A stretch of DNA of 64,000 bases from Styela clava (taxonomy: Eukaryota): NCBI RefSeq assembly GCF_964204865.1, contig NC_135257.1, positions 7,378,001 to 7,442,000 on the forward strand. The letters are read 5' to 3'. The translations under genes were made by a program, and so were the position numbers. The notes below the pieces were generated by a model, which searched no databases, was not told the origin of the DNA, and saw only the letters and a program-made list of their open reading frames with translations. Positions 1-64,000 of the stretch are shown here, in pieces. Position 1 is the stretch's first letter; every line of letters begins with the position of its first letter.

Positions 1-962
1 TTGTTGGGTCAGAAAAACGTCAAATTATAGAGTCCCATGGTGGCGAAGAATAATTTTAGCCGGAAAAGTCTGCGAACTCGGTTCTATTTTGTTTATTTGT
101 TGAAAGTAGTTGCATTAGATCGAATAAATTCTTTAGCAGACTGCCAGTACTCATATTTGGATTGGCAGGGTCACTTAAGAGGTAGGGTGGATTTTGAGTG
201 GGGGAGGGGGGAGGATTTTTTTCAATATAGTCTGTTGGGAATGTCAATGGCCCGTCGTCATCGAAACTTATAAATAATTATTTTTTGGGAATTAGTTCCC
301 TTTTACAACAAAGATCAAAAGCACACTCATCGCCATATTTATATTGGGTCTCTTAGAAGTTAAGCCCGGCGTAAAATTTCATCTTACCCCGTCAAATTAT
401 TTTTTTCATATGCGTATAAAATACGCCCAAGGTTATGCCAAGAAATTACAAAATAAATACTTCTAGAGGTAGTCCGTGTAAAGAAGATATAAAAATTGCG
501 GTTGAAAAAGCGCAAACTAAATTTTAAATTTCTAGTTTTCCTAAATCTGTTCAAGCTCTTTCGAAAATTGCCCTGTTATGTCCTTTATGGGGTAAGACGG
601 ACATACTTTTTAATATGCAAGAAAAGTGATCTGTTTAAAAAAAATTTAAGAGACATAATCCTGGGCCATCTAGGCGTTGACCGAAGTCTTATGACCGAAA
701 TATTAGACACCATCAAGTTAATTTTGGTGTGTGTCCGTCTTTCCCACAAAGTGTCTAACTTACCCCGATATTTTTTTAGCTGAAAATCGGGCGTAAATTC
801 CGATTCGTTGCTATGGCAACAATGTGCAAATGTGGCAAGATAGCTGGAGGGTGGGTGCATGAATCAATCGTAGAACGAATGCAGCTGCGACATTATTTGA
901 AGAGTTATTCAAAATAACTTATTAGTGGGTCCGACTTCCCCCGACCTACTATATAGTATGAC

Positions 963-1325
963 CTTGACTCTGTCAAGTAAAGATTCCGATTCTTTGCCTA
1001 CGAGACTGTCCATGCTGCCACTCACGTCAATTACAAGGACGTAACGTAAAGGTAGCCGGCGTTGAAGTTTTGTTTCAATAGCCGATAATTCCATCACGAC
1101 TTCAACGATCTAAAATGTTTAAATTCAAAAATTAATTACGTCTAACGTTATGTATCGTCAGCAACCAATGCACTATACTCCCAGTCTCAGGTACGAGGAC
1201 AAGATACATTTTACTTCAATGCTTACCTGCTTTTGAGTAACTTGACAAAAATATTTGGTTTGAAGTTGATCTTTGCTTTTGGTGGTCGAGACTGCCGTAG
1301 CACCAACTGCTTGTGTTTTCGACAT
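963..1325 (-). CDS. vWA-domain gene paralog A, first two coding exons only (1325-1227, 1109-963); remainder lies left of the window or is lost
   Basis: Spliced reading MSKTQAVGATAVSTTKSKDQLQTKYFCQVTQKQ|IVEVVMELSAIETKLQRRLPLRYVLVIDVSGSMDSLVGKESESLLDRVK, with MIDAS DxSxS and GT-AG boundaries. Nucleotides ~960-1530 closely match ~11150-11720 of paralog B, including upstream DNA. Confidence 0.75.
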
Positions 1326-4300
1326 TTTAATGTTAGCTTTTAATTTATCACACTCCAATAATTACGATCTACATTATGGAGAACAAAAAAAAACAGCCTT
1401 TTATCGATTCAATCATCTTAAAGTAATAAAAATGCAATGTCGATTTAGCCATTAGTTAAGAGAAAAGCCATTTTCTCCAAAACAACAATAAAAACCTCAG
1501 CGATAACAATTTGGCAAAACTATCCATCGCCCATTTCGTGCCCAAAAATGCATCATCATTAATGTTAGACCTACATGGACGAAAGTACTGAAGGGAAACA
1601 TTTTAACATGATGAGCAAAGCAATTCTGTTTTTGCCTTCTGAGGCCTTCTGCTTTTGCGTGGTCACTCTACAGTAATCACCAAATCTATACAACTCTTGC
1701 ATAGGAAATGACCAAGTGCGCAATTTGATACTAGGGAAATCTACAATTGCTATTTCCTGAATCCCCAGTGTGAAACTATTGCTTTGCAAAACTTAAATCT
1801 GCAAATCAATTTCTTAATGTACAGTACAGCAATGGATTTTTTCATCCATTTTACCCACTTTGAGTCATATATGCAAAATAATCACTAAACTGCCCTTTAC
1901 AGCTCTTTTGAGGAAGAAATTGTACGACTACTTAAAACATTGGATGTATTTCAATGGCTTCAGTATCATTCGACTAAGTAATTACCGATTATAGGCTTAA
2001 GTTACAAAGAAACGAAAGTGCTTGACAAAAGAACTAAGTATTTGTTTTCTTTGCCTGATTCGCAGACGCTGAGATATTTAGACAATAGAAAAGCTTTGTC
2101 GAGTAGGTACACAACAAATGCATCTGACATTTTACTGTACGCATTCTGTATCTAATTAAATTAATACCTGTAATTTAAATAAGTCAATAAGTGAATGCAG
2201 CTCTACTTCGCTTTTTATCGTTATCTATAAGTATCTGTCCTTTCCGCATTTGCTCTTTCTTCGTCCTTACTGGCGCCGCCCCCCCTCATTTATTACCTTC
2301 ACCGCCCGCCTGACTTCGTCAGCTCTTTGATCGACCCTTTCTTCTCTCGACCTGTTTTCCTTCACTCGAATGCATCCGTCGACCTCCTCATATATTCTAA
2401 TCGTTAGGTTCCAAACTAACCTGCACTCGCTGCTCTTTCTCCGTCCTCGCTGACTCATGGGGCCCTCTTCTAATATTCCTTCGACCGCCTACCCACCCTC
2501 TCCCTCCTCTCGACCCGCCTTTCTTGTCTTGAACGCTTTCCCATCGTCTGACACATTTGAAGCGAAATTAATTCTTTTGGTCCTCCTGGCTAGCTTTCAG
2601 CATACCTCTGTACCCGTCATTAAAATTTGGCCTTCCTTGCCGGATTCGAACCTCGTTATACGTGTTACGCATGTCTGTGCTTTCTTTGCGCCCCCGCTAC
2701 CGGTTGGACGAGTGGAATCGAAATCTTACTTAAGCAACATATTTTATCGACGTCATACTTTGCAATCCCTACCATGGATCGAACAATATTGCACAGACAT
2801 GCTGCGTTAGTTGGAAGCACATTCATCCATGAGTGGAACTGCTGAAGGGAAGCCGTTCTCACCTTGATCTACCATGCGCTTTGGCTTAACTACTGAATAC
2901 GAGCTTGCATTCAAAACCGTTGGATCTTTTGCAAATGATAATTTCACGTTTTCATGCAAGGATCAATCAAAAGATCACAATTCTTGGTTTAACAGAACTA
3001 ACCAAAATGCAGCTATATTTTGAAGAAGGCGTTGCTTTGTTCAGCCATGTGCTGCGGTTTTGAAATTGAGGTGTCACGATTGTGCAAGGTGATCCAAAAC
3101 AAGTCGATTGATGAACGAGGTTGGGTAAAATTTACAATTATTGTTAACCTTACTATTTTACTATGTGCATTTTTATAGATTCATTGAGACTATGGAAATT
3201 TTAATGTTTAATTGAGACGCAACAAATTGCTATAGCGGAATATTTGTCCGACAAATGTAAATGATTAATTTTATTCAAATTTCACGGGGTTCATAATTAT
3301 TGAAAAATCGAATTACTTAAACATTCCCTTTCGTTTGGATAGATTTTATAGACACTAATATACTTTTGAATTCTTATATTGCTTATTATAGTATCGTTAA
3401 TTTCACGCGCGTTACATAAATAAACTTGTCAATATATTCGTTAAATACAAGTATAAATAAACAAAAATATTCAAATTAAAGAGCTATTTTTTTCAACGCC
3501 CAAAGATGGCATAATCAAGATATATTTACATGAAAAGCCAACAAGGCTATAAATCGCGACAATGCGATACCTTTACGAGAAATAAAGTAATTAGGTGCGA
3601 TGTGCGATATTACCCTTTTTTGTATGTGATGACGTCATCAGATTTGAAAATATTGCATCTTGTGAAAAAATACTAAGATAACAATAACATAAGTACAAAA
3701 GAATTCATATGTACATTCGTGCTGTTCAAAAACCATGAAGAGTTAAGTAGCCAGTGAATGCCGCGAACTTGATCGCACAGCAACAAAAAAAAATTCTGTT
3801 ATTATCATCTGTCTCATTGGGTTATCGGCAAGATACCTAGAGGCGTTGCTATGAACATACGAAGAAGACTTACGGAAACACAGTTTGTATTGGTAACTAC
3901 ACAGAATTAAATATAGAACATCATTTAGCAGCATACAGCATCAACTTATAAACTCAAATGACTATAGCGCATGCTTTGCGCGCATTTTACAGTCCATTAC
4001 TTATAACGTCATACGCGCAAAGCATTATTATGTGAGTGTTGGGACATTAAATCATTCTATGACATCAAGACACATCATCCATATATTAACTTATCTCTTG
4101 AAACATTCTAGATCAGATCAAAGAGCGGAATACATCGCAAAAATACCGTTCTATTTGTAGTCGATGCCGATATCACAGAAATGGCCGATACCGACAAATC
4201 GGTACATTTCTAATATCGATTGCCGCTAACAGTGCATATTAAACGAGTGCACAAATTACTTCTTTGATATTTGAATCAATTGGGGATGAAAAATAAATGA

Positions 4301-4607
4301 AGCAAAAATATTAAAATAACATGAGTTGTACATGCACGAAAAAAAATAGTAAACATTTTTCTCATATGCATTCTAAGTATTTCTAGGTAGCTTCTTTTCT
4401 AACTTCTACTTCATTTTTTCGGGGACATATATATATACATGCGATTGAAATATTAGATCATGCTGTATATGCATTATGCTGAATGTATATTTCAGCAACT
4501 TCAGGTCTCGATAAAATCGAACATAAATAAACTGTCTTCCGGTATAACGCACAGTAATTTATTATCATTTAGTTAGATCATCTGTTTTATCAAACTTAAA
4601 GTAGAGA

Positions 4608-7600
4608 TTATGTACTCATCGGGACCTTTATCTTATCTTTATTTAATAAATATGGATCTAGATCTAATATTTTCTTGTCTTTAATGCATTGATATATGTA
4701 ATCCTCTCGAACAATTGGAATCTGAAAAAATGTAAATATTACTTGAAGTTTGGCAGCTAATTTTGTGTAACACAGACGCAATGCGGTTATACCTTGGCTA
4801 TTTTCGTGAGAACTTTGGCACAAGTCTATTATTTGCAATGAGATTCATTTTTCAGAGGTGTCAATATGGATTAGGAATCGATTATGACGATGTATATATA
4901 GTACCCTCAAAAAATACAAACTTTAGCCCTTTTAGAATCCCGCACCAATACTGTATTTTTCTTGAAATCTTTGTCAGAACACACTAAAAATGTATTGTTG
5001 AATACCGTGTTGACGTTAGGTACTGCAAATAAAAAAAATGTTTCAATGATTCAGACACAAATGACGATTCACACACAACGGTTATACCGAAAAAATCGAA
5101 AGTACGTAAATTTACGTTCTGATTGCCACGGGTGGAAAGTTAATTTATGCAAATGTTTCCTACACCGGGTCATAAAGTAGCATGTTGAGAACTCAATTCG
5201 ATGCTAGTTTTTCCTAAACATGTTTTTGAAACAACGCTCACATGGGACATTCTAGAAATCATAACATTCCAGCTAAAACTGGGGAATATTTCGGTATACA
5301 AAATTTAAACGCTACCTGGTCTTCCCCCGCATTTGATGATTAAATCAGACATCGTTTCTCGTTTTGCGCCAACTTTCTTATCACGTAAAGCTTCAGACAC
5401 AAGAATGTTTTGAGCTTTGAAAACACTACAATAAAGCAATCTTACTTTATTTGATGATTACGTTGCTTAGTTCGTTTAATGGGTGAATAATGTAAATATG
5501 CGAATCGCATTTTGTTTATTATTGTATACAAAATCCGTATGATACCCATGCATCAAATCAAAATTCTTTTGAGCCGTTTGCTGAGACTTTTTCATCTTTC
5601 TTAACAAGGTTACAACCAACTATCAATACGCGATTTACAAGGGAACCATTTCACATTAAATATTATTTTATATAGGCCCCTACACTGGAATGAAAAACAA
5701 CTGTGGAATAGGCTAACAAAAAATCGTTCCTTATTTAATTGAGTTAATAATGCCTTAATGAATGAAGGCCAATGACTAACTGACAAATTAGTTTCATTGC
5801 GGTATGCTGCTAGCCAACTTATTTACCTTGTAGTTTGGAACGTTTTCATCTTGGTACGTTTCACGATCTGCATGTATGTAACAAGTGTTAATTTGTTTAT
5901 TTATTCAAATACTGAATTCATTGAATGTTTCTCAAAATAATTTATATGGAATAACTCTGAAAAATAAAACGGATCATGTCGTGAAATAGTTATCCTGAAA
6001 TGTTTCAACATATAGCGTTCAATTACCGACCTACCTTTTCATATTGTCTGAGCTTCTTTTCAATTTCAGGATGCAAATATGGCTGTTTCATTTTCGGATC
6101 GAAAACTCCTTTGGCTGTTGGCATTTCTGTAGCTATGGAGGATTGCATTGCAAAAAGTCTACCAAGACCATTTTCTCTATAAGCAGAATTAACAAACTAT
6201 TTTGTGTTGGAAATTTTTTAATTTTCTCGATGTCCAAGATATCCAATGTATAGAAATCGATATAGAGATATTTAGCCAAGTTTTGTATTGATACCTCGTT
6301 ACTTCAAAAGATAGCACTCGTTTACGATTGAGTTTAAAAAGTGATTTCAAATAACGACTCAGTGACTTGAGTAATGATGCTGTTTGATATCAGATATACA
6401 GCTATCTGTTTTAAATCAAAATTGATCCACTCGACTCAAATAATTCTGGTGAACCATTTATATTGCTTTTTCAGACATTTACTACTAAAACCTAAGATCT
6501 TACAATTCTTATGAACGTACGTTTTAATAGTTTTTCCAAAATTAAGTTTCTCTATCCAACCATCAGCACCATCGTTGAGTTGTTTTGCATATTTACTGCG
6601 ATCACCTAGTATAACCGTGTATTGTTTTTTAATTTCATTGATTTCTAAAATTGCATCTTGAATTGCTTTCCCATGACCTTTCATATCTCCATTGCTACAT
6701 GAAAATATAGTTAAATTTTTGAACTCTTATTCTTTATATATAAATTTGATTCAGGTTAAAATCAGCACAAAATGCTGTAGTATATAATACTATATAAACA
6801 GCCGTCAGCCGATCGAATAGGGTAGAAGAGTAGAATATTCAACACAACTTTCGTTATCTAAGATCGAGATCGATTACATACACCCACTTCTTTTTGTGTT
6901 TACGAGATGTTGTGTACACAAGTATTGCAAAATTGCTGCAAGCTCAACTCACATAATATAATATTCAGCATTATTCAATCCGATCATGCACAAATTTCTG
7001 TATTTTTCTTCAGCAATACAAACGAGAGAAGTCTGAGCTTCTATCCAATTGACGTTGACTGTTTTTTGAAAAATTGTGAACGACGATATTTCATTCATGA
7101 CAGCATCGGCTTCGTAACCTGAAATTTTCCACAATTGATATTTTACAATATTTCTTTCCAATATCGGCAATACTAATATTTTTCATGTGGAATTATCGAA
7201 ATGAAACTATATAGTTGACTATATGGTTGGTTAAGCACTCCGTTTTGAAGCCTACTGCAATAGCACAATCATCATGAAACTATAATATTGTCACGGAATT
7301 TTGAAATTAGTCTGCTGACCGTTAGCACTAGTTCAGACTGTTCTTTCCGTGGTTTCTTGTCTTGTATGTTTCATCAGTATTATATTACTACCTTTTCTTT
7401 CTCCCGATTTTTCGTTTTTGCATTCGCTCAAAGTTTTGGTGCATAGTATCACAAAATCATCCACATTCTGTTTATTCATCTTGTCGTCAAGATAACTGAC
7501 TTTTATATCGACAATATGCTGGTCATCCAACTCCTGTGTAGAAAAACAGATAGATAGTCATTAAATAAGTATTACATTATCACGAATTGTTTACTCTTAA

Positions 7601-10600
7601 ACGATGAAAACATTTAGTCTTTTAGACCAAACAACATACTTCCAATTCATCCTGAGGTAACACGAGTGTAAATGGAATATGCTTCTTGGTATCTTCTGGC
7701 ATTGCATGTATGAAGTACTTCAGCATCTTTCCGGAGGATTCCTGTAAATACAGGGTGTCTCAAAAGTAAGTATACACATTTAATTTTGATTTGCTTTTCA
7801 GGTACTTATCATAGAGCGTTAATTTCTTCAGAAAACATAGTATGGATAAATGGTAAAATTTAGGATATGTTTGCATTTTCCGACAACCCACAGAATGACA
7901 AGGAGATTAACTGACCCAAGAAATAAAGTGCAGAATTGCTGTTTGGCAAAAAGCATATCAATCAGTAAAGTAAACTCAGCCTCTCTTTAATAGAGAATTT
8001 GGAATTCATTCTGTTGTGAATGTTTTGCTCAGAGCGTCCGCTCCTTGGTGTTTCTGATCGTTGTGCATCAACTACAGATCCTTTTTTCATAAATTTACGA
8101 TAAATTACATAAATTGTTCGTCGTGTAGAAGCCGAATTAATTCCAAATTGTCAAACAGCAATTTTGCATCTCATTTCTTGGGTTGATGAAAAATGCAAAC
8201 AATACCTAAATTTTACTACTTATCCGTACTATGTTTCCTAAAGAAAAGAACGCTTTATGAAGAGTACATGAAAAGCAAATCAAAATTAAAAGTGTATACT
8301 TACTTTTGTAAGTACATCTTGTATATATATATATATATTTATATTATTTAATAATAACTTTGTTTATAATGTATTGTACAAACACTAAATAATGTTAATG
8401 AATCAATTCTGTGTTTCAGATCTTACCAATTAATCAAATTAATGTGATTTCACAAAAATTTTAAGATGTTACTCCAGTCAAACTCAGAAACATAATAGCT
8501 GGACAATGAATTAGCACATGCTAAACAAAATGAAAACAAGATTTCACTTGAATGAACGATCTACTTGATTTATTTTCTGATGACTACACTAATTTTCATA
8601 TCACTTTCGTAGTTTAAGCAAAACATTGTTTAAATATGCACTCATCATATAGACATGCATTTATGATGCAGTAAAATGGGGTAAGCCCCAGATGAGTCAC
8701 AAAACGCCATTTTTTCTCAATTTAACGAAATATTTTTGTCCTTGTAATTGGTCATATGTGACTGATGTTGAATCGTAGTCCTAAAAACTTCAAAACTGTT
8801 GTGATCATGAAAATAACCCTATCACAATTACCAGTAAATGTTTTCCATGAATGTGATTTTCATCGAAAACAATTCCTTTCAAGCAGTTCATGTCGATACT
8901 GACATCGGTAACTCGAGTTGTTTCCCTGGAAACATTGTACAAAGTTTGTGTTCTATGTTTCATTGTCGTCGGTAATAAACAAATATACCGTTTCCAAAAA
9001 CAAATAAAAGTCTACGCGTCTATGGTTACGAGTTCGTGATACTTGTTTATGCAAATCAGACATGAGAGACTATAATATTTATAACCATAACTTTTGGGTT
9101 TTTCAATATAACAACGTAGTTCCTTCAAACCTCGGCTCCGCTTCCAGTGGTTGAAAATGGTAGCTGAAAGTTCATTACTCATTTCAAAAAAATCTGTGCG
9201 CTCCATAAAATTCCTTTTTCCCTACGACGTTTTGTGTGATTACGCCTTAAAATTTGCGCACTGTACCGTGATTTCGTGATCAAATCTCAGTGATATGGTG
9301 GTCAGACTACGGGTACTGTAAAAGACTGATACTTTGTGTTGGCCTCCGTGTCCATATATTTGAGCATCCCCCCTTTTTATTATGTCATTTTTTCGCACAC
9401 TCATACTTTGTGTCGAGAAGCGAATGATTGATTGATAGACCAATATAGCGCCTTTTCATATATTTTCAAATTCGCATTATTTAGTAAATATTATTGACAT
9501 GATTGCGTAAAAGTGCTTTCATACATTATTTATATATACCTAAGAAATACAGGTATTAGCATGTCAGCCTCAAATTCCTCTTCTTCGTTCAACCAATAAA
9601 ACGCATCACTTCCGAGATGTCCTGCAATCTAAAATATAAAAAACAATTCCGTCAGAAACAAAATACTAGTAATTCAAATTAAAATAAATATTTCAAAAAC
9701 ATGAACTCAGATTCTAAAATATATTGTAATGCAAAATTAAACCAATTTACACCAATATGCTAGGGTAAAAACAAACGTTTATGTTGCTATATAGCCAGTG
9801 GCGTATCTACGTAAAATTGCGTACATGGCAAAGTTTAAAAATGCGCACCATTGGTCGTTGACTGATAATTTCAACGATTATAAAAAATTTTTATTGAAAT
9901 ATTTTACGTTGGAAACATTTCGCCCTTTTTGCGCCCCTACCCAAACCACAGTACAAAACCTCAGATACACCACTGTCCATAACTCTCGAATCCAACAACT
10001 CGAAAGAAAATGCAAATCAAGTGGAGGTATTTTGTTGAATGTTTATAGCTGACTATTGATTGAAACAATTGATGTAGCTTCGGCCATATTCTGTCAATGA
10101 ATGATTTATGTTATAGCGATGGACCTTAGCAATTTGTTTGGTTAAATGCACTATTATTAAACTTTTAGCACTCTCAGTTCACATTAATTTTTTTTGTACT
10201 GTATCAGTTTACCTCGTTCAGAAACACTGGTGCGTATTGACCGATTGTAAATGCGGAAATCGGTACACAGCTAGTTTTATTCATTGACTCCTGATAATTT
10301 TTGTATTTGATGACAAGTTGCTCCGGATCGGTTTCACCCGAATTGGCCATTCCATCCGTGAATACAATCATCAAATCTTGATCATGCTTTTCAGAATCTC
10401 TAGATAATGAGGAACGTTACAAAAACGTAACAAAATGAAAGAACTGTGAATTTGTTTTATGGAAGCTTACTGTTTAAGCACATGTAATCCTGCCATCAAT
10501 CCAATTTCGAGATTAGTGCCACCTCTTGTATGGAGACTTCTAATAACGTCTTTTGCTTTAGTCTGAAAATATATATATACAGATATATATACGTACAAAC

Positions 10601-11512
10601 ATAGATGATATGGTTCAATAATATTTCATTTTTTTTTCGAATAATGGTCGTAGCATTTGTTGAAAACACTGTGCGAAATCCACCAGAAACCCGAACAATA
10701 CCTTGTACCCAAGCCTGGATTTGGTTTAATTTTGCCAAGTTTATGAGAACACAATCTTTTTCATATGTGCTTTTACGCAAGCCCAAGCTCGCCTGGAAAG
10801 CAAAAAGTTGTCATACTTGGGTACATACCCGGCCTTTACACAAGACCAGGCGAAGGAATCAAACTTTGTGTAAACATAATATCGCAATATATAAAATGTA
10901 TATATATACATAGTGGAGCGATTCAGTTATTTTAGAATACTACGATTATTACTAACCTTAGCGGCATTGTTCATCACAGTCATCTTCATATCTGTATTGA
11001 CATCACGAGAAAACGTAACTATGGCGAGTGAATCTGCATTTGCGATGTTTTGTACGACCAGTTCCGCGAATATCTAAATAAAAATAAAATTTTCCCTAGG
11101 CAGGTGGCTGTTATTCATAACGTTGCCACTTTTTAGCAGTATAATATTACCTTCACCCTGTCGAGTAAAGATTCTGATTCTTTGCCTATGTGACTGTCCA
11201 TACTTCTACTCACGTCAATTACAAGGACGTAACGTAAAGGTAATCGGCGTTGAAGGTTTGTTTCAATGGCTGATAGTTCCATCGCGACTTCAACGATCTA
11301 TAATGTTCAAATTCAGAAATAATTACTTCTAAAGTTTTGTATTGTCAGCAATCAATGCAATGTACTACTAGCCTTGGATACAAGGACAAGGAATATTTTG
11401 CTTCAATGCCTACCTGCTTTTGAGTAACTTGACAAAAATATTTTGTTTGAAGTTGATCTTTGCCTTCGGTGGTCGAGACTGCCGTAGCACCAACTGCTTG
11501 TCTTTTGGACAT
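4608..11512 (-). CDS. vWA + Vwaint-like middle + C-terminal BRCT protein, paralog B (~16 exons, ~640 aa)
   Basis: Exons at approx. 11512-11414, 11297-11151, 11073-10957, 10563-10472, 10400-10213, 9628-9540, 8926-8833, 7741-7640, 7534-7393, 7118-6953, 6697-6521, 6177-6035, 5867-5827, 5428-5316, 5022-4922, 4721-4608. Motifs: VLVIDVSRSM, LAIVTFS, GGTNLEIGL, MIVFTDG, ISAFTIG (vWA). C-terminus: SVFKAQNILVSEAL..RETMSDLIIKCGGRP|VPNV..TFLVCSDKDFKKNTVLVRDSKRAK|IPIVREDYIYQCIKDKKILDLDPYLL (BRCT pattern). Confidence 0.8.
7751..8321 (-). mobile_element. Tc1/mariner deletion derivative in an intron of paralog B
   Basis: Imperfect TIRs CAGGGTGTCTCAAAAGTAAGTATACAC / GTGTATACTTACTTTTGTAAGTACATCTTG flanked by TA. 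Internal minus-strand remnant STRRTIYVIYRKFMKKGSVVDAQRSETPRSGRSEQNI resembles a mariner-type N-terminal HTH region (GRPR-like motif). Confidence 0.75.
9796..9975. mobile_element. short hAT-like MITE
   Basis: Ends CAGTGGCGTATCT / AGATACACCACTG are inverted repeats; the TSD is degenerate. Confidence 0.5.
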
Positions 11513-12999
11513 TTTATTGTTAACATTTAATTTATCACACTCCAATAATTACAATCTACATTATTAAAAAAATATATTAAAAATAACAGCCTTCTATCGG
11601 TTCAATAATCTTTAAGTACTAAAAATGTGATATCGATTGTGTCATTAGTTGCGAGAAAGCCGATTTTCCAACAACAACAGCAATAACCTCAGCGATAAAA
11701 ATTAAGCAAAACGATCCATGCGAACCAAATGAATCCACAAGTTTTGGATGCGGCACTGGAAATGAGTTCTGAACTAAATATCCTACATGTCACAAGTACA
11801 ACGTGATATGGTTTAATATTTTTCCGAATCGACTAAACTTAAAGGGAAACCTTTTTAATATTGTGAGCAAAATACTCTTTCCGCCTTTGTTCTCTTAAAT
11901 TGTTATTTGTTGATCTACTCGACTGGGAGTTGCTTCTTTCTTTCATAACGTATAGTTTCAAGTTTGTAAACAACAACCATTCAATGTCAACGAGTTTCCA
12001 TGAATGTACTTATTTCCTATCTCCGATCTAACAAATCTACTTATTTGTTATCTCCGACTATTTGTCCTCGTGCTGCTGACTTGTAATATTTCAAGTGTTG
12101 TGTCACGGCGACATCTTCTCCAAAACAATACACAACTATGTAGCTTGTCATTGGTTGCTTACGACTTTTATGTCAGAAACCGTCCTAACTTCAATCCAGA
12201 ACCAATAATTTTTGCATATTTATTTGCATTGAACACCAATTTTCAATTTTGATTTGTTGAGACGAATCCCAATGAAACATATCAGAGGCGGGGAACCCCC
12301 GTGCAATATTTGTATGTTTTGCTGTATGTACGAATAATTCTAAAAACTGTGAATGTATATACAAACGAAAGCCTAAAATTTGTAAAAAAAAATCTTTAAA
12401 ATGTAGAATGTCTAATAATAGTGATAAACTCAATAAGTATATGATTATATTAAAACAATGTAAATATAATAATATAGGGAACCACTGTACTGGCGGAATT
12501 TTAGGCCTATGGTGCCACGGAATCCCGCGTGAAAACAACTCCTATACACATACAGTATATTGAAATGTATTTTATTTAGGAGTTTAACAAGGAAAGTTTC
12601 CGAGCAACGCTCTTCGTCCTAATATTTTAAAAGGCATATTAATAATGCTACGTCATTCAAGCTGTCACAATTCGATGACAATATATTATGGTATACTGTA
12701 AATAGTATCGGTCAAAAAACGAGCAAAATCTTTACAGCTGAACATTAAATAACACTGAAATAAATACATGATAAATTGATAAGACTGAAAAATTTAGAAT
12801 GCCGAATTCGTAAGAAAAGAATATACAAGGTCGAATGCATAGGATTGAAGAAACGGCGATCGAGGAACCCATGTGCACCCATCTAATTCTACGATAATCC
12901 AGTCATGATATAGTATCCAGTATATGGTAATTTTATCAATTGTTTGAGCGGAAAATGGGTCTCGCATTATGAAGATCCTTCTTCCAGGCATTCATGATA

Positions 13000-15900
13000 T
13001 TAACTTTTTCGAAAAAGATAACTTTCCATATTTAAAAACTTTTTTCTTCTAATGCATTCAAACAAAAAATCCTTCCGAACGATTGGAATCTGAAAATTAA
13101 GACATAATTTCTTAGCATCTTATTATGATAAAATAAGTTATCATACGCTTATTAAATATTTGTATATAACTTCTTAGTGAGAATGTCTTTTAGACCCCAG
13201 AAATGTGAATATGAAAATTATATATTTTTTAAATTTTTAAATAAGAAGCCTATTTCCAAAATAATTTATTGTGTGAGAATTGAGACGATGAGTTTACAAA
13301 TATGAATTTAGTTCATAGTAATTAAAAGTAAATTTCATGTCTGCTGGTAGAAATCCATCATCAAATCCTTCATTGTACTTAGACTTAGTATGTTATTGAG
13401 TATACATTGTACCTTTACTTTTCTAGAATCACGAACTGACATTGAATTTTTTTTATAATCTTTTTTGCAACAAACGAGTAAGAAATCATCATAGTTCTTT
13501 TCGACATACCAGCCAGGTCTCATTTTATAAGGATTCACAATAACAAAATATTCTGAAAACAAGTTCTGTCAAATAACACTCGCCATAAAGCTAATTTATT
13601 TAATATTTTTTCTAGTTTGATAAGTCCTCAATTTTAAACAATAAGCTGTATATATTTAGATTTCTGTATATACATGTTTTACAGTTTTATATATATATAA
13701 ATCGTTGTATCACAAATGCTATGGTTTTATTAATGCTATGATTTTATTAATTTTCATTGATAAAATCGATAACTACCTTGCAATTCATATACTTTAAATG
13801 AGTATTATAACAAGATAAATGAATATTATAATAAAATATATTCATATTTATTTTCTTTAACGGAAATATTTGACTATTGGCACTATTTGAAAATTGCGCT
13901 ACGATTGTATGGTTGTATGGTAACATTGGACTTCACCAACAGTTTTTTGTTTCATCGATTAAAGTCTCTATGTAAAAAGATTGTAAATTAATATTTTTTG
14001 AGAAAAATATACAATACCTGGCCTTCCTCCGCACCTTATTACAATTTCTGCATACGATTCTCGTTTCGCTCCAATTTTTTGTGTTCGCAAAGTTTCTGAT
14101 ATGAGTATCGTTTTCCCTTCGAATACTCTACAGATAAAATTAAAAATTTGTCATATCGTCACGCTAATAACCGAATTGCGTAAGCCATTTTTAGAAGTTT
14201 TGAGAAAAACGTAAAAAACTTCCTAATGATATTGTTATGCCATTGAGAGTCAATAATTTGCCATGGTTCAATTTTTTGATCGTAGCCGGATTTAAGTTAA
14301 TTTGTATTATGCAGTTAAGTGACGTCATAATGGCGCACTGTGACTCAGGAAGAAATGTGTCTATGACTTGGGGACATACGCATTTTTGCAACTTTACTAT
14401 ATGCACCAGTCCTGAAAACCAAACATTCCAAAAACGAATGTATTTCTCAGTATCTACAATGTCTAATCTCCAAAATAGCTAATCAGTTTCAATTACATTA
14501 TTTTTTATGTTTAAAAATATATATTTTATCAATATATATAACACGTTCTGCACACCCACCGAAATAAGACTAAGATTAAATAAAAAGAATAAAACAGCAA
14601 TGCACCCAATATAAAAGCCAACCAAGGTGTATTGGACTCGGACAATGAATATCACAAGTGCACGCCTTCCTATACTGTAGTATAAATTCAAATTAATACG
14701 CACTAAGCTAGAATCCGAGATGCAAAAACTCGAAAATACTTCGCCGAGGTTATTTTGCCTTTGTGGCGTCACAATAGTCCTGCGGTAACAATGATAAATC
14801 ATTATGACGAAACAATTTCACAAATGTGCATGTCATACTAAATCTCCGTTTTTATGAGTTTCGGAATTCTTAAAATAAAATCTGAGTTAACAGACAGGTG
14901 CGCAGCATCACATAAATACCTATTTTATAAAAAACTCAAAATTATCAAAAATGACTTACGCAATTCGGTTATTAGCGTGACGATATGTCATCTCTGTTTT
15001 TCTTTAAAATTCAAGACGATTCTCCGTAATTAAGCGGTTAAGTTACACAAATCATAGATGTTTAGACTGCCATACTGTATTTCATTATTTTTGAAATTTG
15101 AAAAAGAGCTATGAATGGCGATTTTAAATGTAATGTAGTATATTTTGATGATGATGACTTTCAACGAGGTTGTTCTAGTAGAATTTGAGTGATGATTGCC
15201 AATCATGTTCTTTATTTAGATGTTTATTTGGGTAGTTATTTACTTTCAGTTCACAGATGTCAAAGCAACGGCTTTTGAGCAAGTGGATATTATCTCAGAA
15301 TTGCCCAGTCCACTACCCGTAGCTACGAATAAGCGAAATGTGAAAAATCTTGGCAGTTTTACATCTAAATACAAATATTCAAACAGATCTCTAAAACGTA
15401 CTTGGAGGTTCCGAAATCTTCAAGCCTTTTGAACTTTTTTACAATCTGAAACAAACGAAAGAGAGAGAGAGATTTTATAGGAAGGAAAATGCGTAAAAAT
15501 AAATTATTGTTTCGACAAATACCATTGAGTTGGAGGAAATTCCAAATGATGCAACTGTTCGCGGAAACAAATAGTCATTTAAGAAGATTGCACAAGATAT
15601 ACGCAAAACTACTGCCAGGTAATATGCTGCGAAGTAATTCACCTAAACTGAAAAAGTACTTATTTTAAAAAATCAAAACTTTTTATCAACAGGTTAAATA
15701 CCTACTCGTTCGTATTCTCTCAATCTTTTCTGAATATTTTTGGGCATGTACAGTTGTTTTTGCTCCATGTGATAAACACCTTTTGCAACGGGCATTTCTG
15801 TAGCGATTGATGATTGTAAAGCTGCGATTCTTCCGTAGTTATATGGACTGTATACAACAAAATAATAAACCGGAAATAAAAATCAGAATTTTTTTATATG

Positions 15901-18900
15901 AATTAAAAGATAATTTTAAATAGATAATATAATATCACCAATTGAAATTTATTGTAATATGGCCGAGAGACCATGAATATATTTCATTTGGAAAACGCAA
16001 AAGCGTCAAACACAAGAAACCCCAATTTCTTTCATTCTTCAAGTTAATCTACCTCTATCTCATTTCCAAACTTATGACTTGCAAATCGAGAATTAGCATC
16101 ATGGTCAGTGCTCATACATTACTTTAGTAGAAGTATGTACATAATTTAATTTTTACTTCAAAATCAGCATAGCAGGTGATAAAATAAAGCGAATTGAAAC
16201 TGATTACAGAATTAGATTGCAAGACTTTTTTTATATTCCACAAACATTTCTACATTTACAACAATTAGCTGTGACTTTTAATGGTGGAATTTGATATTTG
16301 ATAACTTCTGATACATAATAGTTGGCGTCGATTGTTGATTAACGGCGAACCCAAACCCTATGGGACAGCATAGCGAGATAGATGGACGCGAACCCATGTG
16401 CACGAGTCGTAAGTCATTGTGGCATTGCTGTGTGATGTGAAATCTACCGAGTTATTAATTGGAAATTTTGGAATGTACTTACTTGGCGATAGATTTGCCA
16501 AAGTTCAACCTTTCAATCCAGTCATCTGCACATGCGTCAATTCTTGCTGTGCACTGATTCTTATGTCCGAAAATGACAGTTCTGTACGTTGTCTTGATGT
16601 CGAGGATACTGGAAATGGCTTGTTCAAAAGAATTGACTGTGAGATGATCTTCCTCTTCTCTAAAACGAATAATAATTAGTATATATTGCAATCGCAAAAT
16701 ATGCTAAGATTCGATGCAAATTGAAGTAAAGTAGATTAAACGGAGTGTGGAAGGATTGCAACACATCAGTGTATAGATAGAATATTCAATATTGTATAAT
16801 ATTGGGTACCCCTGAAGTATGCGCGCCAAGATGTCGCATAACCTGAACCCTAACCTGGTACACAACTTGAGTTCAGGTTGTGCGCCATTTTGGTGCGCAT
16901 ACTTCAGGAGGTCCTAAAATTGTATAGAGGAGTTTGATAGCTACCGGTATATGTGGGATTAGTAGCGCGAATGATGAAAAATCTTGATTTACGACGGCAT
17001 AACATCGTATGTGAGTTTTCGAAAGCGCTACCGGCGCAGGCGGTAATAGCGCTACTGACCACTGATCGCAACGAACGAGATTTAATTTTAAGTTAATTCA
17101 TCCGTTTATTAAAGAGTTTTAAAATCTCACAGTATATGGTATAGAACGTTGTCCAGTTCATTCATACTCAATTCTCTACAATCTTCTCTCACGATCATTT
17201 CTAAAGCTTCCTGAGCTGCAATCCAAGATGAATCCACTATATTGTTTTCAATCGTGTACGCTGCAATGCCGTCAGTGATATCTGAGTATCTTACTCCTTT
17301 TTCTGCCATACAATTGTGAAATATTAAAACAACGTCATAATATACTAGCAAATTGAACTTTGGTATATGAGCGCACTTAGTAATTACCGATGTATTAATG
17401 TATGTAGTAATACATGTACCTACCTCTTTTACCTCTGGCTCTGCATTTCCTCAAATTCAAAGCAGAAAATAATACAAAACCGTTTAACTCTCTCTTTTTC
17501 AAGCTTCCATCCGTAAAGCTAACTTTGATTTCGACAATCCTTTCCTTTCGAAAATTCTGTAAATTGAGATAATTTTGATTATATGCATATGTTTGATTGA
17601 ATTTAAAAAACGGTGATATACAATTACATGTATTGTTAGTCGATGTTGAAAAATTATTACAATTATTTATATTTTTGTCATTATTCCAAACGTGGTAAAG
17701 AAATTTACAACTGCAATGTGAGCGGAGTATAAAGTTTAGCGATTGTCGTTGTTTTCACTCTTATCTGTTATGCGCACGGGTAAAACTGTACAATTTATAC
17801 ATAAATGTAAGGGTATTGTTACTATTTGTTCGCTTTGTAAATGTAAGTCAATATGCCTCGAGTCCCAAGATTACTTCTGCTTATTTGATTGACATAAGTT
17901 GCTCTATTATACATAACAATATCATATTATACTTTACCTTTAAACTCCTCTCAGGTGGGATGATTGTAAATGAAATGTGTTTCTTGACTCCTCCCGGTAT
18001 AGAATGCACAAAATATTCCAGTTCTGACAGAGATGAGCTCTGTGACGGCAAAATTTTACTGTTGGCGCATTCAAATATAAATAATTAGGTACATTGTAAT
18101 CACTGAAGTAGTTAAAAATTTTTTTTCTCAGTTAATGTTTCTCTTCAACTACTGGACAAATTGCGTTAGAATTTTCAGTGGTTAAAGATTGTTGTTGTCG
18201 CTAAACGTTTATTACTTTATTCATTCCTAAATTTTCCATGAATCCCATGATATTTGATATCCAAAATTATGCAGTTATATTTTTACTCGTGGAACGCGGT
18301 TTTTAATCCGCTAAACGTGACAACTGACTTCAGTTTTGAGATCGCAAACTCGTGTCACGCGAAAGTCGAAATCTTTTCGATACCAGTGACGCACTGTAAA
18401 CTAGGTAAGGTAAGTTACTGTAAACGGTAAAGTACTGTAAACGATTTGAAAGTGCATTTGTGAGTCACATCATTTGATATTTTAATTCACTCTGGCACAA
18501 TACGCATTAATTGCCATCGTTACATAGGGCCGGGTAATGCTAGGACACTCCGGGTACAGGTTCTAGTAAGTTCAGAAGTTATCATGCTCCACAGTTGCAG
18601 TTTCATCCACTTAGATATGATTTATTGGGAAATTGTGGGTAAAAAATATTTAGTTTAAGCCTCCTTGTACTTATATTTGAGCATTGTTCTCTTGTTGCTT
18701 GAAGTCCTTAAGCAATAATTTACGCTGCCCTGTCTAGATGAGTATTAGGTATGGATAAAATGTTACTTGTAAATGTTTTCTTGACAAGGAATCGGCATCG
18801 AATGTAAAATCCAACAAGCACTTCATTTGAATAGTAATGTCTGATATTGCAGTTGTCTCCCTGTCATATAGTGATAGTGAAAAAGCGTAGATAAATAAAA

Positions 18901-21115
18901 ATTAAAACCGCCAAAAAGATTTACATAATCTTATATCAATAGAAGTACACCTGTTTACTAACGAGACGAAGACATTATGCTGAATTATTGATGATATGCT
19001 GTTAATCAAGTGGTTATAGAAATATATATAATAACTTATATACTGGCTCAGTTGTTTTTGTCACCTCAAAAATATTGGAAGAAGCATATCGGATTCAAAG
19101 TCTTCTTCCTCGTTCAACCAGTAAAAAGCTTCACTTCCCAGAAAATCAGCTAACTGAAAACATTACGGATTGATTATAGAAAGTCAGTACAATTCTTTCG
19201 GAATTTACGAAGTTAAAAGAATTCAATGATCGTATTTGTGATTGTAACAAACTTCTGTAATCTCACTTCTGCTAATAAGACAGGGAGGTATTGGCCGATT
19301 GTGAATGCTGATACGGGAACACAAGTTTTTCTTCCCATATTATCTTGACGTTCTTTGTAATGTTTCACCAGAGCTTCTACATCTTGTTCCCCTGTGTTTG
19401 TTTCTCCGTCGGTGAAAAGTATAATGCAGTCCCGGGAATGTGGCGAAGGATTCCTGGTTTGAAATATTCTACGTTTAATTGAATGCTCCCTTTCTGCTAG
19501 TTTTTTTTTTCAAGGTATTAATTTGTATTGATATCTATACATAAGAACAAAATTTACTTTGCTATGACATCAAGTCCAGCCATCAATCCGGATTCCAGGT
19601 TCGTGTTTTGCTTCGTATGAAGATATTGCACAACATTTCTTGCTAATTCCTGAAATTAGTAATTAAGTTGATGTATTCTTAGAACTTGCATTTGCGGGTT
19701 TTTTATTGTAGTGATGGGATTCAGTTTAATTTTCCCCATCTTGGTATATCTATTGGCTAATTAAGGTAACCATTGATCACGGCTTTCTCCACACACCACC
19801 CAAACGCATCTATTCTTTACTTTTATTTTTTTGATTGCATATGAAGTAAACCTAATTTTACACAATAAATAGGCATTGGTATTAAACAAGTAAAGCTATT
19901 GACTTTTTCATCTTCTGACATGACAGTCATTTCTAACTCCACTTCTGCTTCATCGGAAAACGTCACAATTGCCAAAGAATCTTCTTCTGATATTTCATCA
20001 ATGACTAATTCGGCAAATATCTGAACCAGAAAAATTTAAAACTTGATCATTATTGTAGCTTGTATTTAGCTAATAGCTTCACATTAGGATTAACTCGACA
20101 AGCATTCAGGATGCTCCGCTTAGATTGGTATTTTAAAGGACAGCCTCCAGTTTTCCTGACCAAAACCCGTAGACTTTCTAAATTTAATTTTGTACCTTCA
20201 CTCTGTCAAGAAGTGAATCAGGTCCATGACCGATTTCAACTCCCATACTGGAGCTTACATCGATGACAAGTACATATCGCAGTGGAATGTGCTTAGTCAT
20301 TGACTTGTTTGTTGCCCAAATTTCTGTCACGATATCAACACTAGGATCCCCAAAACTTTTTACCTGCAATGAAAAATCATGAGTGTATAATTACCATGCA
20401 CGTAAACAAAAATGCTTAAAGAATCCTATGATATTATTTATTTTAAATGGTCAAATATGACCATGGTTTTTAATATTGGCAAGAGAATAGAACATAAATA
20501 TATATATGTATCTGTTATATAGGCATGGTTTAATTTATACTGCGTTTATTTGAGATTTATACTATTTTAGTAATATTTGACTACTTCGACCTTTGACTCC
20601 AAAAAGCTCCTTTGACGTTTTCTCAAACCTATACCAACAAGTTTACATGTTTAAAACCGCAATTTTTATTTAAAATATTCAACCACTTGCCAATATAGAC
20701 CCCCCCACAATCAATTTTATTTAGAACCTTTTTTGATAATCTGAGTCTCTACTATAGATACGATTAAACAATAATTTATACCGAAATTTATGACACATAA
20801 AAAATAACTGACAATCTTTACAACAAAGCTTCAAAATCCGTACTTTTCAAAATAGTGAGCGTCTGCTAAAATTACAATTGGTATGTCACCGTTGAATTAT
20901 TGCTGATTTGTCACTGTTACGGAAATGAACGAGGAAGGCTATGCCCCGGGAAGAGAAAAAAAATACGAAGTTATTTATTTTATTCCTATATTCTAATAAT
21001 TACCAACCTTTCCATTGTTGACCTGGCAGTAATGCTTTGTACAAAGTGTATTTCTATCACCTTGACTGTTTCTTTCTTTTTCATCACAATCGCTGTCACT
21101 CGATGATGATGACAT
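13000..21115 (-). CDS. vWA + Vwaint-like middle + C-terminal BRCT protein, paralog C (same exon layout as B)
   Basis: Exons near 21115-21008, 20363-20196, 20020-19904, 19649-19558, 19453-19267, 19153-19065, 18861-18768, 18040-17938, 17556-17433, 17303-17131, 16665-16492, 15848-15704, 15445-15402, 14129-14018, 13552-13413, 13089-13000. Motifs: VLVIDVSSSM, LAIVTFSD, NTNLESGL, IILFTDG, AFTIGQY, FYWLNEEEDFESDML. BRCT: VFEGKTILISETL..RESYAEIVIRCGGRP..FLLVCCKKDYKKN..IPIVRKDFLFECIRRKKFLNMESYLF. Confidence 0.8.
14150..14990. mobile_element. non-autonomous DNA transposon with ~40-bp TIRs in an intron of paralog C
   Basis: CATATCGTCACGCTAATAACCGAATTGCGTAAG at ~14152 and its reverse complement CTTACGCAATTCGGTTATTAGCGTGACGATATG at ~14955-14987. 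Confidence 0.7.
16806..16914. repeat. ~105-bp hairpin MITE family, copy 1 of 5
   Basis: Palindromic arms GAAGTATGCGCnCCAAGATGnCGCAnAACCTGAAC ... GTTCAGGTTGTGCGCCATnTTGGTGCGCATACTTC; other copies at ~42160, ~50416, ~60467, ~62923. Confidence 0.8.
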
Positions 21116-22411
21116 TGTATAACCTTCTCCAGATATCAATGAAATATGTCCGAATGAATAGCTTTGATACAACAGTGATAACGTATTTATTTCAAAAACC
21201 AAACACTGCTACAAAATATTGACTTAATTAAAATGCAAAATATATCGTGTTATGGTTTAGAATAACTCAAACAACCAGACTTTCCCTTATTTCATCATTG
21301 AGAGAATTCTCTTATGACTAGTTTACTATTTACTTTTCTCTAAAATCTTTTATAAGTAAGCCCCAAAGAAAGTTTTTCATACTCGCCGCCGCATTTCGCA
21401 CCCACGCGAATCCTCGACTAGGGGTATAATCGATGCAGAAATACTGTAGGCTATTCCTATCGGAACAGTTTGAAAATATTGTGCTCTTAATACAAAAGAT
21501 ATTTAATATAGAATGAACAACATGTTTTTGTCGAATCACACTGTTTAGCACTACACGCTTTGATGTAGTATATGTTATTCATCACCAACGCTCGTTTGTG
21601 ACTTAATTACCCTCTATCTCCTCCCATATAAACCGACACATAAGATACACAATAAAAATGATGGTAACACGATATTTGAACACTCCTGTTTAGATGAAGT
21701 GATAGTAGAGTTCATACGAATCCAACACGTATTATAAACGTCAAAATGGGCGGTGCAAGCGATCCGATAGCAAATTTTTGACGCTAATGTTGTATTGTGG
21801 TTTAAAAAAAAAACGTCATAATTCAAAACATTCTTTACGAGTGAAAAACAGCTGTGTTCAAAACAAATTCATGAAAAAGAATTGTTTCTGTTACACATGA
21901 TTTTATCAAGTAAAATCCCTTATCTACGCTCCGAAGAAGAAACAGATATTGAGATGATAAGGACATACTAGATTGTGGAAAGTCGGAACTCTCGTGTTTG
22001 AATCGATCTAGAAAATTGTGACATATTAGTTTAGGCGCGGGATGAGGACACCTATTAGCCCAACCGTTCACGATAAACATAGTCTCCTATTTCATATTTC
22101 TAAAATGAGTTGATTTGAAAAAAAAATAAAATAAATACTGACATCACATGAATTCAATAGATTCAAGTACATATAAAACAAAAATTTTATACACAAATAG
22201 AAATATTTAACAAAATCAAATATGAATTTTGTTGCTATAAACAGAACGAATACAAATCCCTAAAAGTGCAAGTAGTAAAGAAATATATTTCATGATCGAG
22301 GGATTTATGCCTTTGACGTGCGCGCCATTAACCCGTCTCATCGTCTTGTCGAAGAGTTCTGTGTAACTTGGTTTTATTGCGAAAGTAAATAAGAGGGAAA
22401 ATCGTATGCAA

Positions 22412-25400
22412 TCAAACATCTTCAGCAAAAACTGGTTCTGTTTTCTTTCCATTGGTTGATTGTGATTTGTCCGGTTGTGTCGTTACGTATGCCTCATTCC
22501 AATATTCGTTGATCTTGGCTGTGCTAGGCCGTGGCTCTGAAATTACAATTTAGAATGCTATGCCAAATTTGACATTGCGGCAACAAGTTTTAAGCCGTTT
22601 ATCTCACATTTTAAAAGATAGATTTATGCATAAGCAATTAAAGATTAATCTTGGCCCAAATTAGGCATTTTTATAACCATAATATGCCTATCTATACACA
22701 ATGATGCATACCGTGCAGTGGAAGGTCATTCTTTGGTATCTCTCCATTTACATCCTTTGCATTGCCCGCATTTTGATCAGCCTGTATAAAAAATAAATGT
22801 CTTTGGATTTGAATTCGAAACATATTAATATGAAACAACTGTTATAAATATTGTACATTATTTTGTGACTGAACATATATATATATATGTGACTTATGCT
22901 TGCCACTTGCCAGTTATTTTTGCAACCTTTTAGTGCTTATTACAAAACGTATCGATTTTCCGTACAAACAGACGGCGATTCAATAAAAAGATCAATGAAA
23001 GATACCAACCGACGGGGAGACATTATTCGGAGGTCCACAAGCGCCTCCCGCAGTACATGTTAAGCATATGTTAGTGAAACATAAAAAAAAACTTGTTCCC
23101 AATACTACACATCCCAGAGTGAGTGCCGCGAACGTGTAAGGAGTCGATACCCCTGATGCCTGGTAAAAGAAAAATAATGTATTCGAATTTATTTAGTGGT
23201 ACGGAGACTTAAATCTATTTACTGCAACGCAAGGTAACGGAACATCAATTTGTAAACACCAGAAATGGTTGATGAATATAAAAAAAAGACCCAATTTCAA
23301 GTAAATCGACCCAAAATTCATTAAAACTCTTTCGAACTTTTAATTAGAGTAATCAAATAAAATTTTACTCAATAAAGTATATGAATCTCTCTTTCAACTT
23401 TTACAATTTTGTACATCAACATAGCAGATATTTCATTGACAAAATAACGGAGAATATGCATATACGTGCAAATAGATAGTGTAAGTAGGATAAGACTCTT
23501 GTTTGTAATTATGGATGTGGAATTTTATTCCTCAAAGATACATAGAACGTTGCGTTATGATAAGTTCAATCTGTTCGTTGGGAAATTGAGTTAGTTTCAA
23601 AAAATGATGAAGATAGTTATCGATTTGATTCGGAATATATAAATCATAATATATGAATGAATTATCTTAGGCCCATCTTACAAATAAAATGACTATACTG
23701 TGACTCTGTGAGGCATGGCAGCATAATTGAATTTACCAGCAAAGGTACCGTTGGCAAATGTGCTTCATACCATCTAAACCTCGAGTACACAATGATAAAT
23801 TATAGCCATTATCATATGGGCGTGACGAAAAACAAATATCAATATAAAGTTTGTTTGGCAAACAACAAACTTTCAATCATAGTTATAAATTCTATTTTAA
23901 ATCCAACTATCATTAAATTCCGACAATTTTATTAATTCATAAATTTGGCAATGGATCTAAGACCTAAGTGATATTTAAAATATGTATACGGAATTTTCGT
24001 GAAACGAAGGGGAAAATATAATTTAGGTTGGTTAATATATTATAGACTGATTTTCAAGATAAGTCAGATTACGTGTACGTTTATGTTGTTCAATGATACC
24101 GCTGAAGTAATATCATTACGATATTGGATATATATTACATTTCCCGCGTACTTGCTCTATGAATTTCATTCACGTCAAATATGAATAACACAAAGTATCA
24201 AGTACAGCTGCGTTTACATATGCCTTGCGGAATTATCTGACTTTTGACTTTCTCATGTCTCATGTCACGAAGTATCAACAGGCATCTTTTATGAATAATT
24301 ACTAGAGCTATGAAGGTAGCTCCCGACTTATCTTCCGGTTAATTAACCTTCATATGCTCTCTATTGCAGATAAATAGAATCTCAGCGAAGTACCTGATAT
24401 TCAACAGTAACATATACTTGAAGTCCGAGTAATGCGCACGAAAAAAGAGTTGCAACAGTTGAGAATACAAGAGTTAACATCAACTGCAATTGTAAAAAAT
24501 AAATATTAATATAGGATTCTTCAAAAATAAATGGTTGTGTTTATTATCCCTCCCTAAGAAAAACAAATATTCCCAGTGTCTTTCTTGTTAAGTGAGCAAC
24601 TGACCTAAAATAGTCGGTCACGGCATTAGGCAATTGCACAACCCATGGGACCTAGCGATGTAGAAACATAATATATTTCCATACAATTATAAACATTATT
24701 TTACACACAAGCTGATATTGCTCAGTAATCCAAAACAAATTGTACAACAAACTATGAATTATGTCGTCCAAGCGGACTGTATTTTCAACTATATATGATA
24801 AACAAACCAAACTCTGTGAGGTTTAGTGTGTAGCATGTATCCTGAATGATAATCACACTGAAAGTCTTTACTAATAAGATTTTAGAGTTTGGACTCATGA
24901 AAACGTTCTTTCCGAAAGGCGGAGAATAACGTTTTTCTTTGATTTAAACTTTTTTATGAAAATAACAAAACTCACGTAACAAGATGTTCCTCTCTTCGCC
25001 GTATCTATAGCAACACCTCCGCATAATATGAGCTGGATATAAAATTATAGTTATTGATAACAATCTTACCAACTTAAAAACAAGAAAATAATTTGTACTT
25101 TGATTCATGAACTCTTTATTCTAGAATGTATATAAAAGTCAGAGGTACAGCGTACTGGCAAAAAATGTAATTATATGTCGAAAATCCGAAACGTAGATAA
25201 ATGCACTGACAAAATACTATACACGACAATGGATATAGGATGAAATAATCCATATCAAATTTTTGTGGGCATTTAACTTATTTACTGAAAGTAATCTGAA
25301 AATATTTGCAATTTAGGAGTTTAACAGTTTATCCAGATCTGCATAGGGAATATATGAACTGTGATTTCTGCATTACGAATTAAATCACCACTATTTCACC

Positions 25401-26204
25401 GTAATTCCAGATGCTAATTGATTTTCATCTTCAAAACAGCGCTATTTGGACCAATGATTATACACTGAAATAACAAACATTGTATATTTACTATATATAA
25501 GTACATATATATAATTTTGTATCAACCTCTTGATACTTACGACTAAAGACGTCACTAAAGTTAGCACGAGATATAAAATATTCGAATATGTTGTTTGGTT
25601 CGTTGTAATATCTCCAGATCCGAGTGCAAGGCAAAATACAGTGCATCCGAATGCAACTTCTGCAATCTAAAATAATCAAACAGTTACATAATTTATTCTC
25701 TTTGTTTTGATTTAAAATTGAATAGACAAACACATTGTTAACAAAAAAATCAGAAACCTTGGGTGGCATACGCTGTCGTGTACTCATGTGTGCCTATTTA
25801 TAATTTAATATAAACCAAGCAACCAAAACGTCAAAGTAATATCAAATTAGATTGCTGATTGGAATCAGCTTTTTTGTGATTAACGTTATTTGTTAATTAG
25901 ACATCGGATAATCGGCCTAATCATCATTAAACTGTCAGAAAAATTTATGAGAAAAAAACTTTCCTTTGCTACTAACTTAACAAGATATAACGCAATTTTA
26001 AACAGACCACTGCCATTATTCATTTTCCATCTAAGTATATTTTGTCTCGTGAAGCTGAATAAAAAACTTCTTAAATTTCTTCAATAACGCGAGATTTTGA
26101 GGGACGAAAACGCATGTCCCGGATAATAATGAAGTGCAAAAACAACTTACCCCCAATCCGGTCATCGCATATCGGTAGCTTTTAGTTATAAATATTTTCC
26201 CCAT
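22412..26204 (-). CDS. CD20/MS4A-like four-transmembrane protein (paralog 1)
   Basis: Exons ~26204-26151 MGKIFITKSYRYAMTGLG, ~25666-25541 IAEVAFGCTVFCLALG..ILYLVLTLVTSLV, ~25033-24977 LILCGGVAIDTAKRGTSCY, ~24483-24394 LMLTLVFSTVATLFSCALLGLQVYVTVEYQ, ~23159-23010 ..FAALTLGCVVLGTSFFLCFTNICLTCTAGGAC, tail exons ~22781-22712 and ~22537-22412. Four hydrophobic helices; phases are consistent. Confidence 0.7.
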
Positions 26205-27729
26205 TTTCGTATATTACTCATACAGCGTTACAATGCAGTAGTATTCCTCAAATAATTAGTGAACACCTAAGAAAATTGAAAATAAATCTTGTGGAATCGT
26301 AAATAGGTTTCTTGCTAAAGCCGATCCACGATCAACAGAATAGGGACATAAATGATGAAACGTAATGATAAAGACGTGTTTATGATCTTGGTATTTCCAG
26401 GTTTATTTGTATGCATTGCAAGGCGAGTCAAGCCATTTATTTTGACCCGTTGACGACGACAGCAGCATTAAACTCACAAGCACTTTTTCAAGCAAGACCA
26501 TCGAAGATGGTTTTATTCCAGTTAAATATCACATACGGGCCATACCGGGTAATAATTTCATTGTCAACGAAATGTAGTAGTTTGTATTTAGAGGGTCGCG
26601 TTGGTGTTGACACAGCGTCTTGGTCCATAATATCTGTCGAACGTTGTAAATGACGTTTCCTTATTTGCGATGACGACGAAGATGTGACCACAAACAAATC
26701 TTGATTGAACAAATGTAATCTAAATAATCTATCCTACTCTTACAAACGTTACGTGCAAAACACAATTACAAAATATTCTTTATTATTTGGTCTGCTTTAT
26801 AATTTTTGTGTCAAAACTATTGGAGAATGGCGTACTATATTGTTTGGTAGGCGGGGTTAATATGTCCGGAGAAATGATATCTTAATTATATTGCGTTTTT
26901 GACCTCTTGGCCATAAAAATATTACCTAGAAAATTAATAATAAATACAAACGAATAAAATAGGGAGTTATAGTTCAAGACTTGAACCTCAACCATAATCT
27001 CAGATTCTGACCGTTAGCTGATTTTGAGTTTTGGTTGTAGACGGGTGTATTAACTAACAACATATTCCAATTCGATAATTATAATTTATTACCACGGCGA
27101 TTTCGTAATATTTATTAGTTGCTATGACCGCAACACTAAAGTTTACTCTGACAATATCAATTTTGAAAGCTTGCTAAGTAATTTCTAGGTGTGCACGAGT
27201 TAGACATACGTTGGAGACAAATGATGCCATGAACGCGCAAATTGTGAATTGAATTACCCAACCCAACAATACATAATAGACTAAGGGTTGAATTGTTACG
27301 TAGCAATATTCGTTTAATAACTTTGAATAGGACATTTTATTCACAATTAAGCCTTAATATTTGAGCACATTCAACCCAATAACTCATACACCATTTGATG
27401 TATTTAACAAAATCCTTATAATATTCACAAACTTATTGCATTACATTCCTTGACTTCGATTCTTTCAAACCATTTTTTGGTTTACAACAAAGCCCTTTAG
27501 CCACACAGTGAATGAACGGATGACATAATAACCTGCCCAATTTATCACATCGTATATGGTGAGCATATTAACAAACACTTAATAGACGATTCAAAGTTGA
27601 AATCTGTGTTATGCTTTAGCAAGTCAATGGGTGAACTGCTACTCAGTCAGTTCTTCTATTTATGATAAAATTGTTTTAGATGTTTGGGTCGTTTTAAAAT
27701 GTTCCTGTGTGCTAATAAAGCCAAGAAAG

Positions 27730-30700
27730 ATGTCAAGACTTTCTTACACAACCCAATTCAATATCAAACAAAACTATGGACTGAAAGTAGACAATTTTTA
27801 TTACTTATTCTGAATTTTTTTTGTATTTCATTTTACGTTTCCAGATACCGTATTTCAATTTACGTAGAAGAGTGCGATAAAAGAAATGGGACTACAATAA
27901 TGTCCCTGCATGGGAGATAATATTTCGCCATTTGTCGTAAATTGTTTAATTAATAGATCTGTCATGTTTGTAGATGAATTGCGTGTTTGCCGTTTTGGTT
28001 GAAAAGAACAGAGAACTTCTGCTTCCTGTCATAACCTCTGAATCACATCTGGGTTAACTGGATTTTACTACCTAAAAACTCAACAAGCAAAGTCTCAGTC
28101 AAGTAATAGTTGTCACGCATCTCAAAGCAAACATTACCGCGTCTTAGCAGGCAAGACAATTTTATGACTTTATTTTATGATTACTGGTTCCAACCGAATT
28201 TTAACAGGTGCCTTCCTTCTTAGTATCACGATTCGTTTTTTATTGGTTTGACTTACTGAAAATAGCTTCACAACTTTGTTTGCCTGCTAAATGAGTTTAA
28301 CAACTTTTACTTTCTTGCTGAAGAAAAATGAATACATATTTATATTAAATTTCAGTCAAAAGACATGTCGTATGTCGCTTAAAGCTTTATTTTGAGATAG
28401 AAAAGCATAATCAAAGTTCTTTTGCAAAATTTGTTCCTGAAAACAAAAATGAAGATTCCTTTGACAAATGAGTACAGATTCACAATCAGTGAAGTTGGGG
28501 TATGTATTTGAATGATTTTTTTCTAACCACTTTTTTGAGTGATAAACGAAATGAGTATTATGAAATGAACTATTATTACACGTCACCAATGATATAAAGT
28601 GTGCATTACAAATAGCCAAACTTACGCACGTCATTTTTTAAACTTTGACCTTAAATGATCACGGCCTGAAACCTACCGTATTATTGTACTAAATGTCAAG
28701 GTTAGGAAAGCGCTCGTGGGGTAGTATTCAATTTGGTAAATTTGTGAAGTTGCGAAATATTTTCTGCTCTTTGTATATTGTTAAAACATAATTTCGAAAC
28801 TTTTTTTGTGCATCCCACAATGCTTAGTCATTGTCAGTAATACTTGTAGTCAATCAGAAATTATAGAAAATATATATGGTAAAGTGCTTTGAATTCATAT
28901 AATAAAAGCCTTCGTTCCTATTTAATTTTAATTCTTTTCTTTCTTATTAAAAATTTGATTCTATTCTCGTGAAACTTCTTGTCTTTAAATTATTATAGAT
29001 CACACAAGTCGCACTCGGGTGCTGTATATTCTCACTCGGATTATCAGGTGCAACCAATGTAACTGATAGTCTCGCTCAATACCAAGACCCTTACCTGGCA
29101 ATGTCATTAATAACTGGAGTGTCGGTGAGATATTCTCTTCATTTTGACTAGTCACATAAAACAGTCAGTTCCGTCACGTAAATTTCCAAGGTTTGAAATT
29201 TGATTTGTAGAACTTCTGCGTTTACCCTGGTAAGCATATCTAGAAACTAATCTGAAGAGTGCATACCAAATTTTCCTTATTGATCATTATCGTTATATTT
29301 TCTGAAAAAAATTCAATATATCTATATAAAAAATAACGATTATCATAAAATTCAATACAAATGTGCAGAAATAGAAGAGCATGTAAAAAATTTGTTGTAA
29401 AAAAAGTTTTCGCTATTACTGACTTTAAGACAAACTTTATACAACTTTTCAGGTAATTACGAGTGGAGCGATTTCGCATTGTGCTGCAACAAAAGCAACT
29501 CATTGTTATGTAAGTTAGCTTCTGAACATGTATGCTAATGAACAAATCTTTCTTCATTCGAATACGGCATGTAAATGAGTTGGTACTGAAATGAGGTTAT
29601 TAAAATATAAAAAGCACTTTCAACAGTTCTAGTTTTGCTGGTGCATTGGGGTACTCCGACGTTAACATAGATATCAGTGTTTCAAATGCAAAACTCAAGC
29701 TGATTTTGTACGTAATAAATAGGGCTTTTAATTGTGTTGAAATCGTTTTTGATTTGGCCTGATTAAAACATGTGTCAAATGGCAAGATGCTCCACCATAT
29801 TTTTAATTGTATAACCATAACATATATCAATCGATCGATAATTGTAATGTTTACCCCATATTTGTCCATATTGCGATGAATGGTCAGTATAGGTCGAGCA
29901 GTAAAGACTTTAATCTTATGAGTGTAGTAGCCTGCTACGTTTATAAACCCCAACTGATTCATTTATCCCATCGACAAAAATTTCTTTCAGCTATTTCTAA
30001 TTCTGATAACGTCATCGCTGTCAATTGTGTTTACACTCTCGTTGATTGGAATTCAAACATTTCTGACAGCAGAATACGCGGTAAGCAATAAAATCTTTTC
30101 TATTTTTTCTGAATACATTTGTAAATATCTGAACTTAATTGAGTAGCCATTCCACCAAAAAGTCCACTTTGGTTTGGCACCTACCTGAGTTTTTCTTATT
30201 GAGCACGAAGTAGACTTATGAATCGTTTTGTCATTTAGTATTCTTGTTTTTATGACAAAATCGCTCTTCTCATTTTCCATGAAATTTGCAGTAGTTATTT
30301 GCAGTAGGTTGTTGTCACTAGAAAGCTAATTTTTTTGTTTATTCAAAAAATTCCTTTGGGCTCTATGGAATTCGTTTTCACGTAAATTTCCGTGTGATGA
30401 CGTCATCAATATGTCAGCGATCTCGTGATCAGACTACCACTACTGTAAAAGATTAGATGCTATTTCGTTTTGGCCTTCGTTTCTATATATTTGAGCGATG
30501 CTCTCTCTTGTTTCAATTCGATTTCTTGTTTCATATTTTTGCCATTTTTATCTTAAAAAATTGTGTTTGAGAAAACAGTTGAATACACTAAATATGCTTT
30601 TTGATAAAATACCCTTTTTTCAACAGGACATTCCAAATCACAGTCCTACGTTCATGGCATCACTCATCCTCGGAAGTGTATCTGCAGTGCTTTCTTTCTT

Positions 30701-30916
30701 CACGAATTTGGCAGCTATCGCACTCACTTGCACTGCTGGTGGAGCTTGTAATCATTCATCCAATGCAATCATGCCCACAGATGATGTGAGTAAATATTGC
30801 TAGAATATGACAATGTTGGCAAATACTGAATTGCAAAACAAGAGGTGGAAAAGTATCGTTGATTTTTTTTATCTTATTAGAATACCGGAAGCACAAAGCA
30901 AAGTTCAAACGTCTGA
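27730..30916 (+). CDS. CD20/MS4A-like four-transmembrane protein (paralog 2); first exon tentative
   Basis: Tentative exon 1 at 27730-27786 MSRLSYTTQFNIKQNYGLK. Then 28999-29124 ITQVALGCCIFSLGLSG..YLAMSLITGVS, ~29453-29509 VITSGAISHCAATKATHCY, 29991-30080 LFLILITSSLSIVFTLSLIGIQTFLTAEYA, ~30627-30785 ..FMASLILGSVSAVLSFFTNLAAIALTCTAGGAC, 30881-30916. Exon-for-exon homology with the minus-strand paralog. Confidence 0.7.
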
Positions 30917-32773
30917 AGAAAGATCTATTAATATTCTACATATCCGCATCATTTTGCTTGCACAATAGAGAAAGGAATTCAAATATCCGGAGATCATGAT
31001 ATACAATAATACAAATATCATATTCTATAAATATTTAATCTTATGAAACACCATGTGTATATAGTCTTGTGATAACTTTTATTAAGTAATTTAATCCAGA
31101 ATATATTTCAGTATTTTTGAATGAAATATAATATTCGAATCTTCTATATGACGTCAAAATGGCCAACTCGGCGAACGCTTCACTGACCAAACAACAAGCT
31201 CGAGGTGTTTCGAATATTTATGGCGCTCAATTATTCATTTCGTTAATTGTCTTATAATTATAATTTATTCGATTAGCTTTTGAATTATATTGCCAGTAGT
31301 ATATTAAAAGTGTTATGAAGAAAGAGGTAATTTCGTAGCCGAAATAACAAAGGAGTCAAGTGTAGACCCCAGGAGATAGTTGGGGTAGTTCAATGTTCTA
31401 TGCAGTCTTTGGTCTCTGATGAGATTCCAAAATGTACGAGTGAGTGAAAAGATACAGGCCAATACGACTTGAAATGTTTTCCCAACACAACTTAAAAGCA
31501 TTGTTGTTGCGTATTTATTGTGTCAGATCTGTTTCGTAAAGTGGCAGGAAATTGCGACTATCAGTGATGACGCATGGCCGTATCCGGAGAAGTAGAACTG
31601 AAAAAATTGCACAGTTTCCCACAGGTGACAACACTGCCTAAACATAGTGTAATGTTTGAATTTTAACTTTATAACATAACTTTATGTTTGAATTTGTAAA
31701 CAGAAGCGTCAGATATTAATTAACCTCCCTTCTGACATTATTCGAAGAAAAATGAATAAAATTTGGATAAAAGTGACCTTCAACATATTGTTATAATATT
31801 CTATTATGTACTAAAAACATATTTTTAAAATTATACAAAAATTATTATAACATAAGTTTCAACGAATCACTCTAAAATATCAATAAATTGGTGGTCGTTT
31901 GTAATTTTACTCATATACGAGAATCATTTTCTGTTGGATGAACGCGCGTGACTCTGCAAATTCGGTCGATAATAAGTCCAGTGCAATGGTATTATTTGTG
32001 CGATTGGATCCAGTCATGCAAAACTCAACTGTCTTGATTATGATCGATTGTAACTTGCAATCTATGCGTCATTCAGGAAAAAGTATTCTGAAATTAGAAA
32101 TTTTCATTTTTAAATAATGGCTGATCATGCTCCACCAACTGTGGCTGATCTTAATTGCACTTGCGTTAATTTATCTTGCCGCTTGGATAAATTACATCAA
32201 TATGCAGCAGATACAAAAGGCATATTAATATGCGAAGTGAAATTAGACTATAAATTTATATGACACGAGTATGAAGGCCAAAATTTGTTAAATGAAGCAA
32301 GCGCAAATACAAATAAAATTATATTAAATGCGCCGCATGATATTTTATCATGTAAAGTTCAGTTCAGATATAGTTTAAAGTCAAATTTTATTAAAAAAGT
32401 TCAAATGCTCGAAATATAGGAGGGTACAAGGTAATTAATATATATCAAGACAAATTGATTATTTCCAAATTTTAAGTACTCTGGATATATTTTGAATGTT
32501 GCGTATTCCGTGAATCGGACGATGCTAAAAATTTTATGAGATCTTTATACAGTTTTAAGCGAGATAGATAGATAATGGTCGACCGCCCCCTAAACAGTCA
32601 GCAGTTTGGCATTGTATGGTAGAAGAAAACAACTCCCACAGTATATTAGCTCTAGATGTAATTGTAAGCATAAGTACTTTGTATGGTTTCCAACTTAAAG
32701 CCTACAGCTAATATCTATTTTAGTCAATAGTGTGGCACCTGATACATAATTTTAAGTGTTTGGAAAACGCAAG

Positions 32774-35700
32774 ATGAAACTTTTCCATGTTCCAGCAAGA
32801 TATGTTCTGGCTTTGATGGGATTTTGGGGGACCTTTACCCAAATCCTATTCAAACAAAATATAAGCGTTGCAATAATTGAGATGGTAGATTTTGCTGGCT
32901 TAGAAAATTTCAGCACCTCAACTCAGAACAGTACATTAACGTCAGATACGAACTGGACGACTCAACAGAATCTTCTCGAAATTCCAGAATGTCCTGATAT
33001 GGGTAAATGGATATGTAGATAAAAAGATAAATCGTAACAAAAATATGACTTATTGAAAAATATTAATTCGTACATGCTTTTTTAGGAAGACGTTTTGGGC
33101 GACCAATTTTTTAGAAACACAATATTTGTATTTGATACAATGTTGATACAAGTTTGAAAGCTTGCAATTTTATCGCCAGTGCACTTTCCTTCAAATCAAG
33201 AATAGGCGGCACATTGTTTGGCCTCGCGTAGTGAAACTTGCATATAAATTATTGCATTAAAATGTATATACATTCTTTTAATGCATTCTTTTTCCTTCTT
33301 CTATGATTGCTTATACAGGGGCAGAAGCAGATTCCAATCGTACGAGTTTAAAGGACGAATTCAAATTTCTATGGACTGGTTCACAACAAGGTCTTGTGTT
33401 GGGAAGCTATTCTTACGGAGTTGTTGTATCCTTAGTTAGTGACGCTACAATTATTCATTATCAATGCAAAACATAAATATTGAAAGTTTTAAAAATGGTT
33501 AACTGAAGGCTACTTCTATGTGTGCCTTTTTACTCTAGTCAAATAATTGACTTTTTACATATATATATTATATATATATATATATATAATATATATATAA
33601 TATATATATTATATATATATATTAGTCTTAACTGATGGAATTAGTCTTAACGGACTGTTTTAATTAAAGGAACCACTGTTCTAGTACATGGAACGCAAAT
33701 ATCACAGTGGCCAAACATTCGCAATGCTCAGAGCATATTTCACCACCTTAAATATTCTACGTGGTTTGAGTAGCCATTGGTATTCCGGTAGTCGCATTGG
33801 CAGTGGTTGAGTTGTTCATATTTTTCGAAGCCTCATTTTGGCAACAAGGTTTAAATGGGCAACACACTTCATAAACTCAGTTTCAGTATATCCAAGGAAT
33901 GTACTACAAAATTCCGAATTTTAGTTACTGAATATCGTTTACAGGTCGCCATGACATCACTCAGTCGTAAGGTCGGCCACGTCCGTTTGCTTGGGTATTG
34001 CATTTTTGCTACTTCGATTTTAACTATCCTTACACCAGTAGTTACGGAGGCAGGAGGGTACATCGCATTAGTCGTGCTGAGAGCATGTTGTGGAATACTT
34101 TCGGTAAGTATTTACTATGTGTGTCTAGATTCGCCAATAACTTGTGGATATTATACCATGTGATAAACGGAACGAAACATTTTCATTTTATTTACTTGTT
34201 TTAGTACAGTGTTTCTCAGAAGGTGGAGCGCGCCCCACGAGGGGGCGTTGAGAACATTTTTTGAGGGGGCGTGAATCTAATTAAAAATAAAAATATTTGT
34301 TAGATTTGATTGCAAATTTTGCAATCATTTCATTGTTTACGTTCCATTTTCAACGTTTTTTCTTATTAAAACATACTTTCGTATTACTATCTGTTATTTG
34401 TAGCTTGTTGTTAGCTAGTTATTTTTGAGGAGGGGCGTGGTTTAAAAGGAACACTGTTCTAGTACATGGACCGCAAATATCACAGTGGCCAAACATTCGC
34501 AATGCTCAGAGATAAAGATACTGTATTCATGTATCTCAATTTCATCCTATATATTCACATAATTGTACAACCTCGACAAATATGGAAAATAACAATAAAA
34601 GGGAAAGAAAAAAAATGAGGAAGAAATGACTTCTGAGCTAAGTGTTCTAAGCTAAGCAAAATATGCCTGCTGTTTTTAGTTTATTTCCTTCATTCATTCA
34701 GGGTCATACAATATCTCAGTTGTTCGGGCTTGCAGGAATATGGTCACCTCCACAAGAACGAAGCAAAATTGTTTCTTTCATGTTAGCTGGTAAATACTTA
34801 TAATCTTCAGTTTTATGTTAAGTCATTATTAATGTTAGAAACGGATAATGATGAAATGCTACAGGTGTTTATTCACCCTTCTAAATTCTCCAAAATAGTT
34901 TAGACTTTAACTTCGTAACATTATGAGTTCAGATGTGGTCAGATGCTTTCAATGGTGCTCTTATCTCCTGAGTTATCGTATTTTCAAAAATATATATCAT
35001 AAATATATAAATTGAATATTGGGCGTAGTAGAAATTTAATATAGTATTTAATCATTCTTTGATTCTAATGCATTTACTTACTTTATGAAATCCAGGAGCT
35101 CCAATAGGCCAAAGTTGTTTTATGCCTGTTGCTGGGGTACTTGCAGGATCATTGGGATGGAAGTCGGTCTTCTACGTTACAGGTTAGATACAATATTTGC
35201 AATATTGAAATGAAATTCAGTCCTTTGAACTCCCGATAGATACCTACGAAGCTTCTTGTGTAATAACCATTTGGATCAAAGATGTTAAGATAAAAATGGT
35301 AAAATATTGCCTTCTGGGGAAAATATGTCTGTACGGGTATTTTTGGTGTAACGCATATTCTACTTTGTATCCTATCTGCAAACGCAAAGTTTTCGGTACA
35401 GACTGAGGGAGCGATACGACCATATGGCCTATAAGGAGAATTTCCAGCCCTATCAGTGAGTTTAAATTAATTAAAAGTACATTAAAAATCTCTATAGCGT
35501 CACAGTAGCTATTACAAACGTTTTTGTGTCGCAAGTTTGTGGCCACCTATAGACGAGAATATCGGTCAGAGACCGAAGACTTATCGATCGAAAGTTAGGG
35601 GATCCCCCAAAACAGCGCTCTTACTCCATAGTGACATCTTGTGTCCCATCACTAATTAATCAATAACTCTCTAATTATACGATATAATTCGCCCAAAATC

Positions 35701-38700
35701 AATAGGCTTCTGGTCCGAGATAAGATGAATGAACATGCAAAATCTGGAGCATATTCGATCTCGCTTTCGTGAGATATCGCGTGCATCTAACAGACATACA
35801 GACAGATAAATACCTATCAACATACTTACCGATTAAAATCGATAAGTAATAATTGGAACAAAGCTGCAGGAAATTAATGAAATGTGTGTTTACAACTTTC
35901 CAAGCACTGGATTCAATGAATAAACTTTAATAACTAAACATATGATTTCACATACCTAATATAGGTCTATCTATATCAGTGCTCTTCAACATTTTTGTTA
36001 TTGTGGAACCCCTGATATAATTTTTCGATTTTTATGGAACCCCAATTAACAAACATAAAATAAAACTTGAAATACTCGTAACACGAAATATTTGTAATTC
36101 GAATATTTCTACTTCAGCAACGAAACAGAAAGAAGGTTACAAGCGTGAAATTCAATGACTAGGTTGTTCTTGCATTTCCTTTGCAATCTTCTTGAATTCT
36201 CATACTCATGTCTACATACTCTTCAAACAACTTCGCAACGACGCCTCAACATGCTGAAGCAAGAAATTATCCCCTCTAAAAAAACGGAACCCTATAAACT
36301 GACGGAACCCCACTGCATGTATTGCGGAACCCCTGTTGAAAAGCACTGATCTATATCTTGAAATTATCTATAGACTATGACAAACTACCTTCAATAGAAT
36401 CGATAGCCTGCAGCATCAATTGTGCAATTCAATCTTTATCTTCTGTATAGGTGGATGTGGAGTTTGTTGGTCCATATTATGGTTAATTCTGATACACGAA
36501 ACTCCAGAAAAACACCCCAGAATTTTAGACTCAGAAAAAAGATATATAACTTCGTCTTTAAGCCACCGACAGCAAAGTACGGAAAAGGTATGTTCCAGAT
36601 TTCTTATATATTTTATGAATTTATACAATTAAACTTATACAGTTAACATGACATATACCAACCATATCTTGTAATTCAATGTGTCTCATTCAATATCTCT
36701 CATTTATTATGGCATTCTGATAGTTCTATGATAGCCAGACTAACATATTTTACAACTCGAAGTTTATAGTGAGCATGAACAGTTTTTTATTGAATAAAGC
36801 CGTTTAATTATGCTGTTAAACTTTTATTGATATCTGTAGTCAAGTATCTCCCATGCATGTTCCACATTGATGCACGATTCGACGAGCAATTCTATATTAA
36901 GCACAATACCAATAAATATTTTCTCAAACGTTGTACAACAATCGGTAATTAGATTCATATTATCAGAAGTAACAATTTGTATTGGAATTCCGTGTTATTT
37001 CTCACCTGCTTTATGTTAATATTTGATTTTAAAAAATCTGCACAAAGCAAAGAGGCGTGCACTATTTGAGCAGCGAAATAGACTCATCTCTGAGCGAAGT
37101 TACGATTGATCGCTGAAGTGCCAAGAGCTGCTAAAGAATTATAGCGGGGAAGTAGGCCTACGCGTTAGTAATTAAAGTAGGTCAGGTCTATACAGTGATG
37201 AGCTGGAAAAAACATGACAACCGGAACACGCACCCAATTAGCAAAAATGTAATATATATATATTTACAACACGACGCAAACATTTACAGAAAGTTTTGTC
37301 TGTCCTAAGATAGAGCCAAAGAACTGCAAGGAAATATGAAGAAATTATCTGAAATATGTCCATGTAAAATTGCAAGAATATTCGTAGCAATTCTATACAA
37401 ATGTTATTATTAGAAAGGTATAGAATGAATTTCCATGGGGTCAATGGTCGGGAAAACATCTAAGACACGCTACTGCTGTACTAATTTTTTGCGTGATGTG
37501 ATGTAAAAAGAATTACGATGTAACAAAACATAAATTAATACCTAAGATTACCAGAGGAATTAGACTTTTTGTACCATAATTTTATTTCAACAACAGGAAC
37601 GCAAATGCAAAAAATGTCCAACAACCGGAACGCCGTTCCGGTGCGTTCCGGCTACAGCTCACCATTGGGTCTATATATAACAAAAATAAAATTATGAAAA
37701 CCCACAAAATTGAAGTTCTTCAAAAAAAAAACTTTTGCACAATGTTTTAATCTTGCGGAAATATTGGCAGTAAACGGATAACAATTCATAATAAACCGCG
37801 CAAGTTGACTGAAAACGTATTTTGGAGAGAATAGTTCCGAACGACGCCATTCATCTCATTTTATAGCAAGACAAAAATAAAAAGTAGTGTCGTGACTCGT
37901 CAGCATAAATGAGTAAATGAGTTGTGTGTAGAGTCATTGAGCAATATAACGAACAATGTAGGGGCAATGATTGAGCCCTGAGGAACTCCAGAAGAAATCG
38001 TCTGGTTGTGTCATCATGAACGACGTTGACTTTGCGGCCAGCAAGAAATGATCTAATGGCGGCGAAAATCGGTACAAATATTCAGATTGCATTTGTGTCC
38101 GGCCGAGTCCGACATAATAAACTCAATCATGAGCTCTTCATTAAGCTTTGTTACGTCGATTAACTTCGGAGAACAGGTCGATGAATACCACGTCTTAGAC
38201 CAGGGGTTCCCAATCTTTTTTCAGGGCGACCCCAAAGACAACTTTCAAGTGTCCAGTGCGACCCCAGGTCAATATATATATCTTTTCATGGAACTTTAGA
38301 GCTTTTTTAGCTGGGCTTTTGAGATTGGTCATGTGGTGGTATCAAGTAAAATAAGCTAAAACCAAACGGTGATGTCACAATAATCACCTACATTTTCTAT
38401 AGCATAAGCATAGAGCGATGCCTATGGGCCTGTTTTACAGTAAGCCATGGTGCAAACTGCTAAATTTAACATTGTTTGTCAAATATATATTAGATGTTTT
38501 GTATATCCATCCTCGACCATAACTCAGCGACCCCATGACCTGTTTGCGACCCTACCTACTTATCACTCCGACCCAATTTGGGGTCGCGACCCCTGGTTTG
38601 GGAACCCCTGGCTTAGACAGTGGTTGCGGATGGTACTGTCGGTGAGCGATAAACTCCTTACAGTACTACCAGTCTGAAGAGAGTTAGCTATTTACGAAAA

Positions 38701-41700
38701 TATATATATTCCATAGCATATCTCAAATAAGTTCCCTTTAGGGCGTCTCAGTCGCCTTTATTACAATCATATGAGATGATGCGGAACAGAGAGACTTATG
38801 ACATGCTATGGTTTAATTTTTAAAAGAAACTTCACCTGCAATAAGAACATGGTTAGAACTACCAAAAAGAAGTTGGACATATGTTGAGCATACGAGGGCG
38901 GGATCAAATCAAGGGGACAGAGTTTTGTAATACAACGCTTACTCGCGTCTTCTGCTCCAACAAGTATAATCATGACATTATTTTTGCATTGCTCGCGGGC
39001 CACAATAGTGCCAAGAATAGGTAAACAGTGCAATACAAAACAAACACTTTTATTGTGCAAACAGATAGTTATCAGACATAGCCATCCCAGGCTAATAGAA
39101 TCCGCATTCGATTTTTAGTTTTCTATAATGCCTATATTGTTAGCGTATATTCCCGACCAAAAAGATAGAAAGCCAGATAATAATTTAGACTGCCAAGCAC
39201 ATCATTCCACATCACTTATTGCCCTAACGAAATGCGATTTTTTGATTACTCTCCGAATGTGACGTGAGTCACAGATAATAAAGCGGCGGGCCACATGTGG
39301 CCCGCGGGCCTGGATTTGGACCACCCTGATCTTTTTTTCTAGAATCTAGATAATTAATTACTGATTGCGTAGTACGTATTCCCGTCCAGTGCTTATTTTG
39401 CAGCTGAAACACACATCAGCACGTCCGCAGATTTTATCCTCAGTGGCCGCAGGTTGTGGATAACTGATCGAGGAAAATTTGTTTCAATTATATGTTTTAA
39501 ACTTTTGAAAAAATAGCACCAAACAAGGTTATACTTGAGTAAAAACTCAGTCCTCAGTATACGGCTACTTTTTATAAATACAAAAATTGCCAAATACCAA
39601 AAAAATACCTTTTTAGTATCGCGTGAGACACCGAATTTCGTATCACCTTCTTTATGTAATGTGAAGACGACACACAACACAAAGGTAATTCGACTCAGTT
39701 TTGTCGCCTGCGAAAACGTATACATACTAGCCTTTGTTTTGAATCCAATATGCCATACGATGTTGATTATACAAGTATACATAAATGCGGGTACAAAACT
39801 GTTATCTTTTATTGCATCTAATATTTTTTATTCAGAGAAATATACCGTGGCTGAAGATGCTCAAATCCCGTCCACTATATTGTCTTGTTGCTGTTCATTT
39901 TTGCAGCGTATATGGTAGAACAACATTCCGATTGTTGCTCCCAACTTATCTCAGAACTGCCCTGAAATTCGACGTGAAGACGGTAACTATCACTTTTGCA
40001 ACTAAACTAAATGTAATGATTCGAAATAGGAGGAGAATCACCTTGGACAAAAACAAATTTTGAAATAATTGAGCCACTCACGTTCAGTATCTCTCAAATA
40101 TAAAATTTTACATGCTATAATTTTATTGTTAACAGTCATTCGTGTTCTATTTCAAATACAGAGTGGAATCTTGAGCGCTGTCCCATTTGCATTGGCTGGT
40201 CTCTTACTATTTGTATGTGGACCCCTTGCCGATTATTTTATTTTGAAAGGAATTCGACCAATTATTGTAAGGAAAATCTTTACTGGTTTTGGTGAGCTAA
40301 TATCAACTACTTTATACTTTCATTTCTCTGGTCTATGTTCGATGAAAAGTACGACAATAACGTCTTTTTTAGGTATGGTCCTTTCGTGTGTAGCTGTAGT
40401 AATTTTAATATACTCTGGATGTAACGTAGTACAAGTAATATCAATGGTGACTATAACAAGTAAGTTTAAAACTAGACATATTTACTCCAATATAATTATA
40501 CGATGTTGTTGTATTTATATTCTATCTATTAAAATATCATCATTTTTTATGAACGAAATACTATCATATTTTTCATAATCGAGTAAGACAATATGTATTA
40601 CAGAAATGGCCGTGCAGTGATATTTTCATGAATAGCAATTATTGTTGCTTTGACAAGATATTTTCATTTATTGCTTCTGTGTCATATAATTTTTCTCCAA
40701 AAATGCCGCATATACATTGAGCTACATGTAGTAGATCTGCAGAGACCAATACAAAATTTCAACTTGTACAAGAGTATGACAATATGTTATAGCTACCTCA
40801 GAGATATTAGTAACCTTTACAAAGTAGGGAAATCTGGTACCAGGTATATAAAATTTAACAAATTTGTCAAGTCCAATCGATCAGTACCTGACTGTGACGA
40901 TTCAATTTGCACCATATTGTATGTTTCAAGTAGTTATTATAATACGGTACTAATGACAGTTGCAATGGACTCGTTTGCTGTACCTGGTTTCAAATCATGC
41001 CTTATTGAAATATCACCCGAGTTCAGTGGAATCATTTTTGGTATGAGTGCTACGATAGCAAACTGTTCTGGAATTTTGGCGCCACAAATCACAGGAGTTT
41101 TAAGGGATGCATATGTACGTACTGATATTTTATTGTGCGGTTAGGCAGGAAACGCACTCGGTAACTGATTAAAATAAAAATTTATTTTGAATCTCCCTCA
41201 GTAAGACGTGTCTTACACGATTCTGGCGAATAATGAACGCCATTTCGAATTAAATTCGAGCTATGACTCGACTTGCGTTAAGACTACGAGCATTAACCGA
41301 CCACCTTTTCACGTTAACTAAAAGGATTATATTGATATTACAAATAAATGTTCCGAATTTTGTCATTCTCATGCATAGTGACTGCTAATGTTGCTCTGTA
41401 CTGCCCTTTGCAGGTACAGTGAAACTACGTTGCCAAACAAGTGATATATAACTTGAGATGGTTGATAAAGTTGGAACGTACATAACTGCGTGTGTTAGCA
41501 TTTCACTTATACACAACCTTTTTGTAACAACTCCTCCCGAATATGAAAAAAAACTTCAATCATATAGAAATAACTCCTAACTGATATTATGAACTATACT
41601 GCCAATAGCTAGCTAATGAGATACCATGCGCTTCAAATCTCGCATTTACCCTGCGTTAGTGATGTAATAGAGCTGTGGTGATATAGAAATATTCAATGAT

Positions 41701-41927
41701 ACATATCTCCGTTGAGGTTCTTATATAATTTATACAATAAGTTTGTAAATTAACAGCATGTTATGTTTTAGGGTTATTTTGGATGGCAAATTGCTTTTTG
41801 GATTGCTGCTGCTGCATATCTCTTCGGAGGTTTGGAATTTTGTATATTTGGAACCAATGAAAGACAGGTCTGGAAGAAGCCGAATAACCATCAATCTTCC
41901 GTAATGACAGTGACCGAAAACATATAA
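32774..41927 (+). CDS. SLC17 (sialin/VGLUT/NPT-like) MFS anion transporter, paralog 1
   Basis: Exons ~32774-33002 (RYVLALMGFWG..QNISVAIIEMV), ~33319-33434 (FLWTGSQQGLVLGSYSYG), 33945-34103, ~34702-34789 (WSPPQERSK), ~35096-35182 (LGWKSVFYVTG), 36451-36587 (ETPEKHPRI..EKRYI), ~39836-39982 (IPWLKML..LPTYL), ~40162-40291, ~40373-40459, ~40959-41113 (ISPEFSGIIFG), 41772-41927 (GWQIAFWI..FGTNERQVW). Confidence 0.9.
33559..33622. repeat. imperfect (AT)n microsatellite
   Basis: Direct reading of the ATATATATTA.. tract. Confidence 0.9.
34207..34456. mobile_element. hAT-like MITE
   Basis: Starts CAGTGTTTCTCA, ends ..GGAACACTG; flanks TTTTAGTA / TTCTAGTA are a near-identical 8-bp TSD. Confidence 0.55.
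35545..35850 (-). mobile_element. Helentron-associated (HINE/DINE-1-like) element
   Basis: Terminal palindrome TACTTACCGAT..ATCGATAAGTA at ~35823-35848, adjacent CAGA microsatellite (35791-35807) and an inverted copy of the sub-TIR ACTTATCGAT at ~35579. This is the diagnostic HINE layout. Confidence 0.55.
35977..36348. mobile_element. hAT (Charlie-like) MITE
   Basis: TIR CAGTGCTCTTCAAC / GTTGAAAAGCACTG; perfect 8-bp TSD ATCTATAT. Confidence 0.9.
37193..37667. mobile_element. hAT MITE
   Basis: TIR CAGTGATGAGCTG / CAGCTCACCATTG; perfect 8-bp TSD GGTCTATA. Confidence 0.85.
37800..38190 (-). mobile_element. decayed LINE reverse-transcriptase fragment (CR1/L2/Jockey-type)
   Basis: Minus strand reads SSGVPQGSIIAPTLFVILLND followed, after a frameshift, by IYADES (YADD motif remnant). 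Confidence 0.75.
38201..38610. mobile_element. hAT (Charlie-like) MITE
   Basis: TIR CAGGGGTTCCCAA / TTGGGAACCCCTG; TSD TCTTAGAC / GCTTAGAC; internal GCGACCC repeats. Confidence 0.9.
39283..39328. mobile_element. solitary hAT terminus
   Basis: GGGCCACATGTGGCCCGCGGGCC..TTTGGACCACCCTG; its reverse complement matches the terminus CAGGGTGGTCCAAA at 57142. Confidence 0.6.
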
Positions 41928-42158
41928 TGGATCTTGTTTGTAGCACATCGACAGCCTGTTATTACAGTTAAAAATCGATTACCACTTTCTTGTACTACAT
42001 GTTTAGGAAGGTCATTGCGCCAAAATTTGTGAGCTTCTCACCTGGGCAATGCCGACTGCCAATCACCCCTCGCGTTATGAAAACAGAACTCGAAGTCTGC
42101 CAGCCATGTCATGTAACCGTGAACGTAACAAATATATTGAATTACAAGGTTAAAAAAA

Positions 42159-42256
42159 GGTACTCCCGAAGTTTGCGCACCAAGATGTCGCACAACCCGA
42201 ACCCTAACCTGGTACACAGACTGAGTTCAGGTTGGTGCGCATACTTAAGGAGGCCC
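42159..42256. repeat. hairpin MITE family copy 2
   Basis: Same palindromic arms as 16806-16914. Confidence 0.8.
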
Positions 42257-43449
42257 TAAAAAAATATGAAATGACCGTTAAACCAATCCAGCCAGTCACT
42301 CTAAGACCCAAGTGATTGAATTCAACTGACAGAACGAACAGTAGCAAAAATGCCGCACAAATATTCTATTAAAATCTAGAAACGAACAAAAAGATTCTTT
42401 GCTATGGATGTACGAGGTATATGTTGTACATCTATAGTCAACATTTCATTCTAAGAGTTTTCATCTTTTCTGTTTATTTGCGTGGACTTGAAAATAGTAT
42501 AATATGTATATATATTTAATGTTTGCCACAATTTCACAATTTTGTAATCAGACCAAATTTAACATTGAGGTTAATGTTCCGTGATTTATGACTAAAGATG
42601 AAACAATTTTTCAATATTTGAATGCGTTTTCCAATTTGTTTTAAATTAAAAAAAAATTCATTCCAACATCGGGTTTTGATCGTTCAGCGGATGCGGATAA
42701 ACATAAATCTAGATAAATAAAAATGCAAAGTGTTTGGTATCTATTATTTGCAAGTGTTTGAATTTTGATTTTTGTATATCTAGCCTCTGACTGATCTCCT
42801 ATAGACTTATACCTTTCATACATCTACGAGAATTGTACTTATATACAAGCGGATGGCTCAGATTTTCGAGATTGTTCATCATAACATGTTTAGAGTCGCT
42901 CTCACGCCCCTTCATTCTTGCGTCGGTTGCGACTCATATTACATTCACCAAACTACAATAAGATTACAAATAACAAAAAAACTACAAACCAAAAAAACAG
43001 CCATGAGACCATATAGGACACGAAATACGCGTACCGTTATCGCTAACGTCACGTTGTTCAATGACCACGAGCAAGTCAAAATTAATCAAGGAAAATTCTC
43101 ATGGTGGCACCAAAGTTTGGGATAAAGCAGAGAAACGAGGAAATTCAATAAGTAATGGTTATCTACATAAGATTAGTGCCGTTGTTAAAACAATTTTTTT
43201 TTGTTTCAGCAACGACACGAACAACAACAATAAAAAGCCCCATTGTCCATTTCACGTCCAACATATATATATATACTAAAAGCGCTTTAGGGTACTTTAG
43301 AAATGAGAAATTGCCTACAAATACCTCCTGATATCATACTTCGGGACTTACCTTTCCCGATCATACGGTGTTCCTGAGAGTTTAAAAAAATATCCATTGC
43401 ATTTGTTTCATGTCTAAGAAACCGTTGCATTTATTTTACATAATATAAG

Positions 43450-45435
43450 AAACTTGCGCAATTGCATTGTCGATTGCCGCAAGATGTCACAATCTTACGA
43501 TTATTATTATTATATATATATACTGGGTTTTCGTCTTAGTTTGACCTGTCAATTTTCTGGTATTTTTCGTATTGAAAATGAATGTTTGCAAGATATGATG
43601 GCGTGATAGATCCGGGCAATCAGCTGATTATCAGCTGCAAAACAGCTGGTCAGCATGAACCTCAGTCACGTTTACAGACCATTTATGAGGTGATTTGCGA
43701 AATTGCATCAACGTGATGCGTTTGAAAGCTAAAGTAAAACATCGAACCCGCTCAACTCACTATTAAAACGGTGCAAAATTTAAATAGAATGATTGATAAT
43801 AGAATGTCATTAATTTAAATATTACATCTTGCGAAATAGTCGGTTAGTTGCGCAATTTGTGCAACTGAGTTTAAATTGAAATTACAAATTATTTAGAATA
43901 CGGTTTAAAAAACGTAGATTAGGGAGATAAAAGAACCCAAACGTTGCTTGCGCATTGCACACATATGCAGAGTTAAGTTTGAGTGCAAAAATCTGAAAAA
44001 TTGATTGAACTATCAATAGAAAATTTTATATATATGCAAGTTTACATCGTGTTGTTTTTCTATGAAAATATTTACCGCTGCATTCAATTTTTCCGTGATT
44101 GCCATCACTTAGTATTATTTGAATGCAATGCAATAAAGCTAATATCGGGCCGTCGACAAAGAGTCGTATGTTTTGAAAGCCCTTTTCAAGTTCATCGAAG
44201 AAACCACATTTTGGATTTGTTGGTAAATTCACTGCATTTGGTAAATAAATTCACAAGGTTACGCGTTAAAATTTACAAAATTTATATGAAATGAAATCAG
44301 CTTCTATAATTCTAGAAGTTATACAGGGTCGCCCAAATAAACATTTAATGAACTGATTGAGTGTTGGCATTCATATTCATCAATATTTGTGATAAATAGA
44401 ATAGTGATATATATGCATACAAGTAGATCCGTTTAAACCAAGACTTCTTAAACAAACTTAGCAAACGTTCGATATTTCTAATTGCGTCGAAACAATTAAA
44501 ATTTCAAATTTGACTAAAAAATACAAAGATAAAATACTAAACTAAACGCTTGTACGCTTTCGACTGTTTCTTGAAATGCGGCTATAATTATGCCGCTATA
44601 TCGTGACACAAACAGCTGATCGGATTGCACTGAAAATTGCAACATTTTCTTGCTCGTTTGACAGGCTCAAAGGAGTTCAAAATCGATACACATTTGCACA
44701 AGTTAACATTCCGTGTGAGATTCGCATGCAATTCATCATGTTGAAGTGTTGTTCCGCAATGCCCATGCTTAGTCCAAAATATCAAATTTTCCTGACACAG
44801 ACAGATTTATAATTGCACATGAACTTGCATGAATTATGGTACCCCCGGATAGCAGTCATGCAAACTTGCTGCAAAATTGGATATTGCATAACTTCAATAT
44901 TGCGAAATAGCATATGACAGGATTCGTTAAGCTGTGATTTATTGATTTATCAAATAATACTGTGCGTTTAGCAGAAATAGTAATGAGACGATATGTACTG
45001 ATTTACATGCAACTTTGCAGTTGCTGGCATGCTTTCCTAACAACCCTACAGCATAGGAGTAGCAGGAAAGCAAAATTTTGGTAGTATTTTTTCAAAATAA
45101 CTGTAAATTATTATTTTCACACAACCGAATATGACATCACTAACGAATGTAAAAATGAATGCAAATCTAAATTAGATTTGGGTTTGTTGGAAGCCTTGTG
45201 AATTGCGATGAATGTATCATATTAATTAAAAAGAATATGTAAAAATTACGCCACCAACTAATACGCATCATATCAAAATATTCACTTTCTAAATTATGAA
45301 AAAGATCACTGACCATTAAAATTTAACTTGGAAGAACGCGTTGTGTTGCGAAACAATCACTACCAGTGTTTTGCAAAACTATTTTAAAACAGAATTTTGC
45401 AAAGAGAACTGCAGCGAAATGTCACGTTGCAAAAT
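43450..45435 (+). promoter_or_regulatory. cluster of C/EBP-type TTGCnnAA motifs upstream of the SOUL gene
   Basis: Matches at 43454, 43695, 43829, 43848, 43857, 44694, 44884, 44900, 45346, 45369/45371, 45395, 45427; TATA-like TATAAATATAAG at ~45590. Confidence 0.55.
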
Positions 45436-45686
45436 TTTGTTTTGATGAACAAATGCCAAAACCTGACCCTTCAAATGCATAGATGGAAGTTACGAAATAT
45501 GTCAAACACGACGCCGGGAGCTTCATCATCGCAGCCAAATGTTTCAGAGAAAACGTGCAGCCGTGATATTTAAATATCATACAAAACAGTATAAATATAA
45601 GGACTGAAAGCAACTTATTCAACACAAGATTTCTATTCAAAGAGATAGTAGTCTGAAAACAACTACCTACTTGATAAGAAAAATCC

Positions 45687-46933
45687 ATGATGATGTTTAA
45701 GGTAACACTTATCTGTGCCCTTCTCGGGTGTGTCTTCGGACGTCAATACAAAATAGTCGCGGAGAGTGAGATTGATATCCAAGGAATGAAAGATCGAGTA
45801 TCCTACTTCGACAAATCGTGGCGTGACATCTTCAACGAAAAACAGCTTCACAGACAACCAAAATGGAAGATTGTTGAGAATGATACCGAACACAAATCGT
45901 ACGAAGTTCGTCAATACGACGAAGCCTGGTAAGCATTGTAGTCATTCGTCCGAACGCAAAAATATTTGCGTACGAAATGATATCTGTTAAAATAGGATGT
46001 ATTGTTTTGATAGTTCGAAAACATCGCTAAGGACTACACAACTCTTTCAATATTTCTGGCTTATGTCAGTGAGTGTATTTAACGTATCCAATATCTCAGC
46101 TAATCTCAAGAAATATACTAATACTAAAGTAATAACTACTAAACTAAAACGTTTTATAGTATGTATTATTTTACTTCCGCAGATTTAATATTTGTATTAA
46201 AGTATTCCAATATGAAAGCTTTGTTTTGTTTAGATTTTTATTCAGTGCTGCATTCAGGCATTGGTATTACAATTTACATATTTCTAGGTTTGTGTCTTCA
46301 CACACTCCCTGTCTGAATCAGAGCGAATCTGCCGCTGATGGTTACGTTCGCCTTTACATCTTCATGGACATCAACAATGTAAAGCACCCAAACCAATATC
46401 CTCTTACCTACCCGATCTTGTCAAAGGTTGAATTGGGAGCTGAAGCCATTGATCGTCATATCAAAACCAGTGGCGATAACGTCCGCGTTTCTGAAACCGA
46501 CAAAGAACAGGTTTCAGCAAACAAACCCGTTGAATATGTCGTCGGCAATGAGCGCATCCGGTATACACCCCAGCACAAAACCCCGATCGTCGATGGCAAA
46601 GCTAAAGATTTGAAGAGTATCTGTCCTGACCGTTTCTCTCAGCAATTTTACCTTCCAATCCCAGTAACCCAAACCCCACCCAAACCCTCTGATGTTAGCA
46701 TCTCTACTGATTTAGTCCCAAAACGCACTTACTTTGTTCGCCGATACGCTGACGAGTTTACTCACGAAAGTCAGAGAAATTGCAACCTCCAGGCTGGTCT
46801 ACTCGCCCGCACTTTGGCACTCTCTGGTGTTCGATTCAACCCACGCTCATATTATTGCGCTATGTACGAACCAGGTACTAGTGACGTCACAGCCCATTTC
46901 GAAGTTTGGTTTGAAGCCGTGAATGAAATGTAA
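45687..46933 (+). CDS. secreted SOUL/heme-binding protein (HEBP2-like), 2 exons (45687-45928, 46288-46933)
   Basis: Signal-peptide-like MMMFKVTLICALLGCVFG. SOUL motifs: PKWKIVE..SYEVRQYDEAWFVS, GYVRLYIFM..N, PLTYPI, FYLP..TPPKPSDVSI, YFVRRY, YYCAMYEP..EVWF. GT-AG intron restores a Trp codon; AATAAA at ~47124. Confidence 0.9.
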
Positions 46934-48061
46934 CTCTGATTGTGGAGGAAAAAAAGGAAAAAAAATTATCATTTTATCATATCATTTTTAGAGCAATGGA
47001 ACAAATGCAGCTGTTACCTAAATTTACCTTTTCACAAATTAAGATTGCAGAAAGTTAGTTAGTTTAATATTGAGCAGATTTGCCTATTAAATTTGAATTT
47101 ATGCTTTTTCAAACATTTCATTCAATAAAAGTCATTTCATGCATTCCTTCTCCATGTATTTGCCAGCATTAGAAATTGTTTGTCTATTTCAACACAGCTT
47201 AGTCCGTCGAGTTATGTCACATTTTAGAGTATTATAAAATATATATTTCATTGGTCTTGATTTCAGAACTAATCATAAAAAGAAAGTGATACTTTGTAAT
47301 GGGTGAGCATTATGTTTGATTGGCCAGAATACAGCACCATTTTCCAGACCATAATTTTACTCACTCGCCCATAAAACATAGTTTTTAAGTATAATCGATA
47401 AATGTAAAAACTGTTCGTTTTTTTAGAAGCGATTCGACGATATTTAACAATATAGTTTGGAACTTTTCTGTTACTTATTTTTCGAATAAATATATACGGT
47501 ATCTTTATGAGCTAAAAATATAACATTCTGAAAAAATTGTTAATCGCCAAAGTCCAACAGAACGTTCATTGCTCCGGGGCACCACCAATCTGAAGCTGTC
47601 ATTTATCACAAATTGCCATCGACACCTATTCTTTGCAAATGAATTATATTTTAGCTACTTGTCGCAGTTCAACCATACACTAGATTCGGTATAAAAGTAG
47701 TTTACTGATATTTAAATTTAAATAAAAACAAATATCGACTGTACAGGTATATTAGGCAATTTTTATAAACAGTATTCTTTCTACCCAGTGTAAATTTTTT
47801 TCCAGTTTCAGGCGGGATCATCTAAATCAACTGTTTTGAAAAAGCATACTTTTTTTGAAGGGGTTAGATAGTATTTTTAAAGGGGCGCATCCTTTTTTAA
47901 AAGAAACCTATCATTTTCACAGTAGGCATAACTGATTCAGAAAGTACATTGCATTTAGAAGGACCAAGGCATTTTTACAAAGATCATACGCATAGATTAT
48001 TTACGAGTGGCATATTAAGAGCGGGCATAGCGTTTTACCTTACAAAAGACACGATCTATCA

Positions 48062-48507
48062 CAGTGGTTCCCAGCCACCGTACCGCAGCACATTAGTGTG
48101 CCACGGAATAACTATTGGTGTGCCGCGAAAAAATATCATTTTCGATATCATTCCAAGTGATTTCAATAGACAGTTGAAAGTTAGCATATCGTCTTACAAA
48201 CGCGCATTTTAATTTAAAACTTAGAAAGAAGATGAGAGTGAACTAAGCTGCTCAGGTTTTTAGTTATACTGTCAGCCAAGCACTGAAAACGTTTTTTCAC
48301 CTTGCCGTGAATCTTCTCTGCGACTGTTTATTTACATTCTCTGGATTAAATCAACTATGTCGCTGATACTTGGTTCGCAGGCTTGTTTTATAGCAAAATG
48401 ACTTTATGACTATGAGTAGAAAATATTCATGTTTTGTGATAGGTGTGCCGCGGAAATTTGAAGAGTTCAATGGTGTGCCGCGATATAAAAAAGGTCGGGA
48501 ACCACTG
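48062..48507. mobile_element. hAT (Charlie-like) MITE
   Basis: TIR CAGTGGTTCCCAGCC / GGTCGGGAACCACTG; TSD ATCTATCA / ATCTATTA; internal GTGTGCCGCG repeats. Confidence 0.9.
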
Positions 48508-50092
48508 ATCTATTAGAATGGGTATAATGGTTCACATAAGTCTATAGCGGGAATAAACACGATTTTTAAATAGCGGGTAATGAATTTTTCAAAGCTCGGG
48601 CTTTGCATGCAAGTTTAAAATTGCATACATACAAATATAAAATCGAAAAAGCGTTACAGTTTATTTGCGGGAATATTTGCAAGGAAAATTCGTAAGGCTT
48701 GTGCCCAAATTTACATTCAACCATAGCAATAGCGCTATTATTGGCTGAAACATCCAAATTTAGTGTTAGTGTTGTAGTAAAAATTGTCAGAATATAGTTA
48801 CGATTTTTATCGGGCCATCAATATGATTGAATTTGTTCAAATTCATCAAATTACGGATTCGTTCGCAAATGACTATGGAGTAAAAAACTGTATCATCTGT
48901 GGTATAAGACATTGCCGAATCAAGCCACCCAACAAAACGTAAAAAGTATTTAGGGGGTCCATTTACTAAACTTCGCGGAAAGTCAGGCTAACGAACACGG
49001 TCTCCCAAAAACGCAATAGCGAAAAGTATTAGAATTCATTTACAGAGGATCTCGTACTGACACAAAACGGTCAACATACAAGTGGGGTGTCACGGAACAT
49101 GTCAATATTTATTGTTCGTTGATGTAGAGTTGGTGTAAATTATAAACAGTCGAATTAAAAGAAACAACGGCCCGGGTTTATCCCACCGTCTCACCATAAC
49201 CAAACAAAATGTAAACATTGTAATATCGGTCATACGATAACGAAAATGTATCAGACAGTACTACAGTACAAACAAATGCAAAGCGTCTCACTTGTTTCAT
49301 AATCACTCGGGCACAGTTATTATCAAACCCTTATACCACGACCTAACTACATCTTCTATATTTAAGCAGTAAAGCCGATCGTAACGATTTTATGAGATCG
49401 GTGCCAGGCTCGACACCAAGATCAGTGAGTTCACACTTTCTGTTGTATATGGCTGTTGCATTTGTGACCACATATAAATTGAGGGTTCAAACAAGGAGAA
49501 AGGGAATTAGCGCGAGTGTATGATAATTACTGACAAATAAAGACTCAAATTTGACGTAATCAGGGGTGCATTTAGGTTTACATATGAAAGTTATTTTATT
49601 AAGCTTTTTTTTTTTGAAAAGTCTTCACTGGCTCAAACCAAATGCGACAAACTTACTGAGAAGTACAAGTACAACTTCAATGTCAATATGCGTCAAATGA
49701 AGACAGATCAGTATATATATTTAAGAAAAATCCCCAGTATTGGTAGCAACCAAAAAGCAAATCAGGACTAAAAGCTGGAAACGCCAGAAATTATTGTTGA
49801 GATATAAAGTTATTTAATTTTGATTACAACCAGCAAACTTAAAATCAATGAACAACCAGCGAATCATGTTTGCAGTTTTTAATGGTTAGTTTATTCAGTA
49901 GAAAAAAAAGGAAGTATTTCATTTCTATCGTCAATTACATCAAAAACAGATTACACTTAATACAGCTTACAACGATTGCATGCTGAAAAACAGCTAATTC
50001 AGTTGCAAAATGTGAAGATTCAGAACAAAAAATATGTGATGTGAAATTGAATTTTTTATTTATATATTAAATATCATTGCAGATAGTAGACT

Positions 50093-53000
50093 ATGATGCC
50101 AAAACAACTGCAAGTTCGTTATGTGTTTGCCGTGTTTGCATTTATGGGAACCTTCAATCTTTACGCTCTACGTCTTAATCTCAGCGTCGCGATAGTTGAT
50201 ATGGTCGATTTTGACAATGAAAGGTCAGGAAATATATCAAATATTGGTTCGCACAACGAAACAAACATGACAATAACTGAAACAACTACTGTCCAAGGTG
50301 ATAATGAACAAAGTAGAATTTTTTATCTGATTATTTTACGTGCAGTTCGCAGACTTAAAATAATTGTATGTATATGATATTTGAGACGCGTATACTGTAA
50401 GTATGTACTTTTTTTGGCGCTCCGGTAGTATGTGCACCAAGATGGCGCACAACCTGAACACTAACCTAGTACACATACTATGTTCAGGTTGTGCGCCATC
50501 TTGGTGCACATACTACGGGTGCACCCTTTTTTTAGATGTAAGCTTTCAAGTACAGTCCCATCCTTTTTGTGTCGCATGGTAGTGTTGTCTATACAGCGAT
50601 ACAATCATTTAAATAGAATGGCTTGGACAATTGGTGGGATCACATCAATGAAGTTCACTTACTTAAGATAATTTATTACTTTATACTGTTCTTTCTATGT
50701 TCTTTAAGTGACATAATACTCAGTGATAGGTTCAATGGCATAGTAATAGGATATAAATCTTAAATTCGAAAATGTCGAAACTTCCAAGTTTTAAAAATTA
50801 CATTTCATAATCTCAGATTATCCGTCGGAAGGAAATAAGTTCATTTGGAATGAAAATCAACAAGGATTGCTTCTTAGTGCATACTTTTATGGATACATGG
50901 TAACGCAGGTAAACAACACCACCAAAAATGTATATAAACATATTTTCGTCGAGGCAAGACAAGTTTACGGAATCATGACGATAATTTTGAGTTACTTAGA
51001 TAAAAAAAAAACATTATGTATTTTGTCTTACAATATGTGTTATATTTTTCTGTGATGGAAGTTATGACCGAATGAATATGTTGCAACAACTATTACCAAA
51101 TTTCAATAGTCCCATTGAATACAACTCCCACCCTTTACAACGTACATTTTGTCTGTAAGAATAATTCACTGTAAACATTTAACTAGTCGAAAATTGTCGA
51201 ATTTGCTCAAAGCAACGTCACAGTGAGAGTACCTAATATCCGTGAAGTTGTACTGAAACTACATTGTGTTATGGCGGTGCGTCAGTAACTACAGACTGCG
51301 TTAGTAAGTACACACTGGTGAAAGTCTTGAAGCAGTTTGCAAGTCGTTATGATCAGTAAACCAGCAATGGAGTAGAGAATTCCATATAGCTGAAATTCTT
51401 GAGGAAAGGAGCATTTGTATTTAGTTCGGTATTTTTTAATTACGCATCACAAAATGTCGTATCATAGCAGTAAATAACAAAGTCAGCAATGTAATAACAT
51501 GAGCTTTATTACAAAGGTTCCTGGAGCTTATCTCGGAAGAATATTTGGACGAGTTCGAGTTTTGGGAGGATGTGTTGTCGGTTCATCAACATTGACGTTA
51601 CTTTTTCCTGTTGTAGCTAAAAACCTGGAACTCGGATCCGTAGTCGCAATTCGTGTGCTTGTAGGAGTATTATCGGTGAGTAATATCTGACTTATAAATA
51701 TATCTATACAAATTTAGTTAGTGGATTGCCTCAGCAAAATGTAAGACAATTTGTTATAGAAGTGCTGAAAATATTTTTCTGCAAACAAAAATATAGCAAT
51801 AACAATACACAACGCTTAGAATAACATAAATTATCTGTACTATAATAATGGGCGGTTAACTATTATAATACTTTTTTTTCATTCACGAATAATTTTGGCA
51901 TATTTTCTAAAATTACTCCAATACTTACTAAGTACAATAATTTGACGGTTTTGCATTCATTTATTCCATACAGGGCGTGACAATGCCCATCCTATTTGCA
52001 ACAACTTCAGCTTGGGCACCTTTGTCTGAAAGAAGCAAATTGATATCGATATTGTTCGCAGGTATGATTGATCAATTGACATCCAATTTCTAGTTGTTCT
52101 TCCTAACTTGAGCCTTTCGGAGTTTGCTCAAGTTGAATAATTTCGATATATTTATCAGGAATTCCTACCGGGACTTGCATCATTCTCCCAGTAGCAGGTT
52201 TGCTCGCAGATGCTTATGGTTGGGAATCGGTGTTTTACGCGACCGGTAAGTATTCAAACTGATCATTAAAACTGCATATATGAAACTATGACTGTTATCT
52301 TCCAGGCAGAAAATATCATCACATCACGTAGAATCGTTTCGTAGAATCGTAGAACTTGATATATGCCTTTGTATATATAACATTTTCTCTTTGTTCGGAA
52401 GGTTTGTTTGGGTTATTGTGGGCAATACCGTGGCTCATTTTCATTTACGATTCTCCCCAAGATCACCCGCGAGTTTCAGCTGTAGAAAAACGATTAATTA
52501 TGGGATCAAAAGATGAGATGATACAAAATAAGAAACATAAGGTTAGATTAATACATTTTTTTTTTAGATATAATCTACTTCTATATACATCAATACGGAA
52601 AATCGCTAGTAATGCCAAATATTTAGCTTTGAGAAAAAGATGTCTGTTTAGGACCCCAAGATGAGTTACAAATACGAAACCATGGTTCACGAGCACGTAA
52701 CTGGGTCTATAAAAACTCAATAGCGAAATCTCCTATGTACGATTCATGAAGTATCTCGTAAACACTTGACGCACGGTCGAATACATTCTTTTCTTACGTA
52801 CGATCGTCGTTGAATAAAACCGTTGTCTGATCAATCAGTCGTCTCACTGGCTTTTTCATGCAGTAAGTAAACACCAAAACTTATACATTTAATCCCTGTT
52901 AAGAACATGCCGAATTGCCAGCAATGAAAATTTTAGCCTCGTTATTTTGCGAGCGCCACAGAGTGTTAAAATAAGTTGGCGAATGCCAATTTCTAGATAA

Positions 53001-54621
53001 ACTGTTAGAGGAAAGGATTTTACTAGACGTCCGATTTAGCTCGAGAAAAATTCTCTCGATTATTTACGATGTTTAGGAAATGTCATTTTAATTTGAAAAC
53101 GAAAGTTGGTGCTTTAATAGCACGTTGAATGTTAACGAAGTTAAGCGAATAGGCCCTAGATTACAATCTGTCTCTATTTTATAGCGTCCCGTTCCTTGGC
53201 TTTCAATGATAACGTCAGGAGCATGGGCTTGTCTGGCATTCACCCATTTTTCAAGTTTGTTTGGAAAATATCTGTTGATGACAATGTTGCCAAGTTATTT
53301 GAAGACCGTATTGAACTTCAATGTTAAAGCGGTAAGAATTGAAATTGTATTCATATGCATACATCTCGAAATACCCCAAGTGTTGCACGAAACTTTGATA
53401 AATTCTAAAGTTAATTTATAGTATATTTACAGTATATTTATAGTTTATAAAATTTATACGACTGCCATACCCCTAAATTTAATATTTACCCCATTCGCTT
53501 TGAAACAAATGACAATGGCATATTATTTACTTCTATTCTTCAGAGTGGTGTTTTGAGTTCCATTCCATTTATGCTTGGTGCACTGTTGCTCTTTGTCTCT
53601 GGACCACTGGCGGATTGCCTCATCGCAAAGGATATTAAATCAATTTATGTCAGAAAATCACTAACTACAATTGGTATTTATTTCACAACATTATATATTC
53701 AGTTTATATACAACATATATATGTAAAGAGCTAGAGTTTGGCATTCGGTATTACTGAATTGAATAGAAAATGCTATATTTCATCATTTTATATTGAAGAA
53801 TTCTTGAAAAACTAGAAAAATTTGCGATAAAATTATATTTTAAGATATTTTAGATCGGTCCTATCAATAATCTAATAAGTCTCCTATAGTAAAAACGACT
53901 AAGTATTGCAAAATTCCAGAGAAACGAATGGATCATCCAAGTCAAGTATTCAATGCAGTAAATAAATAATTATTTTTTTTTTTAAATATCCTTCAATTGA
54001 TCAAGATTAACGATGTATTATACACAGGGCTTTTGACATCAAGCATATCAATAAGTATTGTCACTTACATTGGACCAAGTGTACCAGCAGCCATGACACT
54101 ATTCACTCTATCAGGTACGATTGATTGATTGTTATTTGAAAGGTTCCAGTTTAACGAATAATAACAATAAAATAGAAAAATTATGTGTAAATAGGTGTGT
54201 CCGTTTTTCAGTTGCCATGGACTCGCTGGTGGTGCCAGGATTTAAGGCATGTATTATGGAAATAACGCCAGAATTCAGTGGAATAGCTTATGGTCTGAGT
54301 AACACGGTGTCAACGCTTAGTGGGATAATCGCTCCACAAATAACAGGATTTTTACGTCAGAAATATGTACGTCGAGCATGTTTTATTATCAAACTTCCAC
54401 TTGCACAACTGAACACGATTTACGACAGTATTTTGTTTTAGGATGAAGATCCAATTACTGGATGGAGAGTTTCATTCTGGATTGGTGGAGCTATATATTT
54501 TCTTGGTGCAATGGTTTTCTTAATCTTTGGTACAAACAAGAAGCAACCGTGGTCTTATGAGTCGGGTGAAGGAAACGAAAAAGGAAAAGAGGAAGAATTG
54601 TGCGAATTAAATCCAAAATAA
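50093..54621 (+). CDS. SLC17 (sialin-like) MFS anion transporter, paralog 2
   Basis: Exons ~50093-50297/50312 (RYVFAVFAFMGTFNLYALRLNLSVAIVDMV), 50817-50908 (WNENQQGLLLSAYFYGYMVTQ), 51517-51675, 51974-52061 (WAPLSERSKL), ~52159-52245 (GWESVFY), ~52402-52541 (DSPQDHPRVS..EK), ~53185-53331, ~53545-53673, ~54028-54114, ~54211-54366, 54442-54621. Intron positions match paralog 1. Confidence 0.92.
50416..50526. repeat. hairpin MITE family copy 3
   Basis: GTAGTATGTGCACCAAGATGGCGCACAACCTGAACA ... TGTTCAGGTTGTGCGCCATCTTGGTGCACATACTAC, near-perfect hairpin. Confidence 0.85.
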
Positions 54622-54972
54622 TTGGGGAAACTGACATCACAATTTGAAAAGCGAAATAACGCCACGAATCTGTATATATTTTACATATTTTCTATGTGAT
54701 AGATTTTGGTTTTCTTTTGTTGTTTCTGTCCATGCATTCTTTTGTTTTTTGCGCTCTCATGCTAAAAATGGAGCACCAATAAGTCGTGGAAACGCCTATT
54801 ATGATTCAGTTGAAAATGTCAATTGTATTGCTCGTAGCCTAATGAAGTATCTTCTCATGCTCGATCTGGAATTTTTACATTGTTTCGTTTTTTAAATGCA
54901 CAAGACGAGCATAGTACAATATCGTGATTTTATTGTGTATTCCAAATGGATTGAAAAGATATCGCCCTATTG

Positions 54973-56660
54973 CAGGGGTCGGCAACCTACGGCCCGCGGA
55001 GTAAAATAATCCGACCCGCGACGCTTCAATGAATTATAGCGACAAAACGGCGGTTTTGACGATGAATTAATTTTACAATCTCCGTTTGAGTAGTTGATTA
55101 TATTCTATACACGTAATTGTGAAAAACATGGGGAATAAATTGTATTATAACAGAAAAATTTAATGAAATCGTTTAAAACTCTCTTCCAGCTGTTGACCCA
55201 ATTTATTTGACATGGTCTTTTTAAAGTTATTTTTTTTGTCAACCACTAAGCCCTAAAGCTTCTCTTATGGATTTTTAAAAGCGTGTGCTAGAGTTCTATT
55301 CAGCAATATATTTTTGAAACACACTCCGAAAAAAAAATTTTTTTGCAAAAATATCTCAAAAATTTCTAAAAATAAATTGGACTTTGAGAAATTCTGTGTA
55401 CAGTAGAGGGTTAATAATTAATTCCTAATTAATTAATTTTTTTTTCAACGTTTTCGTCAAGTTTTTCCTAACACAACATCACCGAAACGCCTATTATAGA
55501 ATAAATGGTTATTACTCTGAAATTCACAATTGTATTTACAGGTGTATCAAGTTCAAGGCTAAAATTACTGATTTTGATGACGTCACAGCTCTTATTATTA
55601 CTGCACAGACCACCCCCAACGCAAAAATATTAAATTTTTTCGACGGAAATGCGCGTAGAACGGCGTAAACAATCCCATACGCGCATTTACGCGTTAAAAT
55701 TACCATTAATTTTACGTTTTTTTTAACTACAAAAAATCTCCATACTTCTGCCAACTATGGAGCAGTCGAAATCATATTTATCAAAACAACACAGCGCCAG
55801 GGATGGTCAGGGATAGTATATATGACTGAAAATACATGCTAAACCAACAATAAGTCATTATAAAGGAGTATTTCCTGTCTGAGCTGAGTCGACATTTTCA
55901 GACGTCTGACAGGCGATTTTGAAATCCACGCTATTTATAGCATTCGCACTTTGCGTCACGGCTGGAAGGTTCTATCGCTTCTCTCATATCAGGCGATAAC
56001 GTCAACAAAGAGCTAAGAGCGATATTAACAGTAGTTTACCGAGCACAAAATTAAGCGTAAATATTCTCTCATATGAGCTTAGCCGCTGTAAAAGGGTTTG
56101 AGCCTACAATTTAATTACAATTAGACAAATGGCAAAAAACGCAGAAAAGTTGATGCTGAGTACAGAGGGTTCATTGGCGCAGAACACTTGGCCAGAAAAA
56201 ATGAAACATAACGTCTTTTGAACAATTGAACCGAGGAATAAATGGCCAAAGAAGGAAAAATAGAAGAAATGTTAGAGGATAATATGAAACGTCGTCAAAT
56301 GAGGCGGAACGTTCGTTCTCTTGAAAATGAATGGCTGTTCAGGACTCCGTTTGATGCCGTGGATACGGCTACAGGAAATATTCAAAAGGAACTTCTTGAG
56401 ATGCAATGTAATGTGGAAATGAAACATAACGTCTTTTGAACAATTGAACCGAGGAATAAATGGCCAAAGAAGAAAAAATAGAAGAAATGTTAGAGGATAA
56501 TATGAAACGTCGTCAAATGAGGCGGAACGTTCGTTCTCTTGAAAATGAATGGCTGTTCAGGACTCCGTTTGATGCCGTGGATACGGCTACAGGAAATATT
56601 CAAAAGGAACTTCTTGAGATGCAATGTAATGTGGAAATAAAATTTATATTACAAAGAACA
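54973..56660 (+). mobile_element. internally deleted hAT (Charlie/SPIN-like) transposon with transposase remnants
   Basis: Left end CAGGGGTCGGCAACCTACGGCCCGCG. A frameshifted N-terminus MAK..RKVDAEYRGF at ~56129 is fused to the C-terminal remnant LFRTPFD..NIQKELLEMQCN. No matching right TIR found. Confidence 0.65.
56201..56638 (+). repeat. 218-bp tandem duplication
   Basis: 56201-56418 is repeated at 56419-56636 with about one substitution; this produces the twin ORFs at 56242 and 56460. Confidence 0.95.
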
Positions 56661-57625
56661 AGCTAACAACTATGATTAGTGATGCCCATTCAGTGTTCCA
56701 CCCAGCGCTGGATTAACCAATAAACAATATAAGCACGTGCTTAGGGCACCAAGCAAAGAGGGGCACCACAAAATTTTAGAGCAGAAGTTTATATATAAAT
56801 AGTTTATCGGTGTTTATTAAAATATTACGAGTTCACCAGACAACTCAAACTTCAAATTGTTTGCTTATTTTACTTCTTCAAGTATCATATTAACCTTCTT
56901 TATTAAAAATAAAAACTGGAACCGATTTATTAGACACGAAATGGGCCTATGGGTCATTTTCTTAAATTGTTGTTGTTTTTTCTTTCTAGTAGTCTCCTTG
57001 TTGCAGCATTTTTGTTTTAAAAAAAATTCTTTTTTCGTCAACAGTTGGTCCAATTAACTATTTGCACTATGTGGCAGTTCCACGATCGCATTTCAACGAT
57101 CTAGTTGTCAGCGAGGTCGGGAGTTTTTCGATAAGGTAGACCAGGGTGGTCCAAACCCTGTCATGCTGATACAATCCGTGCGGCTCACAGAACAATTTAG
57201 GCGTATATTTGTATCTAATAGCAGTACGTTTATGAGTTTTTTTCAGCTAGTCCAACTGGGGATGGGATCCCGAGATTTAAACCCCTTTTCTAACGCTTTG
57301 TGCCTTTATTTTAGTAAACCCCATCGTCTGTTTTCAAGCGTGGGCCATGTGACAGTATAGTGACGAAGCGCAGAGCCGACTTAACGCCGCGCAATCCAGT
57401 TTTTTTAGCTAGGTCCCGAAAAACCAACTTAGACGGACTTGGTTGGTATTTGACGATGTCACTAAGATTGCTCACGCTGCAAGTTTTTAAATTGCTCAAT
57501 ATAACAATTCGTAATAAAATGAGTGTTTATTCGCTGTATAATTAAGGTAAGTTCTGGAGCCTTTCTCGGTTCTCGGAGCTTTACCTAAACAGCCGGAGAA
57601 AATCAACACAAACAAGCAAAGGAAT

Positions 57626-59076
57626 ATGGATTATTCAGCAGCCGTCACTTCAACTCCTGCTAGTGAAGACCCAACCACGGAAACAAGAAATGCCAGACCG
57701 AGATCTTTATTTATGAAAACCAACCTGAATCTGGATTTTACCAAACTAATGGGTATACTACGAGAAAGCGATAGTACAAAGGAATATGTTAAACATATTA
57801 AAGGACTATATGAAAGCCGAAAAGGATTATGGATTATCACATTTGCGGCCACTGAAAATCAAAATACTTTCTAAATGCAACCAATGGAGAAATGAGAGTT
57901 AATGACTCTCTAATCTCCATAACTTTGCCCAGTGGAGCCCCAGTACGGATCTCAATAAAAGAAATTCCTGACGAAGCATCGTACGCTAAAGTTGCCGCAA
58001 TAATCAATCAACTGGGCTGTGGCAAAGTTCGAAATGTAATTAGAAACTGACACAGAGGTACCGCTGTTTACAATGGTTTTACATCTTTCTTGATAGAAGA
58101 CTTTAAGAAAGACAAATTACCAGACTTTCTTATGATAAACGGGATAAGATGTAAGACCTATCTCCCACGAGAGATGTATATTCCAACATGTGGGCGGTGC
58201 TTAGAAAGTGGACACACTTTCATAAACTGCGAAAAAGAGGCAGTATGCCGTTATTGCAAGGAGTCGGGGCACATTAGAAAAAACTGTAAACAAAGGGCGA
58301 TGGACTACCCAACGCCCTCAAACCCGATTCAAGCATGGGCCTTGCCTAGACAAAGAAGACCGCAATTAAACAACGTGACGCATACACCTCGTAAAACTAT
58401 AGAACAAAGTAATAAAACGCCCAGGAAAACAAACAACATGGAAGACAAAGCACTCGACAACACACGAAAGGTAATTAATTATAATGAAGACCAATCAACC
58501 AAAAAACAAACATCGGAAAACCCTATAATTAAGGTAGTCCAAAATGACACGGTTTGCGAGTTTTCCTCGTCTGCCTCTGATCTGCACAATACAAAAGAGC
58601 TAAGCGATTGGTCTGTGTGTGAGGATGTCTTAAGTCCACTAAATTCTCCTCAGGAAAACCTACAACCTGAAACACCACCAAAAGACGACGCACAACCCGA
58701 ACCACCATCGAACGGAGTCCAGCAAAAGAAACAAAATAAACCAGTTGGTCTAAGATCCACCTCAACAATAGGAAATACACCGTACCACCCTAAATCAAAA
58801 GGACTCCCCCATGTTAAAGTTATGGTTCACAATATCGAATACCTGGACTCATTGAATTAATCGGTATTTTCAGATACCCCAAGAGAAGTATTATCGGCCC
58901 CAGCTGATTTGGAATCTAAAGAAAACTCCGATCTATCCGAAATAGCATTTGATAATTTGGAATATACAAATAAAAGAAACAGAGAAGATACCTCCTCATC
59001 TGAAACCTCCGAAACAACCAGAAAAGGAAAAAGCAACAGAGCACCAGGCAAGAAAAAGAATACAATGGGCACGTGA
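57626..59076 (+). pseudogene. L1/Tx1-clade LINE ORF1 (gag-like, CCHC zinc knuckles), disrupted
   Basis: CGRCLESGHTFINC and CRYCKESGHIRKNC knuckles; frameshift near 57865, in-frame stops at ~58048 and 58858; low-complexity C-terminus. Confidence 0.85.
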
Positions 59077-59285
59077 CCTAGGATCAGAGACGTCAACACT
59101 TGCAATTCTGGTAGGAAAAAAGGAAACATACGTGAGTAGAAATTGATTTTTCTCTCGATAAATCGAAACAAACACGTTCTAGTGCTGTATTTTCTAAAAT
59201 TATATAATAATGGATAGATCACGAGTCATAACTAATTTTACCACAACCAGGAGCTTAGACCTTTCGGCCGCCTATATAACTCGAT

Positions 59286-62200
59286 ATGGCTAAGTATAAG
59301 ATTGTCTCCCTGAACGCCAATGGTGTTCAACATCACCTAAATAACATTGATAGATTTCTAAAACGAGAAAAGCCGAGAGTTTTATGTGTTCAGGAAGCAC
59401 ATAGGGTCGACAAGGATGTTATATCGCAGTGGGCAAGTGATCAAGGCTACGATGCCTACTTTAACACATTAGACAAAATGGAAAACATTATACTAATTTC
59501 AGACATGGAACCCTAATCTTGGCCAAACATACTAATTCGACTCAGCAGACGGCATACACCGTGCACATCAAACATCGATGTGATAGCCTAGAAATTGAAA
59601 TAGATCAAAAAACTGTGAAGATTTTTAATATTTATGCCCCTGCTCAAAACGGTCCACTTAAAACTGATTTTTACAAACTTTTGACGAATATTATAGGATT
59701 CTATTGTGACGCTACTCAACTACTTCTGGTTGGGGACTTTAATAATGCTCTGGAATCGGTAGACGTCTCGAACACTAATAACTTTAAGTTGCGCCCCCCA
59801 GAGAAAATTTTTAAAAATTTTATCCAGTGTAACAACCTCATAGATACCTTTAGAAATAAATATCCTAAAAAGCAGATCTTCACTTTCTATTTTCATTCCA
59901 ATGGCAGAAGGATAGACCGAATATATAATTCAACCAATTTGGACAGCATCATTTCGACAATAGCACACGTACCCAATACCGTATCAGATCACTTATTATG
60001 TCCGGTAGTAACCCTGACACAAATGGAAAAAGTTAGATGAGGCAGGGGATCGTGGCGGAATAATGTCAAGCTATATCGTGATCCGACCTTTAATGACGTC
60101 ATAAAAAACACCTACCAAGCCGCGACCTTTGGCCTATATAATTTTGATCAAAAAGATCAAAAAACTGTGAAGATTTTTAATATTTATGCCCCTGCTCAAA
60201 ACGGTCCACTTAAAACTGATTTTTACAAACTTTTGACGAATATTATAGGATTCTATTGTGACTCTACTCAACTACTAGTCCGGCAGATAAGGGGACCTTT
60301 TTGGCCCAAGTTTGATTTCAGACATAAAGTTTTTTATATCTGTGATTATTCATCTTGGGGTCATTGCCCATCATTTCTACATGGGTGTGGAGTTTGCAGC
60401 CTTGAGCAATTTTTCTTACGGCTCGATATTTGTAACAGTGTTTTTCGTCAAACCTGTGCATCATAATGACGCACAACCTGAACCATAACCTGTTGCAATA
60501 CTATGTTCAGGTTGTGCGCAATCTTGGTGCACAAACTACGCAAGCACCAAATTTACTAGGAAATAAAATCAATAACTTTTAGGTATTTGTTGAGCCCAGC
60601 TTTGGGTCGCGACCCATATACAGTATATGAAAATACTGTCGAAACATACGCGTAAAATAAAGAGTACTATTTCAAAATACTCGTTTTTGTTGTAATTAAC
60701 AATACAAGCCTGGTAATGCAGTCGCCAGTGGTTCAAGTGGATATACACCCGGTGGAGAACAGTCAATTATTTGTTAGCGAGAATTGTTATGCAGCGGGAT
60801 GATCACGACGACGCAGTGAAAGATAATGATATCACAAGAACAAGAATGAGAAAATTGCTACATTTTATAGTATATCCCTGGGAAAGAATGTAGTTCATTC
60901 TTATGTTCCATGCCAATGCTTTTCAAACTACCAAAGACTCTCAACACTTTTACTTCTTCTCTTCTATAAAAAAACATTATATTATTATGTATATGTTATT
61001 ATATATTCGCATTTCCATCTGTTTGTTCGTGCTCCCAGATAACCGATCAGCGGCCTCCAAGGAGGACGGGGTCCCCTGTTAAGAAACCCTGTCATAAGCT
61101 AAAAAAGGCGACCATGCTTCTCTTGCCTGTTGTCATGCTGTCCCTGGAATTCAGCTACAACAAAAATTTCATGAAAACGGATTTTTAAATTTTATGACTT
61201 TATTAATATTCTCAACAATGAATGATATACGGGTGGGTGGTAAAATGCCAAGTTATTCCAACAACATGATCATGTTTTTGCAATTTACAACCAATATTTT
61301 GTATGTAACTTTGTTTAACAGAGCCCCAAGAGCCCTAACTACAAATATCAAAAATGTGAGGCCAAAAAAGTCACACTACAACATTGTCAAATGTGCTGTA
61401 TTTACGATAGATAACATGTTTACCAAAAAGAATTGAAAAATGAAAATGAAAAATGGTAAATTAAAGATCAATTCAGCAATATCTACTTGGTGATATTGCA
61501 TCTGTTGATGATTTTATGTGTTTTTTTCGGAAGTTTAATAACAGAATTAATTGTGGTTGTTGGGGATGTTTTAAAAAAAGGTTGCATGGAAAAAAGGTTT
61601 CACAAAATGTCAAGGTTTGATAGTAGTAGAGAAGTAGAAAAATACTCCCATGTTTTTTTTTCTCATTTGATAACCACGCCACAGAACTTCCCCGATAAGT
61701 ATACGCAGCAATTGCGAGAAGCAGAAATGCCAAGATGGGATTTCATCGCATTGCAAACCAATATTAGCAATTCCGATATATATTCGCGCATTCCCATCTG
61801 AACAGCGTGGAAAAGATTATACCCATCTACACAATTTAAGAACTATGTCAGATGAGCGTCATATTATCGAATATCAGTAAAGGAATATTGCAATGGGAAA
61901 AGACATATGAGGCGGAACTTTCAGTAGTATGCAATCAAATAATCTTATTGTAGAATATAACTTTAAAAACATTTCGTCACGCCAACTGCAGTCCGAAACT
62001 TTTTTTCTCAGGCTGAGCGCAGATACCAATTGGCACTTATGTAAACTGGTAAGACTGTAAGAGGATGGATCACGCGATGGATCAGATACTAAGAGTATCC
62101 ATCCCCCAGCTGTCATTTGAGTGGGTACTGCTGTTTTTATTGCAGATGTTACTGATCTTTTTGTATTAAAGATTTACTGGCATCACCGATTTAAGGATGT

Positions 62201-64000
62201 TGGAAACCAACACGCAATATTACAAAACTTACTTTCAACACGCGGTTTGAATGAATGAAAAAGCTGAAACTAATATTCTTTAGAACAGCATACAAATTCT
62301 ATGGAATCATACACAAAAACTCGTCAAAAACCTATAGCTCAATAATCAAGTGGAATTTGATGCATGTGCGCAAAAATGGGCGCGTTACTACGTACAACCG
62401 AAGCACGCAGGAAAATGTGTGTGATGTACTAGTATTCAAAACGTTTGACTCAACTATGTTGGCATAACAGGTGCACATCTCGGTTTCGCATACGCATACC
62501 TTCTATCTCCACAAGGATATATTAATTTTGCCAAAATCAATGTAGCTCTGAAAGGTTGCGGTTCTCCCAAAAGAAAACACGTTACACATCTTTAGATACC
62601 AGTGGATGGTTTTACATGGCCTTGTTCCTTGTTCGGAGTGAAAGACGAGGTCAAATATTCCAATCCAATTCAACTAATAAAATATTTCCCAAGTCCCTAA
62701 GCTTAAACTAGGAAAACGAAATGCGCGCAGCAACGCAAATGTAGTTTGAAGAGCGCAATAGAAAGTGGCTAGATACTGTCGATGGATCTTGGCTTGTATT
62801 AGCGAAATAAACTATCATTTTTTCTACTAAAATTGAATTTCTGACATTGTAAGGAGATTCAATGTTACTATGTATGCAAAACTAAACCATGTAGTTATGA
62901 AATAATTGTTTTTAACAAAAGGGCGCTCCTGAAGTATTCGTACCAAGATGGCGCACAACCTGAATATTGTATGCTTACCAGGTGGGGGTTCAGGATGTGC
63001 GTCATCTTGGACCGAATACTTTAAATCCACTTAAAAAAAATTGCTCAACATTATATACTCCACACCCACCTGGGTATCATTATATATGTCATATACATTA
63101 TATCTAAACAATAAAAAAAACTTTATGTCCCAAAACAATGTTAAGGCCCGATTCTGCCGGACTATACTTCTGGTTGGGGACTTTAATAATGCTCTGGAAT
63201 CGGTAGACGTCTCGAACAATAATAACTTTAAGTTGCGCCCCCCAGAAAAATTTTTTAAAAATTTTATCTAGTGTAACAACCTCATAGATACCTTTAGAAA
63301 TAAATATCCTAAAAAGCAGATCTTCACTTTCTATTTTCATTCCAATGGCAGAAGGATAGACCGAATATATAATTCAACCAATTTGGACAGCATCATTTCG
63401 ACAATAGCACACGTACCCAGTACCGTATCGGATCACTTATTATGTCCGGTAGTAACCCTGACACAAATGGAAAAAGTTAGATGGGGCAGGGGATCGTGGC
63501 GGAATAATGTCAAGCTATATCGTGATCCGACCTTTAATGACGTCATAAAAAACACCTACCAAGCCGCGACCTTTGGCCTATATAATTTTGATACCCCACA
63601 AGAATGGTGGGATGATGTAAAATTCAAAATTAAAAAACAGTCCATAGCATATTCAATAGATTTGGCCCGAAATAAAAGAAATGAAACCACATTAGTTCGA
63701 AAAACGCTCCTAGAACTAATAAACGAAGGAAAACAAGAAAATGCCGTGAAAATCGTTGAATTGAAAATGCGACTTAGGGCCGTTGAAGAAGAACAAAATG
63801 CGCGGGACACACTAATAGCAAAAATGAAAGATCTAGAAGAAGGCGAAAAACCAACATCAACCTTCTATGGAAGAATAAGAAAAAGAGCAAAAAAGATTAC
63901 CATTGACAAATTAGAGACCGACAACCAAACTGTGGCAACCGATCAGGACGAGATTCTAACAACAGTCGAGAGCTTTTACACAAACCTATGGGGTGTGAGT
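59286..64000 (+). mobile_element. L1/Tx1-clade LINE ORF2 (APE endonuclease and linker; RT beyond window), disrupted
   Basis: IVSLNANG, LCVQEAH, NIYAPA, LLVGDFNN, LIDTFR, RIDRIY, SDH; after 63271 WGRGSWRNN, EWWDDVKFKIK, EEGEKPTSTFY, ESFYTNLW. Frameshift near 59480; interrupted by a duplication and an insertion. Confidence 0.92.
60276..63164. mobile_element. 2.9-kb non-autonomous DNA transposon with TAG termini and 3-bp TSD (Academ-like)
   Basis: TIR TAGTCCGGCAGA / TCTGCCGGACTA; TAC duplicated at 60273-60275 and 63165-63167. The empty site CAACTACTTCTGG is preserved at ~59717-59729. Confidence 0.85.

Follow-up and report, generated by a model that had tools for sequence, protein, structure and literature searches.

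Three adjacent Styela clava genes join a predicted ArnB/WAV3-type vWA module to a C-terminal BRCT domain

We analysed a 64,000-nucleotide stretch of Styela clava DNA (C9:7378001-7442000, the window), which holds three adjacent minus-strand paralogs, A, B and C, with 16 coding exons per gene. RefSeq proteins were mapped to the exons with exact residues for 653/654 positions of C (P0026), 579/580 of B (P0040) and 638/639 of A (P0023). The single unmapped residue in each was a split codon, and the exon borders were GT..AG. Only exons 1 and 2 of A lie inside the window; a tblastn search with the B exons located the 14 others (3-16, BRCT exons included) in C9:7368001-7378000. The family's end points in the window are the low end of A exon 2 (963) and the first base of the C start codon (21115; codon 21113-21115). 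Fourteen stop-free minus-strand segments of B and C were colinear, with 33-73% identity. B has three isoforms: X1 (638 aa), X2 (580 aa), in which exon 11 (6520-6693) is skipped, and X3 (532 aa), which has no BRCT exons. A sequence-only reading of this DNA had described three minus-strand paralogs with B and C colinear, and this was borne out; both of its end points (963 and 21115) proved correct to the base, and every motif it quoted (DVSGS, DVSRS, DVSSS, GGTN/QNTN, FTDG and QSSIATEMPxAKGV) was located in the sequence. It had also called the genes hidden, which they are not: RefSeq already models all three, each labelled 'uncharacterized protein'. The features are as follows.

963..1325, minus: paralog A, LOC120346725; exon 1 (1227-1325) and exon 2 (963-1109), P0023 mapped
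4611..11512, minus: paralog B, LOC120346726; all 16 coding exons in the window, P0040 mapped, P0038 adding exon 11 (100%)
9539..11512, minus: B exons 1-6, two N-terminal strands and vWA; exon-wise Pfam VWA fragments, precomputed VWA/VWA_2 matches for P0038/P0040
7390..8927, minus: B exons 7-9, beta-sandwich strands following the vWA; colinear with C exons 7-9
5829..7119, minus: B exons 10-13, four-helix bundle, conserved loop QSSIATEMPTAKGV (6104-6145) and basic linker
5317-5427, 4922-5023 and 4611-4721, minus: B exons 14-16, BRCT; BRCT_2 fragment in exon 16, precomputed BRCT_2 matches for P0038/P0040
13003..21115, minus: paralog C, LOC120346390, 654 aa; all 16 coding exons in the window, P0026 mapped
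19064..21115, minus: C exons 1-6, N-terminal strands and vWA; VWA_2 and VWA matches on P0026
17425..18862, minus: C exons 7-9, beta-sandwich; model strands 257-348, ArnB alignment and spliced joints
15401..17303, minus: C exons 10-13, four-helix bundle, conserved loop QSSIATEMPVAKGV (15775-15816) and basic linker
14019-14126, 13413-13553 and 13003-13089, minus: C exons 14-16, BRCT; BRCT_2 match at P0026 residues 542-649

The vWA domain was detected with Pfam VWA (PF00092) and VWA_2 (PF13519). P0026 scored 54.3 bits with VWA_2 (cut-off 27) and 52.5 bits with VWA (cut-off 23.8), and the A protein P0001 also exceeded the VWA cut-off; single exons gave colinear fragments, each sub-threshold. At E<=1, VWA_2 matched 8/8 members and VWA 7/8. 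The metal-binding MIDAS motif had been described as intact in B and C, and its D-x-S-x-S, T and D positions (D71, S73, S75, T147 and D177 in P0026 numbering) were invariant in an alignment of eight sequences from Styela, Ciona and Branchiostoma. In the DNA, these positions correspond to DVSGS at 1014-1028 in A, within exon 2; to DVSRS (11202-11216), the T of GGTN (10512-10523) and the D of FTDG (10351-10362) in B; and to DVSSS (20247-20261), the T of QNTN (19599-19610) and the D of FTDG (19405-19416) in C.

We then examined the fold of the region around the vWA with an AlphaFold (AF2) model (pLDDT 82.5, pTM 0.75) and structure searches, both of which the earlier reading had proposed. The model showed strands at residues 24-33 and 44-53 ahead of the vWA, strands at 257-268, 284-287, 291-300, 304-312, 325-334 and 340-348 after it, and helices at 390-421, 425-451, 456-478 and 481-496. 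In this predicted fold, the vWA splits an eight-stranded beta-sandwich (two strands before, six after), which is followed by a four-helix bundle, forming an ArnB/WAV3-type module. ArnB 8s05_A aligned with model residues 22-498 over 366/381 residues (Z 26.3, rmsd 3.6), followed by 4fx5 (Z 24.5), 5a8j (Z 23.8) and ITIH1 (Z 23.5); the bundle helices were included in the ArnB, 4fx5 and 5a8j alignments. Sec23/24 matched with Foldseek E about 1e-12 (range 1e-10 to 1e-13). ArnB has been described as an eight-stranded sandwich interrupted by the vWA, with a helical bundle in a regulatory role, and YfbK, Sec23/24 and WAV3 are given as its relatives (PMC12852372). Together with that description, the ArnB and 4fx5 fold matches show a vWA-beta-helical layout in common with WAV3 and YfbK-type proteins, as had been suggested for WAV3. 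The label 'Vwaint-like' did not hold by sequence: Pfam Vwaint (PF14624) matched none of the eight members at E<=1, and a six-frame whole-genome search with a limit of E<=10 left these loci without a match.

The C-terminal exons scored as the terminal BRCT that had been proposed. BRCT_2 (PF16589) reached 33.7-44.9 bits (cut-off 27.3) in 5/6 of the BRCT-bearing full-length proteins scanned, namely P0001 (A), P0005, P0015, P0021 and P0026 (35.9 bits), while Ciona P0018 gave 24.6 bits, under the cut-off. BRCT (PF00533) scored 31 bits in P0021 (cut-off 21.3), C exon 16 alone gave a BRCT_2 fragment match of 23.2 bits, and BRCT_2 matched all eight aligned members at E<=1. In the model, predicted residues 548-640 follow a beta-alpha-beta-beta-alpha-beta-alpha order that fits a BRCT (block pLDDT 57-89); the vWA module filled the structure-search lists. 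The best matches to solved BRCTs were insignificant (Mdb1, E 0.007; Chs5, 0.013; PARP1, 0.06). The phosphopeptide-binding subclass of BRCTs carries S/T-G where beta1 turns into alpha1 and T/S-x-K where alpha2 begins. As read from the alignment, the turn Ser (S552) is invariant and is followed by E/D instead of G, and the alpha2 Lys is ambiguous in register within '(C/S/T)KKD(Y/F)KK' / 'CTKEE(Y/F)EK'. The BRCT of the family is divergent, its canonical phosphate pocket is only partly recognisable, and phosphopeptide binding by it is putative.

The earlier reading had called for its splicing to be checked against transcripts, which was done for C. Spliced contigs, whose source runs are presumed rather than known to be RNA, reproduced the exon borders with GT..AG joints from exon 7 in the beta region to exon 16 in the BRCT. 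The joints were 18039|18767 and 17556|17938 for exons 7-9, and 13552|14018 and 13089|13413 for exons 14-16; a joint that skips exon 15 (13089|14018) was also present. A 1795-nt contig spanned exon 13 upstream beyond exon 8 and further. In a relative, a 2968-nt Logan contig carried an uninterrupted 657-aa ORF with VWA and BRCT_2. These contigs, together with the Pfam matches above cut-off on full-length proteins, place the vWA and the BRCT in a single transcript and protein, as had been proposed. An artefact of annotation that merged two separate adjacent genes, one holding the vWA and the other the BRCT, would fit B isoform X3, which stops ahead of the BRCT, and the exon 13-14 joint, for which the one short contig carries a 10-letter stretch unlike the window. 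However, spliced contigs covered joints 12-13, 13-14, 14-15 and 15-16, A, B, C and a further, unlinked paralog (contig C1) share one exon order that includes the BRCT exons, the vWA-then-BRCT order recurs in Ciona and amphioxus proteins, and the ORF in the relative holds both domains. This reading is largely refuted already, and we consider it extremely improbable.

To place the three genes in their family, we surveyed its distribution and duplication. The diagnostic vWA exon occurs at nine or more loci in the Styela genome, and vWA...BRCT orthologs were found in Ciona intestinalis and in three Branchiostoma species or hybrids. The family had been described as lineage-specific and expanding; each lineage has indeed expanded independently, with tandem copies in Styela, but the architecture itself is shared with Ciona and Branchiostoma. 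The A and B introns align with 79-85% identity. The proposed dN/dS comparison, computed for A-B, gave 0.25 at a dS of 0.17, with uniform values of 0.20-0.27 by domain. A-B is a young segmental duplication, and in every domain both copies are kept under purifying selection. All three paralogs are expressed and belong to a gene family found in invertebrate chordates, and their architecture combines known domains in a new way. A literature search found no paper on any member of the vWA-BRCT family.

We compared the family with known systems that share parts of this layout. ArnB (Z 26.3) and ArnE (Z 23.8) of Sulfolobus, the bacterial protein 4fx5 (Catenulispora, Z 24.5) and YfbK-type proteins have the same three-domain module, with nearly the whole targets aligned, but the sequence identity of ArnB/ArnE and 4fx5 to the Styela proteins is just 13-16%. 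In the prokaryotic proteins the bundle is the last element, and a separate FHA/zinc-finger protein, ArnA, is the partner, whereas the Styela family carries a BRCT in cis in an animal host. The plant and fungal proteins WAV3, EDA40, Lr9-type and Vint are intracellular and, by description, combine the same vWA-sandwich-helical module with a signalling domain (PMC12852372); a role in contacts between proteins has been suggested for the vWA-Vwaint module (PMC10260399). Their partner is a RING, kinase or Hint domain, whereas here it is a BRCT, and Pfam Vwaint does not match the family. The Sec23/Sec24 COPII core is alike in its vWA-like trunk, beta-sandwich and helical arrangement, a resemblance of the core only; Sec23/24 carry a zinc finger and gelsolin domain absent from the Styela family. 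Sec23/24 also have no functional MIDAS. In TFIIH p44/Ssl1, Rpn10, INTS13/14 and Ku70/80, intracellular vWAs serve for assembly or as adaptors; only this domain aligns with the Styela model (Z about 20), the flanking domains differ, and most nuclear vWA assembly factors have no complete MIDAS. Membership of Ku70/Ku80 or Sec23/Sec24 was rejected on profile matches absent or below cut-off: the Sec23/24 Pfam profiles (zinc finger, Sec23 trunk/helical, gelsolin) gave no matches in the members, and the Ku profiles gave one sub-threshold Ku_N match, in an amphioxus paralog (16.2 bits, cut-off 20.6). Ku was also absent from the top structural matches of the model.

Consistent with the sequence-only reading, the proteins showed no signal peptide or TM segment and no hydrophobic stretch at the N-terminus; in a Kyte-Doolittle scan, the most hydrophobic 19-residue windows (1.2-1.9) were mostly vWA core strands, with none near the N-terminus. 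Across eight members, the pI was 4.4-5.1 for the vWA, 10-11.7 in 7/8 for the short, K/R-rich linker between bundle and BRCT, and 9.0-9.8 for the BRCT. A, B and C each encode a soluble protein, some 620-650 aa long, with an ArnB/WAV3-type module, a strongly basic linker and a single basic BRCT. As the best explanation of the whole, we favour with moderate confidence an intracellular, probably nuclear adaptor built from vWA module, linker and BRCT. The nuclear assignment is drawn solely from the basic linker and the usual behaviour of BRCT proteins.

We weighed this adaptor against other origins and roles. Among characterised animal proteins, PARP4 alone has both BRCT and vWA, and the family might be a degenerate or rearranged VIT-vWA relative (PARP4, VWA5A, ITIH) that retains PARP4's BRCT-vWA association. 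By sequence the vWA falls into the same broad type; among solved structures, the vWA domains of ITIH1 (E 2.6e-8) and ITIH4 (E 3.8e-7) were closest to it in sequence, and ITIH1 aligned over 338-354 residues. However, no VIT or PARP catalytic domain was found in any member in Pfam tables at E<=1, the model has only about 40 residues (two strands) ahead of the vWA, the BRCT is C-terminal here and N-terminal in PARP4, the PARP4 BRCT matched at E 0.11 only, and the ArnB, 4fx5 and 5a8j alignments were more complete than that of ITIH1. ITIH proteins are also secreted, whereas the Styela family has no signal peptide. Orthology to PARP4 was rejected because the VIT and PARP domains are absent and the BRCT lies at the other end, and descent from the wider VIT-vWA group is very unlikely.

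A different possibility is that the family is a single-chain copy of the archaeal pair of ArnB (vWA-sandwich-helical bundle) and ArnA (FHA phospho-reader), in which a helical bundle phosphorylated in the same protein or in a paralog would be recognised by the attached BRCT, opening or closing the module. ArnB is the closest fold, the FHA domain of ArnA binds the ArnB bundle once it is phosphorylated, and gelsolin occupies that place in Sec23/24 (PMC12852372). Here, the last bundle helix ends in an invariant S-S...E-x-P loop, and the flexible basic linker leads directly from bundle to BRCT; but phosphorylation of the loop is putative and the pocket only partly canonical, and we consider such a switch unlikely. 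The sequence-only reading had raised possible stress or innate-immune sensing. It is doubtful, though conceivable, that the vWA module is instead a bait or sensor for pathogen molecules, with the BRCT coupling it to a response and an arms race driving the expansion. The independent expansions in Styela and amphioxus would suit this role, as would the plant rust-resistance protein Lr9, whose vWA/Vwaint modules are joined to kinases and have been proposed as decoys (PMC10260399), and the giant-virus vWA proteins with the same three-domain module (Foldseek E 2e-26, TM 0.73-0.76); Atlas look-alikes at 0.88 are a lead only. Against it, A-B dN/dS is low in every domain, with no diversifying selection visible at this resolution, Pfam found no effector, death-fold or NTPase domain in the full-length proteins, and the MIDAS and many core positions have been invariant over about half a billion years.

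For the favoured adaptor, the basic linker and BRCT would tether the protein to a phosphorylated or polyanionic ligand, with a phosphoprotein, poly(ADP-ribose) or DNA as candidates. The acidic vWA module could then bind a client protein at an acidic residue through the MIDAS metal, while the sandwich and helical bundle may provide surfaces for regulation or for partners, as is the case in ArnB and Sec23/24. Untethered forms would arise where alternative splicing leaves out BRCT exons. Two paralogs, LOC120345745 (1489 aa) and amphioxus P0019, have no BRCT, and therefore the vWA module can work without it.

The window (G000:C9:7378001-7442000, within a 377-Mb assembly) is AT-rich animal DNA with a G+C content of about 33-38%. 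On its minus strand, 14 stop-free segments of the B region have counterparts in the C region that are 33-73% identical and follow one another in matching order. Models of the three paralogs are already in RefSeq and UniProt, where they are labelled uncharacterised:

A, LOC120346725, minus strand: RefSeq proteins P0001 (618 aa) and P0023 (639 aa)
B, LOC120346726, 4611-11512, minus strand: RefSeq proteins P0038 (638 aa), P0040 (580 aa) and P0041 (532 aa)
C, LOC120346390, 13003-21115, minus strand: RefSeq protein P0026 (654 aa), used for residue numbering

We mapped the genes by exact protein-to-frame matching. The results showed 16 coding exons with GT..AG borders in each of A, B, and C, with 653/654 residues of C, 579/580 of B, and 638/639 of A placed exactly, the leftover residue in each being a split codon. 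Only exons 1-2 of A lie inside the window; its remaining 14 exons, those of the BRCT among them, fall within the preceding 10 kb. Single exons were scanned individually, and full-length analyses were performed on the database proteins, taken after exact exon mapping. The sequence-only reading had placed the family at 963-21115, and these end points correspond to the low end of A exon 2 and the first base of the C ATG; the motifs it quoted were all found in the sequence. At 11202-11216, B reads DVSRS in the assembly and the current RefSeq isoform and DVSGS in the older RefSeq/UniRef protein P0038, which differs from assembly B at several other residues as well. The DVSRS/DVSGS change reflects allelic variation or different assembly versions, the species being heterozygous; it falls at an x position and leaves the coordinating residues unaffected.

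Four lines of evidence indicate that the vWA and BRCT exons form one gene. A, B, C, and the unlinked paralog LOC120341230 on contig C1 (P0035) share an exon order that ends in three BRCT exons. An N-terminal VWA and a C-terminal BRCT are also present in Ciona intestinalis LOC100178306 (P0018, UniProt F6TCI5) and in the Branchiostoma proteins P0015, P0021, and P0045-48. A 2968-nt Logan contig carries an uninterrupted 657-aa ORF of a relative (P0036) with both VWA and BRCT; because the gene has 16 exons, this contig can only be a spliced transcript. The fourth line came from public runs that contain about 20% of the words of window positions 13000-18999, which equals the exon fraction. The RNA status of these runs was guessed, but DNA would not give the joints that we observed. 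Contigs were joined at C exon borders 7/8, 8/9, 9/10, 10/11, 11/12, 12/13, 14/15, and 15/16, the skipped parts ending in CT..AC (GT..AG on the minus strand), and a 1795-nt contig extended from exon 13 upstream past exon 8 and beyond the stretch compared. The 13/14 joint of C was seen in one 296-nt contig only, in which a 10-letter stretch at the exon 14 edge is unlike the window; this could reflect allelic variation or faulty assembly. Alternative splicing was also detected: contigs from public runs skip exon 15 of C by joining 13089 to 14018, and RefSeq isoforms of B include one lacking exon 11 and another lacking the BRCT. Exon-by-exon Pfam scans, not decisive alone, returned weak sub-threshold VWA and BRCT_2 fragments in colinear order. 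Given the exon order, the orthologs, the 657-aa ORF, and the spliced contigs, it is extremely improbable that the vWA and BRCT exons belong to two separate genes.

Full-length proteins passed the Pfam cut-offs (for P0026, VWA_2 54.3 bits, VWA 52.5, and BRCT_2 35.9), and all eight aligned members matched VWA_2 and BRCT_2. In this alignment the MIDAS residues of the vWA metal site (D-x-S-x-S, T, and D) show no variation between Styela and amphioxus. The charge pattern is conserved as well: all eight members have an acidic vWA block (pI 4.4-5.1) and a basic BRCT (pI 9.0-9.8), and the linker is K/R-rich, with a pI of 10-11.7 in seven of the eight. No signal peptide or TM segment was found in the family proteins, as the sequence-only reading had stated for the shared exons. 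Matches of the BRCT to solved BRCTs were insignificant by sequence, and phmmer, queried with the first BRCT exon, returned no PDB sequence at E ≤ 10. Rfam likewise returned nothing on window 1-24000.

A confident AlphaFold2 model was obtained from the eight-sequence alignment (mean pLDDT 82.5, pTM 0.75) and contains the following elements:

Residues 24-33 and 44-53: N-terminal strands, before the vWA
Residues 64-256: vWA domain
Residues 257-348: six strands, after the vWA
Residues 390-496: four long helices
Next: linker helix
Residues 548-640: beta-alpha-beta-beta-alpha-beta-alpha unit

The best structural matches span model residues 22-498:

ArnB (8s05_A): Z 26.3, 366/381 residues aligned, rmsd 3.6
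Catenulispora vWA protein (4fx5): Z 24.5
ArnE/VWA2 (5a8j): Z 23.8
ITIH1: Z 23.5

Sec23/24 came next among the Foldseek matches, and giant-virus vWA proteins also carry the module (Foldseek E 2e-26, TM 0.73-0.76). In the ESM Atlas, the full-length query reached vWA clusters of giant viruses and others at 0.86-0.88, which, being under the 0.9 guide, are leads only; residues 257-654 gave no usable match there.

ArnB consists of a sandwich of eight strands, into which a vWA with a MIDAS is inserted, together with a regulatory four-helix bundle; once phosphorylated, this bundle binds the ArnA FHA domain (PMC12852372). The arrangement is common to YfbK, Sec23/24, and WAV3 E3 ligases, WAV3 being the closest outside archaea (PMC12852372). 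Its sandwich/vWA/bundle order is that of the Styela family model. The WAV3/YfbK-type layout proposed by the sequence-only reading thus holds at the fold level, through the ArnB match (PMC12852372), but its 'Vwaint-like' label fails by sequence: PF14624 had no match in the eight members at E ≤ 1, nor at the loci in a six-frame genome search, and the family falls outside the Pfam definition of Vwaint. The Styela family belongs to the vWA and BRCT superfamilies and, by predicted structure, to the ArnB/WAV3-type three-domain vWA class. Sec23/24 and Ku-like membership were considered and rejected. The nearest solved vWA domains by sequence were those of ITIH1 (E 2.6e-8) and ITIH4 (E 3.8e-7). VIT-vWA/PARP4 membership was rejected, and it is very unlikely that the family is a PARP4/VIT-vWA derivative. 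To our knowledge, wherever the ArnB/WAV3/YfbK-type module is found in archaea, bacteria, giant viruses, plants, and fungi, it is accompanied by a signalling domain, either attached or partnered (FHA, RING, kinase, or Hint), whereas in the Styela family the partner domain is a BRCT.

The products of A, B, and C are soluble proteins in which an ArnB-type module, its vWA carrying a complete MIDAS, is combined with a K/R-rich linker and a BRCT. We think it fairly likely that such a protein is an adaptor. The linker would act as a nuclear localisation signal and, together with the BRCT, would bind a phosphorylated or polyanionic ligand, and the MIDAS site would capture an acidic client residue; partners or regulators may dock on the sandwich and bundle, as they do in ArnB and Sec23/24. 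BRCT domains are typical of DNA-damage and chromatin scaffolds. In the alignment, the Ser of the BRCT beta1-alpha1 turn is invariant, the usual next Gly is Glu/Asp, and the pocket Lys is not placeable; the BRCT is a possible phosphopeptide binder.

A role as an immune or conflict sensor is rather unlikely. With lower probability again, the family could be an ancestral-chordate intracellular signalling protein, absent or unrecognisable in vertebrates, in which an ArnB-like vWA/sandwich/bundle switch carries its own phospho- or PAR-reading BRCT; such a one-chain eukaryotic counterpart of ArnA-ArnB would recruit MIDAS-bound clients to damaged or modified chromatin, and the tunicate and amphioxus expansions would then represent diversified client specificity. 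Its core, an ArnA/ArnB-like single-chain phospho-switch, is likewise unlikely. A complex prediction between the vWA module (22-536) and the BRCT (540-654), run without controls, gave 'no answer' (score 0.00) and counts neither for nor against. The Ciona ortholog LOC100178306 is recognisable and Ciona is genetically tractable, so function is directly testable.

The diagnostic vWA exon was found at nine or more genome loci: A, B, and C themselves, a C1 locus, a further C9 locus, and four on contig C13. The C13 loci lie within about 200 kb (G000:C13:2601838-2796368) and form a second cluster. Of the nine, A, B, C, and the C1 copy gave BRCT exon matches. In the second C9 copy, LOC120345745 (P0012, 1489 aa; C9:11182001-11202000), the vWA module is kept and the BRCT position is occupied by a single 707-codon exon and further exons, in which Pfam found no domain. 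When the 66-aa vWA exon was searched exhaustively with HMMER, at low sensitivity for distant phyla, 22 proteins were returned, and the named ones were all from Styela, Ciona, or Branchiostoma. Word-index homology searches with the C protein, the family alignment, and the amphioxus middle region returned only Styela/Branchiostoma relatives and a few generic prokaryotic vWA proteins; the index missed even the Ciona and amphioxus sequences that the query alignment itself contains, so its blank beyond chordates means little. No vertebrate member was found in these limited searches, which, with conservation from amphioxus to tunicates, makes the family a candidate chordate-ancestral pathway component lost by vertebrates. 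We found no literature description of an ArnB/WAV3-type module with a C-terminal BRCT, and a locus-name search was also empty. The family shows that animals, at least invertebrate chordates, kept the ArnB/WAV3/YfbK-type module with a BRCT as a different partner. Its practical weight is moderate, as both domains are well known, the genes are in RefSeq, and there is no sign of an unusual mechanism.

The maximum-likelihood tree grouped the Styela paralogs together and the amphioxus proteins in their own three-branched clade; the position of Ciona is uncertain because its branch is long. C was paired with the Logan protein P0036, and if P0036 is from another species, the split between C and A/B would be older than that speciation. 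A and B arose by a recent segmental duplication: over 6.3 kb, their intron sequences are 79-85% identical, while B/C introns show no similarity. Nei-Gojobori estimates for A-B, summed exon by exon, were dS 0.17, dN 0.04, and dN/dS 0.25 (0.27, 0.24, 0.25, and 0.20 in the four domain blocks), indicating that both young copies are under purifying selection. For B-C and A-C, silent sites were saturated.

Elsewhere in the window, we found the following open frames:

46226-46930, plus strand: SOUL haem-binding open frame (E 2e-12), an unrelated neighbour gene
58090-60037, plus strand: CCHC zinc knuckle plus endonuclease and reverse-transcriptase-type endonuclease open frames, non-LTR retrotransposon remains

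No functional link to the vWA-BRCT family was found from the SOUL gene at about 46 kb or the non-LTR remains at 58-60 kb. Intron 10 of C contains an element of about 120 bp (16800-16925) that is about 80% identical to its own reverse complement and has at least 1968 candidate genome copies at 93-96% identity. Being self-complementary and present in many copies, it is a palindromic MITE, which explains the very high contig depth (2,800-21,000) there in transcript-like runs. In intron 13 of C, the stretch 14150-14990 showed contig depths in the hundreds in 4/4 runs, with many shared differences from the window, and is probably another expressed or repeated element.
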